Positions 1 through 64,000 of a stretch of DNA of 64,000 nucleotides are shown in pieces. Location of the stretch: positions 480,001 through 544,000 of the forward strand of contig CP000067.1 of NCBI GenBank assembly GCA_000002445.1, read 5' to 3'. Position 1 is the stretch's first letter. The number at the start of each line of letters is the position of its first letter. The notes under the pieces are model-generated. The model had not been told where the DNA came from. It did no database searches and was given only the letters and a program-made list of their open reading frames with translations. The translations under genes were made by a program, and so were the position numbers. This DNA is from Trypanosoma brucei. Taxonomy: Eukaryota.

Positions 1-2009
1 TTCTTTCTTTTTTTCTTTTTTTGATTCTCTTTTTATTATTTTTGTTGCTGTTAAATCTTTTTTTTTCCTCTTTCTCTCTCTCTCTCTTTTTTTTTATTGT
101 ATTTTGGCTCTTTAAGTCATTTTATTTCTCTTGTCATGTACTTCTATGGTTTAAAGCAGAAACAAAGAAACAAATCTCAAAACACACTTGTTTCATTTTC
201 TTTATGGATATGTAAATTTCACTTGAAAACAACAAAACAAAACAAAACAAAAAATAATAATTATTATTATTATTACAGAAACAAAATAAAAACAATAAAA
301 ATAAGGAAAACTAACATCATGACAAATCGCTCACACAACTCCCTCATCCCCTCCCGAATATCTTTTTCCCTTCCCTTCCCTTCGCTTTTCTTTTCTCTTT
401 TTTTTTCTTTTTTCCTTTCCTTTTTTTTCCTCTCAACGGAAATGTACGTGCAATCTGTGCAACATTTAAATAAATTTAAGTATAAATAAATATATAAATA
501 TAAATATATATTTCATATTTCATACAGATCACCACCGCCCTAAAACAATAATAACAACGAATAATAAAAATTAAAAAATGATGATCCTTCGGCATACCCA
601 AACACAAAACGAAAGTTCCCCATCGTTTTCTTTTCATTTGTTTTCATTTCTTTCCTGTGCTTTATTTGTTATTTATTTATTTTAGTCCCTAGTATATATA
701 TATATATATATATATAATAAAAGCAAACACAGTTAAGTGGAAATAACGATATAATAAAACAAACAAATGAGTGAAACAAAAAAGGGGAAAAGCAATGAAA
801 GGCGCGAATCGCGGACCGAATATAAAATAACGGTAAAACAAATGACCACAAATTGTCTCGTTTTATTTTCTTTCCCTTTCAAAAAAAAAATAAAAATAAA
901 TAATAAAATCTGTGCTTTTTCAAAGGAAAAGAAAAAAACAGAAAGGGTTGATGAAGAAGAGTAAACGGAGAGGAAAAAAACCCAACGAAAAGATGTAAAA
1001 ATAATAATATATAATATATATAATATATATATATATATATTTATATTTATTTATTTATGGGGAGAAAATTTTTTTAAAGAAAAAGAAAAAGAAAAAAAAA
1101 GAAGGCAAGAATGAGGGGGGAAAAAATATATACCAAAAGGCGACTGATTTTTTTTTCCCCGCTCCTCCTCCTTTTTTTAAATTTTATTTTAATTTTCACA
1201 ACACAACACAAAAACCCAACCGATGCTACCGGAAGTCAAAACCAACTCATGAGGGACCAAACAAGCACAAATAAAAAAGGGACATATTCATATATTTTTA
1301 AAACAAAAAAACAAAAATTCCTTCTTTGATTTTATAAGGAAGAATTTGTATTTTGTGTTGCTGTTGTGTATATGTTTTGACGATGATGCGTAAATGTATA
1401 AAATAATACATACATATATATATTTATATATTTATTTATTTATTTGTATTAATTGGTTTTGTTGTTGTTTTGCACTGCACCGTACAGTTGAGAGGAAGTG
1501 GAGGAGGAAAAACAAAAAGGGAAATGGGGAAGACAAACAAACAAACAAACATAACTTTTCTCCAAAAAATTCGTTTTTGGAATTTAAAAAAAATGTGTTT
1601 GCAGGAGTAAGATTAAAAATGGGAGAAATGTGTAACGAAGGTGGGGGGAAAAATACTTCTCTTCTCTTCTTTCCTTTTCCTTTTCCTTTTCCTTTTTTTA
1701 TTATTTTTGAAAAGTTCACGCATCCATCCATCCATCCATCTGTTATTTTTATTGCTATTATTGTTATTATTATTATTATCATATTTGCACTAGAATCTCT
1801 TTTTTTTTTTCATCTTTGTTTGTGGTTTCATTTTATCCCATGCACGCATAGCCACGCGTTTTACTTCATTTAACTTTAGTTTTTTTTTATTTATTTTCCT
1901 TTTCCTTTTTATTTGCATTATTATTATTATTATGACATTCCCCCCCCCCCACACACACACACACAAATATCCATTCCTTGGTAGTTTCATGTGCAAATGC
2001 GCCCATGGG

Positions 2010-2027
2010 AAAATAATAACAATAATG

Positions 2028-2075
<48 letters not shown>

Positions 2076-2078
2076 GCT
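2010..2078. repeat. (ATA)n / (AAT)n microsatellite, about 22 units
   Basis: aataataataataataataataataataataataataataataataac read directly. Many shorter (TA)n, (CA)n, (GT)n, (CCAT)n and homopolymer tracts occur throughout 1..5700. Confidence 0.95.
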
Positions 2079-5000
2079 TCGCCAATAACTGACGCGCGAA
2101 CACACAAAAATAAATAAAAACACGTAAAATGATGGAAGAAAAAGAAAAAAAAAGAAGAAAACGTAACAAACAAAAAAAAACGGGAAAATGAAAACAAAAA
2201 CAAACAGATATTTTAATATGATAAAATATATGAGCCTTTGCTACTCACATCTCTGTGTCTTTTCTTTTATTTCTTTTTTTTTTCCACTCTCAACTCTCGA
2301 TATTCTTTCTCCTTTATTTTGTTTGTTCAGTTGTTCATTTTCTCATTTTGTACAGGAGTTGTTGTCACTATCGATTGTTGTCTCGTTTGTGTTTTTGTTT
2401 TTTTGTTTTTATATTTTTTTAATATATTTTTTAAAAGTTTTGTGAACGGTAACCTCCACATCTCCCCTCCCCTTCATTTCTCTCTCTCTCTCTTTCTCTC
2501 ACTCACACATCCTTTCTTCATTTTTTTATTTTTATTTTTCCCTTTGAAGATAATAATAATAATAACAATAATAATAATAATCACAACATGGCGCGTGTTG
2601 TCGTCTTTCAATCAGTCGGTGGTAATGATGGAAATTGCGGGGAATAAACAAACTTGTAAAAAAAAAAATTAAAAAAAAAAATGAAAGTGAAGAATGTTAA
2701 AATAATATTTATTTTTTTTAAAAAAAGAATCAACAAACGACAAAAGAACAACAACAACATCAACGACACCAGTGTATTATTATTATTATATTTATTTATT
2801 TTTTTTAAAAGAAAAGGGAATGGCGTATGCAAAAAGCAATAGGAAAAGTAATTGAAGAAAAAAAAACAAGAGAAAAATAAAAAGAAGAGAAAAAAAAGAA
2901 GGACAAAGAGAAGAAAGAGAAGAAAGAAAGGAAAGGAAAGGTGAGACGAAAGGGGAATTTATTTATTTTAAAAAGAAAAAGAAGAAGAAAAAAAAGGGGC
3001 TAAATCGCGGTGGAAGCGGTGGCGTTGTGAAACAACACAGACACGCGGAAAAAGTTTTTAAAAAATTCCACGCATGAATATAAAATGAAGGAAATAAATA
3101 AAAGTTTTAAAACAAAAACAATAAACAAAAACAAAAACAGTGACAACAACAACAATAACAACAACAACAAATACCGACAGCAGAAGCAGTTGGAAAAATG
3201 CATGCGGTACGCGGTTGAACAAATTGAGCGAAAGTAAAACAAATAGAGGAATAAGAAAGGAAATAAAAAACACTCTCACACAAATAGACACACACACACA
3301 CATAAACACACAAATAAACAAATAAACATGAGCTACATCTCCTTTCTCCACTAAAATGACAACAACAACAATAATAATCATAATCATAAAATAAACCTAA
3401 AAGAAAATGAAAAGGAAAAAAAAAGACGGTTGGAAAATGACCCCCTACGCCTCTTTGAGAGTTAACAGTCTTCTTTACTTTAAGAAGAAAAATTATATTA
3501 AAAGTAAATAAATCACAAAGAAAGATAGAAAAAAGGAAGAAAGGGAGAAGCTACGGATTACTCTGAACAAAATAACACGCACGAGTCCTTTTTTTTTTGT
3601 TTTTGTTTTACTTTTTTTTTTTTAAACAAAAAGTTCATTTTCCCCCTCTCTTTTAATCGTTTTCTGTTTTTTTTTGCTTTTCCTTAACTTTTGCTCCTTC
3701 TCTGCGCGTTGAGGTTAAACAAACAAACAAACAAAAAAGACAAAAACAACAGGTTAAGGAACAAAGGGAGAGAGAGAATGGGGAAAAAAAATTGGAAAGG
3801 GGAAAAAACAAACAAAAGGAAAAGAAGTGTAGGAGAACTTTGGGGAGGTTTGGGGATATTACAAATACAAAACAGTGAATATAAACAAAAAACAAAATGA
3901 AAGAGAGGATGTTGAGTAATGTCATGCATTTATTTGGTTGTGTCATTTTCATCTTTCCTTTAACATTTTCTTCCTTTCTTTTTTTTTCCCTCTTCCTTCG
4001 CTCTTTACATCAACCACCATCACTCACTCGATCCTTCATATTGTTTCTCTATTTTATTTTTCCTCGTGTTTTGCACCTCCTTTTCTTTTTTTTTGTTTGT
4101 TTTTAGAAAAGAAAAAAAAAGAATTATTTGGTTTCCCGAACACTCATCCCCTTCGTCATGGCGACAAGCCCCTCCTCCACTTTGAAGAAAGCGTTGAAGG
4201 GGCTTGACGAGCACACAAAAATAATACACACAAACGTAAGAAAAAAAAAAAGGAAAAGGCAGCAGCAGGAACACATGCCACTCAACAACACTCACATGAG
4301 CATATAACATTCATTTTACGCATATAATACGTGCATACAAACACACCAAAATAATGAAATGGATAAATGTCAAGGGATATGAAATTTGAAAATTGAACGA
4401 AATGCTCATAAATATAAATATTCCCACATTTTTCCACCTTTTTTTTTCTCCATTGGTTTCCGGCTTATGTAAACAACACTGGCGGAACATCCCCTCTTGT
4501 GAGAGGTCGGAGAGGTTGTGATGTGTTGAAGGGTGAGACACTGTGTTCCCGTGAAATAGTAATAATAATAATAATAACATCAATGGTGACAATTAATAAT
4601 ATTATTATCATTATTATCAAAAATAAATAAATAGTTTTATTTATTTACATGCATATTTGTGCATATATATATATATATATGTGTACGTATGTATGTATGT
4701 GTGTGTGTGTGGGTGGGTGGAAGGTGCAGCAATAGAGTGGAAGGAATATAGCGGAAACGGGAAGTAAATCAGACGAAAACAAATTGAAGTAAACAAAGGT
4801 TGAGAAAAGAAGCATGCCAAAACCATCTCCTCCTCCTCTTCTTCTTTCTTTTATTCATCTCCTTTACCTCCTTTTTGTTACAAAACAAAGAAATTAAACC
4901 TTTCAAGCTTTTCATATATATATATATATATATATACGTGTGTTTGTGTGTGTAGAAATAATATATTTGGTCTGGCAATTCCTCACTCATTTTCCTTTGC

Positions 5001-5771
5001 TTTTCTCATTATTGTTCTTTTTTTCTTATTTTTCTTCTCTTTTTCCCTCATGACCGCCTTTTCACTTCCCCCTCGTGCTGTCGCCCACCACCCCCATGAG
5101 GCGGGGGAGAGTAATAATAATAATAATATCAATGATATCCGCACAAGTGCCGGTGAATTGTGCGTAAGTAATCGAAAGTAACCAAAACACATAATAAAAC
5201 AGTCAAACAAAGGAAAAGTAAAACAGAAAAAAAACAAAAAGGAAAACACAAAGCATATCTGAAGCACTAAATTATAAAAAAAAACAGATAAAGATATAAA
5301 AAAAACACAGAAACTAATATGTTTCTCACAAAAACAAAACGAAGAAGAGGAAATTAAAAACAAAACGGAAAAACTGGAAGCAGGAAATGGAAGGGGAATA
5401 TATATATATATATATATTTATTTATATATATGTATTTATATATTATTTATTGATGGTTTCCTTTTCGAAATCACATGTGTTCAGTTCCATTCCCCTCCAC
5501 CCTTCCAGCGGCTGTTGTCTCCCCATTCTCACAATCCTACTTATAAGCTCTTCAGGACACAAACAACCAAATACGTGTATGGTCAAACAAAGAAAAGAAG
5601 TCGGAACGGAGAAGGAACTGACATGCACGATTTCGCCTCCCTCTCCGACAAATAAAAAAAAAAAAGAGAAACGAAAAAAAAAAAAAAGAGGAAACTCACA
5701 GGTCTCAAGAGAAATGGAGAGGAAACAAAAAAAAAAGGCTTGCATACCCAAATACTCGTGTCTCCATTTCC

Positions 5772-6503
5772 TTACGAAGTCTGTCCCTCTTCATTTACTG
5801 AAACAATGACAGGTCGCCCATTAACATACACACGCTTACAGGGAACCCGCATCACAGAGGTGCCTCCTGCCGCTGCCGCCACCACCGGAGCTGCAGGTAC
5901 AGGCGTTGATACAACTGCAGGAGCTGCCCGACTTGGCGTGACGCCGAATCCCGCGGTATTACCTCCAGCAGCACGTCGGAACCCTCCCTGCTTTACACCA
6001 GTGCGGGTTGTTGTTGATGATGATGATGATGCGCCATTGTTATTGTTGATGGTGACAGTTGGGTATGCGGCAGCGGTGGTTCCTCGGGACGCTGGCTGGT
6101 GGTAAAGCGGCCGGTTTGTAGCTTGCGGTACGGTGCTGAAGCTGCTATTGGCACTGTTGCTGAAGTGCGAATTACCCTCATCGCTGTGGGACATGATGAA
6201 ACTCATTTCTGCTGTAAAGGGTGAGCGGGGTACACACGGCAAACCGTCATTTGAGGTTCTGCAGTAGGGATCGTGTGTATGGCGTGTTGACGCAACGGGC
6301 TCTTCCACCACAGTGGAAATGGGTCTCAAGTGACCACGGAAAACGTTAGAAGCGGAGGACTTCATCGTGGCGGGACGCGGGGCACCGTTAATAATATTGT
6401 CTGAATTACTAATGGCGTTTGTGCAGTCCATTAGAGGGGAGCCGAACGAGGCGACAGCAGTGGAACCGACGGCTGGGTACGCTTGCATGTTAAAGGAAGA
6501 CAT
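5772..6503 (-). CDS. hypothetical low-complexity protein (Ser/Thr/Ala/Asn-rich), 243 aa
   Basis: Longest ORF in a GC-richer island directly next to the AT-rich gene-free region. Same strand as all neighbouring genes. No recognisable domain; the protein is compositionally biased. Confidence 0.4.
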   Translation of the reverse strand: MSSFNMQAYPAVGSTAVASFGSPLMDCTNAISNSDNIINGAPRPATMKSSASNVFRGHLRPISTVVEEPVASTRHTHDPYCRTSNDGLPCVPRSPFTAEMSFIMSHSDEGNSHFSNSANSSFSTVPQATNRPLYHQPASRGTTAAAYPTVTINNNNGASSSSSTTTRTGVKQGGFRRAAGGNTAGFGVTPSRAAPAVVSTPVPAAPVVAAAAGGTSVMRVPCKRVYVNGRPVIVSVNEEGQTS

Positions 6504-7280
6504 GACGTATATAATATGGATTTATGTACCTTTGTAACCCTCAAGAGCTTATGTTATGTAGCCTTTTTTTTTCTTCTTTTCTCTTCGTTCGTCTCTTCCG
6601 TACCTTCACAAGTCGTAACACTTGCAAAACTGCGGTTTCGTTCCTCGTTAAATGTTAGAAAACTAGCACTTATCTTTCTCTTTTCCTTTGATTCGTTCAG
6701 CTTTTTATGACTGCTGCAAAGTTTTTTCCTTTGTTCTTGCCGTCTCTTTTCTTTTCCTTTTCGACAAAAATGCTTTTGTAATACCTTTGGAAAGATTACT
6801 AGAATTTTCACTTGGCAGCACAGTGATTGGAGCAAATCGAAAGAAAAAAAGGGGGAGTAGTTTATTCAACACAGTTACGAATTTGCAACAAATCGCTAAA
6901 TCAGGGGAAGAGAAAAGGGAACAGCGACATGCAAAAACAAACAAAAATAAACTGACAAAGCCCTGCACAACACACAAACACACCGGTATACACCAATAGA
7001 GCGACAGGGGGGGGATGATACAGCGCCAGCTTAGAGAATCTCACCTTTGAATATATCAAAAAGAGCTAGCAAGAGAAAAACACTGTTAGTGGAGGAAAGG
7101 AGAGAATCTCTATCGTCAGGCAACGCCACCAACCAACCAACCAACAACCATAAAGAGGGAGCATCACATGCAACAACACCCGCTACAGGAGGCCAAACAG
7201 ATGTACTAGATAAATGCGAAACTATGTGCAAACAGGTGCGCACCTTCACTTGCACGCTAACATTCGTCTTCGGTATTCAC

Positions 7281-9356
7281 TTAGCCAGTGCCAGCAGCGG
7301 CCGCACGACGTTTCCGCAACCTCTTCATGATTCTGAGAATAATGCGAATTATGAGCGGGTTCTCATCATCTGCACCGGATTCTTCAACATCAAAGAGCCG
7401 CTTAGTCGAACGGACCACGCCCCCTGCCACAATGGCAGAGAATATGAGACCCAGCGTTACGACGTTGAAAACCATAGCGGGATCCGGTACGGGTAAAGTC
7501 GACCCCGCCACATTGCTGCACCGCAACCAAAAGTAACAGACACAAGGACCTTTTCTGTTGTTGTCGCGCCGCATACTCTCCATTAGTGACTCCAGTGATC
7601 CCTGGTGGTCGATGCGCTTGTTAGAGATTGAGGCGCAACGTGACATCCCACAGTTTTGGGCTCCAGACGCCTTGTCCCCTTCTCCTACCTTTCCACCCGC
7701 TGAACACACGTGCCGTCCAACACGAATGACGGGTTGTGGAAGAATGCGGTTGCTGTTGGCATCAGGGGGCATATCTTTGTTTGCGGACCATCCGAACCGG
7801 AAAGGAAATTCACAGAGCACAAATCCATTACTTTGCACCCCTGCTTCAAGTGGCCGCATGGCAGTTTCTGTCACAGTAGTGTGAACGAGAACAACCAATA
7901 CGTTGGCGCTTTCATCGACAAAAGCATTTTCTACCCTTGACTCCAACCCCGCACCCGCCCGCATCTCGTGGAGAGACGGACGCATCAAATGCAAAGGGAA
8001 GAAAAGAAGGGCCTCTAACGTGTCCCCCGGTTGCAACATAAGCGACTGTTCGTGACGGCTTTTGGTGTTTGAGTTACCTGATGTGGGCACTTCAGGCGTT
8101 GGATTCACCACCAACCTGTACGTGCCACGGTCATACCCGACGGCAGAAATGAAGTGCTGAGCAGTAGGTGTCACCTCCACATTGCCTAGCGCTTGATTGT
8201 CGTTACCACTTCGGGCCCCTTGGATTTTTTTCAGGGTTTGCAGAGCCGAACTGAGCTTAGCGTTCAACTGAGAACCCGTAATGAAGTCAACACTGGGAGC
8301 ATACTCGGGAAAAGACTCTTTCCAGTGGGAAGAAAGTGCATCGAACTTTTTATTCTGTTCAACGAAAGCCATACGCATCACAAGCTTAATCTCGGCTTCC
8401 TCATTTGTGTGGTTACCCCTGGCCTCACCCCCTTCAGTGGTGGGTGATTGCTTCACCTCGAAACGGAAGTGGTGAAATACGGAGGAAAAGAAGTCTTCCA
8501 TAGAAACGAGTCCCGCCCGGAATATACCCCGAGGGATGCGTTCTTCCACGTCTTTGCCTGAGCGACCACCATTCAGCAGGGCTGTTACATGCTGCGTGCA
8601 AAGTGTATCCTGCTGGGCATGGTGATACGAACACCAGCGAACGTCCCCAAACTTACCAGAGTATCCCGAAGAGGCGAAAACGGAATTACCCGCGGGAACC
8701 GAATGGAGCGCCCCAATCGGTCGAACAAAACGTGGTGTGTCGTCCCACCAGGTAAGCGGGGATGAAAGTAGTGACGAGACAAACTGTGCCAACCATTGAT
8801 GGTGGTGACGCAAATCCTCCTCACCTGCACTCGTCGCGTTACCATCATTATTCCCGTTTGAGCTCGTGCTGACCCACCCACACGCAGATAGAGTGGACTG
8901 GGAACAAACAGAGTGATGTGAGAGGTCGTGAATCAGCTCTGCTGTGCTCTTGTCAACAGGGTGCTTTCGGTTATGTAAAGTAGACGTCCACTCAGGCCGC
9001 CACGAGCCACCACAACCAGACCATTCAATCAAATCGAAGCGCCGTCGCCGTAAGACGTGTACCCAAAACGGGTCTAGCTCTTCATTGAAACTTAAGTGTT
9101 CTTCCCTATCCTCAGCAGAACCCTTCGGAAGCCATAATGAAGTGGTCATAGTTAGGGAAACAAGTGTGGATTCCAGGCCATCGTCGTCAAGACCTGTTGT
9201 CAGCGGTTGCACATGCACCGTGTATCGCCTTTCTGTCCTCGGAACAGTGGGCTTCAGCGCTTGTGTGCGTGTTGTTACACACAAAAGGAACAACAGGGCT
9301 GCCACTACCACCATGGCCCGGTGGCACGGCACTCGCTTCATTCTCTCAATTACCAC
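7281..9356 (-). CDS. hypothetical type I membrane or secreted-pathway protein (N-terminal signal peptide, one C-terminal TM helix, basic cytoplasmic tail)
   Basis: 691 aa ORF. The hydrophobic stretch MVVVAALLFLLCVTTRTQA sits just after the start. The C-terminal segment MVFNVVTLGLIFSAIVAGGVV is followed by an RKRR-rich tail. No family recognised. The true start may be the internal Met MKRVPC. Confidence 0.6.
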   Translation of the reverse strand: MVIERMKRVPCHRAMVVVAALLFLLCVTTRTQALKPTVPRTERRYTVHVQPLTTGLDDDGLESTLVSLTMTTSLWLPKGSAEDREEHLSFNEELDPFWVHVLRRRRFDLIEWSGCGGSWRPEWTSTLHNRKHPVDKSTAELIHDLSHHSVCSQSTLSACGWVSTSSNGNNDGNATSAGEEDLRHHHQWLAQFVSSLLSSPLTWWDDTPRFVRPIGALHSVPAGNSVFASSGYSGKFGDVRWCSYHHAQQDTLCTQHVTALLNGGRSGKDVEERIPRGIFRAGLVSMEDFFSSVFHHFRFEVKQSPTTEGGEARGNHTNEEAEIKLVMRMAFVEQNKKFDALSSHWKESFPEYAPSVDFITGSQLNAKLSSALQTLKKIQGARSGNDNQALGNVEVTPTAQHFISAVGYDRGTYRLVVNPTPEVPTSGNSNTKSRHEQSLMLQPGDTLEALLFFPLHLMRPSLHEMRAGAGLESRVENAFVDESANVLVVLVHTTVTETAMRPLEAGVQSNGFVLCEFPFRFGWSANKDMPPDANSNRILPQPVIRVGRHVCSAGGKVGEGDKASGAQNCGMSRCASISNKRIDHQGSLESLMESMRRDNNRKGPCVCYFWLRCSNVAGSTLPVPDPAMVFNVVTLGLIFSAIVAGGVVRSTKRLFDVEESGADDENPLIIRIILRIMKRLRKRRAAAAGTG

Positions 9357-9606
9357 CGCCTGGTCCTTTTACCTAATGGTTTCGATTGTACCTTCTTTTA
9401 TTACTTACACCGTGCTTATATTATCCCCTTTCGGTTATGCTCACGTGTTGAAATCTTCAGTAGTTGGGACGATAACAGTAAAGGGAAGGGAAACGGGGAT
9501 TTGAAAAAGAAAAATAGATGTCTTTTGTGTTCTCAACACAAAATTTGAAGCAAGAACGAAACCTCACGTCGCTGGCAGAAAGGTGAGGATACAGAAAACC
9601 ATCTCT

Positions 9607-9795
9607 CCGCTTGATTGGAATTCCCGGGTAGTGACGGTTGGGATCCCCAACAAAAGCAGCACACGACTCTCTCATTCGCACTATCTCAACACCGTGCCTG
9701 CACCATGGAGCATTATGTCCAAATACTCCACCGTGGCACTAACGCGTCCCGCCACTCATATAAAAACAAATGCAGCTGTGATACGCAGCGGTGAG
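9607..9795 (+). repeat. dispersed 190 bp element, copy 1 (100% identical to 51740..51935)
   Basis: The string cgcttgattggaattcccgggtagtgacggttgggatcccc...gctgtgatacgcagcggtga occurs at both loci. The flanks are unrelated on both sides. Confidence 0.9.
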
Positions 9796-10447
9796 GAAAA
9801 TGTCACATGGAGCCAACAATTTCACTGCCCTCCTCCATTCCCAATTTCACCGTCTTTTCCCCACATTAGCATATACCTCATGCCATACATAACCCCTTGA
9901 AGACCCCCCCTCCCCTCCTCCAAAAAAATAATAATAACAATAACAATAATGATCCAGCAACCCTCCGCCTCAGAAAAGAGAAGCATACAAGGGAACGATC
10001 AAGCACTCGCATAATCATCCAGAAAAATAATAACTAGCGCCGTACGCTCCCACCTGTGTCAATCACTTCGATCCTTTAGCCCTGCTCGGGGGACTTGCAT
10101 AACCACTACTACTGCCATTACCTTAGCACTAGTAACGAAAAGATATAGAAAGGCAAGAGAAAGAGGAGGAAGTACCAATAGGAGGGGCAAATCAAAGTTG
10201 ATTGCGTTAAATTACTTAGCCGCAAAAAGCACGGCCACTTTCACCTTCCAACAAGAAAATTTACTATTTCCTTAGAGTGCGACAGGGAGCATACCTCGTA
10301 CACCCACCTTTTCTGTTTTTTTTCTTCCTCCTTCCTTCCTCCTCCCACACACATTCCGGGTCTTCGGATGAACCTTATGCGCAACGTTCGTCCACCAGGT
10401 CCCACTTAGTTTAACCGCATCCAATGTTGCTCGTGCTCCCGTGTCAC

Positions 10448-11272
10448 TCAGTTGCGCTGTTTCGCACCTTCGGGAAGAGCACGTACAATATGCATAACCG
10501 TGTTCTTAAAGCGTGCAACACCTTTTGTCCTGCTGAGGCACCGCTCAGCCTGCTCGGGTGTTTCGAATGTGATGAAGGCAAAGCCCCTGTAGTTGGATGT
10601 TTTACCATCAGTTGGCAAGAAGAGCTTATCGATGCGGTACTCATCCGTGTTGAAGATGTTATATAGCTCCTCTCGCGAAATATCATCCGAAATGTTCGTG
10701 ATGCGCAAGCGGCGGTCGGTATCCTCCTTGTGCTGAACGGAAGTTTTGTCTCCTCTCGCTGCCGCCCACGTGCGTTCCTTCCCCTGGTCATCAGGTGCGG
10801 CGGCCTCCTTAGCAGCCCGCTCCTGCTCCTCCTTAACCTTCGCGTACCGCGCGAGATGGACATCCTTAACCTCCACAGTATAGCGCTCGACTTCATTCAT
10901 GAGACGCATAACCTCCTCCCGTGCCATGCGCTCGAATGGATCAACTTCACCTAACTCCAGCACAATTGGGGGATCCCGGGACACGAGATCCTTTTGGTCT
11001 GCAGGATTTGTAGCCCTCCCAAAACGCTTCCACTTGGCGCGGACATCCACTGGAGTGGCCTCACGATCCACACGATATTGGAGCACTCTCTTTACAATTT
11101 CGTACTGCTTATTCTCAGCATCGGTGATGGTCTCAGTGACTACCTTAGCATTCTTCCACGCCGCCTCCTTATCTGCTAGTGCTTTCGCCTCTTGTGGCGT
11201 CAACTGGTTTCCCCCAAAGTCCTCACCGAGGGCAATGGGCTCCATATCATCGGCCCATGTTGCCATCTTCAA
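10448..11272 (-). CDS. EIF3G: translation initiation factor eIF3 subunit g-like protein (C-terminal RRM)
   Basis: 274 aa. The C-terminal RRM with RNP motifs (TDRRLRITNISDDISREELYNIF ... RGFAFITFETPEQAERCL) aligns by eye with the eIF3g RRM (TDRIRVTNLSEDTRETDL ... KGFAFISF). The N-terminal part (KQYEIVKRVLQYRV...AKWKRFG) resembles the eIF3g KIVRTFRIETRK...NWKKFG region. The size matches yeast Tif35. Confidence 0.65.
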   Translation of the reverse strand: MKMATWADDMEPIALGEDFGGNQLTPQEAKALADKEAAWKNAKVVTETITDAENKQYEIVKRVLQYRVDREATPVDVRAKWKRFGRATNPADQKDLVSRDPPIVLELGEVDPFERMAREEVMRLMNEVERYTVEVKDVHLARYAKVKEEQERAAKEAAAPDDQGKERTWAAARGDKTSVQHKEDTDRRLRITNISDDISREELYNIFNTDEYRIDKLFLPTDGKTSNYRGFAFITFETPEQAERCLSRTKGVARFKNTVMHIVRALPEGAKQRN

Positions 11273-11859
11273 AGTGTTTTTTTTTTTTTGGTGGTTGAGC
11301 CCCTTACTTTATTTACCTGGATTTTACTGGGATTCAAACGAAACAACACGCACAAGTCTCACTCTCCTGCAACTGCGAACACAAACGAAAGGTGGTTATT
11401 AGATACAAAAAAAAAGTGTGGGTGGTATAAACAATGGGTAGTGAGGAAACGTCTCCTCGCATGGCAACAACGCGAATAGGTATCGCGGGTGCTGAAGTTC
11501 GTTGATAATTCGGTCTACTGAACAGGTTGCCCTAAGGATATTGCGATTGGGAATTTTTACTTCACAAGAAAGTAATTGGTAATGCCACACGCCATGGTGT
11601 GGGAATAGCAGGTTTGACAAAGGTATATGGCAGACAGAAGACGAGTTGCGGGTCAAAACCGGCCACACAGTGCTGTGGTGTTTTATATGTTGCCACGCCA
11701 ACTCAACATCAACACCGTTTTCGTCCCAAGACACACAAGGAAGAGAAAGGAAAACATACCTCCACCACGTAAGACTGCCATCAACCTCCCACACACACAA
11801 AAAAAAACTCCAACCATTCCGTTCTCCACTTCCAAAGTTCACGACAAATAGAATTGCTT

Positions 11860-13305
11860 TCAGGTCTTCACGGGTACCCAAGTTCTAACGGTGTTGTCGG
11901 CGCTGTAAGTTGCAATAATAGGTTTGCTATCGGCATGATGCGTTGCAGCTCCAACTACACGATCACGGTGACCTTCCAGTCTCTCAACCAGAACAGCATT
12001 ACCTCTCTCTGTAACATCGTAAATGCATGCAGTATTATCCGCACCGCAGGTTACCATAAGATCACATTCTGTGAGGCGCCTCGACGGGGCTTCTCCTTCT
12101 CTTTCTCCATCATCGAAGAAGGCGGGTACATTTTGTTCCTCCCTCACACCCTTCCAGAAAGCCGCCTTGGATGTGTAACCGCGGGTGGGCACGCCGCCGA
12201 CTACATTGCGCAGCATTAGTTCGTGTGGCAGTGACGGGTTGATACCAGGCTCGTAGTACAGGCGCACCATATTGTCCGCTGAAACCACCACCAACCGCTT
12301 CGAATCATCTCGGTTATGGTAAAAACTAATATGTGTGATCGGACTTTGGGATGGCTCATTCTCCACTGATGCTAGGCGTGGAATGTGCGCTACAGAGGTT
12401 TGGTCAACTACGGCCTGCGAACCACCGTTAGGGCCTTCACCTTCCATAGATGAAGACAGCATGGATCCGACCTTACGCAAATCCCATATGGCAATCTGAC
12501 CATTGTTATGACCCGTCACAAGTTGCGTCTTGGAACCGTTAAATGCCAAGGTATTAACTCGCACGTCGTGCCGCCAGGAGATAGTTTTTTTCGTCCGTAT
12601 GTCAACTATTGACGTGTAACGCTTTGAGTCGGTACAAACAAGGGTATAGGCCTTGTCCAAAGGTACTGCTGAGAGAACAAAACCTTTCGACTTGAGTTGA
12701 TAGATTGGTGACGGGCTACCGCTCATGTGTCGCGGGTCCCACACCTTCACAGTGCTATCAAATGAGGCGGAGAGAAGATTGCCACTACCCTCAAACCATG
12801 CAACATCTGCGACGTTCTGCTCGTGTCCGTGAATGGCATGTACCTTCTCCCCAGTCCAAAAGTCGTGCAGGATCAGGCGGCAGTCCAGTCCACCCGTGGC
12901 CAGAAGTGGCATATCTCCTGGAGCAAAGGCTACGCATTGAACAGGTTTTGTGTGCTCGCGCATCTCGCGGCGCAGCTGAAATCGGCGGTTGGGAACGCTC
13001 GGCACCGGGTTATTCTCATAATTAACATCGGCAGAGGTTAAAGTCTCCGCAGGCATGTCGATAACATCGCGGCTCGGAATAGCAGCACGCAGTTCGCGAA
13101 TACTCACAGGAGTTTCCAAAGTAATGCCTTTTGATGCCAACTTACTTAAGGCAATATCAAGTATAGCGCTCAATCGGTACAGCTGTTTCTTAAGAAGCTG
13201 ATTTTCGTGTCGCACCTCCGCCAAGCACTTTTTTAGGAGTATATTTTCATGCCTAACAGTCGCCACAACTTGCGCAGGGGATGAAGCAGACGAGTTGTCC
13301 GCCAT
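11860..13305 (-). CDS. WD40-repeat protein with N-terminal coiled-coil
   Basis: Several WD repeats (GHEQNVADVAWF, LLSASFDSTVKVWD, LVTGHNNGQIAIWDL). There is a leucine-heptad coiled-coil near the N-terminus. The ORF stays open up to 13647 through a low-complexity, pyrimidine-tract-encoding stretch. The Met at 13305 (MADNSSASS) is the more plausible start. Confidence 0.7.
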   Translation of the reverse strand: MADNSSASSPAQVVATVRHENILLKKCLAEVRHENQLLKKQLYRLSAILDIALSKLASKGITLETPVSIRELRAAIPSRDVIDMPAETLTSADVNYENNPVPSVPNRRFQLRREMREHTKPVQCVAFAPGDMPLLATGGLDCRLILHDFWTGEKVHAIHGHEQNVADVAWFEGSGNLLSASFDSTVKVWDPRHMSGSPSPIYQLKSKGFVLSAVPLDKAYTLVCTDSKRYTSIVDIRTKKTISWRHDVRVNTLAFNGSKTQLVTGHNNGQIAIWDLRKVGSMLSSSMEGEGPNGGSQAVVDQTSVAHIPRLASVENEPSQSPITHISFYHNRDDSKRLVVVSADNMVRLYYEPGINPSLPHELMLRNVVGGVPTRGYTSKAAFWKGVREEQNVPAFFDDGEREGEAPSRRLTECDLMVTCGADNTACIYDVTERGNAVLVERLEGHRDRVVGAATHHADSKPIIATYSADNTVRTWVPVKT

Positions 13306-13753
13306 TCTTCGTCTTTCTGACGTAAAAGCAAAGGGAATAACAGAATGCTCTCCACCCACAAGTGGATGCTGGAGACAGAAGTACAGTACGGCAAAGCCAA
13401 CGCGAACGAGATACCAAAGGAAAAAAAAAGACACAGATAATGTAACGTTACTAATCGACACGAAGGGACAGTGAAGGGAGAAAAGGGGTGAAAATAAGAT
13501 TGGACGGACAGTCAAAAGGGGTTGTGAAGGCAGAGGGAATGAAGGGGAAGGAAGCGCCAACAGCGACCGAGGACAAGCTACCAAACCCACAGGGAAAAGG
13601 AAAGTTGGATACGCTGACAAACGAAAGACACGAACACATATGTACAAATATATACATATATATATATTGTGTGTATGTGTGTGTGTGAGGCAAAAATGTC
13701 AACTAACGCTTAATAAACCTACGATTTGTAGCACAAATCATCCGACGGAAACC

Positions 13754-15586
13754 CTACACAGACCATGTATCCACCACATACCTTCCTTGTTTCCTCAGTT
13801 GCTTCATGTACTCCTGACTCTTCGCTTCATCTCCTTCACAACAGCACTGTGTGACGACATCTTCGAGTGTCGTGGCAACATCTTTGGGCATTTGTTTCGA
13901 ATTACCACACACATAGATGGTTGCTCCTGCATCCAGCAACTTCGCGACCCGTCTGGCGTGACGACCAATTTGATGTTGAACGTAGAACTTTTTCTCTCCA
14001 TCCCTAGAAAATGCGGGAAGAACTTGCAGCTGCTTCAGGTGGTCGCGCTTTAAGTCGGCCCACTCCTGCTGATACAGATAGTCCTTCGTCTCGTTCCGGC
14101 ATCCGAAGAAAAGAAGGATGGGGACCTCACCCCAAATGTCAGAGTGCCCAGCACATTCGCGAATTAAGGACCGTATAGGCGCCACACCAGTCCCAGTTCC
14201 AACACACAGCAGCGGGGCCGGTGTGGAGGGCGTAATCATCGTGCCATCCCAAAGGAAGCAAGTGAAGACATCGCCGGGCTTCGCTGAGGTAAGACGGGAG
14301 CTGCATAATCCCCTGCGAGTTCGTTTGTAAGGTGTTTGCCACTCCACAAGTGCGACAGTGAGGTGGAAAGTGTCGCAGTCAACATACGGTGAGGAGGAAA
14401 TGGAAAAAAGGCGGGCACGCATGGGCGGCATGAAACTAAGCAACAATGCTAGCGGCGGTCGCACAGCTCGGAAGTCATCCAGAACTTCCGCAACATTCCT
14501 TTTTTCCCGCTGGCAGTACCACATAAAATCATCCAAGTTATCCGATGACGAGAGTTCCCACAGTCTTTCCTTGAGTTCAGCATCCTCAGCGTAGTGGGCC
14601 ATCATTCTGAAAAATGAACGACTCACCACCGCTTCCAGGTCCACGTAATGCTTCAAAAAGAACCGAAGCGTCATTGGTCGATTAAAAAACGGTTGCTCCT
14701 GTTGTTGGATAATACCCTGTGAGTTGTTGGGTTTTATACAAACCACCTTGTCCCCGTCCTCATTAACTTGGGTCAGTACCCTATCGATGATAGCATCCTC
14801 ATTAGTACAGTACACTCCCAGTGCGTCTCCAACTTCAAAAGCAAGAGGAGTGTCGTATGGTAGCAAGCTTCCCTCAGCGGGCGTAGTTTCACGCGAGAAA
14901 GCAATATGATGCACCGCCTGTAAATGATCTTCCGCTGTAAGCCGTTTGTTCTGAACTAACCTGCAGTTAAACACTGGTTCCCGTCTACGAACTGCCACAT
15001 CCACGCCCCCTTGTGGCGCGGACTCATCATTACAAGGAACCACCTCGTACTTGCATAGAAGAGGTGCGTCGGAAGGATTTTCCTCTTTGAGATGACTGTC
15101 ATCTTCACTTACCAAACCTAGAGCGCGCCACAGTTCCAGCACCCATGGCAGGAAAACTTCATCATAGCCCTTCCTGTCACTCTCATCCCCAAGACCGCGA
15201 TTTAAAAGCGGAGTGCCTCCGAGTTGCCGAAGCCTGTTGTGAAGCATTTTCGCCATGTAATTGAACTTTGGATAAATTGAGTCCCCGGTTCCAAATACAG
15301 CGAAGCGCAATCCGTCCATGGATGGAGCTGTGGAATGCAGTAGCTGTGCCCACGAAATTCTAATAGAATCCGGAGCTTCGCCCTGATTGGCATTTGAACA
15401 TATAATAACCAGCGGTGTGGCATCACGCCACTTATCGAGCGGGAATTCGTCGGCAGGAAGACAAACACAGCGTTTGAACCCACGTTTTATGGCCAGAGAA
15501 GCAAACGTGAAGGCCAACTGCTCTGCAGAACCCGTTTGAGTGCCGTAGAGAATGGTTATAGTTCCAATCCCTTCATTTTCCTCCAT
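13754..15586 (-). CDS. NADPH-dependent diflavin oxidoreductase (NDOR1/Tah18-like; flavodoxin + FAD/NADPH ferredoxin-reductase domains)
   Basis: 610 aa. N-terminal flavodoxin FMN motif ITILYGTQTGSAEQLAF. C-terminal FAD/NADPH-binding region (RLFSISSS, GTGVAPIRS, YVCG). The size fits NDOR1/Tah18 rather than full cytochrome P450 reductase, and there is no membrane anchor. Confidence 0.75.
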   Translation of the reverse strand: MEENEGIGTITILYGTQTGSAEQLAFTFASLAIKRGFKRCVCLPADEFPLDKWRDATPLVIICSNANQGEAPDSIRISWAQLLHSTAPSMDGLRFAVFGTGDSIYPKFNYMAKMLHNRLRQLGGTPLLNRGLGDESDRKGYDEVFLPWVLELWRALGLVSEDDSHLKEENPSDAPLLCKYEVVPCNDESAPQGGVDVAVRRREPVFNCRLVQNKRLTAEDHLQAVHHIAFSRETTPAEGSLLPYDTPLAFEVGDALGVYCTNEDAIIDRVLTQVNEDGDKVVCIKPNNSQGIIQQQEQPFFNRPMTLRFFLKHYVDLEAVVSRSFFRMMAHYAEDAELKERLWELSSSDNLDDFMWYCQREKRNVAEVLDDFRAVRPPLALLLSFMPPMRARLFSISSSPYVDCDTFHLTVALVEWQTPYKRTRRGLCSSRLTSAKPGDVFTCFLWDGTMITPSTPAPLLCVGTGTGVAPIRSLIRECAGHSDIWGEVPILLFFGCRNETKDYLYQQEWADLKRDHLKQLQVLPAFSRDGEKKFYVQHQIGRHARRVAKLLDAGATIYVCGNSKQMPKDVATTLEDVVTQCCCEGDEAKSQEYMKQLRKQGRYVVDTWSV

Positions 15587-15943
15587 GACCCACGGTTATT
15601 TCTTTGCCACCTCAAACTGCTGTCTGTCGGGAGCGGAACAGACGACGAAAAAAATAATAGTATGAACAGTGAACATCAAAGGGAAATTGCCAAAAAAAGA
15701 CATCAGCAAAAGAAGTGACGATACTCACAATGTTGACATAATGTAACGACTAAAATGCTCCCCTTCCCCCAACCATCCAGCAAAACACACACACACACAC
15801 ATACACACACAATAAATATATATATATATATATTAAAAAAATAATAAAATAGCGACCGACAAAAGTAAAAATAAACGATGTCATTTTTATCGGCAGGCCA
15901 TTGAGTTATTATAACTTTCTCCGGAAACTTTCCCTCGGAGCAT

Positions 15944-16987
15944 TTAAGCCTCCTCCCCTGAGGCCGTAGCATTTGCGCAGTAAACGTAAAACACCTCTTC
16001 AGGTTCACACGCACTGGAGGGATCCCGAGACCTGATCTCTCCGACTTCCCTCCCGACAGCTTTACTCCCAGCGCCATTTCGCATGCTTTCCACGTGAGGC
16101 AGTGAAATCACAGGCTTACCGCATTGATGGGGTGTGCACGAATCCCCCTTTCCGCCTTTCGCTGTATCATGTTGCTCTCCACCGTGTTGGCCAGTGATGC
16201 AAACCGATTGGTTAAGAGACGAGTTCCGCCTTTCTTGCCTCATCGCTGCTGCAGAACTGCCGCCGTTATCCGGCTCCTTCACCAACGAACTGCTGCCAGC
16301 ATTATCAGCAAGGTGAGGCGAATCGGCTGACACCTTCTGCCCCCGAGCCCTCTCGTGGTGTTGCTGCGGCTTTTCCCCACTTTCATCATTATTATCACTA
16401 TTATTTGCCTCCTCCTCTGGAGAGTCGCCTCCCATACTGTCACACGCATTCTTTAATGCAACCGTGGAGGTAGCAGTATTACTCCGATTTTGTTCTTGCG
16501 GAATCTTGGGGCTGAGGGTTGCATCACCCTCCCTGAGAGTCTGTCTTCCTGTCTCAAACGTCTCTTGCGTAATCAGCCGTTGTCGAGCCTCTTGGGCCAT
16601 CTTCAGCGCCTCCTTTCGTGCCTTCACGTGGTCCATATACCGACGGTAGGCTTGCAGCTTCAAAAGAGAGGAACCACCTGTTATACCAGCTTCTATGCAG
16701 GCGAGAAGAGCGTCACGCATTGGGACATCAACGGCAAATTTTTGGCTAACCAACTCGGGGTTGCCCTGGAGGTACTCAAAGTGTTGTCGGAGGGACACTG
16801 GTGCCAAAACAACAGACGAGTCAACATTGCAAAGTTTACACGCATGAAGCGACCGCGGCGAGTTCAGTTGTGGAGGGCCAGTGTCGTTGCCTGCGGAATG
16901 CGGTGATGAATGGGTGGCGCTACAACAGTTACGCTCCCATTCATCCTGGTAGCTCTCTAAATTTTCAAGGCTAATGAAGCCATCCAT
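15944..16987 (-). CDS. hypothetical protein, Ser/Asn/Gly-rich C-terminal half
   Basis: The ORF is open from 17068, but its first 27 codons (MWRCCCFFHLIPLPF) are read from the upstream pyrimidine tract. The Met at 16987 (MDGFISLENLESYQDEW) is the likely start. No domain recognised. Confidence 0.5.
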   Translation of the reverse strand: MDGFISLENLESYQDEWERNCCSATHSSPHSAGNDTGPPQLNSPRSLHACKLCNVDSSVVLAPVSLRQHFEYLQGNPELVSQKFAVDVPMRDALLACIEAGITGGSSLLKLQAYRRYMDHVKARKEALKMAQEARQRLITQETFETGRQTLREGDATLSPKIPQEQNRSNTATSTVALKNACDSMGGDSPEEEANNSDNNDESGEKPQQHHERARGQKVSADSPHLADNAGSSSLVKEPDNGGSSAAAMRQERRNSSLNQSVCITGQHGGEQHDTAKGGKGDSCTPHQCGKPVISLPHVESMRNGAGSKAVGREVGEIRSRDPSSACEPEEVFYVYCANATASGEEA

Positions 16988-17346
16988 CACCACCGTATCG
17001 GGTGGCCCTTCAAAGAACAGAGGAAACGGGAGAGGAATCAAGTGGAAGAAACAACAGCAACGCCACATAAAGTGGAAAGTGGGTCGAAATATTAATCATT
17101 CAGTGGCAACGCGGGAGGTGCCATTTAAGTTAAAGGAGTAGTGTAAAACAGAAGGAAAAGGATATAAAAAAAATGGAAAGGAGCACACCGGAGGCCTCCT
17201 CCCGTACCAACTCAAAAAGAGGCGATAAACAAACTTCAAACCGTCACGCACATCGGAATATGCAACTGCCGCGTCCACTCCCTCTCCGGCCCTATACCCA
17301 AACTTTACTACGGCGGTAACACCCAATTTTTGGACTCGGCGCCGTT

Positions 17347-19032
17347 TCACAGTGAAATGTTGGAAAGCATTGAAAGTATCATTCCATAGGCTTCACGTGT
17401 TATCTGTACAAAGGTGCTATCCTGCACCACGCGGCAGCTAAACGTTGGAACAAATCTCTCGTCTGTCAGCGCTCTTGTGGCGATAACAGACCAGCAAGAC
17501 TGCTCGAATCTTATTTCCTCCCCACCAGCAAATATCTCCACTTTACCCGATAGCACCAGCGTGAACACATCGGAGGGGACACCAGCGCGGTACAACCAAA
17601 TATTTGCTTTATCATCCTTACTAAGGCCACGTGCGTCGTGTGGTGCACGGGTCTTGTAAAAAGCTGCATACATTTCAACGGCCCGAAGCAAATGGGCGCA
17701 CTCACCCTGTGAGCAGTCGTGGAATTCAGGCAATGACCTAGACAAAAACAAAGCGACTGCCTTCAACTGGTTCTTGCCCATGTGCACTCGTCGTGAGCAT
17801 CTTGACGACAAACCAACTTGTCTTCTTTGAGTATATGACGAATTACCCACCAACCTCTTGGGGACAGTATCATATTCATCAAATATTTCGCTGTGAATAA
17901 GTTCCTCAATAACATCTTCCAAGGTCACAAGTCCTTTTATCTCGTAGTAGGGATCCCCACACGGTCGTTGTTGTACCTCCTGCACGACGGCAATATGAGA
18001 CCTTCCAGTTTGGAAACATTCCAACATAGAGCTAAGCTTTGTTTCGGAATGAACGATATGGCAGCTTCTGTTGTAAAACTTTACTAACACAAGCACAGGT
18101 GTCTCTTCTTCGGGGTTGACCATCAAGAGGTCTCTTGTGAATAGCGCGCCAACGATGTTATTCCTATTCCCCTGGTATACAGGAATGCGGCTGTGGCCCC
18201 TTTCACAGATAAGCTGAATGGTTTCTTCATTCAGAGGTTGACTGGCCTCCAGCATGAACGTCTCCCATATGGGTGTAAGGACATCCATCACAGTTTTCTC
18301 ATGTAGTTCCATAGCGCCCACCATGAGATCCGCCTCCCGCTCGCCAAGGCCGGATTCGGCACCACGCGCAGCGTGCATAAACATCAGTTTCTTTAACTCG
18401 TTTCGCTCATATATCTGCCCAGGGTCCATACCAATAAAACGGTCCAGAACCATACTGAGGGGCTTACAGACTGGGTAGAACAGTAACACGAAGAATTTTA
18501 CAAGGTACACACTTTTTGCTCCCACACGCAGTGCATGCGCTGACATTATGGCCTGCGGCAACACCTCGCCGCCGATGGTGGTGAGCGCCGTCGCAACTAC
18601 CGTGGCTCCCCATCCTGACAAATGAGAATCTGTTATTTGCGCAATGAGTGTGTTGACCATCACGTTTCCTAACAGTAGTGTACAGAGAAGCTGGTTTCCG
18701 AGGCGACGGATTGGTAAGATTTTCGCGGCGTGGCCTTTGTCCGGCTCTGGGCCGCTGTCCGCAATTATCTCCAACGAGAGAGTGTCAAGTCCCATGATCG
18801 CCAGTGTCAATCCAGCAAATATGGCGGCAAAGCAGAGTAGTATACTGTCGGCGACGATGAGAAACCACCAACTTGCCTCTACTTCGCTCGCTACTCCAGC
18901 GGCTGCAGCCGTTGGTGTTGGTACCGACGGAAGGGTATGATTATTCACTGAATCATTGAGCGCCACTGCACCAATGACAGCCGTTGCGGTCAGCTTAGCG
19001 TATGTCCACCAGGTTCCGTGGTGCCCACCCAT
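17347..19032 (-). CDS. CNNM/CorC-family putative divalent metal (Mg2+) transporter: DUF21 transmembrane domain + CBS pair + cNMP-binding-like C-terminus
   Basis: 561 aa. The N-terminal multi-helix hydrophobic DUF21-like region (FLIVADSILLCFAAIFAGLTLAIMGLDTLSLEI, QLLCTLLLGNVMVNT) is followed by a CBS-pair-like region (VMDVLTPIWETFMLEASQPLNEE..., VTLEDVIEELIHSEIFDE). Confidence 0.8.
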   Translation of the reverse strand: MGGHHGTWWTYAKLTATAVIGAVALNDSVNNHTLPSVPTPTAAAAGVASEVEASWWFLIVADSILLCFAAIFAGLTLAIMGLDTLSLEIIADSGPEPDKGHAAKILPIRRLGNQLLCTLLLGNVMVNTLIAQITDSHLSGWGATVVATALTTIGGEVLPQAIMSAHALRVGAKSVYLVKFFVLLFYPVCKPLSMVLDRFIGMDPGQIYERNELKKLMFMHAARGAESGLGEREADLMVGAMELHEKTVMDVLTPIWETFMLEASQPLNEETIQLICERGHSRIPVYQGNRNNIVGALFTRDLLMVNPEEETPVLVLVKFYNRSCHIVHSETKLSSMLECFQTGRSHIAVVQEVQQRPCGDPYYEIKGLVTLEDVIEELIHSEIFDEYDTVPKRLVGNSSYTQRRQVGLSSRCSRRVHMGKNQLKAVALFLSRSLPEFHDCSQGECAHLLRAVEMYAAFYKTRAPHDARGLSKDDKANIWLYRAGVPSDVFTLVLSGKVEIFAGGEEIRFEQSCWSVIATRALTDERFVPTFSCRVVQDSTFVQITREAYGMILSMLSNISL

Positions 19033-19916
19033 CTTTTGGTGGTATCACTTCTTCCCCTCCTATAAATACCACGGCCTTTCCTTGTTGTTTTGCTTCCGGG
19101 TATCACCTTGCACTGCTGCAGTGCCCCTTTCCAACCTTTAAGGTAAAGCAAGCAAGTCTGTGAGCGTCACAGCGGAAGAAAAACATTGGTGTTGCGACCA
19201 AAGAACAGGTAATAGACGTGATTAAAGGAAGGCAAACAGTAACAAAGAACAGAAGCCCGCTGGGGGGGGGAATTTCTTTTTTCCCCCATTCTTTTCATAA
19301 TCTCCTGCTTCCCAAAGCATGAGTATCGGTCCTATGACTTTCAGGGTCCACTGCTTAACCGGTGCCTACCCACATTGATTTTTTTACCCAAACCAAAAAT
19401 GTAACAACACATTACGATGAGGAAATCCCACCCGAGGTTTCTAATGATGTGCGGTAAAAGAATACCATATTTCACTTCACGAAAAAAGCGTATATATATA
19501 TGTGTGCGTGCGCATTTATATACCTACGGTTTCCCCAAATGTTCGCGCGTGCACATCCACATGCGAAGGAGAAAGAAAGAATGTGGAAAAATCCAACATA
19601 GTAAGCGATAAACATGGTCTGACATTCGCTAGCGTTAAGGCGCATATGGTCAGGGTCCGTTTTGTGGCAAAACGAAAAAGAAAAAAGAACGACAAAAAGA
19701 CATTAGCAATAGAGTATAATGTGATGAAGTTGTAAAATCAAATGTGGAGAAAAACCATCTCTTAAAAACGACACTCTTTTGAGAGGTAGGGATGGGGCTA
19801 TCAAGTGGACCACACACCTTCTCCTACTAGAGAGTTGCTTTTTTTTTTTACGGAAAAAGAAATTTGCGGCTCCATCCCTCGTAGAACTACTGCAGCATCT
19901 CCATTCCAATTACCGC

Positions 19917-22478
19917 TTACTCACTTATGAGCCGATCGCTGCTACAAGCCGGCAGCCGCCGTTTATTGGTTTTTGAGGATGAAGTGGCGCACAACACCTC
20001 CTGCGTGAGCCGCTCAATCAATGCGCCTTCGCTCGCGATCCCCTCCGTGTGTTCGTCACTTTTATCAATGTGCCAGTTAGTCGGATCCCTTTGCTCTGGT
20101 AGCAGCGACCGCGTAGAGGCACCATGAATAGTCTTCACTGATTGCTCCGCCTTGGTGGTGGTGGTACCGCGGACATTCGTTCTGGAAAAAGAAGGTGGTA
20201 ATGTCCACCTCACATTTCTGCTTGTCATGTGATGCCCCTTCAAGTTTGGCAGGGGGAGCACGAAGACCGTCGATCTCTCGCTTTGTTCGTTTCCCCTGCT
20301 GCAATTCATATGGTTCGAGCTACGGTGCGACGGTGGAATGTTACTTCCCTTGTCTGTTGCTCCGGCACCGCTGCAATCAAATAGAAAATTGTAAGCCTCC
20401 TCCATATTATCTTGTTCCCCTTCGCTACGTTTTGTCACCTCGCTGTCACCAGATCCTACATTCTGTTTACAACACTTGCTAAGTTCACCCTGGACATCAT
20501 GCTCCACATCCATATCCTCTTCATCCCTCTCAACGGTAGATGTTGGCTGATCAAGTAGCAGCTCTCTGATATACTCCCCATCATCCTCTTCGCTTCGATT
20601 TTTCCCGACTGTACGTGCAATTTCAGTGCTCGAGGCAGCGCGCGAAAGGAAATCATCAAACTTATCAACGAAACACACCTCTGGGCCATATACCACCAAA
20701 AACTCCTGTAGCAGAGCTTCACACGAGTGTTTGGTACACGTCCCATGGGGTTCCATACCATAACGCTTTAGCCGTAGTTGCAGGTTGCGCATCACCAGTG
20801 CATTACTTCCTTCAACTGCGTCACGCAGTAATTGTTGGAGTAGCGCCCTGTCGAATTCATGGCCGTCAGCCAGGTGCAGCGCGATAAGGCGGGAGGCGCA
20901 GACCGCGGCCAGTAGTGCAGGTCGGACATGTGGCAATGCAACACCACCATGACATGTGATAAGACGGTTAGAAAGCAGTGAGTATTGTCCGGGCCTCTCT
21001 GTTTCAGTTGTGGGAATACCAACAAACAATGCCAACTGATGAAAAGTACAAACACACTGAAAATCTGTCTTCAAGTGCGCGTAGAGAAGGGGAAGCCCGT
21101 CTAGAACATTTCCATACACCCCTTGGTTGCCCGTACAGACAGTTGGGGCTGCATGAATTAGCTTCACGATGTTTGGGGATGCAAGGAGTGTGACGATCTC
21201 CGCGGGGAAACCGCAACAAGGTGCACCCGCTGTGGATAGACGACAAAGCAGTGAAATGGTGCTGTCAAAAACGATTACAGCACCCTGAGCAGTGGCAATT
21301 TCCAGAGAGAATCTATCTTTATCCGGTTGCTGTACACAGTAAAGTCCTGTGACTGTTGCGCTACAGATGGCCTGCAGCACCACCTCGTCACCGCAGCGCG
21401 GCGCATACGGCAGATCAACGCGCAAATAATACCGATCCAGGCATCCCGCGCCTTCATTTGTGTCTACGCCGTGAGCGGAAATAGATAGGGGATGACCCAC
21501 TGATGTGCACATATACAATACATTCGCTGCACCACGGCTGGTGTGCAGAAACGTTGAATGCAGCATAACGCACCCTTCACTATCGCGATCTATCACAAAC
21601 TGCACGTCGGGGTGGTCAACCAACGCAAGTGCATCAGGGAAACGGATCGCGAACTCATGTGTGATTGCAGAGTGCCGCAGCCCTCCTGGTGTGATGAAGT
21701 TTAATTTGTACACTGCCCGCACCTCACCCACGGAAGCTTTGAACGTTGGTAACAGAAGGGCCAAAATGTTCACGGCGCGGCGAAGCACCTCAGGTTGAGA
21801 CTGCAGGGAATAAAATGAGTTAGCTGTTCTTGTTGACGAAGACGATGCGATGACTTCATTTGAGAGACGAACAACACTATGGTCTTCCGACCACTCGAGA
21901 ACAGGGGGCACCGATCCGCCAACCAGCTCCTTCCGCTCCAGCGTGTGGAGCGTGGCAACAGATAACTGCCCGAGGCGTGTTTGTTCCTTCAACAGCGCAT
22001 ACGATACGAAGTAAGTGGGAACAACACCACTTAATTCGGAAATCACGCCATCTCCGCATTGCTCACGCGTACGTTCTTGCTCGTTACGCCACCCATCAGA
22101 TACCCAAGGCTGCCAACGCACAAGCGGCCCCTCATCTCCATCTTCACCAAGTGTTGTCGAGCTTAAGGAAAGGAACAGTGGCACAAGAGGCATAAGAGCG
22201 CTCTTAAACGCCTCAAACGACATGTCTGATGGCACCGTTTCCATCGATATCGCCCTTCGCCACACAGTTCTCACGGGAAGTGGTTGAGCGGGAATGACAC
22301 GAAGCAAATGTCGGGGTGTTAGGTGAGGACACACGGTAGGGTGGATCGCTGATATGTACTGGTTAAGCGCTTCATCCAATTCAGCGGCTGACGCCCCAGA
22401 TGGCGATAACATTTTTCTCACTTTGCGCAACGCCCCAGCCGGCAGGTGTTGCCATAGCTTCATATGGTTCCTCATCCG
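19917..22478 (-). CDS. hypothetical protein (about 853 aa)
   Basis: Long ORF with unbiased composition. The ORF track extends to 22592, but codons 1-38 are read from an (ATA)n / low-complexity spacer. The Met at 22478 (MRNHMKLWQ) is the more plausible start. No family recognised. Confidence 0.6.
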   Translation of the reverse strand, partial: RMRNHMKLWQHLPAGALRKVRKMLSPSGASAAELDEALNQYISAIHPTVCPHLTPRHLLRVIPAQPLPVRTVWRRAISMETVPSDMSFEAFKSALMPLVPLFLSLSSTTLGEDGDEGPLVRWQPWVSDGWRNEQERTREQCGDGVISELSGVVPTYFVSYALLKEQTRLGQLSVATLHTLERKELVGGSVPPVLEWSEDHSVVRLSNEVIASSSSTRTANSFYSLQSQPEVLRRAVNILALLLPTFKASVGEVRAVYKLNFITPGGLRHSAITHEFAIRFPDALALVDHPDVQFVIDRDSEGCVMLHSTFLHTSRGAANVLYMCTSVGHPLSISAHGVDTNEGAGCLDRYYLRVDLPYAPRCGDEVVLQAICSATVTGLYCVQQPDKDRFSLEIATAQGAVIVFDSTISLLCRLSTAGAPCCGFPAEIVTLLASPNIVKLIHAAPTVCTGNQGVYGNVLDGLPLLYAHLKTDFQCVCTFHQLALFVGIPTTETERPGQYSLLSNRLITCHGGVALPHVRPALLAAVCASRLIALHLADGHEFDRALLQQLLRDAVEGSNALVMRNLQLRLKRYGMEPHGTCTKHSCEALLQEFLVVYGPEVCFVDKFDDFLSRAASSTEIARTVGKNRSEEDDGEYIRELLLDQPTSTVERDEEDMDVEHDVQGELSKCCKQNVGSGDSEVTKRSEGEQDNMEEAYNFLFDCSGAGATDKGSNIPPSHRSSNHMNCSRGNEQSERSTVFVLPLPNLKGHHMTSRNVRWTLPPSFSRTNVRGTTTTKAEQSVKTIHGASTRSLLPEQRDPTNWHIDKSDEHTEGIASEGALIERLTQEVLCATSSSKTNKRRLPACSSDRLISE

Positions 22479-22726
22479 AACAAAAAGGTTGGGGCACAGC
22501 AGAACTTGAAGTGGCGTTGACGCGCACAAAATAATAATAATAATAATGTATATATACATGAATACAGTAGTAGAAGGGATTGTGAGCCACACTCCATCTG
22601 CATCCCACCGTAAATATCTGCCATTGCGTCTTTGTTTTTTTTGGTTGTACGAACAGGAAAAAGGCCACGCGCGTCAAAGGCACCATCGCCCCCCCCCCCC
22701 TCTCGTCTACACCAATATGACTGCTA

Positions 22727-24607
22727 TCACAACCTCCGCAACAGCTCATCCATCTTCGCCACGATTCGTTCCTTCAGTGCCGATCCTGCCTCTAGGTAGA
22801 TGAATGTATTACCGAACCGCCACGAAAGCCAGCAATACATTTCTGCATGACGGTATAAGTCTTCCATCCGCGACAATATACGATGTGCTCGTTCACTGTC
22901 CTTATGAGTTTTTAAGTGCGCACATTGCCCCACGAGTTGTTCAAACTCCTCATCAATACGGAGGCGAACGGGCCCCCCGGTAGCATGATCACGCGCAAAA
23001 CAACGCAGCAGGTCGAATGTGTCCTTGTTGCGTGTATTCACCGGTACGTAGCAGAAAAGGATCCTATCGGTAAGAGACAGACCTGGCACGGCATCCAACT
23101 CCCTTGCAACCTGCAGCAGCGACCGCGACAGGTCACACGGAAAAAACAAATCGGAGGTCTTACACTGACTGGAGAAGTCCTTTACATGACCGTAGAATAC
23201 ATCTTGCGGCACCACACCTGAGGTCTTCAATCTCTTCTTGTCGGAATTCATTGTGACATACAGCTCCAATATGTCGGCTGTGGGCAGTAATCCAGCCCTC
23301 TGCAGAGGGGAAAGTCGAGCGTTAATAGCGCTTTCAAGTGTCGGAAAGTCATCCGCGTGAAGTGTGGTACAGCGGCCGAAAGTGTTGGCCCTGAGTACTC
23401 CAAACCGGCCGGCGCGACCGGCTACCTGCACCGTGGTTGCCTGCGGTAAGCTTGTCATCTGTTTTCCGTCGAATTTTTTCATTGATACGAAAATAATGCG
23501 CTCAATGCTCATGTTCAAGCCATAGGCAATAGCATCCGTGGACACTAAAACATGTTTTTTCGAGTCCTTGCCCTCTACCGCTTCCCGGACCCCACGGTTG
23601 AATGCGTCAGCCTGGGCCTCACGCACGGCAAAGGGCATAGAGCCATATATATAGTGAGCCGCAACGCCAGGCAGCTTTTCCAGCTGTGATTTCATAGCAA
23701 AAATCATCTTGCGCGAGAAGCACACAAGGCAATCACCGTTTTCGACTTGCCGCAGATCTCCCCCTAACGCGGCTGATGTCCTGAGGGGAGCCAGCCGCTG
23801 ATGTGGCACTAAACGAAGTCCCTTGAGCTCACGCGTTTTATACAACAAACTGCGGATAAGAGGTATTGCCCGTTCTTCTCCGCAGAGGTGAATCTCACGT
23901 GCCGGCAACCCCAATATGGCACGCGTCCATGCCCAACCCCTGTCCCCATCACCAATCATCTGCACCTCGTCAATTACCCCAACGTCAATTTGATAGTCAA
24001 TAGGAGTCATTTCCACCGTGCATGAGACGTGCTCCGCTCCACCACCAAATTGCCGCTCGTCCCCGATAAGCAAGTCGCAAGGCACGCTCGCGTTAATACG
24101 CTTCCACACTTGCGCCGCCAGTGCTTTGATCGGCGCACAATAAACACCGCTCTTCGCCTTTACCAATTCCTCCAACGCCGCGTGAGTCTTCCCACTATTT
24201 GTTGGCCCATGATGAAAGATGAAACGCCGGCGCATGAAGCGTGCCTTCGGGTACCAGTCCCACGGTTCACCCATCGTCACCCTCAGTGGCGCCTTCCGCG
24301 CGATGTACCAAACCCCAAACTCCCTGAGAACAATGTTAATCCGTTCAAGATCACCGGGGGCCTGAACAAGTTCACCCAACCATGGTGGTGTGGCACCTGA
24401 ACAGCCCTCCTCTGAGAATTCACCGAGATGCCGCAAAGCGTTCTCCACTGACATATCATGAATGAGCTGCCGCAGTTGCTCCCGGGCGCTGCTGCTGCGG
24501 TAGATATAGTCACATACTGTTTGGATCAGTTTCCCCTCGCCATGGTTTGTGCAGTACGATTTAAAACACAGAAAGAGAACAGGTGCAGTAACTGACAAAC
24601 GGCGCAT
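22727..24607 (-). CDS. SUV3: SUV3-like ATP-dependent RNA helicase (mitochondrial degradosome helicase)
   Basis: 626 aa. The Walker A context HGPTNSGKTHAALEEL is characteristic of SUV3. DEVQ motif II (IDEVQMIGD), SAT-like motif and the helicase C region (VAGRAGRFG) are present. Starts directly with M (it reads MRRLSVTAPVLFLCFKSYC), a plausible mitochondrial presequence. Confidence 0.8.
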   Translation of the reverse strand: MRRLSVTAPVLFLCFKSYCTNHGEGKLIQTVCDYIYRSSSAREQLRQLIHDMSVENALRHLGEFSEEGCSGATPPWLGELVQAPGDLERINIVLREFGVWYIARKAPLRVTMGEPWDWYPKARFMRRRFIFHHGPTNSGKTHAALEELVKAKSGVYCAPIKALAAQVWKRINASVPCDLLIGDERQFGGGAEHVSCTVEMTPIDYQIDVGVIDEVQMIGDGDRGWAWTRAILGLPAREIHLCGEERAIPLIRSLLYKTRELKGLRLVPHQRLAPLRTSAALGGDLRQVENGDCLVCFSRKMIFAMKSQLEKLPGVAAHYIYGSMPFAVREAQADAFNRGVREAVEGKDSKKHVLVSTDAIAYGLNMSIERIIFVSMKKFDGKQMTSLPQATTVQVAGRAGRFGVLRANTFGRCTTLHADDFPTLESAINARLSPLQRAGLLPTADILELYVTMNSDKKRLKTSGVVPQDVFYGHVKDFSSQCKTSDLFFPCDLSRSLLQVARELDAVPGLSLTDRILFCYVPVNTRNKDTFDLLRCFARDHATGGPVRLRIDEEFEQLVGQCAHLKTHKDSERAHRILSRMEDLYRHAEMYCWLSWRFGNTFIYLEAGSALKERIVAKMDELLRRL

Positions 24608-25346
24608 ACTGGTTGTGACGATAGCCTGCTAAAAAAAATTCCTCTCCTCACACGAACAGCCACCCTCTTATCATTTCAAGGATTCCCCCACCAAGACACG
24701 TGAGGAGGCGACTCGCACGAGGAAAACGTCGAAAAAATGATCTAGGAAAAAAGTGAGAAATTGCGTGTCACAGAGTCGCCATATGATATACCGCTGGTGC
24801 CAATGCAGCCCACAAAAGCGAAGGGAAGGGAGGACCAAAGGAGACGCAGTGCAGCATATCTGTGGAATACGAAGCAGTGCCACACTCCTAACAAAATGGA
24901 TGGGGGACTAAATAGTATAAATAATTACTTAAGACACACCAAGATCGCTGCGTTTACAGGAGAGATAGAGAAAGAGGTAAGGAAAAAAAGTGATGTAAAC
25001 GCCCTCTCCACTGCTTTAATAAATCACGATTTCCTTTATTCAGTTATTGTTTTTTTTCTTTTACCGAGGACTGCCGTTCTCTCTTGTCGCCTTTCACCAC
25101 CTGTCTCTGACTGTAGGTGGTCAGATACACGAAGGAAGTGCCAACTTTTTTTCACCCGCAGCACCCTTTTCCCTCCGCCATCTGCACACGTACAGAAAAA
25201 GAAAATCCTCCCCGTGGTGAAAAGAAGAAACAACAACGAAAACAATATTGGGTTATTGCTGCCACAAAGCTCTATATTTATCTTTTTTCTTTTTATGTGC
25301 TGCCATTCTACTCACGCCACCCTCTTTCCCTGGAGAAAAGGAAACA

Positions 25347-26780
<1,434 letters not shown>

Positions 26781-27510
26781 TTAATGTTGAGGGCACGTCC
26801 GGAAACGTGTAGGGGGAAACAAATATGAAAATCCTAAAACGTCTGAGCAGTAGAGCATAGAAACACAAGAAAAAGTAAGAAATAAGAGAGTTTATGCACA
26901 CATGTACACGGGGATTTTTCTTGTCCTCAATACCCATCGCAAATGGATGGAAGTCCATAAAATTTTGTGGTGCTTGCGCAGTTACGGAAACCGTTTATAA
27001 AGATCATTATTTAGGGTAAACTGAGGCACAAAAAGTAAAGAAAGAGGGGACCATAGGCACCGGAACAACAGACACACGGAGATGCGAAACAAAAGTAGAT
27101 TAAGCAGGTATTTGCCAGCGTAAACGCGATGAAGCCCCCATAACAGAATTTTACACAACACAATTCGGCTTCTCGCATTTCTCGTCACCCCTATTCCCTT
27201 TGTGTAATTCGCCTGCTTCTCTCCACCCCCCCCCTACACCGCTTAATTTGGTGACAAAGTGCCCTTCTACTTCTGTCATCGACGTCACGTGTGCCGATAA
27301 CTTGTTCGGCACCCTTTTCTGAGCCTGCACTCACGTTCTCCTTCGACCGGGAGTTAAAAAGCCCAACAAGACCTCCTTTAAGTTTCACAATAAATAGTGT
27401 GGCACCGCGCACACAACAACGCCGTGCACCGTTTCATCGAGGACCGTTATGCCTTTGAGTATCCCCGTCTCCAACACCGCCTCCGTTCTGACAGTATCTC
27501 CCCCTCCCCT

Positions 27511-27813
27511 CTACAGGTTCGACGGGGGCACTACCTTTTCCGCAAGCTCTACAAACTTCCTCTTTGCCTCATCTTTGCTCAACTTTTCGTACTTTTTGCG
27601 TGCATTCCATTTGGTCGATGCCACAACATTCACGCGCGACGGTTTGGGAGTCTTGACTGGCCCACCCGTCGCCTGATGCCAGAGGCCGTAGAGATCTAAC
27701 TTAGTCTGAATGGACATCCTTGGTCGCGTAGCCTTTACCCCTAACGTCTTCGAGAGCCGTTGGAACTTTTCATCAAGCGTTTCCTCCACCATGTTGTCGG
27801 CGAAATAATGCAC
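27511..27813 (-). CDS. ACBP: acyl-CoA-binding protein (ACBP)
   Basis: Small ORF carrying the ACBP signature (KLDLYGLWHQATGGPVKTPKPS...TKWNARKKYEKLSKDEAKRKFVELAEK), which matches the KLxLYxLYKQAT.G / KWDAW / EAM.KY pattern. The true start is probably the internal Met at 27792 (MVEETLDEKF), giving about 93 aa. Confidence 0.7.
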   Translation of the reverse strand: MHYFADNMVEETLDEKFQRLSKTLGVKATRPRMSIQTKLDLYGLWHQATGGPVKTPKPSRVNVVASTKWNARKKYEKLSKDEAKRKFVELAEKVVPPSNL

Positions 27814-28175
27814 CCTTCATCCAAAGAAGATATTAAGTGTAAATTAAGAGGGAATAAAAGAGATGTACAAGCTCTTGTAAGAACGGTTGGACACCTGCGA
27901 GGAACAGGGGAGGGAGCAGTAACAAGAGCACACGCGTGCGACAAAAAAAATAACACGACATCCCTGTTCGTAAGTCTTCGCGCACCAACAACAGCAACGG
28001 ACGTAACAAACTTTCCTTAGAGTGGTAGTCGCAGTCAATTTGCTCGTAAGGTGCGCGACGGCACCCAGTAATACTGAGGGAAAGGGAGTCGGCTTGGCAA
28101 CAAGAAGTACTCTGAAGAGCAGTCTTTTGCATAAAGGCGGAGGACAAATGGGGGGAGGGGGAAGGCGAGAAAACC

Positions 28176-29456
28176 TCAAATTGTCCGCACGGCAAACCTC
28201 CCAGCCGTCGTAACATATTTGACACCTTTGTAGGGCTTTGTCAAATCATTCAACACCTGAACACTGTCGACGCGGATGCTACTCAGTAGATAGTTTGGGA
28301 TGCTGAACTCAACTAACGCAGAGCCTCCTGTACACGGCGCTAGTCCCTCCTTTTCCCTCTCCGTACCAAACGTAAACTCGCCACTAAGTGAGCACGTGCC
28401 ACGATGAAGTGACCCTACATTCCACACCAGCATGTTACGTGCCTTCTTAAAGTTCGTGTTCCCGTGTGAGATGCTGTGCACCTGCACCGCCTCTGTCTGG
28501 GGCGGAAGGGGAAGGTGGATGATAAGTTTCTGAATCTCGTATTCCCTGCTCCTTGCTGCGAGACCAGAACCACGGAATCCCACCATACAGTTAAATCGAC
28601 CAACACTGGCATTAAAAGTAATTTGCGGTGTAACATAGAAGGGAACCTGCACACTATTGGCCATTTTACAGCGGTACTGCAACAGCGTAAACTTCCCATC
28701 AACAGGTATAAAACTGATCATGCGGTCGACCTCGTAACGGCTACGTCGAACACACCGATGCATGGCAATGTCTTCGATGCAATCGATGCCAGTTAACCGC
28801 ATGATGACTTCGGGCAGCCCACTCAGACGACAGTTCACCTCCACGGCACCACGGACAGCGCTCTGCACCACATTTCCTTCGCAATCGACTATGCAATCCA
28901 AATTTTCCACTATATCGAAGAAAATCTCATTTGATGAGTGCTTTGTCGCAGGGTCCCGCCACGGTACGGCACGGGAACCCATATGGCGCCGCTTTATCGC
29001 TACTGGTGCTTCCAGAGCACTACGAAACACATTTTCTAACGACGGTGGAAGCACCAACTCCTCTAGCACGTGCATTTCAGTTGTCAGTGGGTATCCATTG
29101 TCAATGAGCTCCACAAGCAATTGATACACCAAAGAAAAATTCTCACGCAACGTGCTCTCAGAGATGACTTTGAGGTACTTTTGCACCACTTTTGCGGCCA
29201 GCGCTAGGACTTCCATCACGAATAGGGGGAAACACTCACTTGTTGCAACCGCCAGGAGGACGACATCGTTACGATGGATTTGAATAAAGGCAAACCGGCT
29301 GTACGTAATAACAGCGGGTGCCTCTTCAATCGAACGCAATGGAGTCATATAGGTGCACCAGAAGTCTTCCAGGCTGGAGCGGGGTACCTTCTCACGGAAT
29401 TCCTTCTCAATAATAACCTCGCCATGCTTATTAAGGAAGAAAAGGCCGGTTATCAT
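28176..29456 (-). CDS. adaptor protein complex mu subunit (mu-adaptin, AP-3/AP-4-like)
   Basis: 426 aa. The N-terminal longin-like start MITGLFFLNKHGEVIIEKEF is typical of mu/sigma adaptins. The mu-homology domain size and content are correct. Confidence 0.75.
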   Translation of the reverse strand: MITGLFFLNKHGEVIIEKEFREKVPRSSLEDFWCTYMTPLRSIEEAPAVITYSRFAFIQIHRNDVVLLAVATSECFPLFVMEVLALAAKVVQKYLKVISESTLRENFSLVYQLLVELIDNGYPLTTEMHVLEELVLPPSLENVFRSALEAPVAIKRRHMGSRAVPWRDPATKHSSNEIFFDIVENLDCIVDCEGNVVQSAVRGAVEVNCRLSGLPEVIMRLTGIDCIEDIAMHRCVRRSRYEVDRMISFIPVDGKFTLLQYRCKMANSVQVPFYVTPQITFNASVGRFNCMVGFRGSGLAARSREYEIQKLIIHLPLPPQTEAVQVHSISHGNTNFKKARNMLVWNVGSLHRGTCSLSGEFTFGTEREKEGLAPCTGGSALVEFSIPNYLLSSIRVDSVQVLNDLTKPYKGVKYVTTAGRFAVRTI

Positions 29457-30452
29457 GTTCCTCTGATCTCAGTTTGTCTTCTACAGAACACCCCGCCAAC
29501 ACAACAATCACCTACATGCGGAAGTTAAAAGCAGCAGTGGAAGTCAATTTAAAAAAAAAAGAAGACGAGGGAGAAGTAAGAGGAGAGAAATCATTATTGA
29601 TGTATACAAAAAATAAAATGCCAAGTGAAGGGTCCGACACGCGACCGCGAAGGCACCAGCATCAGCAACATCACCCGAACACCCGTGCAGGCAAGCAACG
29701 GAAAGAAAGGAACCATACCCAAAATGCGTATCATTATTTTTATACCTTCTGCGTCTACGCTTCAAGAGGAAAAAAAACCCTTCCCCCAAAAGCTAGCTGG
29801 TGGGGGATGGTAATATAGTGAAGCACCTCCAAGCAGACACTGCGGCCTCCCTACTCCAAGCAGCAAAGTTGTGGATAATCCTCAACAAACACACTGCACT
29901 AGAGAGGTGGTTCAGTGCTCAGAATCATGAAACAGAAACACAGCAAAAAAAGAAAAAAAGGAGGGAAAGGCTTCTTGTTTTTTTTTCTTGCACAAAAGAG
30001 ATAATGCCGGACACAGCAACGCAGCAGGCAACCAAACAAGAAAAAAAAAACAGAAACCAGATCCGACCAACACAGAAACAAATATATGTATAAATATTTA
30101 CGCATAATTCATTGAATGCATAAAACTCCGATTTTCTTCCTCTACATTCACCTCTTTCCCTTTTTCTTAGCGTTCGCCCCCCTCACACCTCAAGACACCT
30201 AACCCCAGTGGGAGCACATCAAGCATATGAAAATATTGAAGTATTCAGTATCAGGCATAGTCATAACAGCCAAAGCGAGAAAAACAAACAATCGTAGTGG
30301 CATGAAAGCCCTTATTATCCCTAGCTCACAAACAAAACAGAAAAAAAAACATTCCCTCAACCACAACACAAGGGGGACAAAAACTGTGGGGTTAAAAGAT
30401 AGAACAAACAGTGACTTCTCAAAGTGGCACCGTAAACCGAGCATGCTCCACT

Positions 30453-31106
30453 TCAGTTGCCTTCACCCAAATCGCTGCCGTCCCGCTGACTCCCATGCGC
30501 ACCACCGCCGGTGCCACCACGACCTCGGCCGCGACCTCGCCCACGGCTGCCAGCAGCACCGCGACCACCACCGCGGCTGCCGCCACCTCGCCCAGCACCG
30601 CGACCACCAGCACGGCTGCCACCACCACCACCACGCCCACGACTGATTTGGGAACGTTCCTCTTCCTCCTTCACCTCAGACTCGGGGAGCGGGGCCTGGT
30701 AACCAATGTGGTTCACATCCAGCGGCTTCAACGACAGCGTAATAAGAATCGTTGAAACTTTCCGCTCCACCTCCTTCTTCTCTGTCTTATCATCATTACC
30801 CTCGTACGTGTCGTGGATAACTTCAGACGAGATTTCGGTCGTCTGATGAAGGCCAGCCACACGGCGCTTCAGCACTTCCGCGACGCCGACCGCGCTGCGG
30901 ATAGCAGCACCCATAGCACTGATCTTCACGGAGTCATACTTCGGTTTCCCCTCCTCACCACGTAGGAGCGCTAACGCATACGTGATGTAACCACGGCTTC
31001 CAGGCCTCGCAGTCACACGGATCTCATTCTCAGCACCCTGGCCCTTTTCCTTAGCACCCTCGTTTTTGGTTCGTTGGCGATCGTCGTGCGACGGATATGA
31101 AGGCAT
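30453..31106 (-). CDS. ALBA4: Alba-domain protein with C-terminal RGG/RG repeats (Rpp25-like; probable ALBA4)
   Basis: 217 aa. Alba fold region NEIRVTARPGSRGYITYALALL...VKISAMGAAIRSAVGVAEVLKRR, followed by a long (RGG)n tail. Paralogue of the next gene. Confidence 0.8.
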   Translation of the reverse strand: MPSYPSHDDRQRTKNEGAKEKGQGAENEIRVTARPGSRGYITYALALLRGEEGKPKYDSVKISAMGAAIRSAVGVAEVLKRRVAGLHQTTEISSEVIHDTYEGNDDKTEKKEVERKVSTILITLSLKPLDVNHIGYQAPLPESEVKEEEERSQISRGRGGGGGSRAGGRGAGRGGGSRGGGRGAAGSRGRGRGRGRGGTGGGAHGSQRDGSDLGEGN

Positions 31107-31150
31107 CGTCAGCTTGTGCTTGAAAATACAGGTTTACCTTGGTGAGTTAT
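30690..31150. repeat. ALBA paralogue identity tract, copy A (Alba-domain coding sequence + about 45 bp of 5' UTR)
   Basis: Near-100% nucleotide identity with 32850..33305 (for example ggggagcggggcctggtaaccaatgtggttcacatccagcggcttcaacgacagcgtaataagaatcgttgaaactttccgctccacctcc in both). Identity ends where the RGG tail and 3' flank begin. Confidence 0.9.
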
Positions 31151-32688
31151 TAATGCGATTAATGTGTATTGAATATATATTGCTTTTATTTATATACCCA
31201 AATATATGTATTCTTGTGGAAAGGCGAGTCAACAAGAGGCCGAGTTACTCCTGCAAAGCATATTTATATAAAAAAAATAGAAGGGATTGCGGTAAACAAT
31301 GAAACGTAGCACAAGAAAGAGAGGCAACGTATTTTTCATAGAAGCTCGGTACCACTTAAATTTTGACGTACGTGGAGGATAGAACAAAACACACGTCTGT
31401 AGGCCGCACGTGGTGGACAGGAAGACACCAGAGTACGGGCCAGAAACACTTAAAACAGTAGCTGCCTAACACGCACGGGCACACAACCAAAGCAAAAAAA
31501 AAATCTGCCACACCACACATCACTGAAACATTCACCATAGAAACGGTCCCGGTCCTTTTATCGTGGCTTCCACCAAGGTGGTACTGGTGCTCTTCCTACA
31601 GGGTTGTACACTCGATCCCAACAAAACTCATTGTTCGCTAATCACGTAATTGACGCTTAAATGTCCGTGACGGAGCCCACCGCTCCGCTTGGACGAGTTG
31701 ACAGTTGACACACGCCCCATCAGGGCGGAGGAGCGCTGGAACGATTCGTCCCTCGAGCACCCAAAGAACGATAACGGCTCGTGGTTGAGGCACCTCTTCT
31801 TTTTCAGCCAAACTAATACCTGCATTTTATTGTTGGAGCCTCTTTCTGAATTTTTCGGCGGCGGCCCACTCGTACCAACTAATCGAAGTCACGTTTTTAG
31901 TCCATCCTTCCCTGTCCTGGTCGTGTGGTTCAGCAGTCAAATGCTGCCCTCGCCCCTCACAAATGAGGTATTCGAGCGACGATACACGAATCGTGCACCT
32001 TGAGGAACTCCGGCATTTTCACTTATTTTACCTTATAATGTTTTACACCCACTTAAGTAAATAAATCTGCGAAAATAAAAATAAAGTATGAGCGAAATAG
32101 ATGACAAAGGAACCATAGGAAAGAAGGGACACGGCAAAACCATCAACTCTACCACCAACACTGCCAAGCGTTGCACGACAACTACCACAGAGCTCGTCTC
32201 TTAACTTCAATCGCTTCTATCCTGCGCTTCCTTTCTTGCCTGTGTTTTGTTGGTGGAAAACCAAACCTGACGGCGAGCATAGACTCCGCTTCATCCTCGT
32301 AAGCAGTTTTGTCGGCCTTTCTTCCTTCCGTTTTTACTTTCTCCTTTTGACCTTCTTACATTCACAACCCGTTAGGTCTGTAGATAAGCGTGTACTCGCG
32401 GCGTATGAGCGGTTCTCCACGGCCACCAACACAGTAAAGGGGTATGAGGGCCTCTCACTCTGATCCTTAGCTATCACCTTTTGTTCCTTTTGCACTTTTC
32501 CCTTCCTCACTGCTATATCCTGATGCTATGTTGTCCCACTTTGCCCCTTTACTTTTAATATATCCTTCTTTTCACTTCTTCTCCCTCCTCCTCACCTCCC
32601 TCCCTCATATAAGCTTCATGCTTTAACGAACATCAAAGACCACATATATCTCCCTTTGCTGCACTTCAAACAAATCGATTCTGATGCC

Positions 32689-33261
32689 TTACTCCTCATT
32701 GCCACCACCCCGTCGGTCGTTGCCACCACGGCCACGACCACCACGGCTGCCACCTCGCCCAGCACCGCGACCGCCGCGGCCACCACGCCGACGCTCCACG
32801 GGGTCCCGTTCCTCTTCCTCCTTCACCTCAGACTCGGGGAGCGGGGCCTGGTAACCAATGTGGTTCACATCCAGCGGCTTCAACGACAGCGTAATAAGAA
32901 TCGTTGAAACTTTCCGCTCCACCTCCATCTTGTCCTTCTTCTCACCAATCCCTTCATACTCGTCGTGGATAACTTCAGACGAGATTTCGGTCGTCTGATG
33001 AAGGCCAGCCACACGGCGCTTCAGCACTTCCGCGACGCCGACCGCGCTGCGGATAGCAGCACCCATAGCACTGATCTTCACGGAGTCATACTTCGGTTTC
33101 CCCTCCTCACCACGTAGGAGCGCTAACGCATACGTGATGTAACCACGGCTTCCAGGCCTCGCAGTCACACGGATCTCATTCTCAGCACCCTGGCCCTTTT
33201 CCTTAGCACCCTCGTTTTTGCGAACACGGCGGTACTCGTCACGTGGCGGATATGAAGGCAT
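32689..33261 (-). CDS. ALBA3: Alba-domain protein with short C-terminal RGG tail (Rpp25-like; probable ALBA3)
   Basis: 190 aa. The Alba domain is almost identical to the 30453..31106 gene at the DNA level. The RGG tail is shorter and the acidic linker is different. Confidence 0.8.
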   Translation of the reverse strand: MPSYPPRDEYRRVRKNEGAKEKGQGAENEIRVTARPGSRGYITYALALLRGEEGKPKYDSVKISAMGAAIRSAVGVAEVLKRRVAGLHQTTEISSEVIHDEYEGIGEKKDKMEVERKVSTILITLSLKPLDVNHIGYQAPLPESEVKEEEERDPVERRRGGRGGRGAGRGGSRGGRGRGGNDRRGGGNEE

Positions 33262-33305
33262 CGTCAGCTTGTGCTTGAAAATACAAGTTTATGTTGGTAA
33301 GTCCT
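32850..33305. repeat. ALBA paralogue identity tract, copy B
   Basis: See copy A. The upstream motif catcgtcagcttgtgcttgaaaataca(a/g)gttta is shared. Confidence 0.9.
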
Positions 33306-34497
33306 CGGCAGAAAAAATCCTAGGTCCCAAAACGTGAGACGCACGAACACCGGTGACAACAAACAGATAAACAGCAATGTTGACGTGACAATAAGAGGCA
33401 TAAAAGCAGCGGAACGAAGAATAAAGAGCGGTCGCTTCGACGGAAGGGAACCCTTGCAGGTGCAAATTGACAATGATAGCGGCACTCGAAAAATATGCCG
33501 TATTAACAACACATGGACGAAGAAAAAAAAGTAAGCATATTTACTTATAATAACCAGCTACAGCTAAATAAAGCGGAAAGGCTGATTGCGAAAGAACTTG
33601 GTAACATTGGACCCGTCCTCAAAAAAAAAGGTAAAAAGGTATCATTTGTGTTACATACACATACAAGAGGTACTTGTGCTGATTCCCATTACATCTCACG
33701 CACCTCTCGCTGTCGGTCAACGCGAAAGCACAATGCTTCGTTCCCTTTCTTCCTTCCCATTTGTGTCCCTTTTCTTTTCTTCGTTTTCCACCTTGGTCTC
33801 CCATTCTCGTCTCATTATTCCCTTTTGACGTGCTGTTGCACCACGTAAACAACAAGTGCAACGCCGAAACGCTCTATTGTGCTCACTCCCACCTTCCTCC
33901 TCGTTACACGGGCAGTAAGTGGGTTGTCGCTGTGGTCTCACGAATACACTGACCGATGGAAGGGTGTGAATACCGGCAAGAAAAATAAAAATAAGAGGTA
34001 CAACACCGATTAGCCAACGGAAAAGGCGAAGTAAGGGAAAAAGAGGGGGAAAGCAGCACAATCGTACGAGGTAATGACTCCTGCGGAGTGTGCCTGGGAC
34101 CTGCCTATCCACGCATAACATCGCCTCTCCTAACCATATGAGAGTCTTGCACACACGTCAGACGCACACAAGAGAGCATTCTGTACCGACACTCCAAGTC
34201 GTCACCAATAAACACAACAGTAACTGAATACGTGGCCTGTTGGCACCCCATCTCCCTCTACACCACAGTATCGTCGGCCGAAAATAATAAGTTCTCGAGG
34301 GCCCTCTCTCAAAATGATACATGTTAACTCTCCTCACATTTATCAATCTCTTTTTTCTTTTACTATTCAAGTAAATCATTCATTCTCTAGACAACCTTAT
34401 TCTGGACAGCATTGGAAGTGTCAAAGCGCAGCAACATTCCACCCCTCCCCCCGTTTTTGGCACCGCCCGTCACTCAAAACACCATTGGGCGCGAGAG

Positions 34498-36336
34498 TTA
34501 CGGAGCAGAAGGCAACCTCGCCGATTGTTCATTCATAAGAGAGAGCTGACGCTCAAACGCCCGTTTGTTCAACGTTCGCAACGATGTCATCAATTCCTCT
34601 AGGGCTTGCTGATGGGTCTCCATCCACTCCTTCTGCTCAACAAAAGACTGCAAGCGCGAGTCCAGCAGCGCCAGCGTCATCTTTACAGAAGCTCTCGATT
34701 TCTCTGAACAGGCCGCCGCATTATCTAACTCCGTAATTAGCGGAGGAACCTCGTCGTCCCGTGTACCCCAGAACACACGCTGCAATGTCAAAGAGACGGT
34801 ACGGAACGTCTGCCTGACGCGCTGGCTCTCCGCCTCATTCTCATTGAGGATGTCCCGCTCGTTTATGGTCTCCTTCTCGGAGACTTTTATGAAAGATGCA
34901 TGCTCTTCCCGCAGTATTGTGAGACGGTCTTGGAGCGTCCTAATGATATTCTCCAGTGCTGCTTCGTACTGTTTTACAATTGTCTCATTCGTCTTCTCCC
35001 CCCTCACGCCACTGGCACCGCGGCGTGCACGTGACTCTTCTTGCCGCTTCTGATGATCCTCAGCGAGTTTTGTGTCCCAGAACGACTGTAGCTGCTGCTT
35101 GAGCGCAAGTGTGTTATTCTCATAAATAACTGCATCAGATTGCCGAGCCTCTTCAGAGAGCTTTAGAGCCTCCGACAGCTTCTGGATTTCACTCCGCGCT
35201 TCCGTTTCCGATTCCTGAGTCTTCTCGAGCACTATTGCCATCTCTTCCATCCGCCCCATAAGCTTTGCAAATTCCTCCGCCCGATCAGGGTCGGCATTTG
35301 ACATCGGTGAGCGACCGGCATGGGGCACATCGCCGTTAGTAGCTTCGTTCTTGGTGCGCAGTTTGGCGCGCAAGTTCTCGATAACAACGTCCTTCTCCAG
35401 GAGCTGTTCCTCAAACTCACGCTCCTTCGCCTCCATCTCCTTCTTATTTTCCTGAATAATCGCGGCCACGAGTTCGCTGTTACGGTGGGCAAGTTTTTCA
35501 TTGCGCGCCCGCTCCCGCTTTATGGCCTCAATGGCCTTCTTCCGTTCCTCTTCAAGAGAGTTCTTCTGCTCCGTCATCTGCTGCAGTAATGCCTCAAGAT
35601 CATTGTTGATACCAACCAACTCCCGCTCCCTCTCATCAACCTTCTCCTGCAAATCTTTAAGCGCCTTCTCATGATCGCGAATCAGTTTCTCTATCCGCTT
35701 ATCATTCTCATCCTTCAATCTGGCGATCATCGCCTTGGTTTCTGCCTCCAGTTCTGCATTGCGCTTGAGTAACGCATCAACACCGTCAGGTGGTGCATCA
35801 CGATTTGCATAGAGGCGCATCACCTCGCGAAACGGGTACAAATCAACACGCTGCTGAATTTCTTCCTCGTCAATATCCGCGTCGTGAGTGACGTGAAATG
35901 TGACGTACAAACTGCCAAGTCGAAGCTCCCGCAGTGCGACATTTTCCAACGGCACATCACATGCAGCAGCGGCATCCTTCACAAACACGTCACAGAGTGC
36001 CACCATGTGGTTGTCAAGCACACACTTCCATCCGTCGCCGTCGAAACGCCTCGTGTGCTGTGTTGTAATCATTTCCACGGACGACAATGAGGTCGACGAA
36101 GACATTCCTTCAACCAGATCACTCGTGTTAGACGGAACCGCGTCAGACGCCACATCCACGGGTTGCGCTTGCTTCACAAGCTGCAAGTAACCGCCCACCT
36201 GAGGGCTACCCACAATTTCGGAAGACCATGCCACCTCCACTCCAACAGAAGCCTCCATGACTCTCCGGTAAGCTGACGTTGATAAAATGAATGCCCTTAG
36301 CTCGCTCTCTGTACGTATATATATATATCCTCTCAC
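34498..36336 (-). CDS. hypothetical coiled-coil protein (612 aa)
   Basis: Long ORF. The central part is dominated by charged heptads (KRNAELEAETKAMIARLKDENDKRIEKLIRDHEKALKDLQEKVDERERELV...). No catalytic motif. Confidence 0.65.
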   Translation of the reverse strand: MRGYIYIRTESELRAFILSTSAYRRVMEASVGVEVAWSSEIVGSPQVGGYLQLVKQAQPVDVASDAVPSNTSDLVEGMSSSTSLSSVEMITTQHTRRFDGDGWKCVLDNHMVALCDVFVKDAAAACDVPLENVALRELRLGSLYVTFHVTHDADIDEEEIQQRVDLYPFREVMRLYANRDAPPDGVDALLKRNAELEAETKAMIARLKDENDKRIEKLIRDHEKALKDLQEKVDERERELVGINNDLEALLQQMTEQKNSLEEERKKAIEAIKRERARNEKLAHRNSELVAAIIQENKKEMEAKEREFEEQLLEKDVVIENLRAKLRTKNEATNGDVPHAGRSPMSNADPDRAEEFAKLMGRMEEMAIVLEKTQESETEARSEIQKLSEALKLSEEARQSDAVIYENNTLALKQQLQSFWDTKLAEDHQKRQEESRARRGASGVRGEKTNETIVKQYEAALENIIRTLQDRLTILREEHASFIKVSEKETINERDILNENEAESQRVRQTFRTVSLTLQRVFWGTRDDEVPPLITELDNAAACSEKSRASVKMTLALLDSRLQSFVEQKEWMETHQQALEELMTSLRTLNKRAFERQLSLMNEQSARLPSAP

Positions 36337-37254
36337 CTCCCTTCAGAGCACCTTTGAAACAAATACGCCAATGACAACAAACAACTGCCAACGAAAGATT
36401 TGAATGCACCTACAAAATGAGGTTACTCTAATATGACCAATAGGGTTACTGGGTGCTCATCGAAAAAAAAAAGCAGAGGAGTGTTAAACATACATATACA
36501 CCTTTTTCAAATGACTACAAAGTGCAAAGGTATCTGACAACTTCTCCCGACCAGCGTGGTATTATTATTATTATTTAAAAGCGCAAGAATTTGGGCGTAC
36601 TACCACAATATGTCGCACTCAGCATGCCCTGTGAACATATGTAATACGACAAAAGCACAAGCCATCACATGCCGCATCAACGGGGCGAAAAACCGAGTGC
36701 ACAAACGCAATCAATCACCCGATCAGTCCACCGTTTTTCAGGTGCCCCCCCCCCAAAAAACCACCTCATCACCAGAAGCATCAGAGACAGGAGGAAAGGC
36801 ATATATTACGCCTTCCAATAGCACTAAAATGCTGCCACCGCAGAATAGAGGCAGTTTGACCATACTGTTCCACTGGAGATTCAGTGGTAAACCGCCACGA
36901 ACTGATTTTGAAAGAAAAAACAAGCATTCGAACCCTTCCCCGACACCTACGTTAACAAATATAAGAGTAACGGAAAAACAGAAGAGTGCAACAGTGATAA
37001 GAAACACAATGCGCCACACCACCGTCAGATATTAGAAATGGCAAATTACACAGAAGTAAATGTTGATTCACTGAATAACAAAAAAAGGCTTCATACAGCA
37101 AAAACGTACATTGCAACGAAACACTGCACTTAAGTAAAAATAAAGGAACATCACCATACATCCAATAGAAAAAAATGTAAGTAGCAATAATACGTATTTA
37201 AAAATGTCAAAATTGTCAGCAACAAAGATGCTTACACGAACAGAAAAAAAAAGA

Positions 37255-40200
37255 CTACGCCTCATTTCCACGCAGTTCTTCACGAAGAGCTTTAACCTCA
37301 TCCTCTAGTCTCTTTATAACTAAGTCATTACACTTTCTCAGCTCCTCTTGAGACTCCACATAATACTTCATCGTCTCCTCCTGAACCCTTATAGACTCTC
37401 TCAGCTTTAGCACCCTCTTGGCCAGGACAGAACAAAGATGGCAATCATTAACATCGGACAGACTTGAAAGAAGAGAAGAACCTTCAAAAGCATCACCACT
37501 TCCACCACGATACGAAACACACAAAGACCCACAATCATCATTTATTTTGGACACAACAGCATCATCTTCTTCACAACGAGAAGCGGCAAGAGCCGAAGAA
37601 AGAGGAAAGCCAACTTCCTCCTTCACCTTAAGTGGGGGCACACAGGTACCCGCATCACCACCAGCACCCTCCGTGGCACCCCTTCGGTCGAGGTCAACTC
37701 CACCACCAAACAGGGAATTACTGCCATCCACAGGGCAAAGAACATTACTAGAAATCGCACCTCCAACGTTACCAGATTTTAAAAACACCACATCATGATC
37801 ATCGGAAACGACTCGACAACCCATAACTCTAAGAGCATCAGCAACACAATGACCAACTGTTTTTTCACAAAGAAAAGCACTATCCTTAGAAACCTTAACA
37901 TTCATATTATCCACAGTAGAATACGCAAAATCATTCACAGCACTCCCACAAACATTGGTACATTGCAGAGCTTCATACTTTTCATTCAAAGCCCGTAATG
38001 ATTTAAGTTCATCCTCCATGGCAGAATTCGAACGCCTCGCAGCTTCATACTGTTCATTCAAGGACCGTAATGATTTAAGTTCATCCTCCATTGCAGTATT
38101 ACTACGTTGTAGAGTTTCATACTGTTCATTCAAAGCTCGCAATGATTTAAGTTCATCCTCCATGTCAGAATTCGAACGTCTCGCAGCTTCATACTGTTCA
38201 TTCAAAGCTCGCAATGATTTAAGTTCATCCTCCATGGCAGAATTCGAACGCCTCGCAGCTTCATACTGTTCATTCAAGGACCGTAATGATTTAAGTTCAT
38301 CCTCCATGGCAGTATTACTACGTTGTAGAGTTTCATACTGTTCATTCAAAGCTCGCAATGATTTAAGTTCATCCTCCATGTCAGAATTCGAACGTCTCAC
38401 AGCTTCATACTGTTCATTCGCAGCTCGCAATGAATCAAGTTCTTCCTCCATGGCAGCATTGGTACGTTGCAGAGTTTCATACTGTTCATTCAAAGCTCGC
38501 AATGAATCAAGTTCTTCCTCCATGGCAGCATTGGTACGTTGAAGAGTTTCATACTGTTCATTCAAAGCTCGCAATGAATCAAGTTCATCCTCCATGGCAG
38601 CATTGGTACGTTGCAGAGTTTCATACTGTTCATTCAAAGCTCGCAATGAATCAAGTTCATCTTCCATGGCAGCATTGGTACGTTGCAGAGTTTCATACTG
38701 TTCATTCAAAGCTCGCAATGAATCAAGTTCATCTTCCATGGCAGCATTTAAATGCCGAAGTTCCTCAAGCTCCTCATTCACGGCCTTCTCTTCTTTAGAT
38801 TGCTCTCTTATACCCTCATCAAGTTCCTCAAGTCGGCTGAGATGTCGTTGAAGTGTTGATTCTTCTGTGGTTTCATGAGCTCCGCCAGCGGTGCCGCTAT
38901 TGTTAGCAGGCTTTTTATACTCCTCCATGACGCAATTGATTATTTCCCTTGATTTCTCCTTGATAAATTCGCAACGATATTCTGCCACTTCCTTGAGTCG
39001 TTCAATCTCCTTTAACTTCCTCTCTAGGTTGAGAATCTGCCCGGTCATTGTACTTATAACGTTCCCACTTTCATTGCATTCCCTCTTAAATTCCCTATAG
39101 ACGTTCAAGATATCTAGATCCTCAGCAACAACATCTCGCAATGAATCAAGTTCTTCCTCCATGGCAGCATTAGTACGCTGCAGAGTTTCATACTGTTCAT
39201 TCACAGCTCGCAATGAATCAAGTTCATCCTCCATAGCAGCATTAGTACGTTGCAGAGTTTCATACTGTTCATTCAAAGCTCGCAATGAATCAAGTTCTTC
39301 CTCCATGGCAGCATTGGCACGCTGCAGAGTTTCATACTGTTCATTCAAAGCTCGCAATGAATCAAGTTCTTCCTCCATGGCAGCATTAGTACGTTGCAGA
39401 GTTTCATACTCAGCAACAACATCTCGCAATGAATCGAGTTCATCCTCCATGGCAGCATTGGTACGTTGCAGAGTTTCATACTGTTCATTCACAGCTCGCA
39501 ATGAATCAAGTTCATCCTCCATGGCAGCATTGGTACGTTGCAGAGTTTCATACTGTTCATTCAAAGCTCGCAATGAATCAAGTTCTTCCTCCATGGCAGC
39601 ATTGGCACGCTGCAGAGTTTCATACTGTTCATTCACAGCTCGCAATGAATCAAGTTCATCCTCCATAGCAGCATTAGTACGTTGCAGAGTTTCATACTGT
39701 TCATTCACAGCTCGCAATGAATCAAGTTCATCTTCCATGGCAGCATTGGTACGTTGCAGAGTTTCATACTGTTCATTCACAGCTCGCAATGAATCAAGTT
39801 CATCCTCCATGGCAGCATTGGTACGTTGCAGAGTTTCATACTGTTCATTCAAAGCTCGCAATGAATCAAGTTCATCTTCCATGGCAGCATTAGTACGCTG
39901 CAGAGTTTCATACTGTTCATTCACAGCTCGCAATGAATCAAGTTCATCTTCCATGGCAGCATTGGCACGCTGCAGAGTTTCATACTGTTCATTCAAAGCT
40001 CGCAATGAATCAAGTTCATCCCCCATGGCAGCATTTAAATGCCGAAGTTCCTCAAGCTCCTCATTCACGGCCTTCTCTTCTTTAGATTGCTCTCTTATAC
40101 CCTCATCAAGTTCCTCAAGTCGGCTGAGATGTCGTTGAAGTGTTGATTCTTCTGTGGTTTCATGAGCTCCGCCAGCGGTGCCGCTATTGTTAGCAGGCTT

Positions 40201-43200
40201 TTTATACTCCTCCATGACGCAATTGATTATTTCCCTTGATTTCTCCTTGATAAATTCGCAACGATATTCTGCCACTTCCTTGAGTCGTTCAATCTCCTTT
40301 AACTTCCTCTCTAGGTTGAGAATCTGCCCGGTCATTGTACTTATAACGTTCCCACTTTCATTGCATTCCCTCTTAAATTCCCTATAGACGTTCAAGATAT
40401 CTAGATCCTCAGCAACAACATCTCGCAATGAATCGAGTTCTTCCTCCATGGCAGCATTAGTACGCTGCAGAGTTTCATACTGTTCATTCACAGCTCGCAA
40501 TGAATCAAGTTCATCCTCCATAGCAGCATTAGTACGTTGCAGAGTTTCATACTGTTCATTCAAAGCTCGCAATGAATCAAGTTCATCCTCCATGGCAGCA
40601 TTGGCACGCTGCAGAGTTTCATACTGTTCATTCAAAGCTCGCAATGAATCAAGTTCTTCCTCCATGGCAGCATTAGTACGTTGCAGAGTTTCATACTGTT
40701 CATTCAAAGCTCGCAATGAATCAAGTTCTTCCTCCATGGCAGCATGAGTACGTTGCAGAGTTTCATACTGTTCATTCAAAGCTCGCAATGAATCAAGTTC
40801 TTCCTCCATGGCAGCATGAGTACGTTGCAGAGTTTCATACTGTTCATTCAAAGCTCGCAATGAATCAAGTTCATCCTCCATAGCAGCGTTGGCACGCTGC
40901 AGAGTTTCATACTGTTCATTCACAGCTCGCAATGAATCAAGTTCATCTTCCATGGCAGCATTGGTACGTTGCAGAGTTTCATACTGTTCATTCACAGCTC
41001 GCAATGAATCAAGTTCATCCTCCATGGCAGCATTGGTACGTTGCAGAGTTTCATACTGTTCATTCACAGCTCGTAATGAATCAAGTTCATCTTCCATGGC
41101 AGCATTGGTACGTTGCAGAGTTTCATACTGTTCATTCAAAGCTCGCAATGAATCAAGTTCATCTTCCATGGCAGCATTTAAATGCCGAAGTTCCTCAAGC
41201 TCCTCATTCACGGCCTTCTCTTCTTTAGATTGCTCTCTTATACCCTCATCAAGTTCCTCAAGTCGGCTGAGATGTCGTTGAAGTGTTGATTCTTCTGTGG
41301 TTTCATGAGCTCCGCCAGCGGTGCCGCTATTGTTAGCAGGCTTTTTATACTCCTCCATGACGCAATTGATTATTTCCCTTGATTTCTCCTTGATAAATTC
41401 GCAACGATATTCTGCCACTTCCTTGAGTCGTTCAATCTCCTTTAACTTCCTCTCTAGGTTGAGAATCTGCCCGGTCATTGTACTTATAACGTTCCCACTT
41501 TCATTGCATTCCCTCTTAAATTCCCTATAGACGTTCAAGATATCTAGATCCTCAGCAACAACATCTCGCAATGAATCGAGTTCTTCCTCCATGGCAGCAT
41601 TAGTACGCTGCAGAGTTTCATACTGTTCATTCACAGCTCGCAATGAATCAAGTTCATCCTCCATAGCAGCATTAGTACGTTGCAGAGTTTCATACTGTTC
41701 ATTCAAAGCTCGCAATGAATCAAGTTCATCCTCCATGGCAGCATTGGCACGCTGCAGAGTTTCATACTGTTCATTCAAAGCTCGCAATGAATCAAGTTCT
41801 TCCTCCATGGCAGCATTAGTACGTTGCAGAGTTTCATACTGTTCATTCAAAGCTCGCAATGAATCAAGTTCTTCCTCCATGGCAGCATTAGTACGTTGCA
41901 GAGTTTCATACTGTTCATTCAAAGCTCGCAATGAATCAAGTTCTTCCTCCATGGCAGCATGAGTACGTTGCAGAGTTTCATACTGTTCATTCAAAGCTCG
42001 CAATGAATCAAGTTCTTCCTCCATGGCAGCATGAGTACGTTGCAGAGTTTCATACTGTTCATTCAAAGCTCGCAATGAATCAAGTTCTTCCTCCATGGCA
42101 GCATTAGTACGTTGCAGAGTTTCATACTGTTCATTCAAAGCTCGCAATGAATCAAGTTCATCCTCCATAGCAGCGTTGGCACGCTGCAGAGTTTCATACT
42201 GTTCATTCACAGCTCGCAATGAATCAAGTTCATCTTCCATGGCAGCATTGGTACGTTGCAGAGTTTCATACTGTTCATTCACAGCTCGCAATGAATCAAG
42301 TTCATCCTCCATGGCAGCATTGGTACGTTGCAGAGTTTCATACTGTTCATTCACAGCTCGTAATGAATCAAGTTCATCTTCCATGGCAGCATTGGTACGT
42401 TGCAGAGTTTCATACTGTTCATTCAAAGCTCGCAATGAATCAAGTTCATCTTCCATGGCAGCATTTAAATGCCGAAGTTCCTCAAGCTCCTCATTCACGG
42501 CCTTCTCTTCTTTAGATTGCTCTCTTATACCCTCATCAAGTTCCTCAAGTCGGCTGAGATGTCGTTGAAGTGTTGATTCTTCTGTGGTTTCATGAGCTCC
42601 GCCAGCGGTGCCGCTATTGTTAGCAGGCTTTTTATACTCCTCCATGACGCAATTGATTATTTCCCTTGATTTCTCCTTGATAAATTCGCAACGATATTCT
42701 GCCACTTCCTTGAGTCGTTCAATCTCCTTTAACTTCCTCTCTAGGTTGAGAATCTGCCCGGTCATTGTACTTATAACGTTCCCACTTTCATTGCATTCCC
42801 TCTTAAATTCCCTATAGACGTTCAAGATATCTAGATCCTCAGCAACAACATCTCGCAATGAATCGAGTTCTTCCTCCATGGCAGCATTAGTACGCTGCAG
42901 AGTTTCATACTGTTCATTCACAGCTCGCAATGAATCAAGTTCATCCTCCATAGCAGCATTAGTACGTTGCAGAGTTTCATACTGTTCATTCAAAGCTCGC
43001 AATGAATCAAGTTCATCCTCCATGGCAGCATTGGCACGCTGCAGAGTTTCATACTGTTCATTCAAAGCTCGCAATGAATCAAGTTCTTCCTCCATGGCAG
43101 CATTAGTACGTTGCAGAGTTTCATACTGTTCATTCAAAGCTCGCAATGAATCAAGTTCTTCCTCCATGGCAGCATTAGTACGTTGCAGAGTTTCATACTG

Positions 43201-46200
43201 TTCATTCAAAGCTCGCAATGAATCAAGTTCTTCCTCCATGGCAGCATGAGTACGTTGCAGAGTTTCATACTGTTCATTCAAAGCTCGCAATGAATCAAGT
43301 TCTTCCTCCATGGCAGCATGAGTACGTTGCAGAGTTTCATACTGTTCATTCAAAGCTCGCAATGAATCAAGTTCTTCCTCCATGGCAGCATTAGTACGTT
43401 GCAGAGTTTCATACTGTTCATTCAAAGCTCGCAATGAATCAAGTTCATCCTCCATAGCAGCGTTGGCACGCTGCAGAGTTTCATACTGTTCATTCACAGC
43501 TCGCAATGAATCAAGTTCATCTTCCATGGCAGCATTGGTACGTTGCAGAGTTTCATACTGTTCATTCACAGCTCGCAATGAATCAAGTTCATCCTCCATG
43601 GCAGCATTGGTACGTTGCAGAGTTTCATACTGTTCATTCACAGCTCGTAATGAATCAAGTTCATCTTCCATGGCAGCATTGGTACGTTGCAGAGTTTCAT
43701 ACTGTTCATTCAAAGCTCGCAATGAATCAAGTTCATCTTCCATGGCAGCATTTAAATGCCGAAGTTCCTCAAGCTCCTCATTCACGGCCTTCTCTTCTTT
43801 AGATTGCTCTCTTATACCCTCATCAAGTTCCTCAAGTCGGCTGAGATGTCGTTGAAGTGTTGATTCTTCTGTGGTTTCATGAGCTCCGCCAGCGGTGCCG
43901 CTATTGTTAGCAGGCTTTTTATACTCCTCCATGACGCAATTGATTATTTCCCTTGATTTCTCCTTGATAAATTCGCAACGATATTCTGCCACTTCCTTGA
44001 GTCGTTCAATCTCCTTTAACTTCCTCTCTAGGTTGAGAATCTGCCCGGTCATTGTACTTATAACGTTCCCACTTTCATTGCATTCCCTCTTAAATTCCCT
44101 ATAGACGTTCAAGATATCTAGATCCTCAGCAACAACATCTCGCAATGAATCGAGTTCTTCCTCCATGGCAGCATTAGTACGCTGCAGAGTTTCATACTGT
44201 TCATTCACAGCTCGCAATGAATCAAGTTCATCTTCCATGGCAGCATTGGTACGTTGCAGAGTTTCATACTGTTCATTCAAAGCTCGCAATGAATCAAGTT
44301 CTTCCTCCATGGCAGCATTAGTACGTTGAAGAGTTTCATACTGTTCATTCGCAGCTCGCAATGAATCAAGTTCATCTTCCATGGCAGCATTGGTACGTTG
44401 CAGAGTTTCGTACTGTTCATTCGCAGCTCGCAATGAATCAAGTTCATCTTCCATGGCAGCATTAGTACGTTGCAGAGTTTCATACTGTTCATTCAAAGCT
44501 CGCAATGAATCAAGTTCTTCCTCCATGGCAGCATTAGTACGTTGAAGAGTTTCATACTGTTCATTCGCAGCTCGCAATGAATCAAGTTCTTCCTCCATGG
44601 CAGCATTGGTACGTTGCAGAGTTTCGTACTGTTCATTCACAGCTCGCAATGAATCAAGTTCTTCCTCCATGGCAGCATTAGTACGTTGCAGAGTTTCATA
44701 CTGTTCATTCGCAGCTCGCAATGAATCAAGTTCTTCCTCCATGGCAGCATTAGTACGTTGCAGAGTTTCATACTGTTCATTCGCAGCTCGCAATGAATCA
44801 AGTTCTTCCTCCATGGCAGCATTGGCACGCTGCAGAGTTTCATACTGTTCATTCGCAGCTCGCAATGAATCAAGTTCATCTTCCATGGCAGCATTGGTAC
44901 GTTGCAGAGTTTCATACTGTTCATTCAAAGCTCGCAATGAATCAAGTTCTTCCTCCATGGCAGCATTAGTACGTTGCAGAGTTTCATACTGTTCATTCAA
45001 AGCTCGCAGCGAATCAAGTTCATCCTCCATAGCAGCATTGGTACGTTGTAGAGCTTCATACTGTTCATTCACAGCTCGCAGCGAATCAAGTTCTTCCTCC
45101 ATGGCAGCATTAGTACGTTGTAGAGTTTCATACTGTTCATTCACAGCTCGCAGCGAATCAAGTTCATCCTCCATAGCAGCATTGGTACGTTGTAGAGCTT
45201 CATACTGTTCATTCACAGCTCTCAGTGAATCAAGTTCTTCCTCCATGGCAGCATTGGTACGTTGTAGAGCTTCATACTGTTCATTCACAGCTCTCAGTGA
45301 ATCAAGTTCTTCCTCCATGGCAGCATTAGTACGTTGTAGAGTTTCATACTGTTCATTCACAGCTCGCAATGAATCAAGTTCTTCCTCCATGGCAGCATTG
45401 GTACGTTGCAGAGTTTCATACTGTTCATTCACAGCTCTCAATGAATCAAGTTCATCCTCCATGGCAGCATTGGTACGTTGCAGAGTTTCATACTGTTCAT
45501 TCAAAGCTCGCAATGAATCAAGTTCTTCCTCCATGGCAGCATTAGTACGTTGCAGAGTTTCATACTGTTCATTCAAAGCTCGCAGCGAATCAAGTTCATC
45601 CTCCATAGCAGCATTGGTACGTTGTAGAGCTTCATACTGTTCATTCACAGCTCGCAGCGAATCAAGTTCTTCCTCCATGGCAGCATTAGTACGTTGTAGA
45701 GTTTCATACTGTTCATTCACAGCTCGCAGCGAATCAAGTTCATCCTCCATAGCAGCATTGGTACGTTGTAGAGCTTCATACTGTTCATTCACAGCTCTCA
45801 GTGAATCAAGTTCTTCCTCCATGGCAGCATTGGTACGTTGTAGAGCTTCATACTGTTCATTCACAGCTCTCAGTGAATCAAGTTCTTCCTCCATGGCAGC
45901 ATTAGTACGTTGTAGAGTTTCATACTGTTCATTCACAGCTCGCAATGAATCAAGTTCTTCCTCCATGGCAGCATTGGTACGTTGCAGAGTTTCATACTGT
46001 TCATTCACAGCTCTCAATGAATCAAGTTCATCCTCCATGGCAGCATTGGTACGTTGCAGAGTTTCATACTGTTCATTCACAGCTCGCAATGAATCAAGTT
46101 CATCCTCCATGGCAGCATGAGTACGTTGCAGAGTTTCATACTGTTCATTCACAGCTCGCAATGAATCAAGTTCATCCTCCATGGCAGCATTGGTACGTTG

Positions 46201-49200
46201 CAGAGTTTCATACTGTTCATTCAAAGCTCGTAATGAATCAAGTTCTTCCTCCATGGCAGCATTAGTACGTTGTAGAGTTTCATACTGTTCATTCACAGCT
46301 CGCAATGAATCAAGTTCATCCTCCATAGCAGCATTGGTACGTTGCAGAGTTTCATACTGTTCATTCAAAGCTCGTAATGAATCAAGTTCTTCCTCCATGG
46401 CAGCATTAGTACGTTGAAGAGTTTCATACTGTTCATTCGCAGCTCGTAACGAATCAAGTTCATCCTCCATGGCAGCATTGGTACGTTGCAGAGTTTCATA
46501 CTGTTCCTTCAAAGCTCTCAGTGAATCAAGTTCATCCTCCATGGCAGCATTAGTACGTTGCAGAGTTTCATACTGTTCATTCGCAGCTCTCAGTGAATCA
46601 AGTTCATCCTCCATGGCAGCATTAGTACGTTGAAGAGTTTCATACTGTTCATTCAAAGCTCTCAGTGAATCAAGTTCATCCTCCATGGCAGCATGAGTAC
46701 GTTGAAGAGTTTCATACTGTTCATTCGCAGCTCTCAGTGAATCAAGTTCTTCCTCCATGGCAGCATTAGTACGTTGAAGAGTTTCATACTGTTCATTCAA
46801 AGCTCGCAATGAATCAAGTTCATCTTCCATAACAGCATTAGTACGTTGCAGAGTTTCATACTGCTCATTCAAAGCTCTCAGTGAATCAAGTTCTTCCTCC
46901 ATGGCAGCATTAGTACGTTGAAGAGTTTCATACTGTTCATTCGCAGCTCTCAGTGAATCAAGTTCTTCCTCCATGGCAGCATTAGTACGTTGTAGAGTTT
47001 CATACTGTTCATTCGCAGCTCTCAGTGAATCAAGTTCATTCTGTATTTTATCGTTTGTTGTTCTATCTTCTTTCAGTTGCTTTGGTGTAGCTTGCAGTGG
47101 TTGTTGTTCAATAGCTACTCTGGTGTCTTTATTGCTGTCTTCTTTATACTGTTCATTCAAAGCTCTCAGTGAATCGAGTTCATTTATTATATCTTCGTTG
47201 GTGCGGCGGAGATTTTCATATTGTTCATTCACAGCTCTCAGTGAATCAAGTTCTTCCTCCATGTTGGGGTCGAAGTGCCGCGTGCTTCTTCCTCTTTTTT
47301 TTAATGCCCGTAAATACTCGAGTTGAGCTTCTACTTCGGCATTCAGTTGCTGAAGTATTTTGTACTCTTCTGTGTATTTTCTTTTTTCTGCTATATCGCG
47401 TTCATCGTCAATAATCTTCTCTTTTGTGTTTTTTTCCTGTTTTTTCAGTATACGATGCGTAGGTTGATCTTTTTCGGCACTTATGTTTACATGCTGCAGA
47501 GTTTCACACTGTTCTTTGAAAGCTCGTAACAACTTAAGCTCATTCCCCATATCCTCATTTGTCCGTCTTGCTGCTTTAAGTTCCTTTTGAACGACCCACA
47601 GTGGTTGGTTGCCAACTCCAATATCAGCAGTGGTACGTTGCAGAGCTTCATACTGTTCATTCGCAGCTCGTAACGAATCAAGTTCATCCTCCATGGCAGC
47701 ATTGGTACGTTGCATAGCTTCATACTGTTCATTCACAGCTCGCAATGAATCAAGTTCATCCTCCATAGCAGCATTGGTACGTTGCATAGCTTCATACTGT
47801 TCATTCACAGCTCTCAATGAATCAAGTTCATCCTCTATGGCAGCATTGGTACGTTGCATAGCTTCATACTGTTCATTCACAGCTCTCAATGAATCAAGTT
47901 CATCCTCTATGGCAGCATTGGTACGTTGCATAGCTTCATACTGTTCATTCACAGCTCGCAACGAATCAAGTTCATCCTCCATGGCAGCATTGGTACGTTG
48001 CAGAGTTTCATACTGTTCATTCACAGCTCGCAATGAATCAAGTTCATCCTCCATAGCAGCATTGGTACGTTGCATAGCTTCATACTGTTCATTCACAGCT
48101 CTCAATGAATCAAGTTCATCCTCCATGGCAGCATTGGTACGTTGCAGAGTTTCATACTGTTCATTCAAAGCTCGCAATGAATCAAGTTCTTCCTCCATGG
48201 CAGCATTAGTACGTTGCAGAGTTTCATACTGTTCATTCACAGCTCGTAATGAATCAAGTTCATCCTCTATGGCAGCATTGGTACGTTGCATAGCTTCATA
48301 CTGTTCATTCACAGCTCTCAATGAATCAAGTTCATCCTCTATGGCAGCATTGGTACGTTGCGCGGTATCTTTGTTGACTGTGCTTTCAATGGAAATTATA
48401 CGCTGTTGTTGTTGCTGAGACTGGCTCTCTACGTCAGCGGCAAACTCTGTACAACATTGAGTTGGGTTTGACTCCTTCGTTTTTTTTATTTTTGGGGATG
48501 GCTGTTGTTTTTTGCTTCTTTTATGTGGTGTTTGGTCGGCTTTATACTTTGTTAACTTGAGGTGCTCTCGGGCCTCCTTACTGTCCGCTTGTGTTTTGCG
48601 TACTTTATGTGTTTTATCCTTTTCCTCTCTGCTTATTTTTGTTGCTACTTCTTTTTTACTCTTTTTGTGATCAACTGCCGTTCGTGCGGTAAGCTTTTTT
48701 GTAGTGCGTGCCCCTTCTTCCCTATCGCTTGTGACTGAATTGCTGCTAATGTTTGCTGCTGATGGCAACCTCTTTAGTATTTCTCCCCCCTCGTTTGTGT
48801 ATGTCTTGTCTTCATTTTCTTTGGGGAGGTGTGTGTCACTCTGGGAACGAGGGGAATCTGTGTGCTCTTGTGCTTCTGAAGAAATTATAGCTGTCCCCTT
48901 CCCTTTCTTCTTCGCTGCAGTTGCTTTGGTGGATGTCTTGGATAAACGTGACTGCTTACCGGTATCGTGATCCCCAGTAGCGTCGACATCCGTATTAGCT
49001 GCTGCCGTGTGTGTGTCTTTTGTATTTGTTACCCGACTGTGCGCTGACCGAGCCGCGTCGCTTTGCGAAAACCCGCACATCCCCTTGTCATCCTTTTCCT
49101 CATCAGCCGTAACAACCAGGGGGCCGTGCCGACCTGTGTGAATCGCTGCATTGGTGGACTTTCTTTCCTGATCGGGGACCATCCCGTGTCGGTCGTCCAA

Positions 49201-50622
49201 TCCCTCCTCCATACTGTTTCTCTCCTCCAGGAACCGTTGGAGTTCGATTGTATGCTTGAAGCTCCCTTCAGAACAAGGAAGTTGGTTATGTTGCGTGGAA
49301 ACATCCTCTCCTTGTGTAGCGACCAATAAACCTCCTTCATCGATAGCGTTTTGCAGCTTCTTTATTATTCCCTCCAACATATCATTGGTCCTTTGAAGCT
49401 CCTCAAGGGAATGGATCAACTCGCCCTGTCGCCTCGCAGACTCTTCCTCCGCCTTCTGAGCCTCTTCCAACTGGCCTCGGAGGACTTTGTTCTCTCTCTC
49501 ACAAATAGCCAACTGTTGCAGAAGCGTTCTGTTTTCACTCCGAATGTTCTCCATTTCTGTTCGAAGTTCAGCCGCATCCTTCTCCACAACCTTTATTCGT
49601 TCGTCCTCGTCGACACTGTGCTGACCACGTTCTAACGAAGCGTCACTGCACGCTCCCACAACATCCGGCTTACTAGAAGACAAGCCCACCTTGTTTTTGG
49701 AATTCACATACTTGAGGCTGTCGGATTGCAACGTGATGTACCTCCACAGCTCTGACCGGTGAATTGTCGCTATTTTGGGGATGCTGCCTTCTATCAACGC
49801 TGTCGGGATGATAGAAGATCGAAGAATGGTTTTCTCTGGCATCGGTAGGTCATCGAGGGCGTTCCCCCCTTCAACCGCCGCAAGACGATCCTGAATATCC
49901 CTGATAGCAAGGACAATACGTTCCAGATGTTCTTGGGAAGATGCAGCTAGCGTAGTGGCTGCCACATGGTTATGATTCACGTAGTTTAGCTGAGCCTTCA
50001 CCCATTGATGGAGTGGCCCCGCAGCACGTGACGCCACCGAAGCATCGTCGTCGCTGATATCGTTGCTCCTGCAGCGCTTGATGATCTCGTTTCGGCGCTC
50101 GGGAGGCAGCTTTGAAGGGTCAAAACTGAGGACACGTGCTATAAAGCCCGGTTGCCTGAGTTGTGCGCGCAGCTCAGCCCAAGTAGAGGTGGGTAAAGTG
50201 ATACCCAATATAATGAGAATGTCATCCAATATTTTCCTTACAATGGGCGGTGGTGACACATATGACTGAAGCTCTCGGAAGCAAGCACCTTCGATTCCTT
50301 CAACCATGGTGTTAGCACGCTCAACTTGGATTCTCAACGATGCGATACGCTCCTCCTCAACGGCTGCTCTTCCATTCCGTAGTTGTTGGCGTAGTGCAAG
50401 CAGTTGCTCTTTATATGCGGTTGCCCTCTCATCCACGTCTTGTGAAGGGCTATTGTTTGCTACGGAAACACGAGCCACATAATCGGAAAGAAATGTTACA
50501 TACCCCTTCTCGTAGCACCAAGAATCGTCTCTCAGCGTATCAAACGCAACTAAGTCACCGACAGAGACGACATCAGATTTCACTTGAGATAATACTGATT
50601 CATCAAACTCCAAGATCTCCAT
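37255..50622 (-). CDS. giant repetitive coiled-coil protein, 4455 aa. It has a unique N-terminal domain and a basic K/S/T-rich region, then about 120 copies of a 23-aa repeat (EELDSLRALNEQYETLQRTNAAM) with five interspersed 130-aa modules. Possibly a cytoskeletal / flagellum-attachment-zone type repetitive antigen.
   Basis: Single uninterrupted 13.4 kb ORF. The 69 bp period is visible directly in the DNA. All other frames give only the short periodic artefact ORFs listed in the track. From memory, T. brucei has an 'antigenic protein, putative' next to CC2D. Confidence 0.85.
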   Translation of the reverse strand: MEILEFDESVLSQVKSDVVSVGDLVAFDTLRDDSWCYEKGYVTFLSDYVARVSVANNSPSQDVDERATAYKEQLLALRQQLRNGRAAVEEERIASLRIQVERANTMVEGIEGACFRELQSYVSPPPIVRKILDDILIILGITLPTSTWAELRAQLRQPGFIARVLSFDPSKLPPERRNEIIKRCRSNDISDDDASVASRAAGPLHQWVKAQLNYVNHNHVAATTLAASSQEHLERIVLAIRDIQDRLAAVEGGNALDDLPMPEKTILRSSIIPTALIEGSIPKIATIHRSELWRYITLQSDSLKYVNSKNKVGLSSSKPDVVGACSDASLERGQHSVDEDERIKVVEKDAAELRTEMENIRSENRTLLQQLAICERENKVLRGQLEEAQKAEEESARRQGELIHSLEELQRTNDMLEGIIKKLQNAIDEGGLLVATQGEDVSTQHNQLPCSEGSFKHTIELQRFLEERNSMEEGLDDRHGMVPDQERKSTNAAIHTGRHGPLVVTADEEKDDKGMCGFSQSDAARSAHSRVTNTKDTHTAAANTDVDATGDHDTGKQSRLSKTSTKATAAKKKGKGTAIISSEAQEHTDSPRSQSDTHLPKENEDKTYTNEGGEILKRLPSAANISSNSVTSDREEGARTTKKLTARTAVDHKKSKKEVATKISREEKDKTHKVRKTQADSKEAREHLKLTKYKADQTPHKRSKKQQPSPKIKKTKESNPTQCCTEFAADVESQSQQQQQRIISIESTVNKDTAQRTNAAIEDELDSLRAVNEQYEAMQRTNAAIEDELDSLRAVNEQYETLQRTNAAMEEELDSLRALNEQYETLQRTNAAMEDELDSLRAVNEQYEAMQRTNAAMEDELDSLRAVNEQYETLQRTNAAMEDELDSLRAVNEQYEAMQRTNAAIEDELDSLRAVNEQYEAMQRTNAAIEDELDSLRAVNEQYEAMQRTNAAMEDELDSLRAVNEQYEAMQRTNAAMEDELDSLRAANEQYEALQRTTADIGVGNQPLWVVQKELKAARRTNEDMGNELKLLRAFKEQCETLQHVNISAEKDQPTHRILKKQEKNTKEKIIDDERDIAEKRKYTEEYKILQQLNAEVEAQLEYLRALKKRGRSTRHFDPNMEEELDSLRAVNEQYENLRRTNEDIINELDSLRALNEQYKEDSNKDTRVAIEQQPLQATPKQLKEDRTTNDKIQNELDSLRAANEQYETLQRTNAAMEEELDSLRAANEQYETLQRTNAAMEEELDSLRALNEQYETLQRTNAVMEDELDSLRALNEQYETLQRTNAAMEEELDSLRAANEQYETLQRTHAAMEDELDSLRALNEQYETLQRTNAAMEDELDSLRAANEQYETLQRTNAAMEDELDSLRALKEQYETLQRTNAAMEDELDSLRAANEQYETLQRTNAAMEEELDSLRALNEQYETLQRTNAAMEDELDSLRAVNEQYETLQRTNAAMEEELDSLRALNEQYETLQRTNAAMEDELDSLRAVNEQYETLQRTHAAMEDELDSLRAVNEQYETLQRTNAAMEDELDSLRAVNEQYETLQRTNAAMEEELDSLRAVNEQYETLQRTNAAMEEELDSLRAVNEQYEALQRTNAAMEEELDSLRAVNEQYEALQRTNAAMEDELDSLRAVNEQYETLQRTNAAMEEELDSLRAVNEQYEALQRTNAAMEDELDSLRALNEQYETLQRTNAAMEEELDSLRALNEQYETLQRTNAAMEDELDSLRAVNEQYETLQRTNAAMEEELDSLRAVNEQYETLQRTNAAMEEELDSLRAVNEQYEALQRTNAAMEEELDSLRAVNEQYEALQRTNAAMEDELDSLRAVNEQYETLQRTNAAMEEELDSLRAVNEQYEALQRTNAAMEDELDSLRALNEQYETLQRTNAAMEEELDSLRALNEQYETLQRTNAAMEDELDSLRAANEQYETLQRANAAMEEELDSLRAANEQYETLQRTNAAMEEELDSLRAANEQYETLQRTNAAMEEELDSLRAVNEQYETLQRTNAAMEEELDSLRAANEQYETLQRTNAAMEEELDSLRALNEQYETLQRTNAAMEDELDSLRAANEQYETLQRTNAAMEDELDSLRAANEQYETLQRTNAAMEEELDSLRALNEQYETLQRTNAAMEDELDSLRAVNEQYETLQRTNAAMEEELDSLRDVVAEDLDILNVYREFKRECNESGNVISTMTGQILNLERKLKEIERLKEVAEYRCEFIKEKSREIINCVMEEYKKPANNSGTAGGAHETTEESTLQRHLSRLEELDEGIREQSKEEKAVNEELEELRHLNAAMEDELDSLRALNEQYETLQRTNAAMEDELDSLRAVNEQYETLQRTNAAMEDELDSLRAVNEQYETLQRTNAAMEDELDSLRAVNEQYETLQRANAAMEDELDSLRALNEQYETLQRTNAAMEEELDSLRALNEQYETLQRTHAAMEEELDSLRALNEQYETLQRTHAAMEEELDSLRALNEQYETLQRTNAAMEEELDSLRALNEQYETLQRTNAAMEEELDSLRALNEQYETLQRANAAMEDELDSLRALNEQYETLQRTNAAMEDELDSLRAVNEQYETLQRTNAAMEEELDSLRDVVAEDLDILNVYREFKRECNESGNVISTMTGQILNLERKLKEIERLKEVAEYRCEFIKEKSREIINCVMEEYKKPANNSGTAGGAHETTEESTLQRHLSRLEELDEGIREQSKEEKAVNEELEELRHLNAAMEDELDSLRALNEQYETLQRTNAAMEDELDSLRAVNEQYETLQRTNAAMEDELDSLRAVNEQYETLQRTNAAMEDELDSLRAVNEQYETLQRANAAMEDELDSLRALNEQYETLQRTNAAMEEELDSLRALNEQYETLQRTHAAMEEELDSLRALNEQYETLQRTHAAMEEELDSLRALNEQYETLQRTNAAMEEELDSLRALNEQYETLQRTNAAMEEELDSLRALNEQYETLQRANAAMEDELDSLRALNEQYETLQRTNAAMEDELDSLRAVNEQYETLQRTNAAMEEELDSLRDVVAEDLDILNVYREFKRECNESGNVISTMTGQILNLERKLKEIERLKEVAEYRCEFIKEKSREIINCVMEEYKKPANNSGTAGGAHETTEESTLQRHLSRLEELDEGIREQSKEEKAVNEELEELRHLNAAMEDELDSLRALNEQYETLQRTNAAMEDELDSLRAVNEQYETLQRTNAAMEDELDSLRAVNEQYETLQRTNAAMEDELDSLRAVNEQYETLQRANAAMEDELDSLRALNEQYETLQRTHAAMEEELDSLRALNEQYETLQRTHAAMEEELDSLRALNEQYETLQRTNAAMEEELDSLRALNEQYETLQRANAAMEDELDSLRALNEQYETLQRTNAAMEDELDSLRAVNEQYETLQRTNAAMEEELDSLRDVVAEDLDILNVYREFKRECNESGNVISTMTGQILNLERKLKEIERLKEVAEYRCEFIKEKSREIINCVMEEYKKPANNSGTAGGAHETTEESTLQRHLSRLEELDEGIREQSKEEKAVNEELEELRHLNAAMGDELDSLRALNEQYETLQRANAAMEDELDSLRAVNEQYETLQRTNAAMEDELDSLRALNEQYETLQRTNAAMEDELDSLRAVNEQYETLQRTNAAMEDELDSLRAVNEQYETLQRTNAAMEDELDSLRAVNEQYETLQRANAAMEEELDSLRALNEQYETLQRTNAAMEDELDSLRAVNEQYETLQRTNAAMEDELDSLRDVVAEYETLQRTNAAMEEELDSLRALNEQYETLQRANAAMEEELDSLRALNEQYETLQRTNAAMEDELDSLRAVNEQYETLQRTNAAMEEELDSLRDVVAEDLDILNVYREFKRECNESGNVISTMTGQILNLERKLKEIERLKEVAEYRCEFIKEKSREIINCVMEEYKKPANNSGTAGGAHETTEESTLQRHLSRLEELDEGIREQSKEEKAVNEELEELRHLNAAMEDELDSLRALNEQYETLQRTNAAMEDELDSLRALNEQYETLQRTNAAMEDELDSLRALNEQYETLQRTNAAMEEELDSLRALNEQYETLQRTNAAMEEELDSLRAANEQYEAVRRSNSDMEDELKSLRALNEQYETLQRSNTAMEDELKSLRSLNEQYEAARRSNSAMEDELKSLRALNEQYEAARRSNSDMEDELKSLRALNEQYETLQRSNTAMEDELKSLRSLNEQYEAARRSNSAMEDELKSLRALNEKYEALQCTNVCGSAVNDFAYSTVDNMNVKVSKDSAFLCEKTVGHCVADALRVMGCRVVSDDHDVVFLKSGNVGGAISSNVLCPVDGSNSLFGGGVDLDRRGATEGAGGDAGTCVPPLKVKEEVGFPLSSALAASRCEEDDAVVSKINDDCGSLCVSYRGGSGDAFEGSSLLSSLSDVNDCHLCSVLAKRVLKLRESIRVQEETMKYYVESQEELRKCNDLVIKRLEDEVKALREELRGNEA
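37960..48400. repeat. in-frame tandem array of 69 bp units (about 120 copies) inside the giant CDS, with sequence subtypes
   Basis: Direct reading: ...gcagcattggtacgttgcagagtttcatactgttcattcaaagctcgcaatgaatcaagttcatcctccatg... recurs every 69 nt. Variants (caatgaatc / cagcgaatc / cagtgaatc; tcaaagc / tcacagc / tcgcagc) mark subtypes. Confidence 0.95.
38740..44140. repeat. five near-identical higher-order repeat units (about 1287 bp; one about 1143 bp), each holding a 393 bp non-69mer module plus about 13 69-bp units
   Basis: The identical 69-aa artefact ORFs (MPLLLAGFLYSSMTQLIISLDF...) start at 38891, 40178, 41321, 42608 and 43895. Spacings are 1287, 1143, 1287 and 1287 bp, and the surrounding DNA is essentially identical. 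Confidence 0.9.
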
Positions 50623-51739
50623 CGCAAAAAGTATGCGGCACTTTATCAGAAAAAAAAATGTTTATTTTAGCGGAGATCTCAGTACACCCCGCACCTGGTT
50701 CCGGTTGTGCTCTGCCCTATTTTAATTTACTATGGCCCTTTTTCTCTTATTGTCACCCTCTAAATCATACAACTTGCCTGGCCGTTCTCACTCCCAACGC
50801 CTTATTTTCACCCTTACAGGAGCCTCCTCCGCCTCGACTTTTCCTTTCTCCCTTGTGTCCTTCCCGCAACTCTTCCGGCAACCTAATGTTTTGGCTACCT
50901 GTGGACAAGAGTTCTCGAATGCCGAGTATATTTGACACACAAACTACAATCTCCAATGGTTATGCGTAAATATTGTCACAGTATACCTTAGCTCTTAAAA
51001 TAAAAATCAAAGAAGATGGCAAGCGAACGTGAAGCGTTAAACAGCAACGTGATGCATCCATACCGAATATGCCAAGTTTTGTGCCAACAGCGCGGGTGAT
51101 CCCACCACTGCAACTGACTCCACGGTCAAGGGTGGTGCAAATAAATCAGCTCAAAAGCCAACAAAGGGGTCAGTGAGGGTAAAGACAAGATATCTTTTCG
51201 TCCCAACACAAAATTAGACGTTAAATACCGGCCTCTTGGCAGTCATTTACAGGAAATAACGACTGTTAAGCAGTAATGACACAGTGCAGTCCATATTTTC
51301 AGTCCCAAGAAATAATCACATAACTCATTTGAGCACGCGCCCCCGTAACACCTAATTTTAAGTGAGCAGACCATCCATAACTAGTTAGTAGTAGCGCCCA
51401 TATTATCCAATGGTAGTCGAGACAGGGTTGGAGGAGGGCGTCGCAAGACGAGGGAAAGCAGTTTAAAAAACGACATGCCATCCATGGTGACGAAGCAATC
51501 CCTCAACCCATCAAGCAATACCATGGAGAGCAAGAACAAAAGAAATTTTTAGCAGCGGACGAGCCAATAATTTGAGGCTTCGCCTCGTGGCGACAAGTGC
51601 CCAAACTGTACATAAAGCACGTGTCCATCATATCTTATTTAAGGAAACGGCAACACAAACCGCAAACAAAACAAAAGTAAAAACACAGAATATAAATGTA
51701 CACGAGTTCCCCCCCCCCCGCTCCCCGGTAGAGTCCGTC

Positions 51740-51935
51740 GCTTGATTGGAATTCCCGGGTAGTGACGGTTGGGATCCCCAACAAAAGCAGCACACGACTC
51801 TCTCATTCGCACTATCTCAACACCGTGCCTGCACCATGGAGCATTATGTCCAAATACTCCACCGTGGCACTAACGCGTCCCGCCACTCATATAAAAACAA
51901 ATGCAGCTGTGATACGCAGCGGTGACGATTCTCAA
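51740..51935 (+). repeat. dispersed 190 bp element, copy 2
   Basis: Identical to 9607..9795, same orientation, in the spacer between the giant gene and the CC2D-like gene. A C11 homopolymer lies directly upstream. Confidence 0.9.
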
Positions 51936-52616
51936 CAGCACAGATGATGTATCGAGCCGCCGCGTTGTGCTTGAGTGATATTCCACAAGAGCTGTCCGCC
52001 CGCACGGATAATGTGGTACAAACGAACAAAAGAGGTAATGTACCTTGCATCTGAAAGAAGATATGGGGGATCACATGTCATCTACACCTTTTTCTTATAC
52101 AAAACAGAATAGAGTGGAAGAGTACAAAACCAATGGAAAACAATGAAAAATTATCCATCTTTGCACATGGAAATAATAATTCTCAGTCGATTTGGATCGA
52201 GGTCCCCATACGTAGGGAAAGCATTGCTGGAAAGTAGTGGAGTTGTCTGGTGAGCCACGACATACATATCGTCAGTTAAACTGAATTTCGAGTAGCACCA
52301 ATGCCATACTACCGATCTAGGAATTAATGTCCTGTTGCAAAATAAAAATAAAAAAGATGCACAAATAAACCTTCTTCTCTCCCTCCCATATATTAAAAGA
52401 TGGCATAGAAAGATAAATTCGCTCTCCTTTTCGTTCGGTTCGAAGAACTAAGAGATCAAATGATAATTTGAACAAGAACATAAGTAGTCCTAACTCTAAA
52501 CAATAAACAAATATATATATGTACCACAACCCCTCAAATTCTCTACTTTAAGAACGCATTATATATTAAAGGGTGGGAGCAAAAACTAAGGGGGGTTATC
52601 CCTGATTTTCCTTTCT

Positions 52617-55337
52617 CTAATGGGTATTCATAGCCATTAGAACATCAACGCAGTGGAGACTCTCTGGGCTGTTCATTTCCACCCTTTTTTGTAATTCTTT
52701 AAAGCGAATGTTATCTTCTTCTATTTGCGCCAAGGTTGGCGTGGATAGCATACCGAAGTCATCACTTTGTAAGGTGACCTCCACCTCCGCCGCCCGCCTT
52801 GCATCCCGTGTTCCTGGATTTTGAGCAACAATCGCGACGCGTTGACGAGGTACACCGCGGTGAAGGGTAGCCATGGTAAAAGCCGCGTCACCGACATGGT
52901 GCTCTCGTGAATTCCCCTTGGATTTGTAAAAAACGTGGAGTGTAATAACGTCTTCGTCAGGTTGAGCAAGATAAAAGTAAAAAGTCTCATTAAATCTTAT
53001 AGCAGAGCTTAATTCCTTGACAGAGGTTTTGTACTTTTCCTTCACGGATTTTACCTTTATAACGACGTATCCAGGCTCAATAATCGGACGTCCGTTCTTC
53101 ATTAAGTCCCTTAACTCAACAATCGTAACTGCGAGGTGGGCTCCGGCTGCAACGGCGTTCTTTTTTTTATCGGCTAGATGGGGAGACGCCGGCGGGTAGG
53201 CGAGTTGCTCCATAGATCGTCTCCGGGCACTGCGCCTGGTGCTTCTAGAATTTCTTCTTGATTGGTGGCGTTGACCCTCCTGTCGCTCATCTTTAATAGA
53301 AACAAGTTGCTTCCACAGTCCATCATTTGCCTCTCTCAAAGCGAACAGCTGATCATTTAATTCTTGAAGCTTCTTATCCCTCTTTTCTGCGACCTCGGAC
53401 TGCTCCTTTTGTGCGAGGGCCTCTTCAAGTCTTCTCATTCTACTCTCAATCCCACTCCCCCTCATTGGTTCACCTTGAACAATGCCCAGACCGTCATTGG
53501 TCAGATGCCTCTTTAAAACGCTTAAAGATTCCTGAAGCTCATGTATTCTATTCTCCTTACTTTTGTTAGCATGCCGCAAGTCAACGATCTCATTACTAAG
53601 GCGATTCTTCTCTGACTGAAGAAGCTGCAAGCTATTTTGTCGCTGTTCCGTCTCTTTGTAAAAGTCTTGCAGTGACATACGCCTCATTTTCCTTTTCGCT
53701 TCATCTTCCTCCGACCATGCTGTCTCCAGGGATCGCATAAAATCCTCAGTCGAGTCCAACTTATCTTTCAAAAACTTATCAATGACAGTTGCTTCAGAAA
53801 CTCCTCTCGTTCGGGGCCTCTGCTCATTTTCCCCATTTCCCAAATCATTGCTATCATGGGCCAACTCCCCCGCGGAATTATTCCTAGAGTTACGTAAAAG
53901 CAGACGCTGCTGAAGGGATTCGTTCTGCAAAAGTAGTTTGGCTATTTCCGCCTGATACTCACTCCTACTGGATTCACTCGCAGCCAGTTGCTCCTCATTC
54001 GCAGCTTTCAGAGAGGAAATTTGCCTTGTATACTCGAGCAATGAATCACGGAGTTGCTCATTCTCATCTAGAACCGCCTTCATTTCATGTACATCGTAGC
54101 ACCTGGAGTCTTTTTCTCTGTTGATATTGTATCCTTTCTGCAAGGAAAGCTCCTTCTCTGTGGAAACAAGGGCAATTTCTAGCTCCTTCACACGCACCTC
54201 AAGATCGTTGTATTCCTCTTCGGCACGCGAGTTCCGAAGGTGAAGGTGTTCGATTTCCTTATGGAGCTCTTCATTTTCCCTCATAAGTAATTCATTCTTT
54301 CTGCTAATGTTACCATTGAGCACTTCGAGTGATTGGATCCGGCTCTCCCTTGAGGCATCACTATCATCAATTTCGCTCACTTTGTCGTCAACATCATCCA
54401 CTGAGGGGTCGCCCAGGCGCAACTTATTCTTCATGCGGCCTGGTTTCCTCTCTTCCCGGAAGACGGTGACTTCGTGCTTGAAGGAATCCAACTGATGTTG
54501 TATTGCCCGGTAAACATCGCCCCCAGTTCCAATATTATTGCCTTGAAGTGTGCTTATCTCGACCCGTAACGCGGCCTCCATTTCCCGCCACTCACGCTCC
54601 TTCGCACGATAACGTTCCTCAGCAAGCTGTAGTTTCTCCTCGAGCTCGGCAATATCTTCCTTAAGAAGGGCCTGCTGAAGATGTTGATTGCTTCCACGGG
54701 TCTTCACGTCCCAGTTCTCTCTCTGTTGGGCAGTGCCATCGAATCGCTTTACGGACGCAAGCAGCTCTTCATAATCTTGAAGGTTTCGGGATCTTTCGTT
54801 TTCCCAAGTCTCTTTTGCAAGAAGCCATTGATGCTGCACTTCATGAAGTTGTTCCTCCAGCTCTGCGTTTCTTTTCTTTAGTAGTGACACTTGCAGGTCA
54901 TTTTTTTCCTGTTGTTCATTTATATTTTTACATCTTTGGTCAAGGTGGCTTTCACGCTGTTGAGCCTTATTAAGTAACCCCCGAAGCTCATGAACTTCCG
55001 AACGCAGAGAACTGTTTTCTTCAATTAGTTTAACTGCTTCGGCTCTAAATGAAGTTCCTGATGTATCAGCAGTTTCCCCAGATTTCAACTTCATGAGTAA
55101 AGCGTTATTTTCTTCCTCAAGGACCCTCGCATTTCTGTTCGCAAGAATCAGCTTTCCTTCAACATCGCTCAGTTCCTTTAGCTGTTGTCGTAAGTCCCTG
55201 AGGCGAACCTCTTGCTCATACTCGTTGAGCTCCTTGGCGGCAAGTTGTTCCTTCAGACTGGCACAAAGATCACTGAGCTCATCTATTGATTGTCTGTCAT
55301 CAAAGATAGGCTGCTGACCAAAATCAACCTGCTGCAT
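52617..55337 (-). CDS. CC2D: coiled-coil protein with a putative C-terminal C2-like beta domain (CC2D-like, FAZ-associated in T. brucei)
   Basis: 906 aa. About 700 aa are heptad-rich coiled-coil (QLKELSDVEGKLILANRNARVLEEENNALLMKLK...). The C-terminal roughly 150 aa are non-coiled and beta-rich (VVIKVKSVKEKYKTSVKELSSAIRFNETFYFYL...ITLHVFYKSKG). This matches the described architecture of TbCC2D. The identification rests on architecture and synteny recalled from memory. Confidence 0.6.
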   Translation of the reverse strand: MQQVDFGQQPIFDDRQSIDELSDLCASLKEQLAAKELNEYEQEVRLRDLRQQLKELSDVEGKLILANRNARVLEEENNALLMKLKSGETADTSGTSFRAEAVKLIEENSSLRSEVHELRGLLNKAQQRESHLDQRCKNINEQQEKNDLQVSLLKKRNAELEEQLHEVQHQWLLAKETWENERSRNLQDYEELLASVKRFDGTAQQRENWDVKTRGSNQHLQQALLKEDIAELEEKLQLAEERYRAKEREWREMEAALRVEISTLQGNNIGTGGDVYRAIQHQLDSFKHEVTVFREERKPGRMKNKLRLGDPSVDDVDDKVSEIDDSDASRESRIQSLEVLNGNISRKNELLMRENEELHKEIEHLHLRNSRAEEEYNDLEVRVKELEIALVSTEKELSLQKGYNINREKDSRCYDVHEMKAVLDENEQLRDSLLEYTRQISSLKAANEEQLAASESSRSEYQAEIAKLLLQNESLQQRLLLRNSRNNSAGELAHDSNDLGNGENEQRPRTRGVSEATVIDKFLKDKLDSTEDFMRSLETAWSEEDEAKRKMRRMSLQDFYKETEQRQNSLQLLQSEKNRLSNEIVDLRHANKSKENRIHELQESLSVLKRHLTNDGLGIVQGEPMRGSGIESRMRRLEEALAQKEQSEVAEKRDKKLQELNDQLFALREANDGLWKQLVSIKDERQEGQRHQSRRNSRSTRRSARRRSMEQLAYPPASPHLADKKKNAVAAGAHLAVTIVELRDLMKNGRPIIEPGYVVIKVKSVKEKYKTSVKELSSAIRFNETFYFYLAQPDEDVITLHVFYKSKGNSREHHVGDAAFTMATLHRGVPRQRVAIVAQNPGTRDARRAAEVEVTLQSDDFGMLSTPTLAQIEEDNIRFKELQKRVEMNSPESLHCVDVLMAMNTH

Positions 55338-58050
55338 TGTTAACCTTCTTGAATACTTCCTAATGTATTATTATTAACCTTCCGAAGACACAACAAAAAA
55401 ACAGGGCAATTTTTTTTAAAAAGGGACTCTTTTTTCGCTCAACACTCCTGAATATAACTTTTTCAATATTTGATAAACAAAGGCTTTATCCTTTTTCAAA
55501 TTAAAACGAATACACATAAATACCACACGCCTACATATGTTAAGACATAAATGAACAGCAGCGGATATGCTTGGGTAAAACGATAAAGACTTTTTACTAC
55601 TATACAAAAATGAGCAAGCTCATCAAACAAGTCATACCCGAACGCCGATGAGCATTTCTCGGCTGTCAAACCGGTTACAAAAATAAGTTGAGAAGGTATT
55701 TAAAAATGAAATAAGCAAAATTTTGGCAGGTAGGACACAAAAATATAAGAGAAAATGCCTCCACACGTACGCGTGCATGCATCCACATCCGCGGCAAATA
55801 ATAAAAAGAACAACGGGGGAAAAAGGTAGCAACACCCATCTATAACTAATAAACACCAAACAAATACTCTTAAATAGCAAATATTGTAACATCAAACGAA
55901 GCGATTACTCAATAAGCAACAATGCTTAAACAAATTCGCCAAATAGGTAAGTGCATTTATACTAATGTGACACTACAAAAAGCAAAAAAAAATGTACCAA
56001 GTTATGCCAAACACCTCTCAATGCGCTAAAAGCACCAAATTCCCACAAAGCAAGGAAACAGAGATGATAATAACAAATGCTACATTCAGTACTGTTTTTC
56101 GTATCCGCCAGCACAAGAAAGGCTTCACTGACAAAAATAATATACAACCACGGTAAATAAAGCAAAGGCTATATGTACAGAAGAACATCCACATCTTAGT
56201 ATTTTCATGTGAAAAAAAATGCTTGCAACAGCCTAAAACAATCAGGGACGCCACGGCCCATAGTGATCATCAAAACATTCCTTAGTACCTAGACAACAGT
56301 CAAAGGTTCAAAACAAAGCCAACACGGCCACAGCATCAAATGGAACATGAATGGGTTTAAATGAATTAAACAGTAACAAAAATAAGAAGGTATATCTCCC
56401 CATATCCTAACCAAAAAAAAAGAAGTGTAAAAAAGAAAAAGTGATCACAAAGTTGATATGCAATAACCGTATGTTTCTCTACCCTAACAAACTCGAGGTA
56501 AAACTACGGCACAGTTCGTCCGCACATCCAACGAACAAAAGAAGTACAAAATAAGACCCCACATACCTCCGTAGCTCCCGATACCTAATACAAGAAATGC
56601 GTCAGAGTTTTTCTCCATTTGCTGTGTAAAACGAAAACAGAAAAAACCCCGTAACAGCACCCAGATCTCATGCTTAGCGGCTATACAAAAGAGACAGCGA
56701 CAAGAAATACACCAACCCAAGCAACCTTACAGCTACCCTTCACCGCCAAGTGTCAGAATCCTTACGCACATCCCCCCAAGTAGCCCCTATGCCACGATCG
56801 CCCACTGGGAACCCCCAGTGGGATTGGCAGCGGCGCATACAAATCCCACCGCCCCCTTCCCGACGTCAGTCTAAATATAGCAAGAGTTGCGTCGAAAAAC
56901 AAACCAATGAGTTAAGGGATACCGACGCGGACTTTCCATCTCTTTCTCCTCCGGGCTCCTTTATACGCGGCCGGAAGCCACCCACTCTCCCCCCCCTCAC
57001 ATAAGCCTAAAGAAACTCAGCGTACACAACTGTCAATGCCGCCACCGCTCAAGCAATGCAGCACGCAGGCACAGACAGCACCACCTTCGCCACGCCAGAG
57101 AGCCAACAGACGCAGACCGCTGTCCCGGCGCACCTCTTCTGCTCCAGCGTTGCGTTGCGCCCTCAGAGGGAGGCGACAACATCCCGCTATGGGGAAGACA
57201 CCACACACATACAGAGCGACCACACCGGCAATGCGAGACGGCAGAACACGGTGGCACGTTGAGCCAGACACTATTACCACGAGTCGATGAGAGCCGACAG
57301 AATCAACAAACAAACGTCACCGCCGAACGCCACGGGGCGCCGCTCACGACCGCTGCCCAGCAGCTTGCGGAAAGACCATCAACGGCTACGTAAAGTAAAT
57401 CGAAACTAAAACCCTAGCCGAACGACCCTGGCGGCCGCCGTCCCAGAGAAGTGTGCGGCCCCATCACCTCGCGATCAGTGACAGGACAGGCCACGCGCCC
57501 ATGCACGGCACAGCAAAAAAAAAGCCAAATGTTCTATTGCGAGGGAAACCCAACATTGGAAAACTTGGCGTTCCAGATGTCTTAACCGCGACACGGCAAC
57601 GACAGGGACCCGGAAGCAGAGGCTCAACTCACGACCCTCCTGTGCAGCACCGACAAAGACGCACGGTCTCATCGCAACGGAAAACCCCGCAACAGCATAG
57701 GAGGTCGCCGCTCGTCACCAACCTAACGGAGGACGGCCCCAACACAGCGCGGTCCGTACTACCCAACCAGTGACTCCATTATGGCAGCGAGCCGCTCCCT
57801 TGGTTCTCGGTTACGAGGGGAAAACTCTCAGTTCTGGAGCACAAAGCCTCAGCAGAGAGTAACCCGGCCCAACGACGGCACTCCAGCCCCACAAGGAAGC
57901 AGCTGGCTGTCGTGGGTTGCGTGGATGTCCCTTTATGTCTCTTACCGTATAGGGTCTCACAAACACGTTCACAAGGGGGCGAAGGCATCTCCCTTGCATT
58001 TACTCCTCAGCATTCGCTCTGTCACAAAATGTAGTTTCACTTAGAAACCT
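55338..58050. promoter_or_regulatory. putative divergent strand-switch region and start zone for the minus-strand polycistron. It is A-rich, then CA-rich, on the plus strand, which is GT-rich on the transcribed minus strand.
   Basis: No credible ORF on either strand. All upstream genes are on the minus strand and their 5' ends face this region. A compositional switch occurs near 58 kb. Dispersed, GT-rich pol II start regions are described for T. brucei (established knowledge; not testable from sequence alone). Confidence 0.35.
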
Positions 58051-61000
58051 GCTATGAGACCCGGGCCATCACTTCGGAATGTTTTTTTTGGGGGTGTGGA
58101 GAGCATTGTAGACTACGTTTACCGTGTTCTGCGGTTGGGTTTGGCGAAGCGGCTTCGAAAGAAGCTTTACCGCTGGGTAACAACAAGCAAAAAATAGCTT
58201 ACTGGCCGAAAGGTGGGCTAAGAAAGGTTCTTTCCGGGCCTTGCGCTAAAACAGTTATCTTCACTTGTGGCAAAAGATTTACGCAGCGCTTTTTACTGTA
58301 GAGGTTGAAAAAGCTTTGCAAACGGCACTGGATGGTATGGGTGTGATATTTCAAGTGCGGCAAAAGTTTGAGAGCGCCGAACAACGGTGGCAGTTTGTCC
58401 CCATTTTTTTTTCCACTTGAGGTGGCAGAGCACCAATAAAAAAAAGTTGTTGTTCCGTTCGGCCCTAGAAATATTTTAGCCTGCTAAAAAAGCACGCTGC
58501 GGAGCCACCAAAAATAAAAAATAAAAGACTGTCAGCATAAACATTTTATTTCTGTTCTACCTTTCAAAACACCAGAAAAAAGTTACTATCCCGGAGTCAG
58601 TGGTTCTCAATTTGCAGCGGACACCGTGCGACACCATTTTAAGGGCGGCGCATTGAAAAATTTCCGATATCCTCTCTCTGTTGCAGTCACCGCATTCCTC
58701 CTCATACAAACTAAAAACCAACGTTTACACGACTAACTGTTCAACAACCCTGGTGGGGCCAAACATCTCGCGGGATTTCAGTGTGCGCTAACTTGCTCAG
58801 GAAACAGAAGCAATTACTATAATTCCGAAGATTTTTGGAAAGCCAAACTTTGAGCTACCCTTCCCCCGAGTGGCACTGTCACTGCACTACCATCTCAAGG
58901 GTTGTGGGAGACAACTGTGGAAACATATGGCAACCGACGAGCCGGCGAAAGCCCCAGCAGCTTAGCAGTGACGCCATCCCCTTTATTACCTTTCTCAAGG
59001 GATTTGCTAGAGTGAACTGCAACAGGGTTTCGCGATAAATTCGAAAACTTTCCGTAGAAATGTCGCTCATCCCCCACCCACCTTCCGCTGTCAGAGGACA
59101 ATCGAGGGAAGCCCGTTCAGGAAAATCGCTCTCCCGCACAAAAAAAATTTAATTGAGGATAGGCACATCGTGCGACATCACCCGACCCTCCACTGTTAAT
59201 AACCATAGTGAACTTCCTTTTTAACAAGTGTCACAAGACGCAGGTTCCAACCCCCAATGTAGTTTCTTCGCAAGAGACCTAACGATTGGTAGGAGGTACA
59301 AAGATTGCCCAGCAAGGGGACAGAACGCCGCGGCTGCGCCGGAGACCCGCCATTATTTCAAAAGGGTCACCGCCAAGAAAGCAAGACATGGGGTGTTTTT
59401 TGGGGTGCTTGAAGAGCCACTTCACACTAGCACTCGGTGGCTCCCAACACGGGCAAAAGGAGAAATCCGGAAGTATTAGGAAACCACCCTTCTTCTACTG
59501 CAAAAGAATTCTCTAAGCACACAAAAAGTGTGCGAAAGGCTAAATATCCCCCCCTTCCATAACCGATGGCCACTTTCTCCACGTAATGGCGGCGAAATCA
59601 AGAGATTTTCCGGACGTCCTAACTTACCCTTGCTCGCAGCAAACACCTACAAACGACGGTCTGGCGTCATGAGACAGCGTCACAGCAGCAGAAAGTACTT
59701 CAGACGTCTCAGAGAAAGGCATGACAGGTAGTTTACGGAGTAATTAGGGACCGCCACGCACGCGCCGCCCCTCCGGGGACGACCTACCTTTCCTCTGCGA
59801 ATCGGTGATGGCCCTTGGCTCGTAGCAGATCCCTGCCTTTGGCGGTTGTAGCAGGCAATGCAAAAAAAAAAAAGAAAACGCCGGTACAGTCCACCGTGCA
59901 TCTGGCCCCGGAAGCACCTTTTTCCCCAGAGCCGTGCTGAACCATCCCTCCCCCAGGGAAGGACTCCCCACGCTCCCAACAGTCCTCTTTGACGGTGTTT
60001 CTGTTTCACGTTATTTTTTCACTTGTCGCAGATCTCGGTCAAGGAGGGGAAATGATGAGGAAGATTTAAGGGAAGTGGAAATCAAAACGCTCCTTCACCC
60101 TACTTTGTGAAAGTTTGCTTGTTCAGGGGTGTGATGTAAGGCTAATGTGTTCTATCCTGCAAGGGTGCATGTGTCACTGACACTAGTGGTGGACATGAGT
60201 CTGTGTGGTGTCAGTGGTTGCCGCCAGGTGAACTCACACCCAGGGGGAGGGTAAACGTTCCACATTGCCACCGTAGGTGCCTCGGCTACGCTGTTAAATG
60301 GCCACTGCGTCCTGCTGTGTTTGGGTACCCCCTCTTCTTCAAGGGTTGTCCGTTTGCTTTGCTCAGGAGGTGGTGCCGTATGGAAAAGGGGGAATTCCGT
60401 GAGTGAAAACTCATAAAACGAGCACTCCACACCGTGTTTTTCGGAGGCTGATATATCGGCTGGAAAGTCTCACCTTTTCAGCCTTCCCGAAACCGGTCTG
60501 ACTCGCTCGATGTTACTGCCACACCCCTCGTTTGTTGGCCGCTTCTTTCAGTGCCGCTCAAAGGAAATGGCCGGGGATCGGTTATGGGAAGACAGGAACA
60601 ATCGGTTCATAACGATTTTTGTCAGTGAGTGGGGTGGGGTGACGGCTCTTTCCACCTCCACGGCTGTCATTTGGTGTCTGCACTCAATTTATGGACTCAG
60701 GGCTTTGTGCCGATGTTACCCCTTTAGGACTGCGAACAAAACGCGTGTTAACACGAATATTTGTTTCATCCTACAGGTTTATAAGTGCTTCGCCATCTCT
60801 GCGCGCTGCCTCTATGTTTCTCCCTTTTGGATGTGTTGCTTTTCGGCCCCTGACTGCCAGCCAGTCGGGCCCCTTTGTGGTGTTGATTTCGTTGTCACGT
60901 GCACGGCAGAAGTGCCTCGGCTGGGCAGACGTTCGTGGGCTTTGATCGCTTTGTTTTTGGGCGTGTACGTCCTCGTAGTCCGGGGTCTCTTCTGCAGTTG

Positions 61001-64000
61001 GGGGGGGGGGACCTCCAGTATTTGACTTGGTGATAGCAGCTGGTTTGTGGGTGGAGCAGTGTTTGCCCGTTTAGTTGGGGTACTCGTAGTGTGAAAAGGG
61101 TCACTCCGTCTCTGAGCTCCTCCGATCGGCACCGCGCCGCATATGCTACGGAGGACTCGCCGTCACTATTGAGTTGGGAAGCTCCGCACGGCATTGCGAT
61201 TTTTGCCGCTTCGTAGCCGAGTCTAAGCGTCGATGAAATGAGGCCCTGGGAGGTGGGTCCAGTTTGGTTGGACCACTTCTTCTTCATTTTGGTCCTCACA
61301 GCACGTGAGTTGTGCACGGCTGCGGGGGGCGAAGTTCCACGTGCCTTGTTACGGGTGGTCGCCTGCGTCGTCGGCTGTGGCTCGATTTTCACTCCTTTTT
61401 GGCGAGGAAAGTCGGGGCGTATATTGTTTGAGTACCGGGTGGGGCACGTGCCTTTTCTCTAACCGCGGCACGCCAGCGGTTCGCGCGTCCCGGGCTCCAC
61501 ATTCGTAGCTGTGAATTTGGGCTCAAAGGTCACGCTGCTATTCTCCCATGCTGGGTGGTTTAGTTACTGTTGCAGCAATTTGCTTGTTTAGGACAGACAC
61601 AGGCGCCCATTTACGGTAGTTGTTGCCCTCGCCTCGCTTGCGTTTGTGGGGTACCGCCAGTGAGCAGCGATGGAGGTCCTGCGCAGTAGCAGGCGGGGGT
61701 GTGCTCTTGGCATTTGGTGTGATATGCGCGGGTGATTGCTGGGAGCGGTTTTCGTGACGTTTCCGAATGAAGCTATTTATTTCTGTCTGTTGAAGATTAT
61801 TTCCATTTTGCAACGACTAATAAAGTTGTTATCAAAATAGCCCAGGTAGAAGTGCTTTCAACCCTTTTAGGCGGCGGTGCGCGGTGCTTTGGATGCCAAG
61901 ACCAATGGAATTGTTGCCGCTAAGTTGCCAGGGCTCTGACGTACTTCATTGAGCGTCGCGCTTCCATATTTTTTTTGTTTCTTGCAGGGACCGGTGCCAA
62001 AGCATTGAAGCATTTGCCGCATAGTCCTGGATCGGTGCTGCATGCACCCGGGGGTTGCACCCTGTAGTTAGCGCGTGTTCCGAGAGGAGGTGGTCAGTGG
62101 TTTCCTTTTCCGTCTTGTGAGGGGAATTGAAGTTCCCATTTCCCATATGTAGTGTGGGTTAATGATGCTGTTGAATCTTGCCCACGGATTCTCCGACGAA
62201 TTTGTGGAGCACATTTTTTCAGTGGTTGTTCGTTGAAATAAAGGGGGTGTGGACATACGGTTTTGCTATTGGTGTTTCGGAAGACTGCTTCTCCATACTA
62301 GAAGTGGGCTGTTACAGAGTCGTTCCAGTTCTCTGCAAAACACGGGAATCGGTCAACATTCTGTTTCCGAACTGTGTTTACAACACTTGCGTGTTCGGAC
62401 TGGTCACTGGTTGTTTAGTTGCAGCGTTTACGAATGGGGTCGCGAGAAGTTGTGTCCCCGATCGTACTGCCGTGACGTGTAACGGGGCTGTGCTTCGATG
62501 CCCACCGCGGGAACCCTTCTGCATGGCGCAGGTAATACCCTTTTGCTTTTACTGGCGTCACGTTGTCGGCTGATTGAGCACCTTTAACAGATGTCCGCCC
62601 ATTCGAATTGAAAGGTTTTGGACACCCCCTAACCGATCAGTTTATGCAAACGAGCACAGGGGCGTAATGTGACTTTTCGGTTTGTGGAACCTTGGCTCAC
62701 CCGGGGGATATGGGCGACCAAGGCTATCAACGTATTCCACCGTTAAAGGGACAACAAAATTGCCTTTAATATATATTTTTTCACGTCCCTAGATAAATGA
62801 ATGTGTCGACAACTACCATTTACCTAGTGTAGAATACCCGTCTCTTTGGTTGCATGGGCTGTGAGGAGGGGGAGCTGTGCGTGGAAGGTGAAGCGACGGG
62901 CGCGCGCGCTAATAAACGTATTTCTGCCGGAATGAAGAGGATATTCACGCTGTCATCTAGCTCGGAGAGGGGGTTAAACAAGAGCAAATGAAGCTTAATT
63001 AAATCACCAGAGATCTGGAAGTTACAATCAATTATTCTGCTGAACCGCATCCAGTTGAAGTAACCTGCGAAGAGTTCTGGAGTTAGCCGGGAGTCGGCTG
63101 TCTTTGGGATGGGGACGGAACACCGAGGGCTTTACAGTATGCTATCTGGGTGATATGACCTAATTACTTTTGTACGTCGAGATGGTTTGGGGATGCCTGA
63201 TATGTTAACATGCCAATGTGATGGCTCCCTCGCTCCATTCTGCAGGGGAGATGTGGGTGAGTTTTGTTCCGGTGGAACAACTTGTATCTTTTTTTTTTTG
63301 CATTGTAAGGGAATGCCAGAAGCTACTTCCTCTGTGCATGGAATAGGATACCCCCGATTATGGACTGTGATGGGTATACTGTTGAGAACTGCAAGGGTGA
63401 CCCAGAAACAGCGAGGGGATGTTACAAATGTCTCCCCGTCCCCGTCCCGGAACGGTGAATTTTGGACCCTGACTGCAAAATCCTCCAGGGGGCGTGTTCG
63501 GGCCGGGGTTTGTTAGCGCCCACTGACATGTGTCAGATGAGATAGTTCGCCTGTTTCGTATTTTGCCATACGGCTGGACCTCTCTGACTGTGATACCGAT
63601 ATGATGGAGCTATTTCCATGTAGACACAACTGATCTGTGTTTCATCCGAACGTCTCGCTGAGTCAAGGGAGAGTTCAAGCGGATGACCGTAATTCATTTA
63701 TTTCTTTATGTGAAAATGTACTTCGTGGCATTGTGCTTTCCAATGCAGTTGGATGTCGTTATCACACAGGATTTTTGTTGCTGCGGAATTACACCTATTG
63801 GAGCTGTATTTCTTGTGCGACTTGATACGATCGATTTTGCGGTGACGCTACCCTTCCTCTCTGAGTATGGCGCCGCCTACGTAGATATTGTCGGCAGAAC
63901 GGGGGATTGTCGGAGGGAAAATGGTGTGGTCGGGGCATCTGCTGCGGAATACTTGAACGGGGCGCACCATGTTGATTCCGTTGTTTATGTTGGCAATGTC

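Follow-up and report, generated by a model that had tools for sequence, protein, structure and literature searches.

Short non-coding repeats in the spacers or 3'UTRs of trypanosomatid genes are represented by the retroposons TbRIME, TbSIDER1 and TbSIDER2 and by the SIDERs of Leishmania, the last of which act as 3'UTR regulatory modules. TbRIME is 500 bp long and about 4% diverged, TbSIDER1 and TbSIDER2 are 571-573 bp long and about 16% diverged, and ingi and DIRE elements are about 5 kb (PMC3820030). All elements of the ingi clade carry the Pr77 hallmark of 76-79 nt at their 5' end. Multi-copy identical non-coding sequences are also found among the snoRNA genes of trypanosomes, including snoRNAs embedded in lncRNAs (grumpy/snoGRUMPY), which have Pol II polycistronic or lncRNA precursors. 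The novel transcripts catalogued by Kolev et al. [quoted passage not shown] Finally, templated insertions or patch duplications of the SDSA, MMEJ/TMEJ and MMBIR types give blocks of a few hundred bp with a nearby source on the same chromosome, sharp ends and 0-2 nt of microhomology, and with neither target-site duplication nor A-tail.

Here a block that occurs twice on chromosome 4 of Trypanosoma brucei TREU927 is compared with these systems. The sequence analysed, referred to below as the window, is a stretch of 64 kb (chromosome 4, 480001-544000), and window coordinates equal the chr4 coordinate minus 480000, as derived from published gene coordinates. The block resembles TbRIME, TbSIDER1/2 and the Leishmania SIDERs in being a short non-coding repeat in a spacer or 3'UTR, the snoRNA genes in the identity of its copies, the Kolev transcripts in that both copies lie inside two of them, and templated insertions in its size, the closeness of the two sites on one chromosome and the anatomy of its ends.

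Extent, identity and boundaries of the block

Comparison of the two sites revealed an exact direct repeat of 187 nt at 9608-9794 (copy 1, chr4 489608-489794) and 51739-51925 (copy 2, chr4 531739-531925), with an offset of 42131. The preliminary description had placed a block of 190 bp with 100% identity at 9607-9795 and 51740-51935; the identity, the places and the common orientation of the copies are borne out by the exact repeat, whereas the length is 187 nt and the ends given were off by 1-10 nt, the second copy having been extended 10 nt too far. Judged from the sequence, an exact match of 187 nt cannot be of chance origin. The flanks had been described as unrelated on both sides, and this holds: their ungapped identity is 15-28%, and local gapped alignment of flanks of +/-150 and +/-400 nt scores at the level of shuffled sequences. 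A gene-conversion tract inside an older duplication with hidden flank homology was rejected because the flank alignments are no better than shuffles.

Self-BLAST of the window after masking of its large tandem array identified two dispersed repeats, namely the block (100%) and the paralogues ALBA3 and ALBA4 (94%). The latter, ALBA4 (Tb927.4.2030, 30655-31147) and ALBA3 (Tb927.4.2040, 32807-33302), share 94% identity over 499 nt, and a further novel transcript, Tb4.NT.14, lies between them. Weaker or partial copies of the block were found neither in the 64 kb nor in the loci fetched from other genomes, where matches are 16 nt or shorter; the sequence searched, window and fetched loci, shows the block at two sites only.

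The boundaries of both copies are sharp. Neither copy is adjoined by a run of at least seven A or T, the nearest being A7 at 9922. No target-site duplication was found at either copy, and the longest sequence shared at the junctions is a 2-nt CG, present at the block start and in the right flank of copy 2. The absence of a target-site duplication and of a poly(A) tail noted in the preliminary description thus stands.

An internal palindrome had also been reported. GGAATTCC is indeed present in the block, together with five more 6-bp palindromes, giving six in 187 nt (GAATTC, CCCGGG, GGATCC, CCATGG, ACGCGT and CAGCTG; about 2.8 expected), and GGAATTCC and GGGATCCC are both among them. GAATTC, CCCGGG and GGATCC lie within 40 nt of each other at the block 5' end and have the look of an EcoRI-SmaI-BamHI polylinker. 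BLASTN of the block against plasmids and an exact 32-mer scan of metagenome contigs both returned no match; a vector or other foreign origin was ruled out on these grounds and because natural isolates carry the block.

A polymorphic run rich in G and C lies 12 nt from copy 2 (51707-51727, plus strand); it reads CCGGGGAGCGGGGGGGGGGGAAC on the sense strand of TREU927 and CCGGGGAAC in T. b. equiperdum and T. b. gambiense DAL972, so that a 14-nt indel lies directly beside copy 2. In T. equiperdum OVI, the same G/C-rich run corresponds to a C-run ahead of an assembly gap. This fragile homopolymer could mark an old break site.

Gene setting of the two copies

Eight ORF products of the window correspond residue for residue to the TREU927 proteins AAZ10784-AAZ10799. 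Copy 1 is located between Tb927.4.1930, which is known from the literature as eIF3g, an RRM protein of 272 aa (CDS 10448-11266, chr4 490448-491266), and Tb927.4.1920, known as GPI16, a subunit of the GPI transamidase (7281..9454, CDS 7281-9341, SL acceptors at 9423 and 9454, i.e. chr4 489423/489454). The short mRNA of Tb927.4.1930 extends over 10258..11372 (491372-490258), with the major poly(A) site about 185 nt past the stop codon. Copy 2 is located between Tb927.4.2080, known as CC2D, a flagellum attachment zone protein (CDS 52617-55337, short mRNA 52182..55378, i.e. 535378-532182), and Tb927.4.2070 (37255..50993, CDS 37255-50622, SL acceptor at 50993, i.e. 530993), a repetitive 'antigenic protein' of 4455 aa that was identified by the match of a published tagging primer to its C-terminus. 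Tb927.4.2070 is built from a 72-nt (24-aa) repeat that is organised into higher-order units of about 1287 nt each, and the length of the gene either is polymorphic or depends on the assembly.

The genes surrounding both copies are all encoded on the minus strand, in a single transcription unit that starts at Tb927.4.2080. Copy 2 therein occupies the first spacer, and copy 1 lies 42 kb inside the unit. The earlier statement that both copies lie between minus-strand genes agrees with the ORFs on either side of both sites, but the plus orientation that it gave to the element does not describe the biologically relevant, transcribed strand. As the genes are all minus-strand, the block is transcribed as the reverse complement of the sequence first described. 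Table S14 of Kolev et al. lists Tb927.4.2080 as the gene that opens the minus-strand unit and Tb927.4.2100 as the start of the plus-strand unit (PMC2936537); the region from 55378 to the right end of the window at 64000 is therefore a divergent strand-switch and Pol II start region.

Spacer RNAs that carry the block

The spacers around the two copies are not silent, a point missed in the preliminary description, and give rise to trans-spliced and polyadenylated RNAs. On the published coordinates (Tables S7/S12 of Kolev et al. 2010, PMC2936537; all RNA data are used as published), each copy is enclosed by one catalogued novel transcript. Copy 1 is transcribed in sense from the minus strand as nt 335-521 of Tb4.NT.13 (9583..10128, 490128 to 489583, minus strand), an RNA of 545 nt and 0.57 molecules per cell with its acceptor at 10128 and its poly(A) site at 9583, only 25 nt beyond the block. 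Copy 2 is likewise transcribed in sense from the minus strand, as nt 169-355 of Tb4.NT.16 (51143..52093, 532093 to 531143, minus strand), an RNA of 950 nt and 0.99 molecules per cell with its acceptor at 52093. Both RNAs have the properties of Kolev-type novel or UTR-internal transcripts, i.e. an SL acceptor with polyY-AG, a poly(A) site and no overlap with an annotated ORF; the polypyrimidine tract and AG are visible in the sequence directly upstream of 10128 and of 52093. The carrier RNAs are thus already catalogued, whereas the shared block is new relative to the main texts of the searchable literature, in which neither the block sequence nor the names Tb4.NT.13 and Tb4.NT.16 occur.

The 3' ends of the two RNAs are located 130-150 nt upstream of the acceptor of the next gene (150 nt for Tb4.NT.16). 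Coupling of a polyadenylation site to downstream trans-splicing is the usual arrangement and fits both 3' ends, and the 3' end of Tb4.NT.13 is set by the splice signal of GPI16. Since the ends of both RNAs are explained by signals in the unique flanks, the block, which accounts for neither their 5' nor their 3' ends, is not needed for their processing. Its relative position also differs between the two RNAs (nt 335-521 of 545 against nt 169-355 of 950).

Copy 1 is found 654-840 nt past the eIF3g stop codon and, given that the major poly(A) site is only about 185 nt past it, is outside the main eIF3g mRNA. Both Tb927.4.1930 and Tb927.4.2080 are included in the list of 394 genes with 'alt 3UTR' (Kolev et al. 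2010, PMC2936537), and it follows that long 3'UTR isoforms of eIF3g and CC2D would run through copy 1 and copy 2, respectively.

An independent set of published RNA and ribosome profiling data (Vasquez et al. 2014, PMC3973304) supports expression of both RNAs and gives 30.7 and 24.3 RPKM for Tb4.NT.13 in bloodstream and procyclic forms, with footprints of about 4 in each, and 52.3 and 17.9 RPKM for Tb4.NT.16, with footprints of 29.8 and 1.6. RNA reads cover 97-99% of both RNAs in bloodstream forms, and footprints cover just 17-29% of each (about 20% for Tb4.NT.16) (PMC3973304). For Tb4.NT.16 the two footprint values differ about 19-fold, that of bloodstream forms being the higher. There is also a low-complexity tract in Tb4.NT.13, a (TTATT)n or T-run at 9925-9950 (minus-sense nt about 180-205), where Logan short-read contigs bearing eIF3g end; for those bearing GPI16 the end point is an A/G heterozygous site, located about 95 nt upstream of the GPI16 ATG, so that neither set of contigs extends as far as the block.

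Coding potential and small RNA genes

The plus strand of the block contains a 59-codon stop-to-stop frame (9612-9794 and 51743-51925), which runs from a TGA 4 nt inside the block to a TGA at its last base, and a second plus-strand frame is open across the whole block. These open frames are probably a by-product of T-poor composition. A chimeric query that joined every open stretch from the six frames gave no hit at E<=0.01 among 5.8 billion proteins. The annotated T. brucei proteomes are part of this set, so the block is unlikely to have arisen recently from an annotated coding gene. For Tb4.NT.13 and Tb4.NT.16, Ericson et al. 2014 give only theoretical ORFs, one of them starting inside the block (MRESCAAFVGDPNRHYPGIPIK...). 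The sense ORFs that start in the block (MRESCAAFVG...) run on into different flanks in the two RNAs, and no translation evidence was found for an ORF starting in the block. A coding reading was rejected, as the plus-strand frames are antisense to transcription and have no homologue, and the sense ORFs are theoretical only and run on into unrelated flanks. Tb4.NT.16 also contains an ORF of 68 aa (MQGTLPLLFVCTTLSVRADSS...; 51847-52050, minus strand, nt 44-250 of the RNA), which begins near the RNA 5' end with a signal-peptide-like N-terminus and stops 26 codons inside the block.

A small ncRNA family had been among the candidate explanations. In the form of a stand-alone gene, snoRNA-like or other, such a family would have two copies processed from the polycistronic precursor; in trypanosomes, Pol II precursors and lncRNAs give rise to snoRNAs by processing, and multicopy small-RNA genes typically have perfectly identical copies. 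A stable hairpin at sense nt 56-101 of the block points the same way, but it is perfect, with no internal loop or pseudouridylation pocket. The D box motif CUGA is absent from both strands of the block, so that there is no C/D box pair, as the preliminary description had already observed. Rfam gave no match at the gathering score in the whole window and none in the block even at E<=10; ARAGORN found no tRNA genes in the window, and no Rfam tRNA match is present in the block at E<=10, which leaves the block with no tRNA-type Pol III companion gene. The folding energies of the two strands are indistinguishable from those of dinucleotide shuffles (z = +0.39 and -0.28). Unlike trypanosome snoRNA genes, then, the block has no box motifs, no Rfam match, no structure signal and none of the tandem clustering usual for these genes. 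The candidate is unsupported by these results, and a stand-alone ncRNA gene is very improbable.

Presence and variation in other strains

The syntenic loci of T. b. gambiense DAL972, T. b. equiperdum (PacBio, GCA_003543875.1) and T. equiperdum OVI were compared with those of TREU927. Copies 1 and 2 are present at the same sites and are 100% identical in DAL972 and in T. b. equiperdum GCA_003543875.1, and copy 1 of T. equiperdum OVI is also 100% identical. The distance between the copies varies, being 42.1 kb in TREU927, 35.0 kb in T. b. equiperdum and, with N-gaps in the interval, 89.8 kb in DAL972. No empty-site allele, i.e. a locus without the block, was found among the four genomes.

Absence of the block from other isolates, which the preliminary description had linked with an assembly artefact, is ruled out by the presence of both copies in DAL972 and the PacBio T. 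b. equiperdum assembly. An artefact of assembly or gap filling in the reference could be suspected from OVI, in which site 2 is a scaffold gap of 128 N (L002 13413-13540, CZPT02001151.1) corresponding to window 51720-51925. This gap comprises copy 2 plus 19 nt, and its right edge falls precisely on the block boundary, its left edge at the C-homopolymer. A gap of this kind is the expected product of an unresolved two-copy repeat (187 bp) that, together with the homopolymer, broke the short-read assembly. Since both copies are identical in the independent Sanger (DAL972) and PacBio (GCA_003543875.1) assemblies, the repeat is not an assembly artefact, and an error in the reference is scarcely credible.

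In the syntenic spacer of T. vivax the block is absent, and no part of that spacer aligns with the T. brucei spacer. With nothing alignable, this comparison argues only against an RNA gene of deep conservation.

SNP content was assessed in two alignments, one covering about 20 kb at the copy 1 locus (four genomes) and the other about 14 kb at the copy 2 locus (three genomes). At the copy 1 locus, 2.1% of non-coding and 0.66% of coding sites are variable, and 5.2% of the 187-nt non-coding windows are free of SNPs; at the copy 2 locus the corresponding values are 1.3%, 0.36% and 10.4%. The block itself has no SNP at copy 1 (four genomes) or at copy 2 (three genomes). The joint empirical chance of a SNP-free block at both loci is about 0.5%, assuming that the loci are independent. 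A neutral patch predating the strain split should show 2-4 SNPs per locus, and gene conversion between the copies would not erase differences between strains. The SNP-free status is a modest hint of constraint, coming from 3-4 closely related genomes and two windows.

The main rival to a passenger patch duplication is that the block is a selected RNA module of 187 nt, acting in cis or trans, for example as a platform for RNA-binding proteins, in the long 3'UTRs of eIF3g and CC2D and in both spacer RNAs, and is kept by purifying selection. Its complete lack of SNPs against 1.3-2.1% variable sites in neighbouring non-coding sequence is in keeping with such a module. Both copies are also in sense orientation in transcripts of one class (distal 3'UTR or 'alt 3UTR'), both parent genes are on the 394-gene list, and expression of both RNAs is seen in procyclic as well as in bloodstream forms, with almost full read coverage in the latter. 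However, no thermodynamic structure signal is present, a homologue was found nowhere, leaving no covariation to assess, the carrier RNAs are rare (one per cell or fewer), the position of the block within the RNA is not conserved, and the SNP test is confined to the few closely related genomes and two windows named above. A selected module is therefore a tentative possibility, though one to be kept in mind. The stronger proposal that the block is a conserved functional RNA domain of two unrelated lncRNA or long-3'UTR transcripts, recruiting a common RNA-binding factor or pairing with a common target, is more doubtful and would be somewhat surprising.

A cis-regulatory or chromatin element had been the third candidate explanation, and the lack of SNPs is the one finding in its favour. 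For a DNA-level cis element that acts in protein binding, chromatin or replication independently of transcription, the six 6-bp palindromes, GGAATTCC and GGGATCCC included, could be read in the same way. The palindrome excess is weak, however, and the two copies have no chromosomal context in common, one being near the start of the transcription unit and the other 42 kb inside it. No sequence-specific element of such a kind is known in T. brucei, which also counts against this explanation, and a DNA element is considered even less probable than a stand-alone ncRNA gene.

Relationship to mobile elements

A retroposon fragment had been proposed as another candidate. The start motif of Pr77 (CCCTGGC...) was taken from the L1Tc primer sequence (PMC4748587), and neither CCCTGG nor CCAGGG is present in the block, in agreement with the earlier remark that the conserved 5' signature of retroposons is missing. 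The sole occurrence of either motif within about 1 kb of the two copies, at 10782, is inside the eIF3g CDS and unrelated. Unlike ingi-clade retroposons, the block lacks Pr77, an A-rich tail and a TSD; unlike TbRIME and TbSIDER, in a comparison made by published descriptions, it is 187 bp long and 0% diverged rather than 500-573 bp and 4-16%. With size and divergence both unlike RIME/TbSIDER, the candidate finds no support, and none of the three candidates first put forward is positively borne out.

The two copies might still belong to an unrecognised dispersed family with further members in the rest of the 26-Mb core genome or in the subtelomeres, whether a non-autonomous element or a fragment associated with ingi, DIRE or RHS. 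The copy number given here applies just to the window and the orthologous loci, and the OVI short-read assembly broke exactly at copy 2, as repeats cause; the same assembly, on the other hand, runs straight through copy 1. Beyond the missing Pr77 motif, A-tail and TSD, and the lengths of TbRIME (500 bp) and of TbSIDER1/2 (about 571 bp, about 16% diverged), independent truncated insertions would not have both end points in common. Further, the 64 kb and the fetched loci contain only matches of 16 nt or less, and no frame of the block is similar to annotated trypanosome proteins. Membership of a dispersed family is thus judged to be unlikely.

Origin of the block

The reading that best accommodates these observations is that the block is a two-copy patch duplication at the DNA level, a transcribed passenger in distal 3'UTR and spacer RNAs rather than a gene or a mobile element, and in our estimation this is evenly balanced between being right and being wrong. 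A 187-bp piece of one chromosome 4 spacer would have been copied into another about 42 kb away, in the same orientation, at a time when the T. brucei subspecies sampled had not yet separated. As we infer from the anatomy, the likely route would be templated repair or template switching of the SDSA, MMEJ or MMBIR type, since such repair may leave blunt junctions or junctions with 0-2 nt of microhomology and neither target-site duplication nor A-tail. Both copies lie in the distal part of long spacers with an extra polypyrimidine-AG acceptor, and the block is thus transcribed in sense inside Tb4.NT.13 and Tb4.NT.16, as it would be in the long 3'UTR isoforms of eIF3g and CC2D, a passenger probably with no function of its own.

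DNA-level copying is favoured over retroposition or a gene family because of the sharp ends, the microhomology of 2 nt or less, the location of both copies on the same chromosome in the same orientation, the lack of a tail, and the restriction of the block to two copies in the sequence searched. T. brucei, which is not known to have classical NHEJ, repairs breaks by homologous recombination and MMEJ, and a repair-patch route is therefore plausible. The passenger reading is the most likely one because signals in the flanks explain the RNA ends and because the position of the block differs between the RNAs; it is supported too by the rarity of both carrier RNAs (0.57 and 0.99 per cell) and their poor coverage by footprints.

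Several observations count against the patch duplication. The block has fewer SNPs than a purely neutral templated patch predicts, with none in either copy (joint chance about 0.5%). Both copies have the same orientation relative to transcription, and the junction microhomology is at most 2 nt. Random placement would also be unlikely to put both copies downstream of genes from the 'alt 3UTR' list of 394, though long spacers are favoured targets.

Implications

If the block is a mere repair patch, it would be a natural example of templated ectopic copying in an organism without classical end joining. Reads from the block map twice, so that quantification of Tb4.NT.13, Tb4.NT.16 and the long eIF3g and CC2D isoforms is affected, and the block breaks short-read assemblies, as in OVI. 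Gene regulation in trypanosomes is almost wholly post-transcriptional, and functions are known for very few lncRNAs. Were selection the cause of the missing SNPs, the block would stand as a rare instance in which two trypanosome spacer RNAs have a defined sequence module in common. Should it prove to be a conserved functional RNA domain, it would be without precedent in T. brucei spacer RNAs as a modular regulatory domain carried by a repeat, and a functional analogue of the Leishmania SIDER 3'UTR modules that arose without retroposition.

Follow-up and report, generated by a model that had tools for sequence, protein, structure and literature searches.

A giant repeat-built protein of Trypanosoma brucei with a predicted dynein-type microtubule-binding head

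We propose that Tb927.4.2070 (AGP), a 4455-residue protein of Trypanosoma brucei, is a giant non-motor microtubule-associated protein of the cortical (subpellicular) array, a reading that we hold with moderate confidence and in which the binding to microtubules is a prediction made from the sequence. The most informative feature of the protein is a dynein-type microtubule-binding head at its N-terminus. This head was missed in an earlier reading made from the DNA letters (the sequence-only reading), where the N-terminal section was called unique; phmmer and AlphaFold, by contrast, place a dynein-type microtubule-binding domain (MTBD) there. Behind the head follow a basic region, a long repeat rod and a short C-terminal region, as described below.

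The gene and its product

The window, i.e., the whole stretch of 64,000 nucleotides that was analysed and to which all positions refer, contains on the minus strand at 37255-50622 one unbroken 13.4-kb ORF with an ATG start, 4455 aa and a single terminal stop, as seen in the ORF list and in the translation. The single uninterrupted minus-strand frame of the sequence-only reading is thus exact in its coordinates, and the three-part layout described there also holds, with ~760 aa at the N-terminus, repeats spanning aa 761-4225 and 230 aa at the C-terminus. The gene and its parts outside the head are as follows.

37255-50622, minus strand: complete CDS of Tb927.4.2070 (AGP, "antigenic protein"); 4455 aa plus stop, 511 kDa, pI 4.4
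49333-49620, minus strand: putative unique non-repeat helical/coiled-coil segment, assigned from sequence (aa 335-430); holds the RNAi forward primer site
48388-48942, minus strand: basic K/S/T-rich low-complexity region (aa 561-745), pI 9.8; no Pfam match
37948-48342, minus strand: repeat rod (aa 761-4225); 110 units of 24 aa/72 bp, degenerate units and five modules
37258-37947, minus strand: unique C-terminal region (aa 4226-4455); 11 Cys, Gly-rich

The ORF is T. brucei Tb927.4.2070, because four primers from the literature agree exactly with its sequence or with that of its 3' flank: the C-terminal tagging primers lie with 0 mismatches at 37258-37344 (minus strand) and 37162-37254 (plus strand), and the RNAi primers match exactly at 49399-49418 and 48823-48842. 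These primers come from DuBois et al. 2012, the main text of which holds no result for the gene. A look-up of the exact 4455-aa product returned 0 records, and peptides of Tb927.4.2070 are present in three independent proteomic studies. It is a known gene that is uncharacterised, and since it had previously been recorded together with its size, its repeat of 24 aa and an approximate localisation, the finding in its original form is not new. As to the idea of an immunodominant antigen, the sole pointer is the database name "antigenic protein", and no serology was met with in the literature searched.

The lysine/serine/threonine-rich basic stretch that had been noted in the N-terminal section corresponds to aa 561-745, where 41 K+R and 42 S+T occur in 185 aa. 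We propose that this stretch may give a second contact with tubulin, of electrostatic nature, or may be regulated by phosphorylation. At the other end of the protein, the C-terminal region closes with a short helical/coiled-coil segment (aa ~4400-4455); its 230 aa have no relative in the PDB, the C-terminal 251 aa have no Pfam match, and the sole homologue found for it is a T. equiperdum fragment.

It is noted that the protein appears as "giantin" under "other trafficking" in the transcriptome table of Koumandou et al. 2008, and the long coiled-coil rod would also suit a golgin/giantin-like vesicle tether. However, Pfam finds 0 golgin domains, and no Golgi localisation is reported in the TbPLK BioID tagging study or in the TrypTag source data. 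Moreover, a golgin tail anchor is absent, because in a 19-residue hydropathy scan of the whole protein no segment reaches transmembrane grade, with the maximum of 1.45 lying within the MTBD and the C-terminal maximum being 1.13. The giantin label is rejected for this lack of a tail anchor, and we regard a role as a golgin-like tether as extremely improbable.

The dynein-type head and its relatives

The elements of the head, with strands and helices taken from the AlphaFold model, are the following.

50455-50565, minus strand: predicted small beta-domain, N-terminal part (aa 20-56); strands 24-31, 34-45 and 49-54, pLDDT 82-89
50266-50448, minus strand: predicted outward stalk helix CC1 (aa 59-119); helices 59-108 and 112-119, pLDDT 85-97
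49969-50253, minus strand: dynein-type MTBD helical core (aa 124-218); PP124-125, W148, G202, W207, Y214; pI 9.5
49870-49944, minus strand: predicted return stalk helix CC2 (aa 227-251), pLDDT >90
49804-49836, minus strand: EKTILRSSIIP motif (aa 263-273); predicted strands 263-267 and 271-273, block pLDDT 85

In the model, the N-terminal ~275 aa are predicted to form a compact head, in which a short antiparallel stalk bears a dynein-type helical MTBD and the stalk-MTBD hairpin appears inserted between strands of a small beta-domain (aa 24-54 plus 263-273). G22, A26 and W35 of the beta-domain are conserved, and the EKTILRSSIIP motif, which is invariant among orthologues and seen again in family members, is predicted to give the two strands that complete the domain.

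The relation to dynein is carried by several lines of evidence. A phmmer search of the PDB with the head gives an E-value of 1.1e-10 to the mouse dynein-1 MTBD. Compared with the stalk and MTBD of dynein heavy chains (e.g., mouse cytoplasmic dynein-1; PDB 3ERR, 6RZB, 3WUQ/5AYH), the head is homologous in sequence (E 1e-10) and has an identical fold, in which an antiparallel coiled-coil hairpin carries a small helical bundle at its tip. The outward stalk helix aligns with dynein CC1/H1, and the whole stalk matches 5ayh and 3wuq. Other, independent phmmer matches are to dynein-2, to axonemal DNAH2/6/10 and to axonemal heavy chains of T. brucei, and every one of them falls at the stalk/MTBD position; among 1.84 billion representative proteins, the true dynein heavy chains (4000-5800 aa) match the head at residues ~3100-3500. 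The two share the signature PP...W...AAGP..W..Y, of which the hallmarks PP, W148, G202, W207 and Y214 are conserved in Tb927.4.2070, and the head is nearest to that of cytoplasmic dynein-1, without the long axonemal-type insertion before W148. A Pfam scan of the first 330 residues, read up to an E-value of 10, gave nothing significant.

While Tb927.4.2070 thus has the antiparallel coiled-coil stalk tipped by a helical MTBD that is typical of dynein, it does not have the six-AAA+ ring with linker and tail: in the N-terminal 763 aa, the repeat units, the module and the C-terminal 251 aa, Pfam found 0 AAA or dynein motor domains. Unlike in dynein, the hairpin is short, sits within a small beta-domain and lies at the N-terminal end of a repeat protein 4455 aa long. 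A head of this kind can have no nucleotide-driven affinity switch.

A further difference lies in the residues that contact tubulin, for which we compared mouse K3298/K3299 on H1 and R3382 on H6 (numbering from PMC4987762). All trypanosome orthologues have an invariant Glu (E111) where dynein has K3298, and Gly/Ala/Ser in place of K3299; at the R3382 position, T. brucei has Val (V196) and every orthologue examined has Lys/Arg. With these three positions replaced, the interface therefore differs from that of dynein and could have been repurposed. This opens another explanation, in which the dynein-like head keeps its fold without binding microtubules and contacts some other protein, the cortical localisation being brought about by the basic region, the rod or the C-terminus. 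The charge reversal at E111, the loss of K3299, V196 at the R3382 position and a stalk much shorter than that of dynein all point in this direction. By contrast, the structural hallmarks are retained together with several basic surface positions, including the K3316 and R3362 equivalents, and the core has a pI of 9.5 compared with 6.85 in mouse; the R3382-equivalent position is basic in five of the six family members compared, and in T. brucei R199 lies one helical turn away from V196. Moreover, by the TrypTag source data the protein sits on a microtubule-based structure. A head that does not bind microtubules is on this evidence an unlikely alternative, and we keep to the reading with a microtubule-binding head.

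The head is not confined to Tb927.4.2070. An HMM of the N-terminal beta-domain finds the orthologues at E 1e-22 to 1e-27 and at least 17 further MTBD-containing proteins at E 1e-12 to 1e-3, with the domain upstream of the MTBD; the kinetoplastid arrangement of beta-domain plus MTBD head, with G22, A26 and W35 directly upstream of the hairpin, is seen in Tb927.4.2070 by the HMM, in the joint alignment and in the model. The same head occurs in trypanosomatid proteins of ~800-880 aa, e.g., T. cruzi XP_803265.1, T. vivax CCD18672.1 and Angomonas CAD2220384.1, which are automatically annotated as "dynein heavy chain, cytosolic, putative" or, as in Angomonas, "Microtubule-binding stalk of dynein motor". 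They have the beta-domain, the stalk with MTBD, often a TILxSSI-type strand and then coiled coil, but are five-fold shorter than Tb927.4.2070 and without the 24-aa tandem array; with a head identity of 22-25%, they are its paralogues and not its orthologues. Apparently none of this family has been characterised so far, and a search of the open-access literature for dynein-type MTBDs in proteins other than dyneins, or for an MTBD-bearing protein of the subpellicular array, gave nothing relevant. Free-standing copies of the dynein MTBD thus exist outside motor proteins. One set is the kinetoplastid family mislabelled "dynein heavy chain", another the multi-MTBD proteins of other protists, and this bears on genome annotation and on the evolutionary history of the dynein stalk.

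The repeat rod

The repeat unit is 24 aa/72 bp long and reads M-E-[E/D]-E-L-D-S-L-R-A-[L/V/A]-N-E-Q-Y-E-[T/A]-L-Q-R-T-N-A-A, with E4, L5, L8 and R9 invariant. A unit of 23 aa/69 bp had been read before, with one acidic residue lost; both TRF, which gives periods of 72/144/216 with scores of 4098-8662 and places the array far above chance, and the parsing of units correct this length, and 24-aa repeats are described for Tb927.4.2070 by Bezerra et al. 2022. The copy number of ~120 is likewise to be lowered, to 110 well-formed units when an identity of >=12/24 is asked for, or to 115 when core anchors are counted. The 110 units make up 59% of the protein, and repeats plus modules ~74%. The array is not continuous: besides gaps in the unit tiling, it contains five modules of 133 aa, 399 bp each and 100% identical in DNA, which split its distal half into blocks of 11-13 units.

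47047-47622, minus strand: degenerate units and unique inserts inside the rod (aa 1001-1192); gaps in the unit tiling
43741-44139, minus strand: 133-aa module, copy 1 (aa 2162-2294); Gly/Ser/Thr-rich stretch KKPANNSGTAGGAHETTEES
42454-42852, minus strand: 133-aa module, copy 2 (aa 2591-2723)
41167-41565, minus strand: 133-aa module, copy 3 (aa 3020-3152)
40024-40422, minus strand: 133-aa module, copy 4 (aa 3401-3533)
38737-39135, minus strand: 133-aa module, copy 5 (aa 3830-3962)

The Gly/Ser/Thr-rich stretch of the module is, to judge by its composition, a probable hinge, and a Pfam scan of the module gave no significant match. Pfam matches of the concatenated repeat units (Spectrin, DASH_Duo1 and others) were set aside as compositional coiled-coil matches.

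Concerted evolution, which the sequence-only reading had suggested, is borne out by the identical modules and by two adjoining higher-order units of 1287 bp that are also identical. In addition, the repeat units are under purifying selection, with pN/pS of 0.36 and a variability by codon position in the order 3>1>2. A T. equiperdum assembly has the gene in two pieces, an N-terminal one of 658 aa and a C-terminal one of 278 aa; given this split and the identical 1.3-kb repeats, the copy number obtained here is assembly-dependent, and therefore so is the rod length, calculated as ~514 nm if the rod is one continuous helix.

We now consider the periodicity. With 10 Pro in 3465 aa, the rod has the sequence of a long, proline-poor amphipathic helix with a continuous hydrophobic seam, whose core positions in the unit are M1, L5, L8, L/V11 or N12, Y15, L18 and N22. 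Its hydrophobic period is 3.429 (= 24/7), where the moment is 1.05, compared with 0.03 at 3.5, so that there is no plain 7-residue spacing. The description as a two-stranded heptad coiled coil thus stands as an approximation and fails in its exact period. The orthologous rods have periods of 3.425 (T. cruzi) and 3.41 (T. vivax), keeping the 24-aa period and the 24/7 register together with the unit positions L3, [DE]4, L6, N10 and [YL]13, and the canonical heptad period of 3.5 is found in none of the three species. The conserved core Asn suggests that the rod may be a parallel dimer; its oligomeric state, continuity and orientation are all deduced from sequence. The 24/7 period implies an unusually tight supercoiling, or could instead mean another helical assembly.

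In the Gruber-Lupas classification, a 24/7 periodicity is that of coiled coils with stammers. The unit of Tb927.4.2070 is of this kind, with seven core positions per 24 residues, i.e., three heptads plus a 3-residue insertion; but instead of being an isolated local defect, the discontinuity here recurs in every one of >100 units and is conserved across species. The rod is thus a natural run of >100 consecutive 24/7 units in which the period is kept across species while the sequence drifts, and it could be a useful model of how coiled coils accommodate regularly spaced stammers.

Localisation and proposed role

Both neighbours of the gene are related to the flagellum attachment zone (FAZ).

52617-55337, minus strand: upstream neighbour CC2D (Tb927.4.2080), 906 aa; coiled coil plus C2 domain (Pfam E 1.9e-10)
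34498-36336, minus strand: downstream neighbour FAZ8 (Tb927.4.2060); FAZ1_cons, Pfam E 8.5e-30

The sequence-only reading rightly called the neighbour, which is CC2D, a CC2D-like FAZ protein, and it suggested that the giant protein could itself be a structural component of the FAZ filament. Consistent with this suggestion, Tb927.4.2070 is flanked by two FAZ filament proteins (CC2D is so listed in the table of Sunter & Gull 2016), other giant repetitive proteins (FAZ10, ClpGM6) are FAZ components, and Tb927.4.2070 is a proximity match of TbPLK, which visits the FAZ tip. However, in the TrypTag source data, CC2D and FAZ8 are both "Whole FAZ", while a look-up of the source-data table finds Tb927.4.2070 in none of the FAZ classes; its class, which is the entry in that table, is "Anterior dorsal" in the table for the cortical cytoskeleton that is based on microtubules. 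Since both neighbours are "Whole FAZ" but Tb927.4.2070 is not, the FAZ reading is not supported. In McAllaster 2015, a screen that scored nine FAZ proteins, the N-terminal Ty1 tag of Tb927.4.2070 was scored "CYTO" and neither FAZ nor "CORSET"; the lack of a "CORSET" score disagrees with the TrypTag cortical class. Moreover, Pfam finds no FAZ1 conserved domain (PF23398; formerly Pfam-B 506; present in FAZ1/4/6/8/10) in the unique regions of Tb927.4.2070. In trypanosome polycistrons the order of genes does not normally reflect function, which counts further against this reading, and we consider it very unlikely that Tb927.4.2070 belongs to the FAZ filament. Note also that the FAZ1 conserved domain of FAZ8 was considered as a diverged MTBD and rejected, the best BLASTP E-value being 0.11, in coiled coil, with no PDB match.

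What is supported of the earlier suggestion is the general idea of a giant, repeat-built, helical structural protein that is associated with the cytoskeleton: in the TbPLK BioID screen Tb927.4.2070 was recovered in the detergent-insoluble (cytoskeletal) pellet fraction, and the TrypTag source data place it at the cortex. With these properties, its 511 kDa and its 110 units, it falls among the high-molecular-mass repetitive cytoskeletal proteins. FAZ10 (Tb927.7.3330), ClpGM6 (Tb927.11.1090), the MARPs (Tb927.10.10360) and NUP-1 (Tb927.2.4230) are likewise of several hundred kDa, have near-identical tandem repeats homogenised by concerted evolution with unique ends around the repeat core, and are found with the cytoskeletal fraction. 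Tb927.4.2070 differs from them in its 24-aa repeat, in its dynein-type MTBD head and, by the TrypTag source data, in its place at the anterior-dorsal cortex, the others being at the FAZ, the whole corset or the nuclear lamina.

It could also be supposed that Tb927.4.2070 is mainly a cytoplasmic scaffold for mRNPs or translation-initiation complexes, with the microtubule-type head a mere anchor or vestigial. This would explain that it is enriched with EIF4E3 and EIF4G4 relative to EIF4E4/EIF4G3, that it is a constitutive proximity partner of ALBA4, with and without glucose starvation, and that its tag was scored "CYTO" in one study. Affinity and proximity proteomics, however, frequently bring up repeat proteins that are very large, acidic and abundant as background. 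In addition, Pfam finds 0 RNA-binding or eIF-binding domains in any unique region, the pattern in the TrypTag source data is cortical, and the head is presumably functional, because no other part of the protein is as well conserved across species. A mainly cytoplasmic scaffold therefore seems unlikely to us, although this reading overlaps in part with the one that we prefer, as a tethering of mRNPs at the cortex would satisfy both.

Based on the preferred reading of a non-motor microtubule-associated protein, the parts could work together as follows. The head would dock on the tubulin lattice as the dynein MTBD does, but as a static anchor that is not nucleotide-switched, and the basic region of aa 561-745 would add electrostatic affinity for the acidic tubulin tails and would be a likely site of regulation by kinases. 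The 3465-aa repeat region would be a parallel alpha-helical coiled-coil rod of up to ~0.5 um, built of units that each have 24 residues, seven of them at core positions, and a core Asn that is conserved; the distal half of the rod would be subdivided by the five hinge-containing modules. Such a rod may lie along or across the corset microtubules as a spacer, cross-linker or ruler; alternatively, it may project inwards and hold partners at the cortex, for which the EIF4E3/EIF4G4 and ALBA4 mRNP, in associations reported by others, would be candidates.

A more speculative reading, to which we give little weight, joins these elements. In it, AGP would be the giant among the proteins of an undescribed kinetoplastid family, in which a dynein MTBD freed from its motor serves as a static lattice anchor. 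This anchor would position the ~0.5-um rod with its conserved 24/7 period, and the rod would help to define the anterior-dorsal sub-domain of the corset and would hold EIF4E3/EIF4G4-ALBA4 mRNPs at the cortex. If this were true, sub-domains of cell shape would be linked to localised translation.

Finally, we note that the trypanosome microtubule corset has at least 10 sub-domains according to TrypTag, which gives no targeting mechanisms for them. One other subpellicular MAP, PAVE1 (Tb927.8.2030), is, as other such MAPs, confined to one sub-domain of the array; PAVE1 marks the posterior-ventral domain, whereas AGP is vastly larger and has a dynein-type MTBD. With the head described here, the anterior-dorsal marker Tb927.4.2070 gains a concrete, testable candidate microtubule-binding module.

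The gene and its locus

The minus strand carries every large ORF of the window, which matches the expectation for a kinetoplastid polycistron, and the long uninterrupted minus-strand ORF that had been described from the sequence alone is confirmed.

Genes and ORFs (window-relative coordinates)
37255-50622, minus strand: Tb927.4.2070, ATG start, 4455 codons, one terminal stop
Tb927.4.2060: neighbour FAZ8, Pfam FAZ1_cons (E 8.5e-30)
Tb927.4.2080: neighbour CC2D, 906 aa, C2 domain
7281-29456: remaining polycistron genes, namely AP-complex mu subunit, RuvB-like TIP49, SUV3 helicase, CNNM-type transporter, NADPH-cytochrome P450 reductase-like flavoprotein, WD40 protein and RRM protein
39161-40138, 44597-46120 and 47609-48418, plus strand: ORFs of 269-507 aa inside the repeat array, rejected as genes because they are antisense frames kept open by the repeat

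Both primer pairs published for C-terminal tagging and RNAi of Tb927.4.2070 (DuBois et al. 2012, PMC3313915) match the window with zero mismatches: within the N-terminal region, over the last 29 codons and over the 93 bases directly past the stop. This identifies the ORF as the T. brucei gene Tb927.4.2070, "antigenic protein, putative" (AGP, 511 kDa). The gene noticed in the sequence-only reading is already annotated and already in the literature; new here are the assignment of the domain, its family and the finding that the 24/7 geometry is conserved. FAZ8, AGP and CC2D form three adjoining large coiled-coil cytoskeletal genes (34498-55337), with no detectable relatedness between the FAZ1_cons domain of FAZ8 and the microtubule-binding domain of AGP described below.

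The genes in 7281-29456 are of ordinary housekeeping kinds, and no tRNA gene is present in the whole window. The left end (1-5000) is strongly AT-rich, with a GC content of 0.28-0.37 versus about 0.49 elsewhere. It lacks long ORFs, contains an (AAT)~21 microsatellite at 2012-2073, and may represent a polycistron boundary or a long intergenic stretch. No ORF upstream of CC2D (55400-64000) reaches 250 aa, and near 60 kb the sign of the GC skew flips; the minus-strand polycistron may begin here, or the region may be a strand switch.

A dynein-type head

The Pfam scan found no domain in the first 763 aa of AGP and no motor domain in the whole protein, and the C-terminal 230 aa (11 Cys, a short terminal coil) have no detectable relatives. 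When residues 1-330 were compared with all PDB sequences by phmmer, they matched mouse cytoplasmic dynein-1 at its microtubule-binding domain (MTBD; 6rzb_C, 3err_A, 3wuq_A; E 1.1e-10) and, independently, dynein-2, axonemal DNAH2/6/10 and the axonemal heavy chains of T. brucei and Leishmania, with query residues ~65-216 falling on the stalk/MTBD position in every PDB match. When 1.84 billion representative proteins were searched without filters, 606 matches resulted, and the genuine heavy chains among them align at their residues ~3100-3500. Built from three sequences, the first AlphaFold model was confident over aa 60-250 only; a second, from a 15-sequence family alignment, had a mean pLDDT of 78, and above 90 over the MTBD.

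Elements of the head, the N-terminal ~275 aa, in the second AlphaFold model (aa)
24-31, 34-45, 49-54: N-terminal strands
59-108 and 112-119: helices of CC1, the outward stalk helix
Between 126 and 218: six short helices, the MTBD helical core
227-251: CC2, the return stalk helix
263-267 and 271-273: strands past CC2, the invariant TILRSSII motif

In this model the last two strands join the N-terminal ones, which makes the stalk-MTBD hairpin an insertion within a small beta-domain.

It is certain to us that the AGP head has the dynein MTBD fold. With the head mapped in mouse numbering through the anchors E3289, K3298, E3378 and R3382 (PMC4987762), the structural hallmarks PP124-125, W148, G202, W207 and Y214 are kept, and the core pI is 9.5 versus 6.85 in mouse. 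All trypanosome orthologues have an invariant Glu in place of the H1 contact K3298, and Gly/Ala/Ser stands for K3299; the residue at R3382 is Val in T. brucei, whereas T. vivax, T. theileri, T. cruzi, T. conorhini and Angomonas have Lys/Arg there. Judged from these residues, the binding chemistry is dynein-like in part only; the head is a putative microtubule binder. That it was instead repurposed, with microtubule binding lost, we consider unlikely.

An HMM of the small N-terminal domain places it upstream of the MTBD in T. vivax, T. theileri, T. cruzi and T. conorhini, which have the orthologues, and, among the best 150 matches, the two occur together in at least 17 further proteins. These include proteins of ~800-880 aa from T. 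cruzi, T. vivax and T. theileri, which carry the automatic label "dynein heavy chain, cytosolic, putative", and proteins from Angomonas, which are labelled "Microtubule-binding stalk of dynein motor, putative", so automated pipelines already see the MTBD in relatives. Our search of the open-access literature found no paper, on trypanosomes or on any other organism, that discusses a dynein-MTBD protein without a motor. Two to five MTBD-like domains stand in tandem in short proteins of Picozoa (P0006), Gefionella (P0009) and unidentified metagenomic eukaryotes (among them P0013); these are non-dynein proteins without a motor, and the dynein MTBD may therefore be widespread as a free-standing domain.

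Repeat array and rod geometry

Tandem Repeats Finder gives one array at 37953-48361, with a period of 72 bp, super-periods of 144 and 216 bp and scores up to 8662. The unit read earlier as EELDSLRA(L/V/A)NEQYETLQRTNAAM was one residue short: it has 24 aa, M-E-[E/D]-E-L-D-S-L-R-A-[L/V/A]-N-E-Q-Y-E-[T/A]-L-Q-R-T-N-A-A, with 106 of 115 core anchors spaced exactly 24 aa. The 110 units that agree with the consensus at 12 or more of the 24 positions make up 59% of the protein, with E4, L5, L8 and R9 invariant. The array is broken by a degenerate zone at aa 1001-1192 and, in its distal half, by five DNA-identical copies of a 133-aa module, between which the units stand in blocks of 11-13; the Gly/Ser/Thr-rich stretch of these modules is probably a hinge. 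The final ~7 units (37948-38451, aa 4058-4225) belong to a separate variant subfamily (ELKSLR; RRSNS/QRSNT), which has a 3-unit super-repeat of its own, and appear to be an array end that is older or evolves separately.

Two adjacent 1287-bp higher-order units are identical, pN/pS over 61 distinct unit DNA sequences is 0.36, and variability by codon position is 3 > 1 > 2. The suggested concerted evolution is thus borne out by the module and higher-order identity, and the pN/pS means that the repeats are also selected as protein. Because of the identical 1.3-kb repeats here and the fragmented gene in T. equiperdum, the copy number is assembly-dependent. In the T. vivax orthologue (P0002), an 11-Gly run breaks the 24-aa repeats at ~residues 750-765 and the C-terminal end is out of register, probably an assembly or frameshift artefact of that genome; this shows further the poor assembly at the AGP locus.

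Over the uninterrupted block of 40 units, the hydrophobic period that dominates is 3.429 aa, exactly 24/7; the hydrophobic moment is 1.05 at this period and falls to 0.03 at 3.5, the value for heptads, so that the 7-residue spacing proposed earlier holds only approximately. The period therefore gives seven core positions per unit (M1, L5, L8, L/V11 or N12, Y15, L18, N22), equal to three heptads plus a 3-residue insertion, which for coiled coils is termed a stammer. The orthologous repeats of T. cruzi (EKLDALQRQNEELQSQLKESRRGE) and T. vivax (KELEKLRGDNARLEAELKAAGASA) also have period 24, with moment peaks at 3.425 and 3.41, and share L3, [D/E]4, L6, N10 and [Y/L]13 with the T. brucei unit; the 24/7 geometry is kept although the sequence drifts. 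A conserved Asn in the core usually marks parallel dimers, and on this ground the rod would be a parallel dimer. As one continuous helix, aa 761-4225 would extend ~514 nm by calculation.

Localisation and proposed role

Among the TrypTag source data of Billington et al. 2023 (PMC9981465), those for Extended Data Fig. 6 place Tb927.4.2070 among seven "Anterior dorsal" proteins, a class of the cortical, microtubule-based cytoskeleton; it is absent from that file's sheet for the flagellum attachment zone (FAZ), where Tb927.4.2060 and Tb927.4.2080 are both "Whole FAZ". As far as these sheets go, the FAZ assignment drawn from the CC2D neighbour therefore fails, and a role as FAZ filament protein is very unlikely. 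The microtubule-array address agrees with the head domain.

An earlier paper by Bezerra et al. also covers Tb927.4.2070, which is elsewhere a TbPLK BioID match in the cytoskeletal pellet and a constitutive proximity partner of ALBA4; the "CYTO" score of its N-terminal Ty1 fusion is, however, at odds with "Anterior dorsal". A 2008 array study, which measured it as 1.8-3.1-fold higher in bloodstream forms, labelled it "giantin", but AGP has no tail anchor and a golgin is extremely improbable.

We propose, as the reading that we moderately favour, that AGP is a giant non-motor microtubule-associated protein of the subpellicular corset. In the model, the static dynein-type MTBD head would anchor AGP to the corset, the basic K/S/T region (aa 561-745, pI 9.8) would aid this anchoring, and the segmented coiled-coil rod, up to ~0.5 um, would act as spacer or cross-linker. 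Alternatively, the rod could be a cortical tether for partners, e.g. EIF4E3/EIF4G4 mRNPs; that AGP is an mRNP scaffold with a vestigial head has, in our estimate, a low probability.

What the first reader, a model, noticed from the sequence alone, without database searches (positions are those of the whole stretch)
38740..44140. Five essentially identical ~1.29 kb higher-order units inside the giant gene; copy number probably not reliable
A 393 bp module encodes a non-repeat 130-aa segment (DVVAEDLDILNVYREFKRECNESGNVISTMTGQILNLERKLKEIERLKEVAEYRCEFIKEK...EELEELRHLNAAM). It recurs five times at 1287 bp spacing, with one unit at 1143 bp. Each copy is embedded in identical runs of about 13 69-bp units. 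The DNA of the five units looks identical base for base, including silent sites. Blocks of this length and identity exceed short-read length and are classic collapse or expansion artefacts. They are also substrates for unequal crossing-over, so allelic size polymorphism is expected. The 1143 bp unit is missing 144 bp, which is not a multiple of 69. This may reflect a real deletion or a mis-join.
Basis: seen in the sequence. Interest (0 to 1): 0.55.

Follow-up and report, generated by a model that had tools for sequence, protein, structure and literature searches.

The report
Nested repeats in giant trypanosome gene
A 133-amino-acid segment really does recur five times, with identical DNA, inside the 24-amino-acid repeat array of an already annotated giant Trypanosoma brucei protein (Tb927.4.2070); this is an ordinary product of recent unequal recombination, and the copy number cannot be trusted from the sequence alone.

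Summary
The core observation holds. Five copies of a 399-bp (133-aa) module are 100% identical in DNA. They sit at 38737-39135, 40024-40422, 41167-41565, 42454-42852 and 43741-44139 (minus strand), spaced 1287, 1287, 1143 and 1287 bp.

Three details are wrong:
- The basic unit is 72 bp (24 aa), not 69 bp.
- The missing 144 bp is therefore exactly two units, in register. It is not a sign of a mis-join.
- Only the first two blocks, plus the third apart from that deletion, are identical. The fourth interval differs at 40 of 1287 positions.

The gene (37255-50622, minus strand, 4455 aa) is T. brucei Tb927.4.2070, "antigenic protein/AGP". Published tagging primers match it exactly, and the literature already describes it as made of 24-aa repeats.

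The structure is a higher-order repeat. Blocks are 100% identical, while single units average 91.6%. Chimeric units mark recombination breakpoints. Four substitutions separate all five window copies from every module copy seen in T. b. gambiense and T. equiperdum IVM-t1 (concerted evolution).

Copy number is indeed uncertain. The exact repeat is 2127 nt. The same locus is 7.2 kb, 14.4 kb and 62 kb long in three assemblies, and the other two contain gaps.

In passing, the N-terminus is a dynein-stalk-like microtubule-binding domain.

Verdict: real, ordinary, low novelty.

The parts
37255..50622 (-). Giant ORF of 4455 aa, identified as T. brucei Tb927.4.2070 ('antigenic protein, putative', AGP). 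It contains every feature listed below.
   Evidence: ORF list and translation. The tagging primers Tb927.4.2070F/R published in PMC3313915 match window 37258-37344 (-) and 37162-37254 (+) with 0 mismatches. The upstream neighbour is 100% identical to TREU927 XP_844358.1, a C2-domain protein.
43741..44139 (-). Module copy 1 (133 aa, DVVAED...RHLNAAM).
   Evidence: 0 mismatches to all other copies
42454..42852 (-). Module copy 2.
41167..41565 (-). Module copy 3.
40024..40422 (-). Module copy 4. It is followed by a variant unit that begins GDEL.
38737..39135 (-). Module copy 5. The unit head just upstream of it (window 39136-39159) differs from the heads before the other four modules by one silent base (CTT versus CTC).
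40819..44232 (-). Tract of perfect 1287-bp periodicity (2.65 blocks). The longest exact repeat, 2127 nt, lies here. Within this tract the copy number cannot be read from the sequence.
40663..40878 (-). Site of the 144-bp deficit in block 3. Units 'w s j' stand where blocks 1 and 2 have 'r s s j j'. Unit w is a chimera of the r head and the s tail.
39376..39447 (-). Chimeric unit z (EDELDSLRDVVAEYETLQRTNAAM). Its first 39 nt match the module-bearing unit, apart from one base (position 6), and include that unit's diagnostic CTC codon and the DVVAE stretch. The rest is a canonical unit. It is either the scar of a lost module or a conversion patch.
44882..46079 (-). A second, independent higher-order repeat: an 8-unit (576-bp) block, YZabcdeC, present twice with perfect identity (exact repeat of 622 nt).
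44164..47040 (-). Array B: about 40 canonical 72-bp / 24-aa units upstream of the first module.
47620..48339 (-). Array A: the first 10 units of 24 aa. A degenerate interruption follows at 47041-47619.
37945..38736 (-). Tail of 11 units after module 5. It includes a Lys-variant set (EDELKSLR...) with a partial 3-unit periodicity.
49870..50448 (-). N-terminal domain (aa 59-251) resembling the dynein stalk with its microtubule-binding domain.
   Evidence: phmmer against PDB chains gives E = 1e-10 to dynein MTBD structures. The AF2 model has pLDDT 82.6. All top Foldseek PDB hits are dynein stalk/MTBD, E = 9e-10, with TM(target) 0.72-0.74 on isolated MTBDs.

Best explanation
**What it is.** The five modules are a higher-order tandem repeat inside the coding array of Tb927.4.2070, a giant, largely alpha-helical protein with a coiled-coil-like repeat. 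A block of 429 aa (1287 bp) was amplified recently, head to tail. The block is one unit interrupted by a 133-aa non-repeat module, plus twelve 24-aa units. Amplification was by unequal homologous exchange or gene conversion between misaligned 72-bp units.

**History.** The youngest copies (blocks 1-3) are still identical. Block 3 has since lost two units in register. Block 4 and the tail after module 5 are older or have been partly converted. Homogenisation continues, so copies in one genome share variants that differ from those in other genomes.

**Protein level (inferred).** The N-terminal dynein-like microtubule-binding domain would anchor a long alpha-helical, coiled-coil-like rod. Each module adds a short disordered linker (PANNSGTAGGAHETT) about every 296 rod residues, roughly 44 nm. 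This would give regularly spaced flexible joints or binding sites.

**Status of each step.**
- Shown: the anatomy, the identity hierarchy, the chimeric units, and the fixed differences between genomes.
- Inferred: the recombination mechanism and the role of the module.
- Not established: the number five. It is what this assembly reports.
For: - **Identity hierarchy.** Blocks are 100% identical over 1287 bp, while single 72-bp units average 91.6% pairwise identity (93.7% for adjacent units).
- **Register.** All length differences are multiples of 72 bp, and the ORF stays open for 4455 codons.
- **Breakpoint signatures.** Unit w is an r-head/s-tail chimera. Unit z is a module-unit head joined to a canonical tail.
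- **Independent examples in the same gene.** An 8-unit block is duplicated perfectly (622-nt exact repeat, offset 576).
- **Concerted evolution.**
  - Both T. equiperdum IVM-t1 modules carry the same four substitutions relative to all five window copies.
  - The T. b. gambiense module shares the resulting IS->VG change.
  - The gambiense module differs from the window module by 1.5%. Single-copy flanks differ between genomes by 0.9-1.9%. The five window copies differ from each other by 0%.
- **The module is multi-copy elsewhere.** An independent assembly has 2 modules.
- **Conserved period.** The 24-aa period is kept in orthologues whose repeat sequences are unrelated (P0002, P0004).
- **Coiled-coil signal.** Hydrophobic periodicity is 3.43 = 24/7.
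- **Module structure.** AF2 of a module with its flanks gives helix 2-130, a disordered stretch at 131-145 (pLDDT below 50), then helix 146-236.
Against: - Perfect identity across 2-3 kb is also what an assembler produces when it pools reads from near-identical copies into one consensus. Part of the 'identity at silent sites' could therefore be artificial.
- No reads, depth data or physical map were available, so the number of identical blocks is unverified.
- The three other assemblies of the locus disagree with this one and with each other, but all three contain gaps or stop at the array. They neither confirm nor refute five.
- The proposed role of the module as a hinge or binding site rests on one single-sequence AF2 model with pTM 0.30.
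- No homologues of the module were found.
Confidence: 0.8

Rival explanations
1. Assembly artefact in copy number. The module-bearing block is real, but the number of identical blocks in this sequence (and possibly their perfect identity) comes from assembly collapse, expansion or consensus pooling. The true haplotype would have more or fewer than five. This overlaps with the best explanation rather than excluding it.
For: - The exact repeat is 2127 nt inside a 3414-nt perfectly periodic tract. This is longer than Sanger or Illumina reads (general knowledge).
- The distance from the giant gene's ATG to the FAZ1_cons gene's ATG is 14,364 bp here, 7,226 bp in T. equiperdum IVM-t1 and 62,022 bp in T. 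b. gambiense DAL972. The latter two contain 100-N gaps and frameshifts.
- The Illumina-only assembly stops at both array borders.
- There is a precedent. FAZ10 is predicted at 502 kDa but runs at about 2000 kDa, and its authors suspect under-assembled repeats (PMC5358337).
Against: - The window has no gap, no frameshift and no out-of-register junction across 13.4 kb.
- Blocks 3, 4 and the tail carry distinguishing variants. The assemblers could therefore anchor at least three of the five modules uniquely.
- The 62 kb in gambiense may itself be inflated by redundant placement of repeat contigs. Its central 44 kb could not be read.
Confidence: 0.4
2. The 1143-bp block is a mis-join: two unrelated parts of the array were stitched together wrongly.
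For: Only that it is shorter than its neighbours.
Against: - The deficit is 144 = 2 x 72 bp, in register and in frame.
- The block is otherwise identical to blocks 1 and 2.
- It is explained with zero mismatches by two one-unit losses (r.s -> w, jj -> j), or by one two-unit loss plus one substitution.
- A random mis-join would be in register only 1 time in 72.
Confidence: 0.07
3. The five modules are identical because purifying selection on an essential protein domain forbids change, not because of recent duplication or homogenisation.
For: The module is 97-98.5% conserved between T. brucei subspecies.
Against: - Identity includes every synonymous site. It also extends into the flanking units (1287 bp with 0 differences), which vary freely elsewhere in the array.
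- Between genomes the module does change, including the amino-acid changes IS->VG, L->P and R->M.
Confidence: 0.03

Closest known systems
Tb927.4.2070 (AGP, 'antigenic protein, putative') of Trypanosoma brucei TREU927, chromosome 4
   Same: It is this gene. Published primers match exactly. It lies next to the C2-domain gene that is identical to TREU927 XP_844358.1; CC2D is Tb927.4.2080 according to PMC4551316. It is described as a very large protein made of 24-aa repeats.
   Different: In the searchable literature I found no description of the five-module higher-order structure, the chimeric units or the N-terminal dynein-like domain. The exact 4455-aa sequence is not in the protein collections queried, so identity with the reference over the array itself is inferred, not shown.
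Giant repeat proteins of the trypanosome cytoskeleton and nucleoskeleton: FAZ10 (35-aa repeats with a central non-repeat region) and NUP-1 (near-identical long repeats)
   Same: These are very large alpha-helical/coiled-coil proteins with near-identical tandem repeats. The repeats are homogenised within a species and diverge between species. Repeat number varies between orthologues, and assembly of the arrays is doubted (PMC5358337; PMC3313915).
   Different: The repeat length differs (24 aa). Here a non-repeat module is itself part of a larger repeating block. The protein was scored cytoplasmic, not FAZ or nuclear, in the one localisation found (PMC4551316).
Higher-order repeats of satellite DNA, and super-repeats in giant muscle proteins such as the nebulin triplicated region (from general knowledge)
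   Same: A multi-unit block is the unit of recent amplification. Identity between blocks far exceeds identity between units. Copy number is unstable and hard to assemble.
   Different: Unlike satellites, this repeat is coding and in frame. It is a continuous ORF, not exon blocks. It has only about 5 block copies.
Dynein heavy chain stalk with its microtubule-binding domain (Pfam PF12777 'MT')
   Same: Residues about 59-251 align to solved dynein MTBDs (E = 1e-10). The model superposes on isolated MTBD structures at 2.7-3.2 A over 125-135 columns.
   Different: There is no AAA+ motor. The domain sits at the N-terminus of a repeat protein. The Pfam model itself gave no hit at E <= 0.1. Microtubule binding has not been tested.

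Membership tests
Higher-order tandem repeat shaped by unequal exchange / concerted evolution | A block of several basic units recurs head to tail. | tested here: met
   The block is 1287 bp: a 399-bp module, a 24-nt unit head and 12 units of 72 bp. There are five modules.
Higher-order tandem repeat shaped by unequal exchange / concerted evolution | Identity between blocks exceeds identity between basic units. | tested here: met
   Blocks 1-2 are 100% identical and block 4 is 96.9%. Pairwise unit identity averages 91.6%.
Higher-order tandem repeat shaped by unequal exchange / concerted evolution | Length variants are whole multiples of the basic unit, and recombinant (chimeric) units are present. 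| tested here: met
   The deficit is 144 = 2 x 72 bp. Chimeric units w and z are present.
Higher-order tandem repeat shaped by unequal exchange / concerted evolution | Copies within a genome share variants that differ between genomes. | tested here: met
   Four substitutions are shared by both T. equiperdum modules and absent from all five window copies. The gambiense module shares the resulting IS->VG amino-acid change and differs from the window module at 6 of 399 nt in all.
Higher-order tandem repeat shaped by unequal exchange / concerted evolution | Copy number is polymorphic among individuals or strains. | tested here: inconclusive
   Module counts are 5, 2 and at least 1, and locus lengths are 14.4, 7.2 and 62 kb, in three assemblies. 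The other two have gaps and frameshifts.
Assembly collapse / expansion artefact | The exact repeat is longer than the reads used. | tested here: inconclusive
   The exact repeat is 2127 nt and the perfectly periodic tract is 3414 nt. The sequencing technology of this window is not given. If it was Sanger or Illumina, the criterion is met.
Assembly collapse / expansion artefact | Read depth over the array departs from the flanks, or spanning reads disagree. | not testable with these tools
   No read data were available.
Assembly collapse / expansion artefact | A structural sign of a mis-join: an out-of-register junction, a frameshift or a gap. | tested here: not met
   The ORF runs uninterrupted for 4455 codons, and all junctions are in 72-bp register.
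Tb927.4.2070 (identity of the gene) | Gene-specific published sequences and synteny match. | tested here: met
   An 87-nt and a 93-nt primer match with 0 mismatches. Flanking genes are a C2-domain gene and a FAZ1_cons gene. The C2 protein equals XP_844358.1.
Dynein stalk / MTBD domain | Significant sequence similarity to dynein MTBDs. | tested here: met
   phmmer against PDB chains gives E = 1e-10. There were 606 hits in the representative library, including a 4751-aa dynein heavy chain (P0018) matched in its Pfam MT stalk region.
Dynein stalk / MTBD domain | The protein passes the Pfam PF12777 gathering threshold. | tested here: not met
   The 757-aa N-terminal region gave no Pfam family at E <= 0.1.
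Dynein stalk / MTBD domain | The fold is a helical bundle flanked by antiparallel stalk helices. | tested here: met
   The AF2 model has pLDDT 82.6. All 46 best Foldseek matches are dynein chains or dynein-containing complexes.
Dynein stalk / MTBD domain | The domain binds microtubules. | not testable with these tools
   This needs a co-sedimentation or localisation experiment.
Coiled-coil repeat rod | Regular hydrophobic core spacing and a continuous helix. | tested here: met
   The strongest periodicity is 3.43 residues (= 24/7). AF2 gives continuous helices with pLDDT above 90. Oligomeric state was not tested.

The most novel reading that the evidence does not exclude
The true gene may be several times longer than the 13.4 kb assembled here. 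This is hinted by the 62-kb span of the same locus in the T. b. gambiense assembly and by the FAZ10 precedent. It would then carry many more module-bearing blocks. Tb927.4.2070 would be a protein of about 2 MDa, anchored to microtubules by a motor-less dynein-stalk MTBD. Its identical modules would sit at fixed intervals of about 44 nm along a coiled-coil rod and act as a periodic scaffold or ruler on the trypanosome cytoskeleton.
Probability: 0.15. Interest if true: 0.5.

Novelty: new member of a known kind. Interest (0 to 1): 0.22.

Why it matters
**Practical value.**
- Anyone using Tb927.4.2070 should not rely on the annotated length or module count. This applies to protein size, RNAi or tagging design, proteomic quantification and serodiagnostic repeat antigens.
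- The 399-bp module is a convenient single probe for counting blocks by long reads, read depth or Southern blot.

**Biological value.**
- The locus is a clean, small example of concerted evolution acting at two nested scales inside a coding sequence.
- The motor-less dynein MTBD at the N-terminus suggests that this poorly characterised giant protein binds microtubules.

None of this overturns current understanding.

Tried and rejected
- **Module homologue search.** Searching with the 133-aa module found nothing at E <= 0.001. The module could therefore not be traced outside the T. brucei group.
- **Pfam.** Scans of the N-terminal 757 aa, the module and the C-terminal 235 aa gave nothing above threshold.
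- **Exact look-ups.** Looking up the 4455-aa protein failed twice. Identity of the window's array with the deposited reference protein could not be shown.
- **Literature.** A search for the repeat peptide ELDSLRA gave 0 papers. A search for trypanosome long-read or collapsed-repeat reports found nothing on this gene.
- **Paralogy with neighbours.** I tested whether the N-terminal domain is a paralogue of the neighbouring FAZ1_cons or C2 proteins. BLASTP found no similarity.
- **T. b. gambiense.** The central 44 kb of the locus (FN554967.1, about 443236-487241) could not be retrieved. Only proteins from the window or from earlier searches can be looked up.
- **tRNA scan.** The window has none.
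- **Rejected readings.**
  - A 69-bp unit.
  - A mis-join at the 1143-bp block.
  - Selection as the cause of silent-site identity.
  - The plus-strand ORFs at 39161-40138 and 44597-46120 as genes. They are antisense read-through of the repeats.


Full report
**1. What is in the sequence**

The window carries a run of minus-strand genes. The largest is an uninterrupted ORF at 37255-50622 (minus strand, 4455 aa).

Tandem Repeats Finder reports a single array at about 37953-48361 with periods of 72, 144 and 216 bp. When the protein is anchored on the E[ED]ELDSLR motif, 103 of 113 successive distances are exactly 24 aa. The basic unit is therefore 72 bp / 24 aa (consensus EDELDSLRAVNEQYETLQRTNAAM), not 69 bp.

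It occurs five times:
- 43741-44139
- 42454-42852
- 41167-41565
- 40024-40422
- 38737-39135

All ten pairwise DNA comparisons give zero mismatches. Spacing is 1287, 1287, 1143 and 1287 bp.

**2. How identical are the blocks?**

- Blocks 1 and 2 (from one module start to the next) are identical at all 1287 positions.
- Block 3 is the same sequence minus 144 bp, with at most one mismatch.
- Block 4 has the same length but differs at 40 positions.
- The sequence after module 5 is different again.

The tract of perfect 1287-bp periodicity is window 40819-44232 (3414 bp). The longest exact repeat in the gene is 2127 nt.

I wrote each distinct 72-bp DNA variant as a letter. The array then reads:

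...E YZabcdeC YZabcdeC fgghijklCm n[mod] opEqrssjjtuv n[mod] opEqrssjjtuv n[mod] opEqwsjtuv n[mod] (G)moExyCEzt0v 1[mod] oo2C3456758

Three things follow from this map.
- **The 144-bp deficit is two whole units.** 'rssjj' has become 'wsj'.
  - Unit w equals r except at nt 61, and equals s except at nt 6. It is an r-head/s-tail recombinant.
  - Two one-unit losses explain block 3 with no mismatch at all. One two-unit loss plus one substitution is the alternative.
  - Either way the change is in register and in frame. The 'not a multiple of the unit, perhaps a mis-join' argument falls away.
- **Unit z in block 4 is a chimera (39376-39447, EDELDSLRDVVAEYETLQRTNAAM).** Its first 39 nt are those of the module-bearing unit n, apart from one base (position 6). 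They include n's diagnostic CTC codon and the DVVAE stretch, fused to a canonical unit tail. It is either the scar of a lost sixth module or a short conversion patch.
- **A second, independent higher-order repeat lies upstream.** The 8-unit block YZabcdeC is duplicated perfectly (622-nt exact repeat at offset 576, window 44882-46079).

Across the array, 72-bp units average 91.6% pairwise identity, and adjacent units average 93.7%. Identity of 100% between blocks is therefore a true higher-order signal.

**3. Which gene is it?**

- The N-terminal 431 aa is 99% identical to an 'antigenic protein' of T. brucei equiperdum.
- The primers published for C-terminal tagging of Tb927.4.2070 (DuBois et al. 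2012, PMC3313915) match window 37258-37344 (minus) and 37162-37254 (plus) with no mismatch.
- The upstream neighbour (52617-55337) is a C2-domain protein, 100% identical to TREU927 XP_844358.1. CC2D is Tb927.4.2080 in PMC4551316.
- The downstream neighbour carries a FAZ1_cons domain.

The gene is therefore Tb927.4.2070. The literature describes it as:
- a polo-like kinase (TbPLK) proximity hit scored as cytoplasmic (PMC4551316);
- a constant Alba4 neighbour (PMC10998879).

I found no published description of the five-module structure.

**4. Comparison with other assemblies of the same locus**

I measured the distance from the ATG of the giant gene to the ATG of the FAZ1_cons gene.

| Assembly | Distance | State of the array | Modules seen |
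|---|---|---|---|
| This window | 14,364 bp | no gap, intact ORF | 5 |
| T. equiperdum IVM-t1 (GCA_003543875.1; L001) | 7,226 bp | frameshifts and one 100-N gap | 2, spaced 717 bp apart |
| T. b. gambiense DAL972 (FN554967.1; L005, L002) | 62,022 bp | 100-N gaps about every 3 kb, local frameshifts | 0 in the first 8 kb, 1 in the last 9.6 kb |

Sources: for IVM-t1; for gambiense.

- For gambiense, both visible ends (8 kb and 9.6 kb) are 24-aa units. The central 44 kb could not be retrieved.
- The Illumina assembly of T. equiperdum OVI (GCA_001457755.2) is 99.96-100% identical to the window in the unique ends. Its contigs stop 101 nt and 210 nt into the array.

Every other available assembly therefore either breaks at this array or reports a very different length. 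It cannot separate true polymorphism from assembly error, and the gambiense figure may be inflated by redundant repeat contigs.

The same concern has been published for FAZ10, which is predicted at 502 kDa and observed at about 2000 kDa (PMC5358337).

**5. Concerted evolution**

- Both IVM-t1 modules carry the same four substitutions relative to all five window copies.
- The gambiense module shares the resulting IS->VG change. It differs from the window module at 6 of 399 positions.
- Between these genomes the single-copy N- and C-terminal regions differ by 0.9% and 1.7-1.9%, and the gambiense module by 1.5%. Within the window the module copies differ by 0%.
- Orthologues from more distant trypanosomes keep the 24-aa period with unrelated repeat sequences: AELKAAGASAKELEKLRGDNARLE in P0002 and LDALQRQNEELQSQLKESRRGEEK in P0004. 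All of these gene models end inside the repeats.

This is the expected pattern for arrays homogenised by unequal exchange and gene conversion. Purifying selection cannot explain it, because all synonymous sites and the flanking units are identical too.

**6. Protein-level reading (inferred)**

- The array has its strongest hydrophobic periodicity at 3.43 residues (24/7). That is seven core positions per unit, as in a coiled coil with one three-residue insertion per three heptads.
- An AF2 model of one module with two units on each side gives a continuous helix (residues 2-130), a disordered linker with pLDDT below 50 (131-145, PANNSGTAGGAHETT), and a second helix (146-236). Mean pLDDT is 89.5.
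- The modules would therefore place a flexible break about every 296 rod residues, roughly 44 nm if fully extended.
- The N-terminal residues about 59-251 are homologous to the dynein stalk with its microtubule-binding domain:
  - phmmer against PDB chains gives E = 1e-10.
  - There were 606 library hits, including a 4751-aa dynein heavy chain (P0018) matched in its Pfam MT stalk region.
  - The AF2 model has pLDDT 82.6.
  - All 46 best Foldseek matches are dynein chains or dynein-containing complexes, with 2.7-3.2 A rmsd on isolated MTBDs.
  - Pfam's own model did not reach threshold.
- A plausible picture is a microtubule-anchored rod with periodic joints. This has not been tested.

**7. Verdict**

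The structure is a textbook higher-order repeat in an already annotated, known repetitive gene. Its mechanism of origin is conventional.

The warning about copy number is reasonable and indirectly supported. This window shows no positive sign of mis-assembly, and the 'mis-join' suggestion is not supported.

Interest is low to modest. The most useful outputs are the corrected anatomy, the module as a counting probe, the large disagreement between assemblies, and the motor-less dynein MTBD at the N-terminus.

Noticed in passing
window 49870-50448 (-), aa 59-251 of the giant protein: The N-terminus of Tb927.4.2070 is a dynein-stalk/microtubule-binding-domain homologue without any motor. A small beta-rich domain (aa 24-54) precedes it. 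Evidence: PDB phmmer E = 1e-10, and all top Foldseek hits are dynein. I found no mention of this in the searchable literature.
   Followed up: yes
An 8-unit (576-bp) block is duplicated with 100% identity (622-nt exact repeat).
   Followed up: yes
window 39376-39447 (-): Chimeric unit EDELDSLRDVVAEYETLQRTNAAM. The head of the module-bearing unit is fused to a canonical unit tail, with only an 'AG' microhomology at the junction. It is a possible scar of a deleted sixth module, or a conversion patch.
   Followed up: partly
L005 + L002 (T. b. gambiense DAL972, FN554967.1, record 433235-495257): The same locus spans 62 kb in the gambiense assembly, against 14.4 kb here and 7.2 kb in T. equiperdum IVM-t1. 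N gaps occur about every 3 kb, and the central 44 kb could not be read. This is either a much larger array or redundant contig placement.
   Followed up: partly
P0004 (1125-aa orthologue-like protein from another trypanosomatid) versus window 34498-36258 (-): P0004 combines the MTBD-like N-terminus (42% identity) and a FAZ1_cons domain (aa 525-610) in one polypeptide, followed by 24-aa repeats. In this window the FAZ1_cons domain lies in the separate downstream gene. This suggests gene fission or fusion, a paralogue, or a merged gene model.
   Followed up: no
window 39161-40138 (+) and 44597-46120 (+): Long plus-strand ORFs (325 and 507 aa) lie entirely inside the array. They are antisense read-through of a repeat that happens to lack stop codons in that frame. 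They are very unlikely to be genes.
   Followed up: no
window 37945-38448 (-): The last units of the array switch to a Lys/Ser variant (EDELKSLR...RSNS/RSNT) with a partial 3-unit (216-bp) periodicity (units 4-5-6 / 7-5-8). This is an older, diverged sub-array.
   Followed up: partly
window 1-5500 and 55400-64000: The first 5.5 kb is AT-rich (28-37% GC) low-complexity sequence with many microsatellites and no long ORF. Beyond 55.4 kb there is no ORF of 300 aa or more, and the GC skew changes sign near 60 kb. These may be the ends of the minus-strand polycistronic unit (strand-switch regions).
   Followed up: no
L003 / L004 (T. equiperdum OVI, GCA_001457755.2): The unique ends of the giant gene and both neighbouring proteins are 99.96-100% identical to the window. 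T. equiperdum IVM-t1 and T. b. gambiense differ by 1-2%. The two 'T. equiperdum' genomes are therefore clearly not the same lineage at this locus.
   Followed up: no

Follow-up and report, generated by a model that had tools for sequence, protein, structure and literature searches.

The remnant of an ArfGEF gene appears to lie within a known divergent transcription start region of Trypanosoma brucei chromosome 4

Upstream of the first gene of a minus-strand gene array lies a stretch of DNA that an initial annotation had interpreted as a divergent transcription start region, and the locus raises the question of whether transcription begins there in both directions and of what the DNA in between consists of. 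Exact protein matches identified the window, by which we mean the whole analysed stretch of 64,000 nucleotides, as positions 480,001–544,000 of chromosome 4 of T. brucei TREU927, and according to the gene coordinates of Kolev et al. (2010) a window position equals the chromosome coordinate minus 480,000. Table S14 of that study, which was built on 5′-triphosphate RNA-seq and names units without start coordinates, lists two ‘Divergent’ Pol II transcription units, Tb927.4.2080→Tb927.4.1220 on the minus strand and Tb927.4.2100→Tb927.4.3190 on the plus strand. This classification, together with the consecutive outward acceptor sites of the same study, supports the initial interpretation and also makes it already known: the start region between Tb927.4.2080 and Tb927.4.2100 has been published before, and as a start region it is nothing new. 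We regard it as very probable that about 535.3–544.6 kb of chromosome 4 is a divergent strand-switch region at which Pol II starts two outward polycistronic units. The locus is one of the Pol II start regions described in T. brucei (Siegel 2009; Kolev 2010; Wedel 2017; Cordon-Obras 2022), where divergent strand-switch regions usually measure 5–10 kb and carry two core promoters in opposite orientation (PMC11796357). There is one addition to be made to this known locus, namely that its right-hand half appears, judged from sequence, to be the remnant of an ArfGEF gene that is intact in other trypanosomes. The features in window coordinates are:

52,617–55,337, minus strand: Tb927.4.2080, C2-domain protein CC2D, first gene of the minus-strand polycistron (exact match to XP_844358.1; Pfam C2; leading ORF of a ‘Divergent’ unit, Kolev Table S14)
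55,338–55,412, minus strand: 41-nt 5′UTR, acceptor AG and the T-rich tract just upstream of the AG (Kolev Tables S3/S12 and sequence)
55,379–56,700, minus strand: tract of low GC (36%) preceding the first acceptor, with a T-rich minus strand (A 41.5%, G+T 0.372 on the plus strand)
56,701–57,800, minus strand: GC-rich (58%) block, G+T-rich in the minus sense, candidate promoter zone of the minus unit (composition, 10-mers)
57,801–59,980, no strand: middle zone in which the net skew is small (G+T 0.461), probably the stretch between the two start regions (composition)
59,981–60,036, no strand: strand-composition switch point (global minima of cumulative skews)
59,991–61,010, plus strand: GT-rich (0.585) stretch just upstream of the extrapolated relic start, candidate promoter zone of the plus unit (composition, 10-mers)
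60,510–61,025, plus strand: Tb927.4.2090, 171 aa, ‘hypothetical’ (deposited gene model)
61,010–64,000, plus strand: 5′ half of a putative decayed BIG-type ArfGEF (Sec7) pseudogene (synteny, profile-to-DNA alignment, diagonal matches)
63,674–64,135, plus strand: Tb927.4.2100, 153 aa, ‘hypothetical’, first 327 nt in the window (exact match to XP_844360.1)

The boundaries of the two units are set by the spliced-leader acceptor sites. Large minus-strand ORFs reach no further than 55,337, the position that had been given as the start of the most upstream gene, and the major acceptor site of this gene, Tb927.4.2080, is at 535,378 (window 55,378) with a 5′UTR of 41 nt (Kolev 2010, Tables S3/S12). Its acceptor AG is seen as CT on the plus strand at 55,379–55,380, and the functional polyY/AG occupies ~55,379–55,412. 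After 535,378 on the minus strand, the next sites in Table S12, which covers procyclic forms only, are 544,582 and 544,744 on the plus strand, with no acceptor between (Kolev 2010). The site 544,582, equivalent to window position 64,582, belongs to the plus-strand transcript Tb4.NT.17, so that the window ends 582 nt before the first trans-spliced RNA of the plus strand; 9.2 kb separate the first outward acceptor sites. This is in line with the earlier proposal of a plus-strand polycistron whose first gene lies outside the window, and it provides the spliced-leader site that was to be looked for on the plus strand downstream of 58 kb. Outward polycistrons occupy both flanks, as the minus-strand genes extend to 55,337 and the plus-strand genes Tb927.4.2100, PP2C, a WD40 protein and CFAP58 follow beyond at the corresponding T. 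equiperdum locus, where a polyY-AG was also found at the predicted place of the plus-strand acceptor.

Between these sites, the absence of any plausible ORF over 8.6 kb had been claimed, and this holds insofar as the longest ORFs in 55,338–64,000 have only 171 and 165 aa and each frame contains 91–115 stops per 2,887 codons, or ~1 per 29 codons, but two deposited gene models, Tb927.4.2090 and Tb927.4.2100, are located there. Pfam searches gave nothing above noise for the 10 longest ORFs of the region (91–171 aa). Tb927.4.2090 is probably not a real gene: its protein cluster has members from T. brucei subspecies only, it has no acceptor site in Kolev Table S12 and no Pfam match, and it is not the first ORF of the plus unit in Table S14. 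Tb927.4.2100 lies inside the apparent ArfGEF relic, ahead of the first acceptor on the plus strand, and our analysis provides evidence that both are spurious gene models.

The strand composition reverses within this interval. Over the whole 64 kb, cumulative (G+T)−(A+C) is lowest at 59,981 and cumulative G−C at 60,036. The strand switch that had been noticed is therefore real, but its position is ~59,980–60,040 and not 58 kb, as 57.8–58.5 kb is weakly GT-rich (0.524) and 58.5–60.0 kb still AC-leaning (0.432); the sequences quoted in the initial annotation are all present, with the GT-rich ones all at or past 60,187. Compared with a window background of 0.474, plus-strand G+T is 0.369 in 55,338–57,800 (z=−10.4) and 0.583 in 59,991–64,000 (z=+13.8). 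Quantification of GT versus AC skew thus confirmed the reversal, and each side is indeed GT-rich on its outward-transcribed strand (0.587 in the minus sense, 0.583 in the plus sense), the reference being a minus-strand G+T of 0.526 over window positions 1–55,337. The description of 56.7–57.8 kb as CA-rich was accurate (C 35%, A 28%, GC 58% in 56,701–57,800). The adjoining 55.4–56.7 kb is A-rich as stated (A 41.5%), but the minus strand is T-rich there rather than a true polypyrimidine tract (purines 0.51–0.59 on the plus strand). In ordinary intergenic DNA inside the minus unit, sense-strand G+T already amounts to 0.554, and sense G+T richness is therefore not promoter-specific.

The published GT-rich promoter 10-mers swap strand at ~60 kb, the same place as the skew: 55–60 kb contains 24 of the Wedel 10-mers on the minus and 4 on the plus strand (12 and 0 in 56–58 kb; 5 on the minus strand in 54–56 kb), and 60–64 kb contains 10 on the plus and 1 on the minus strand. 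Wedel et al. (2017) demonstrated experimentally that GT-rich sequences can drive directional initiation and H2A.Z deposition, and in their Dataset EV1, G10 is the top coding-strand 10-mer (132 vs 17). On the minus strand, the block 56,701–57,800 carries G8 (56,989–56,996), G6 (56,772–56,777) and GT-repeat 10-mers (57,199–57,213 and 57,304–57,315), and on the other side a G11 run (61,000–61,010) closes the GT-rich stretch 59,991–61,010. From these sequence features we infer putative promoters of the minus unit at ~56.7–57.8 kb and of the plus unit at ~60.0–61.0 kb. The chromatin state of the start region is likewise what we infer. Divergent start regions of T. brucei are enriched in H2A.Z, H2B.V, H4K10ac and BDF3, with Pol II at the 5′ edge, for which ChIP-seq data exist (e.g., GSE98061). 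Sequence-specific core promoter motifs have reportedly been described by Cordon-Obras and colleagues. G-runs of 9–12 were also found inside the minus unit and are thus not start-site-specific, and comparison with the orthologous regions in T. vivax, T. cruzi, T. theileri and Leishmania revealed no conserved sequence.

What the plus arm consists of is suggested by gene order. In T. cruzi and T. theileri, the order is CC2D | ArfGEF – PP2C, with an intact ArfGEF (1,908–1,909 aa) that opens the plus unit, ~0.8–0.9 kb from CC2D (ORF to ORF), and syntenic with the T. brucei relic. The T. brucei clade has retained PP2C (78% identity), and no ArfGEF ORF is present between CC2D and PP2C. Instead, ~61.0 to ~66.9 kb, the end being outside the window, appears to be a colinear, stop-ridden relic of the 1,909-aa BIG-type ArfGEF (Sec7) gene. 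The aligned pieces inside the window, in T. cruzi residue numbering, are:

61,610–61,642, plus strand: relic piece aa 199–209
61,766–61,837, plus strand: relic piece aa 252–275
62,254–62,578, plus strand: relic piece aa 419–531
63,189–63,306, plus strand: relic piece aa 736–774

The ArfGEF protein matches the relic in tblastn with E=2.8e-5, a frameshift-tolerant profile-to-DNA alignment scored 79.8 versus 42.1±3.6 for shuffles, and four relic segments spanning aa 419–1735 share one diagonal within 40 nt. Inside the window, the real score was reached by 0 of 100 shuffles in a banded test (41.8 vs 26.1±3.9) and by 0 of 60 in a sum-of-4 test (127.0 vs 90.6±8.2). The reading frame is destroyed, with stops and frameshifts within the aligned segments. 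ArfGEF is present in T. cruzi and Leishmania and missing from the Salivarian proteomes searched: among the annotated, word-sharing candidates that were scored, no T. brucei, T. congolense or T. vivax protein matched at E≤1e-10, with all three proteomes in the database. We consider it reasonably probable that the plus arm is a unitary ArfGEF pseudogene, encoded by no searched Salivarian proteome, which has kept its register over ~4 kb and is still transcribed (Tb4.NT.17). No earlier report of an ArfGEF relic at this locus was found in the literature searched. African trypanosomes are said to have undergone lineage-specific losses of membrane-trafficking genes, such as that of AP-2. As in unitary pseudogenes and AP-2-type losses, a conserved trafficking factor is gone from the Salivarian proteomes; unlike in AP-2-type losses, a colinear relic seems to be still detectable at the syntenic site and transcribed as a polycistron leader.

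Other explanations of the interval have to be weighed. It could be a long internal spacer in one continuing minus-strand polycistron, as the genes inside the window are on the minus strand only and a second long ORF-poor, AT-rich spacer is found at 1–5,500 in the same minus-strand unit. However, the next acceptor past 55,378 belongs to the plus strand, plus-strand genes follow, the skew reverses at 60.0 kb and both units are listed as ‘Divergent’ (Kolev Table S14); unbroken minus-strand transcription, which would have spoken against a start region, is not what these data describe, and the spacer explanation is refuted to the point of being virtually untenable. The claim of a divergent transcription start region is thus borne out by the published units, the outward acceptor sites, the skew reversal and the downstream plus-strand genes. 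The ORF-free stretch is very unlikely to represent a degenerate retroelement (ingi, RIME, DIRE), centromeric repeat DNA, or a Pol III or small-RNA gene cluster. Such elements often sit at trypanosome strand-switch regions, and this general knowledge of the T. brucei regions is what speaks for them, positive evidence having not been found here. Comparison of the region with itself and with the remainder of the window showed no similarity, and the Pfam result also speaks against such elements. T. brucei centromeres are AT-rich tandem arrays with a unit of ~147 bp, and a centromeric or tandem-repeat region was rejected, as 55–64 kb contains no tandem repeats; a Pol III or small-RNA cluster was rejected, as the region contains no tRNA and no Rfam family.

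Two further proposals concern the composition of the region and an additional function. The plus-arm skew may be mainly passive, produced by the fossil coding composition of the ArfGEF and transcription-coupled mutational bias, and the real promoter would then be short and near 60–61 kb, or chromatin-defined. We regard this as a possibility to be taken seriously, if a somewhat doubtful one: intact ArfGEF orthologs already have a coding-strand G+T of 0.53–0.54, the relic has 0.58 inside and outside the window compared with the intergenic value given above, it spans 61.0–64.0 kb of the arm, and G-runs lack specificity for start sites. On the other hand, the kilobase preceding the relic (59,991–61,009) is no less GT-rich (0.585) and terminates in G11, the skew is strongest (0.633) in the minus arm, where there is no gene relic, and in the experiments of Wedel et al. 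such sequences drive directional transcription. It is rather unlikely, though conceivable, that the central ~57.8–60 kb might also be an ORC1/CDC6 binding site or early replication origin. Tiengwe et al. (2012) reported central ORC1/CDC6 binding, flanked by twin H4K10ac peaks, at 70% of divergent strand-switch regions and placed 19 of 42 early origins at such regions, but the literature text searched gave no locus-specific datum, nor does the sequence offer a recognised origin signature.

For the divergent start region, we propose that Pol II starts outward twice, towards Tb927.4.1220 on the minus and Tb927.4.3190 on the plus strand, with each arm marked by sense-strand G+T richness, G-runs and GT/T-rich 10-mers of the kind of Wedel et al. 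The primary transcripts would yield no mature mRNA before the first polyY/AG acceptor on either side (55,378; 64,582), for which reason the interval would be without real genes. The plus side would be long because an ancestral BIG-type ArfGEF decayed there (~61.0–66.9 kb), and the relic would now represent the untranslated start of the plus unit, ‘novel transcript’ Tb4.NT.17 included.

GT-rich sense strands, G-runs and the absence of mature mRNAs inside are common to this locus and other T. brucei divergent strand-switch regions, and there is no categorical difference, except that the skew here is asymmetric (minus arm 0.633, plus arm 0.58) and the plus arm apparently built on a gene relic. 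Metazoan CpG-island-type promoters, which are dispersed and bidirectional and with which Kolev 2010 and Wedel 2017 drew comparisons, likewise have broad initiation zones, no TATA-like motif, divergent output and H2A.Z marking; unlike these, each trypanosome promoter drives tens of genes as one polycistron, and initiation in trypanosomes generally has a strand bias of ~4:1. The locus shows that start regions are recognisable from sequence skew alone, and its anatomy is now given by the switch at 60.0 kb, the two acceptors (55,378 and 64,582) and the candidate promoter blocks (56.7–57.8 and 60.0–61.0 kb).

The putative relic bears on secretory-pathway remodelling in African trypanosomes, and there is now evidence that Tb4.NT.17 is a pseudogene RNA. 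As the register would have been kept over ~4 kb and the relic still be transcribed, the fossil could, if the assignment is true, serve to date and study how the T. brucei lineage lost a core trans-Golgi Arf activator; a further implication would be that a long gene-free polycistron leader can arise from a dead first gene. The relic further bears on the growth of strand-switch regions from <1 kb in T. cruzi to 5–10 kb in T. brucei. The T. cruzi and T. theileri regions next to CC2D likewise have a divergent pair at the switch, with the cumulative skew minimum within, but in T. brucei the ArfGEF appears decayed and there are ~5.7 kb more between the CC2D ATG and the extrapolated relic start.

The ORF-poor DNA at 55,338-64,000 lies between Tb927.4.2080 on the minus strand and Tb927.4.2100 on the plus strand, and the proposal of the initial annotation that it is a divergent transcription start region is correct, and the locus had already been recognized as a start region for divergent Pol II transcription. 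Four proteins of the window match T. brucei brucei TREU927 chromosome 4 entries exactly, which makes the window 480,001-544,000 of Tb927_04_v4. The first gene of the minus unit, CC2D (Tb927.4.2080), is the ORF at 52,617-55,337 (-), which matches XP_844358.1 exactly and contains a Pfam C2 domain. Kolev et al. (2010, PMC2936537) place this ORF at 535,337..532,617 of chromosome 4 (window coordinate plus 480,000), its main spliced-leader acceptor at 535,378 and its poly(A) site at 532,182, and they list Tb927.4.2080->1220 (-) and Tb927.4.2100->3190 (+) as 'Divergent' Pol II transcription units. Inspection of the sequence confirmed the minus-strand acceptor AG, seen as CT at 55,379-55,380 on the plus strand, with a T-rich tract preceding the AG. 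The consecutive rows of the published acceptor-site table are Tb927.4.2080 (535,378), Tb4.NT.17 (544,627/544,744) and Tb927.4.2110 (546,575), Tb4.NT.17 being a plus-strand 'novel transcript' at 544,582-546,468 (PMC2936537), and therefore no acceptor site was mapped between window positions 55,378 and 64,582 in procyclic forms. In a 99% identical copy of the locus from T. equiperdum, the tract ...ttctgtttgtttttctgtatcctttAG is found exactly at the equivalent of 64,582, and the plus-strand order downstream is PP2C, a WD40 protein and CFAP58. The first plus-strand gene had been expected just outside the window, and this was borne out by the acceptor at 64,582 and the plus-strand PP2C, WD40 protein and CFAP58 genes that follow; minus-strand transcription does not run unbroken through the region, as the next mapped acceptor is a plus-strand site and plus-strand genes follow it. 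The acceptor-to-acceptor distance of 9.2 kb is typical for divergent strand-switch regions of T. brucei, which span 5-10 kb and have two core promoters in opposite orientation (PMC11796357).

The base composition changes along the region as follows.

G+T fraction on the plus strand, by interval
55,338-56,700: 0.372 (A 41.5%, GC 36%)
56,701-57,800: 0.366 (C 35%, A 28%, GC 58%)
57,801-58,500: 0.524
58,501-59,990: 0.432
59,991-62,500: 0.596
62,501-64,000: 0.560

Relative to the G+T background of the window (0.474), the left block (55,338-57,800) reaches z=-10.4 and the right block (59,991-64,000) z=+13.8. The strand-composition switch noticed earlier is thus real and sharp, as judged by the cumulative minimum, but it is positioned at ~60.0 kb and not at ~58 kb: cumulative (G+T)-(A+C) over the whole 64 kb has its global minimum at 59,981 and cumulative G-C its minimum at 60,036, and the GT-rich strings originally quoted are all found at or beyond 60,187. 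What had been read as a switch at 'about 58 kb' is a small transient in composition. Inside the minus unit, sense-strand G+T is 0.554 in ordinary intergenic DNA versus 0.520 in coding DNA, and compared with the intergenic value the minus arm is clearly higher (0.633) and the plus arm only modestly higher (0.58). The skew is a robust marker of transcription direction, which alone does not locate a promoter.

In H2A.Z domains of roughly 10 kb, Pol II and 5'-PPP RNA peak at the 5' edge and initiation is sense-biased by ~4:1, and when 10-mers enriched on the coding strand, most of them G- and T-runs, are assembled into synthetic elements, these drive transcription in an orientation-dependent manner and lead to the deposition of H2A.Z (Wedel et al., 2017, PMC5579346). 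We scanned the window with the 157 10-mers of Dataset EV1 from that study and found 24 on the minus versus 4 on the plus strand at 55-60 kb, and 10 on the plus versus 1 on the minus strand at 60-64 kb. The plus strand carries a G11 run at 61,000-61,010, and minus-strand G-runs are G8 at 56,989, G7 at 59,548 and G6 at 56,772. Plus-strand C9-C12 runs, which are sense-strand G-runs of the minus unit, also occur at 1940, 22689, 27226, 36745 and 51709, all outside large ORFs and well within the minus polycistron, and long G-runs are therefore not specific to start regions.

The identity of the locus, the orientation of its genes, the acceptor sites, the skew and the gene relic described below are shown directly, whereas we infer the promoter positions, the state of the chromatin and a possible role as an origin. 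We propose that Pol II would initiate in two dispersed start regions of opposite orientation. The minus start most likely lies within 56.7-57.8 kb, a GC-rich and, on its sense strand, G+T-rich block with the G8 run and GT repeats, and the plus start most likely within 60.0-61.0 kb, a GT-rich block that ends in G11 and would be equivalent to the short gap that ancestrally preceded the start of an ArfGEF gene. Transcripts would proceed outward, and the RNA before the first polyY/AG on each side would be discarded or seen as non-spliced polyadenylated species, which have been described for such sites (Kolev et al., 2010, PMC2936537). The ~2 kb at 57.8-60.0 kb with little skew are probably a poorly transcribed centre as described between divergent start regions (Wedel et al., 2017, PMC5579346). 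Such centres are often bound by ORC1/CDC6 (Tiengwe, 2012); the text of that study holds no origin data specific to this locus.

The absence of ORFs reported at first holds insofar as none longer than 171 aa exists beyond 55,337, but the deposited annotation does place two genes there.

Annotated genes of the region
60,510-61,025, plus strand: Tb927.4.2090, 'hypothetical'
63,674-64,135 (past the window end), plus strand: Tb927.4.2100, 153 aa, 'hypothetical'

Each of the six frames has 91-115 stops per 2,887 codons, the 10 longest ORFs of the region (91-171 aa) gave no Pfam match above noise, and the clusters of Tb927.4.2090 and Tb927.4.2100 were found to have members from T. brucei subspecies only. 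Tb927.4.2090 is probably a non-coding ORF inside the start region. Nevertheless, a genome-scale RNAi screen for human-serum resistance lists it with the low-confidence 'other hits', on the basis of one RNAi target fragment (Alsford et al., 2014, PMC4022737). The genes of this region are not mentioned in the supplementary data of Nilsson 2010 and Siegel 2010. At 55-64 kb, no tRNA, no Rfam family (at gathering thresholds and at E<=1) and no tandem repeat was found. Direct and inverted repeats in the region were short chance-level matches only, and blastn of the region against itself and the rest of the window gave no significant similarity. A decayed retroelement within 55.4-61 kb is conceivable but improbable.

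Orthologs of Tb927.4.2080 are present in T. congolense, T. vivax, T. theileri, T. melophagium, T. rangeli, T. cruzi and Leishmania. As in T. brucei, CC2D is the first gene of its unit in T. cruzi and T. theileri, where it is divergent from a 1,908-1,909-aa ArfGEF protein with Sec7-like_HUS, Sec7 and HDS domains, which is followed by PP2C genes; the ORF gap between CC2D and ArfGEF is only ~0.8-0.9 kb, with the cumulative skew minimum within it. The T. brucei clade has kept PP2C (78% identity) but lacks the ArfGEF ORF. When the T. cruzi ArfGEF was used as a database query, the orthologs retrieved came from T. cruzi, T. theileri, T. melophagium, Leishmania, Leptomonas and others, and T. brucei, T. 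congolense and T. vivax contributed none. By blastn, the region has no significant similarity to the orthologous upstream DNA of T. vivax, T. theileri, T. cruzi and L. tarentolae.

A relic of the missing gene could be recognized by protein-level comparison. In tblastn, the T. theileri ArfGEF gave a 75-aa match to the T. equiperdum locus (E=2.8e-5), and the weaker matches were spaced at exactly 3 nt per residue. An HMM search of stop-to-stop fragments was colinear with a best score of 8.7 bits, and is too insensitive alone. We therefore rely on a frameshift-tolerant local alignment of a five-species ArfGEF profile (T. cruzi numbering) to the DNA with block-shuffle controls, which scored 79.8 on the plus strand versus 42.1±3.6 for 60 block-shuffles (maximum 53.0), 40.2 for the reverse complement and 40.0 for the reversed sequence. 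With iterated masking, four of the eight top alignments fell on a single diagonal, within 40 nt.

Plus-strand alignments to the ArfGEF profile (T. cruzi residues)
62,253-62,577: aa 419-531, score 41.8 (32/109 identical, 1 stop, 2 frameshifts)
64,437-64,576 (window-equivalent): aa 1150-1200, score 38.0
64,916-65,140 (window-equivalent): aa 1301-1375, score 79.8
66,052-66,225 (window-equivalent): aa 1675-1735, score 57.8

When only window sequence was used, in a band of ±45 nt around the relic diagonal, the best score was 41.8 versus 26.1±3.9 (0/100 shuffles as high), other diagonals scored 17-27 except for 37.6 at a +500-nt shift (a match of aa 791-818 at 63,877-63,960), and the four best in-band segments summed to 127.0 versus 90.6±8.2 (0/60 shuffles). 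Extrapolation of the diagonal places residue 1 at ~61,000-61,030, at the G11 run, and the C-terminus at ~66.9 kb, just before PP2C. The diagonal, the banded tests and the extrapolation identify 61.0-64.0 kb as the 5' half of a decayed gene for a BIG-type ArfGEF. Tb927.4.2090 ends where the relic starts, and Tb927.4.2100 lies inside it. Tb4.NT.17 (10900-12786 of comparison locus L007; window-equivalent 64,582-66,468) coincides with the transcribed 3' half of the relic and is therefore pseudogene RNA and not a new gene. The fossil is a modest observation, of which we found no report in the literature searched; trypanosomes are not covered in the text of a paper on ArfGEF evolution (PMC6727740).

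If the ArfGEF was lost in a common ancestor of all Salivaria, the register that is still kept over 4 kb would be surprisingly well preserved, and an alternative would be a loss that was independent or recent in the T. brucei clade. In T. vivax a relic could not be demonstrated, the scan giving one match on the right strand (aa 411-457; 48.0 versus shuffles of 41.2±3.7, 2/40), with no common diagonal.

Other features of these neighbourhoods were also seen. In T. vivax, a 278-aa ORF is duplicated in inverted orientation with 96% identity (L002 2-616 (-) and 2083-2916 (+)) upstream of the CC2D ortholog. Then come ~6 kb without called genes, which include a stretch of 28-33% GC adjoining CC2D that is similar to the low-GC tract at 55.4-56.7 kb in T. 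brucei. In L. tarentolae, the gene divergent from CC2D encodes a very large FAZ1-domain repeat protein ~6.2 kb away (L006 1-3802 (-)), whereas the FAZ1-domain genes of T. brucei are downstream of CC2D on the same strand, and the neighbourhood has therefore been rearranged between the genera.

Within the minus-strand polycistron, window 1-5500 (chromosome 4, 480,001-485,500) is ORF-poor over at least 5.5 kb, with 27-34% GC and many A/T-rich simple repeats, and is far more AT-rich than other intergenic DNA in the window. Between Tb927.4.2070 and Tb927.4.2080 lies the 950-nt 'novel transcript' Tb4.NT.16 at 51143-52093 (-) (Kolev et al., PMC2936537), and a scan confined to its edges (51,844-52,074) found ORFs of 70-76 aa only. 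Tb927.4.2070 itself ('antigenic protein', 37255-50622 (-)) is a 4,455-aa ORF with ~145 tandem 72-nt (24-aa) repeats, and in T. vivax the protein encoded next to CC2D (867 aa) matches both its N-terminus (46% identity, 416 aa) and its repeats.
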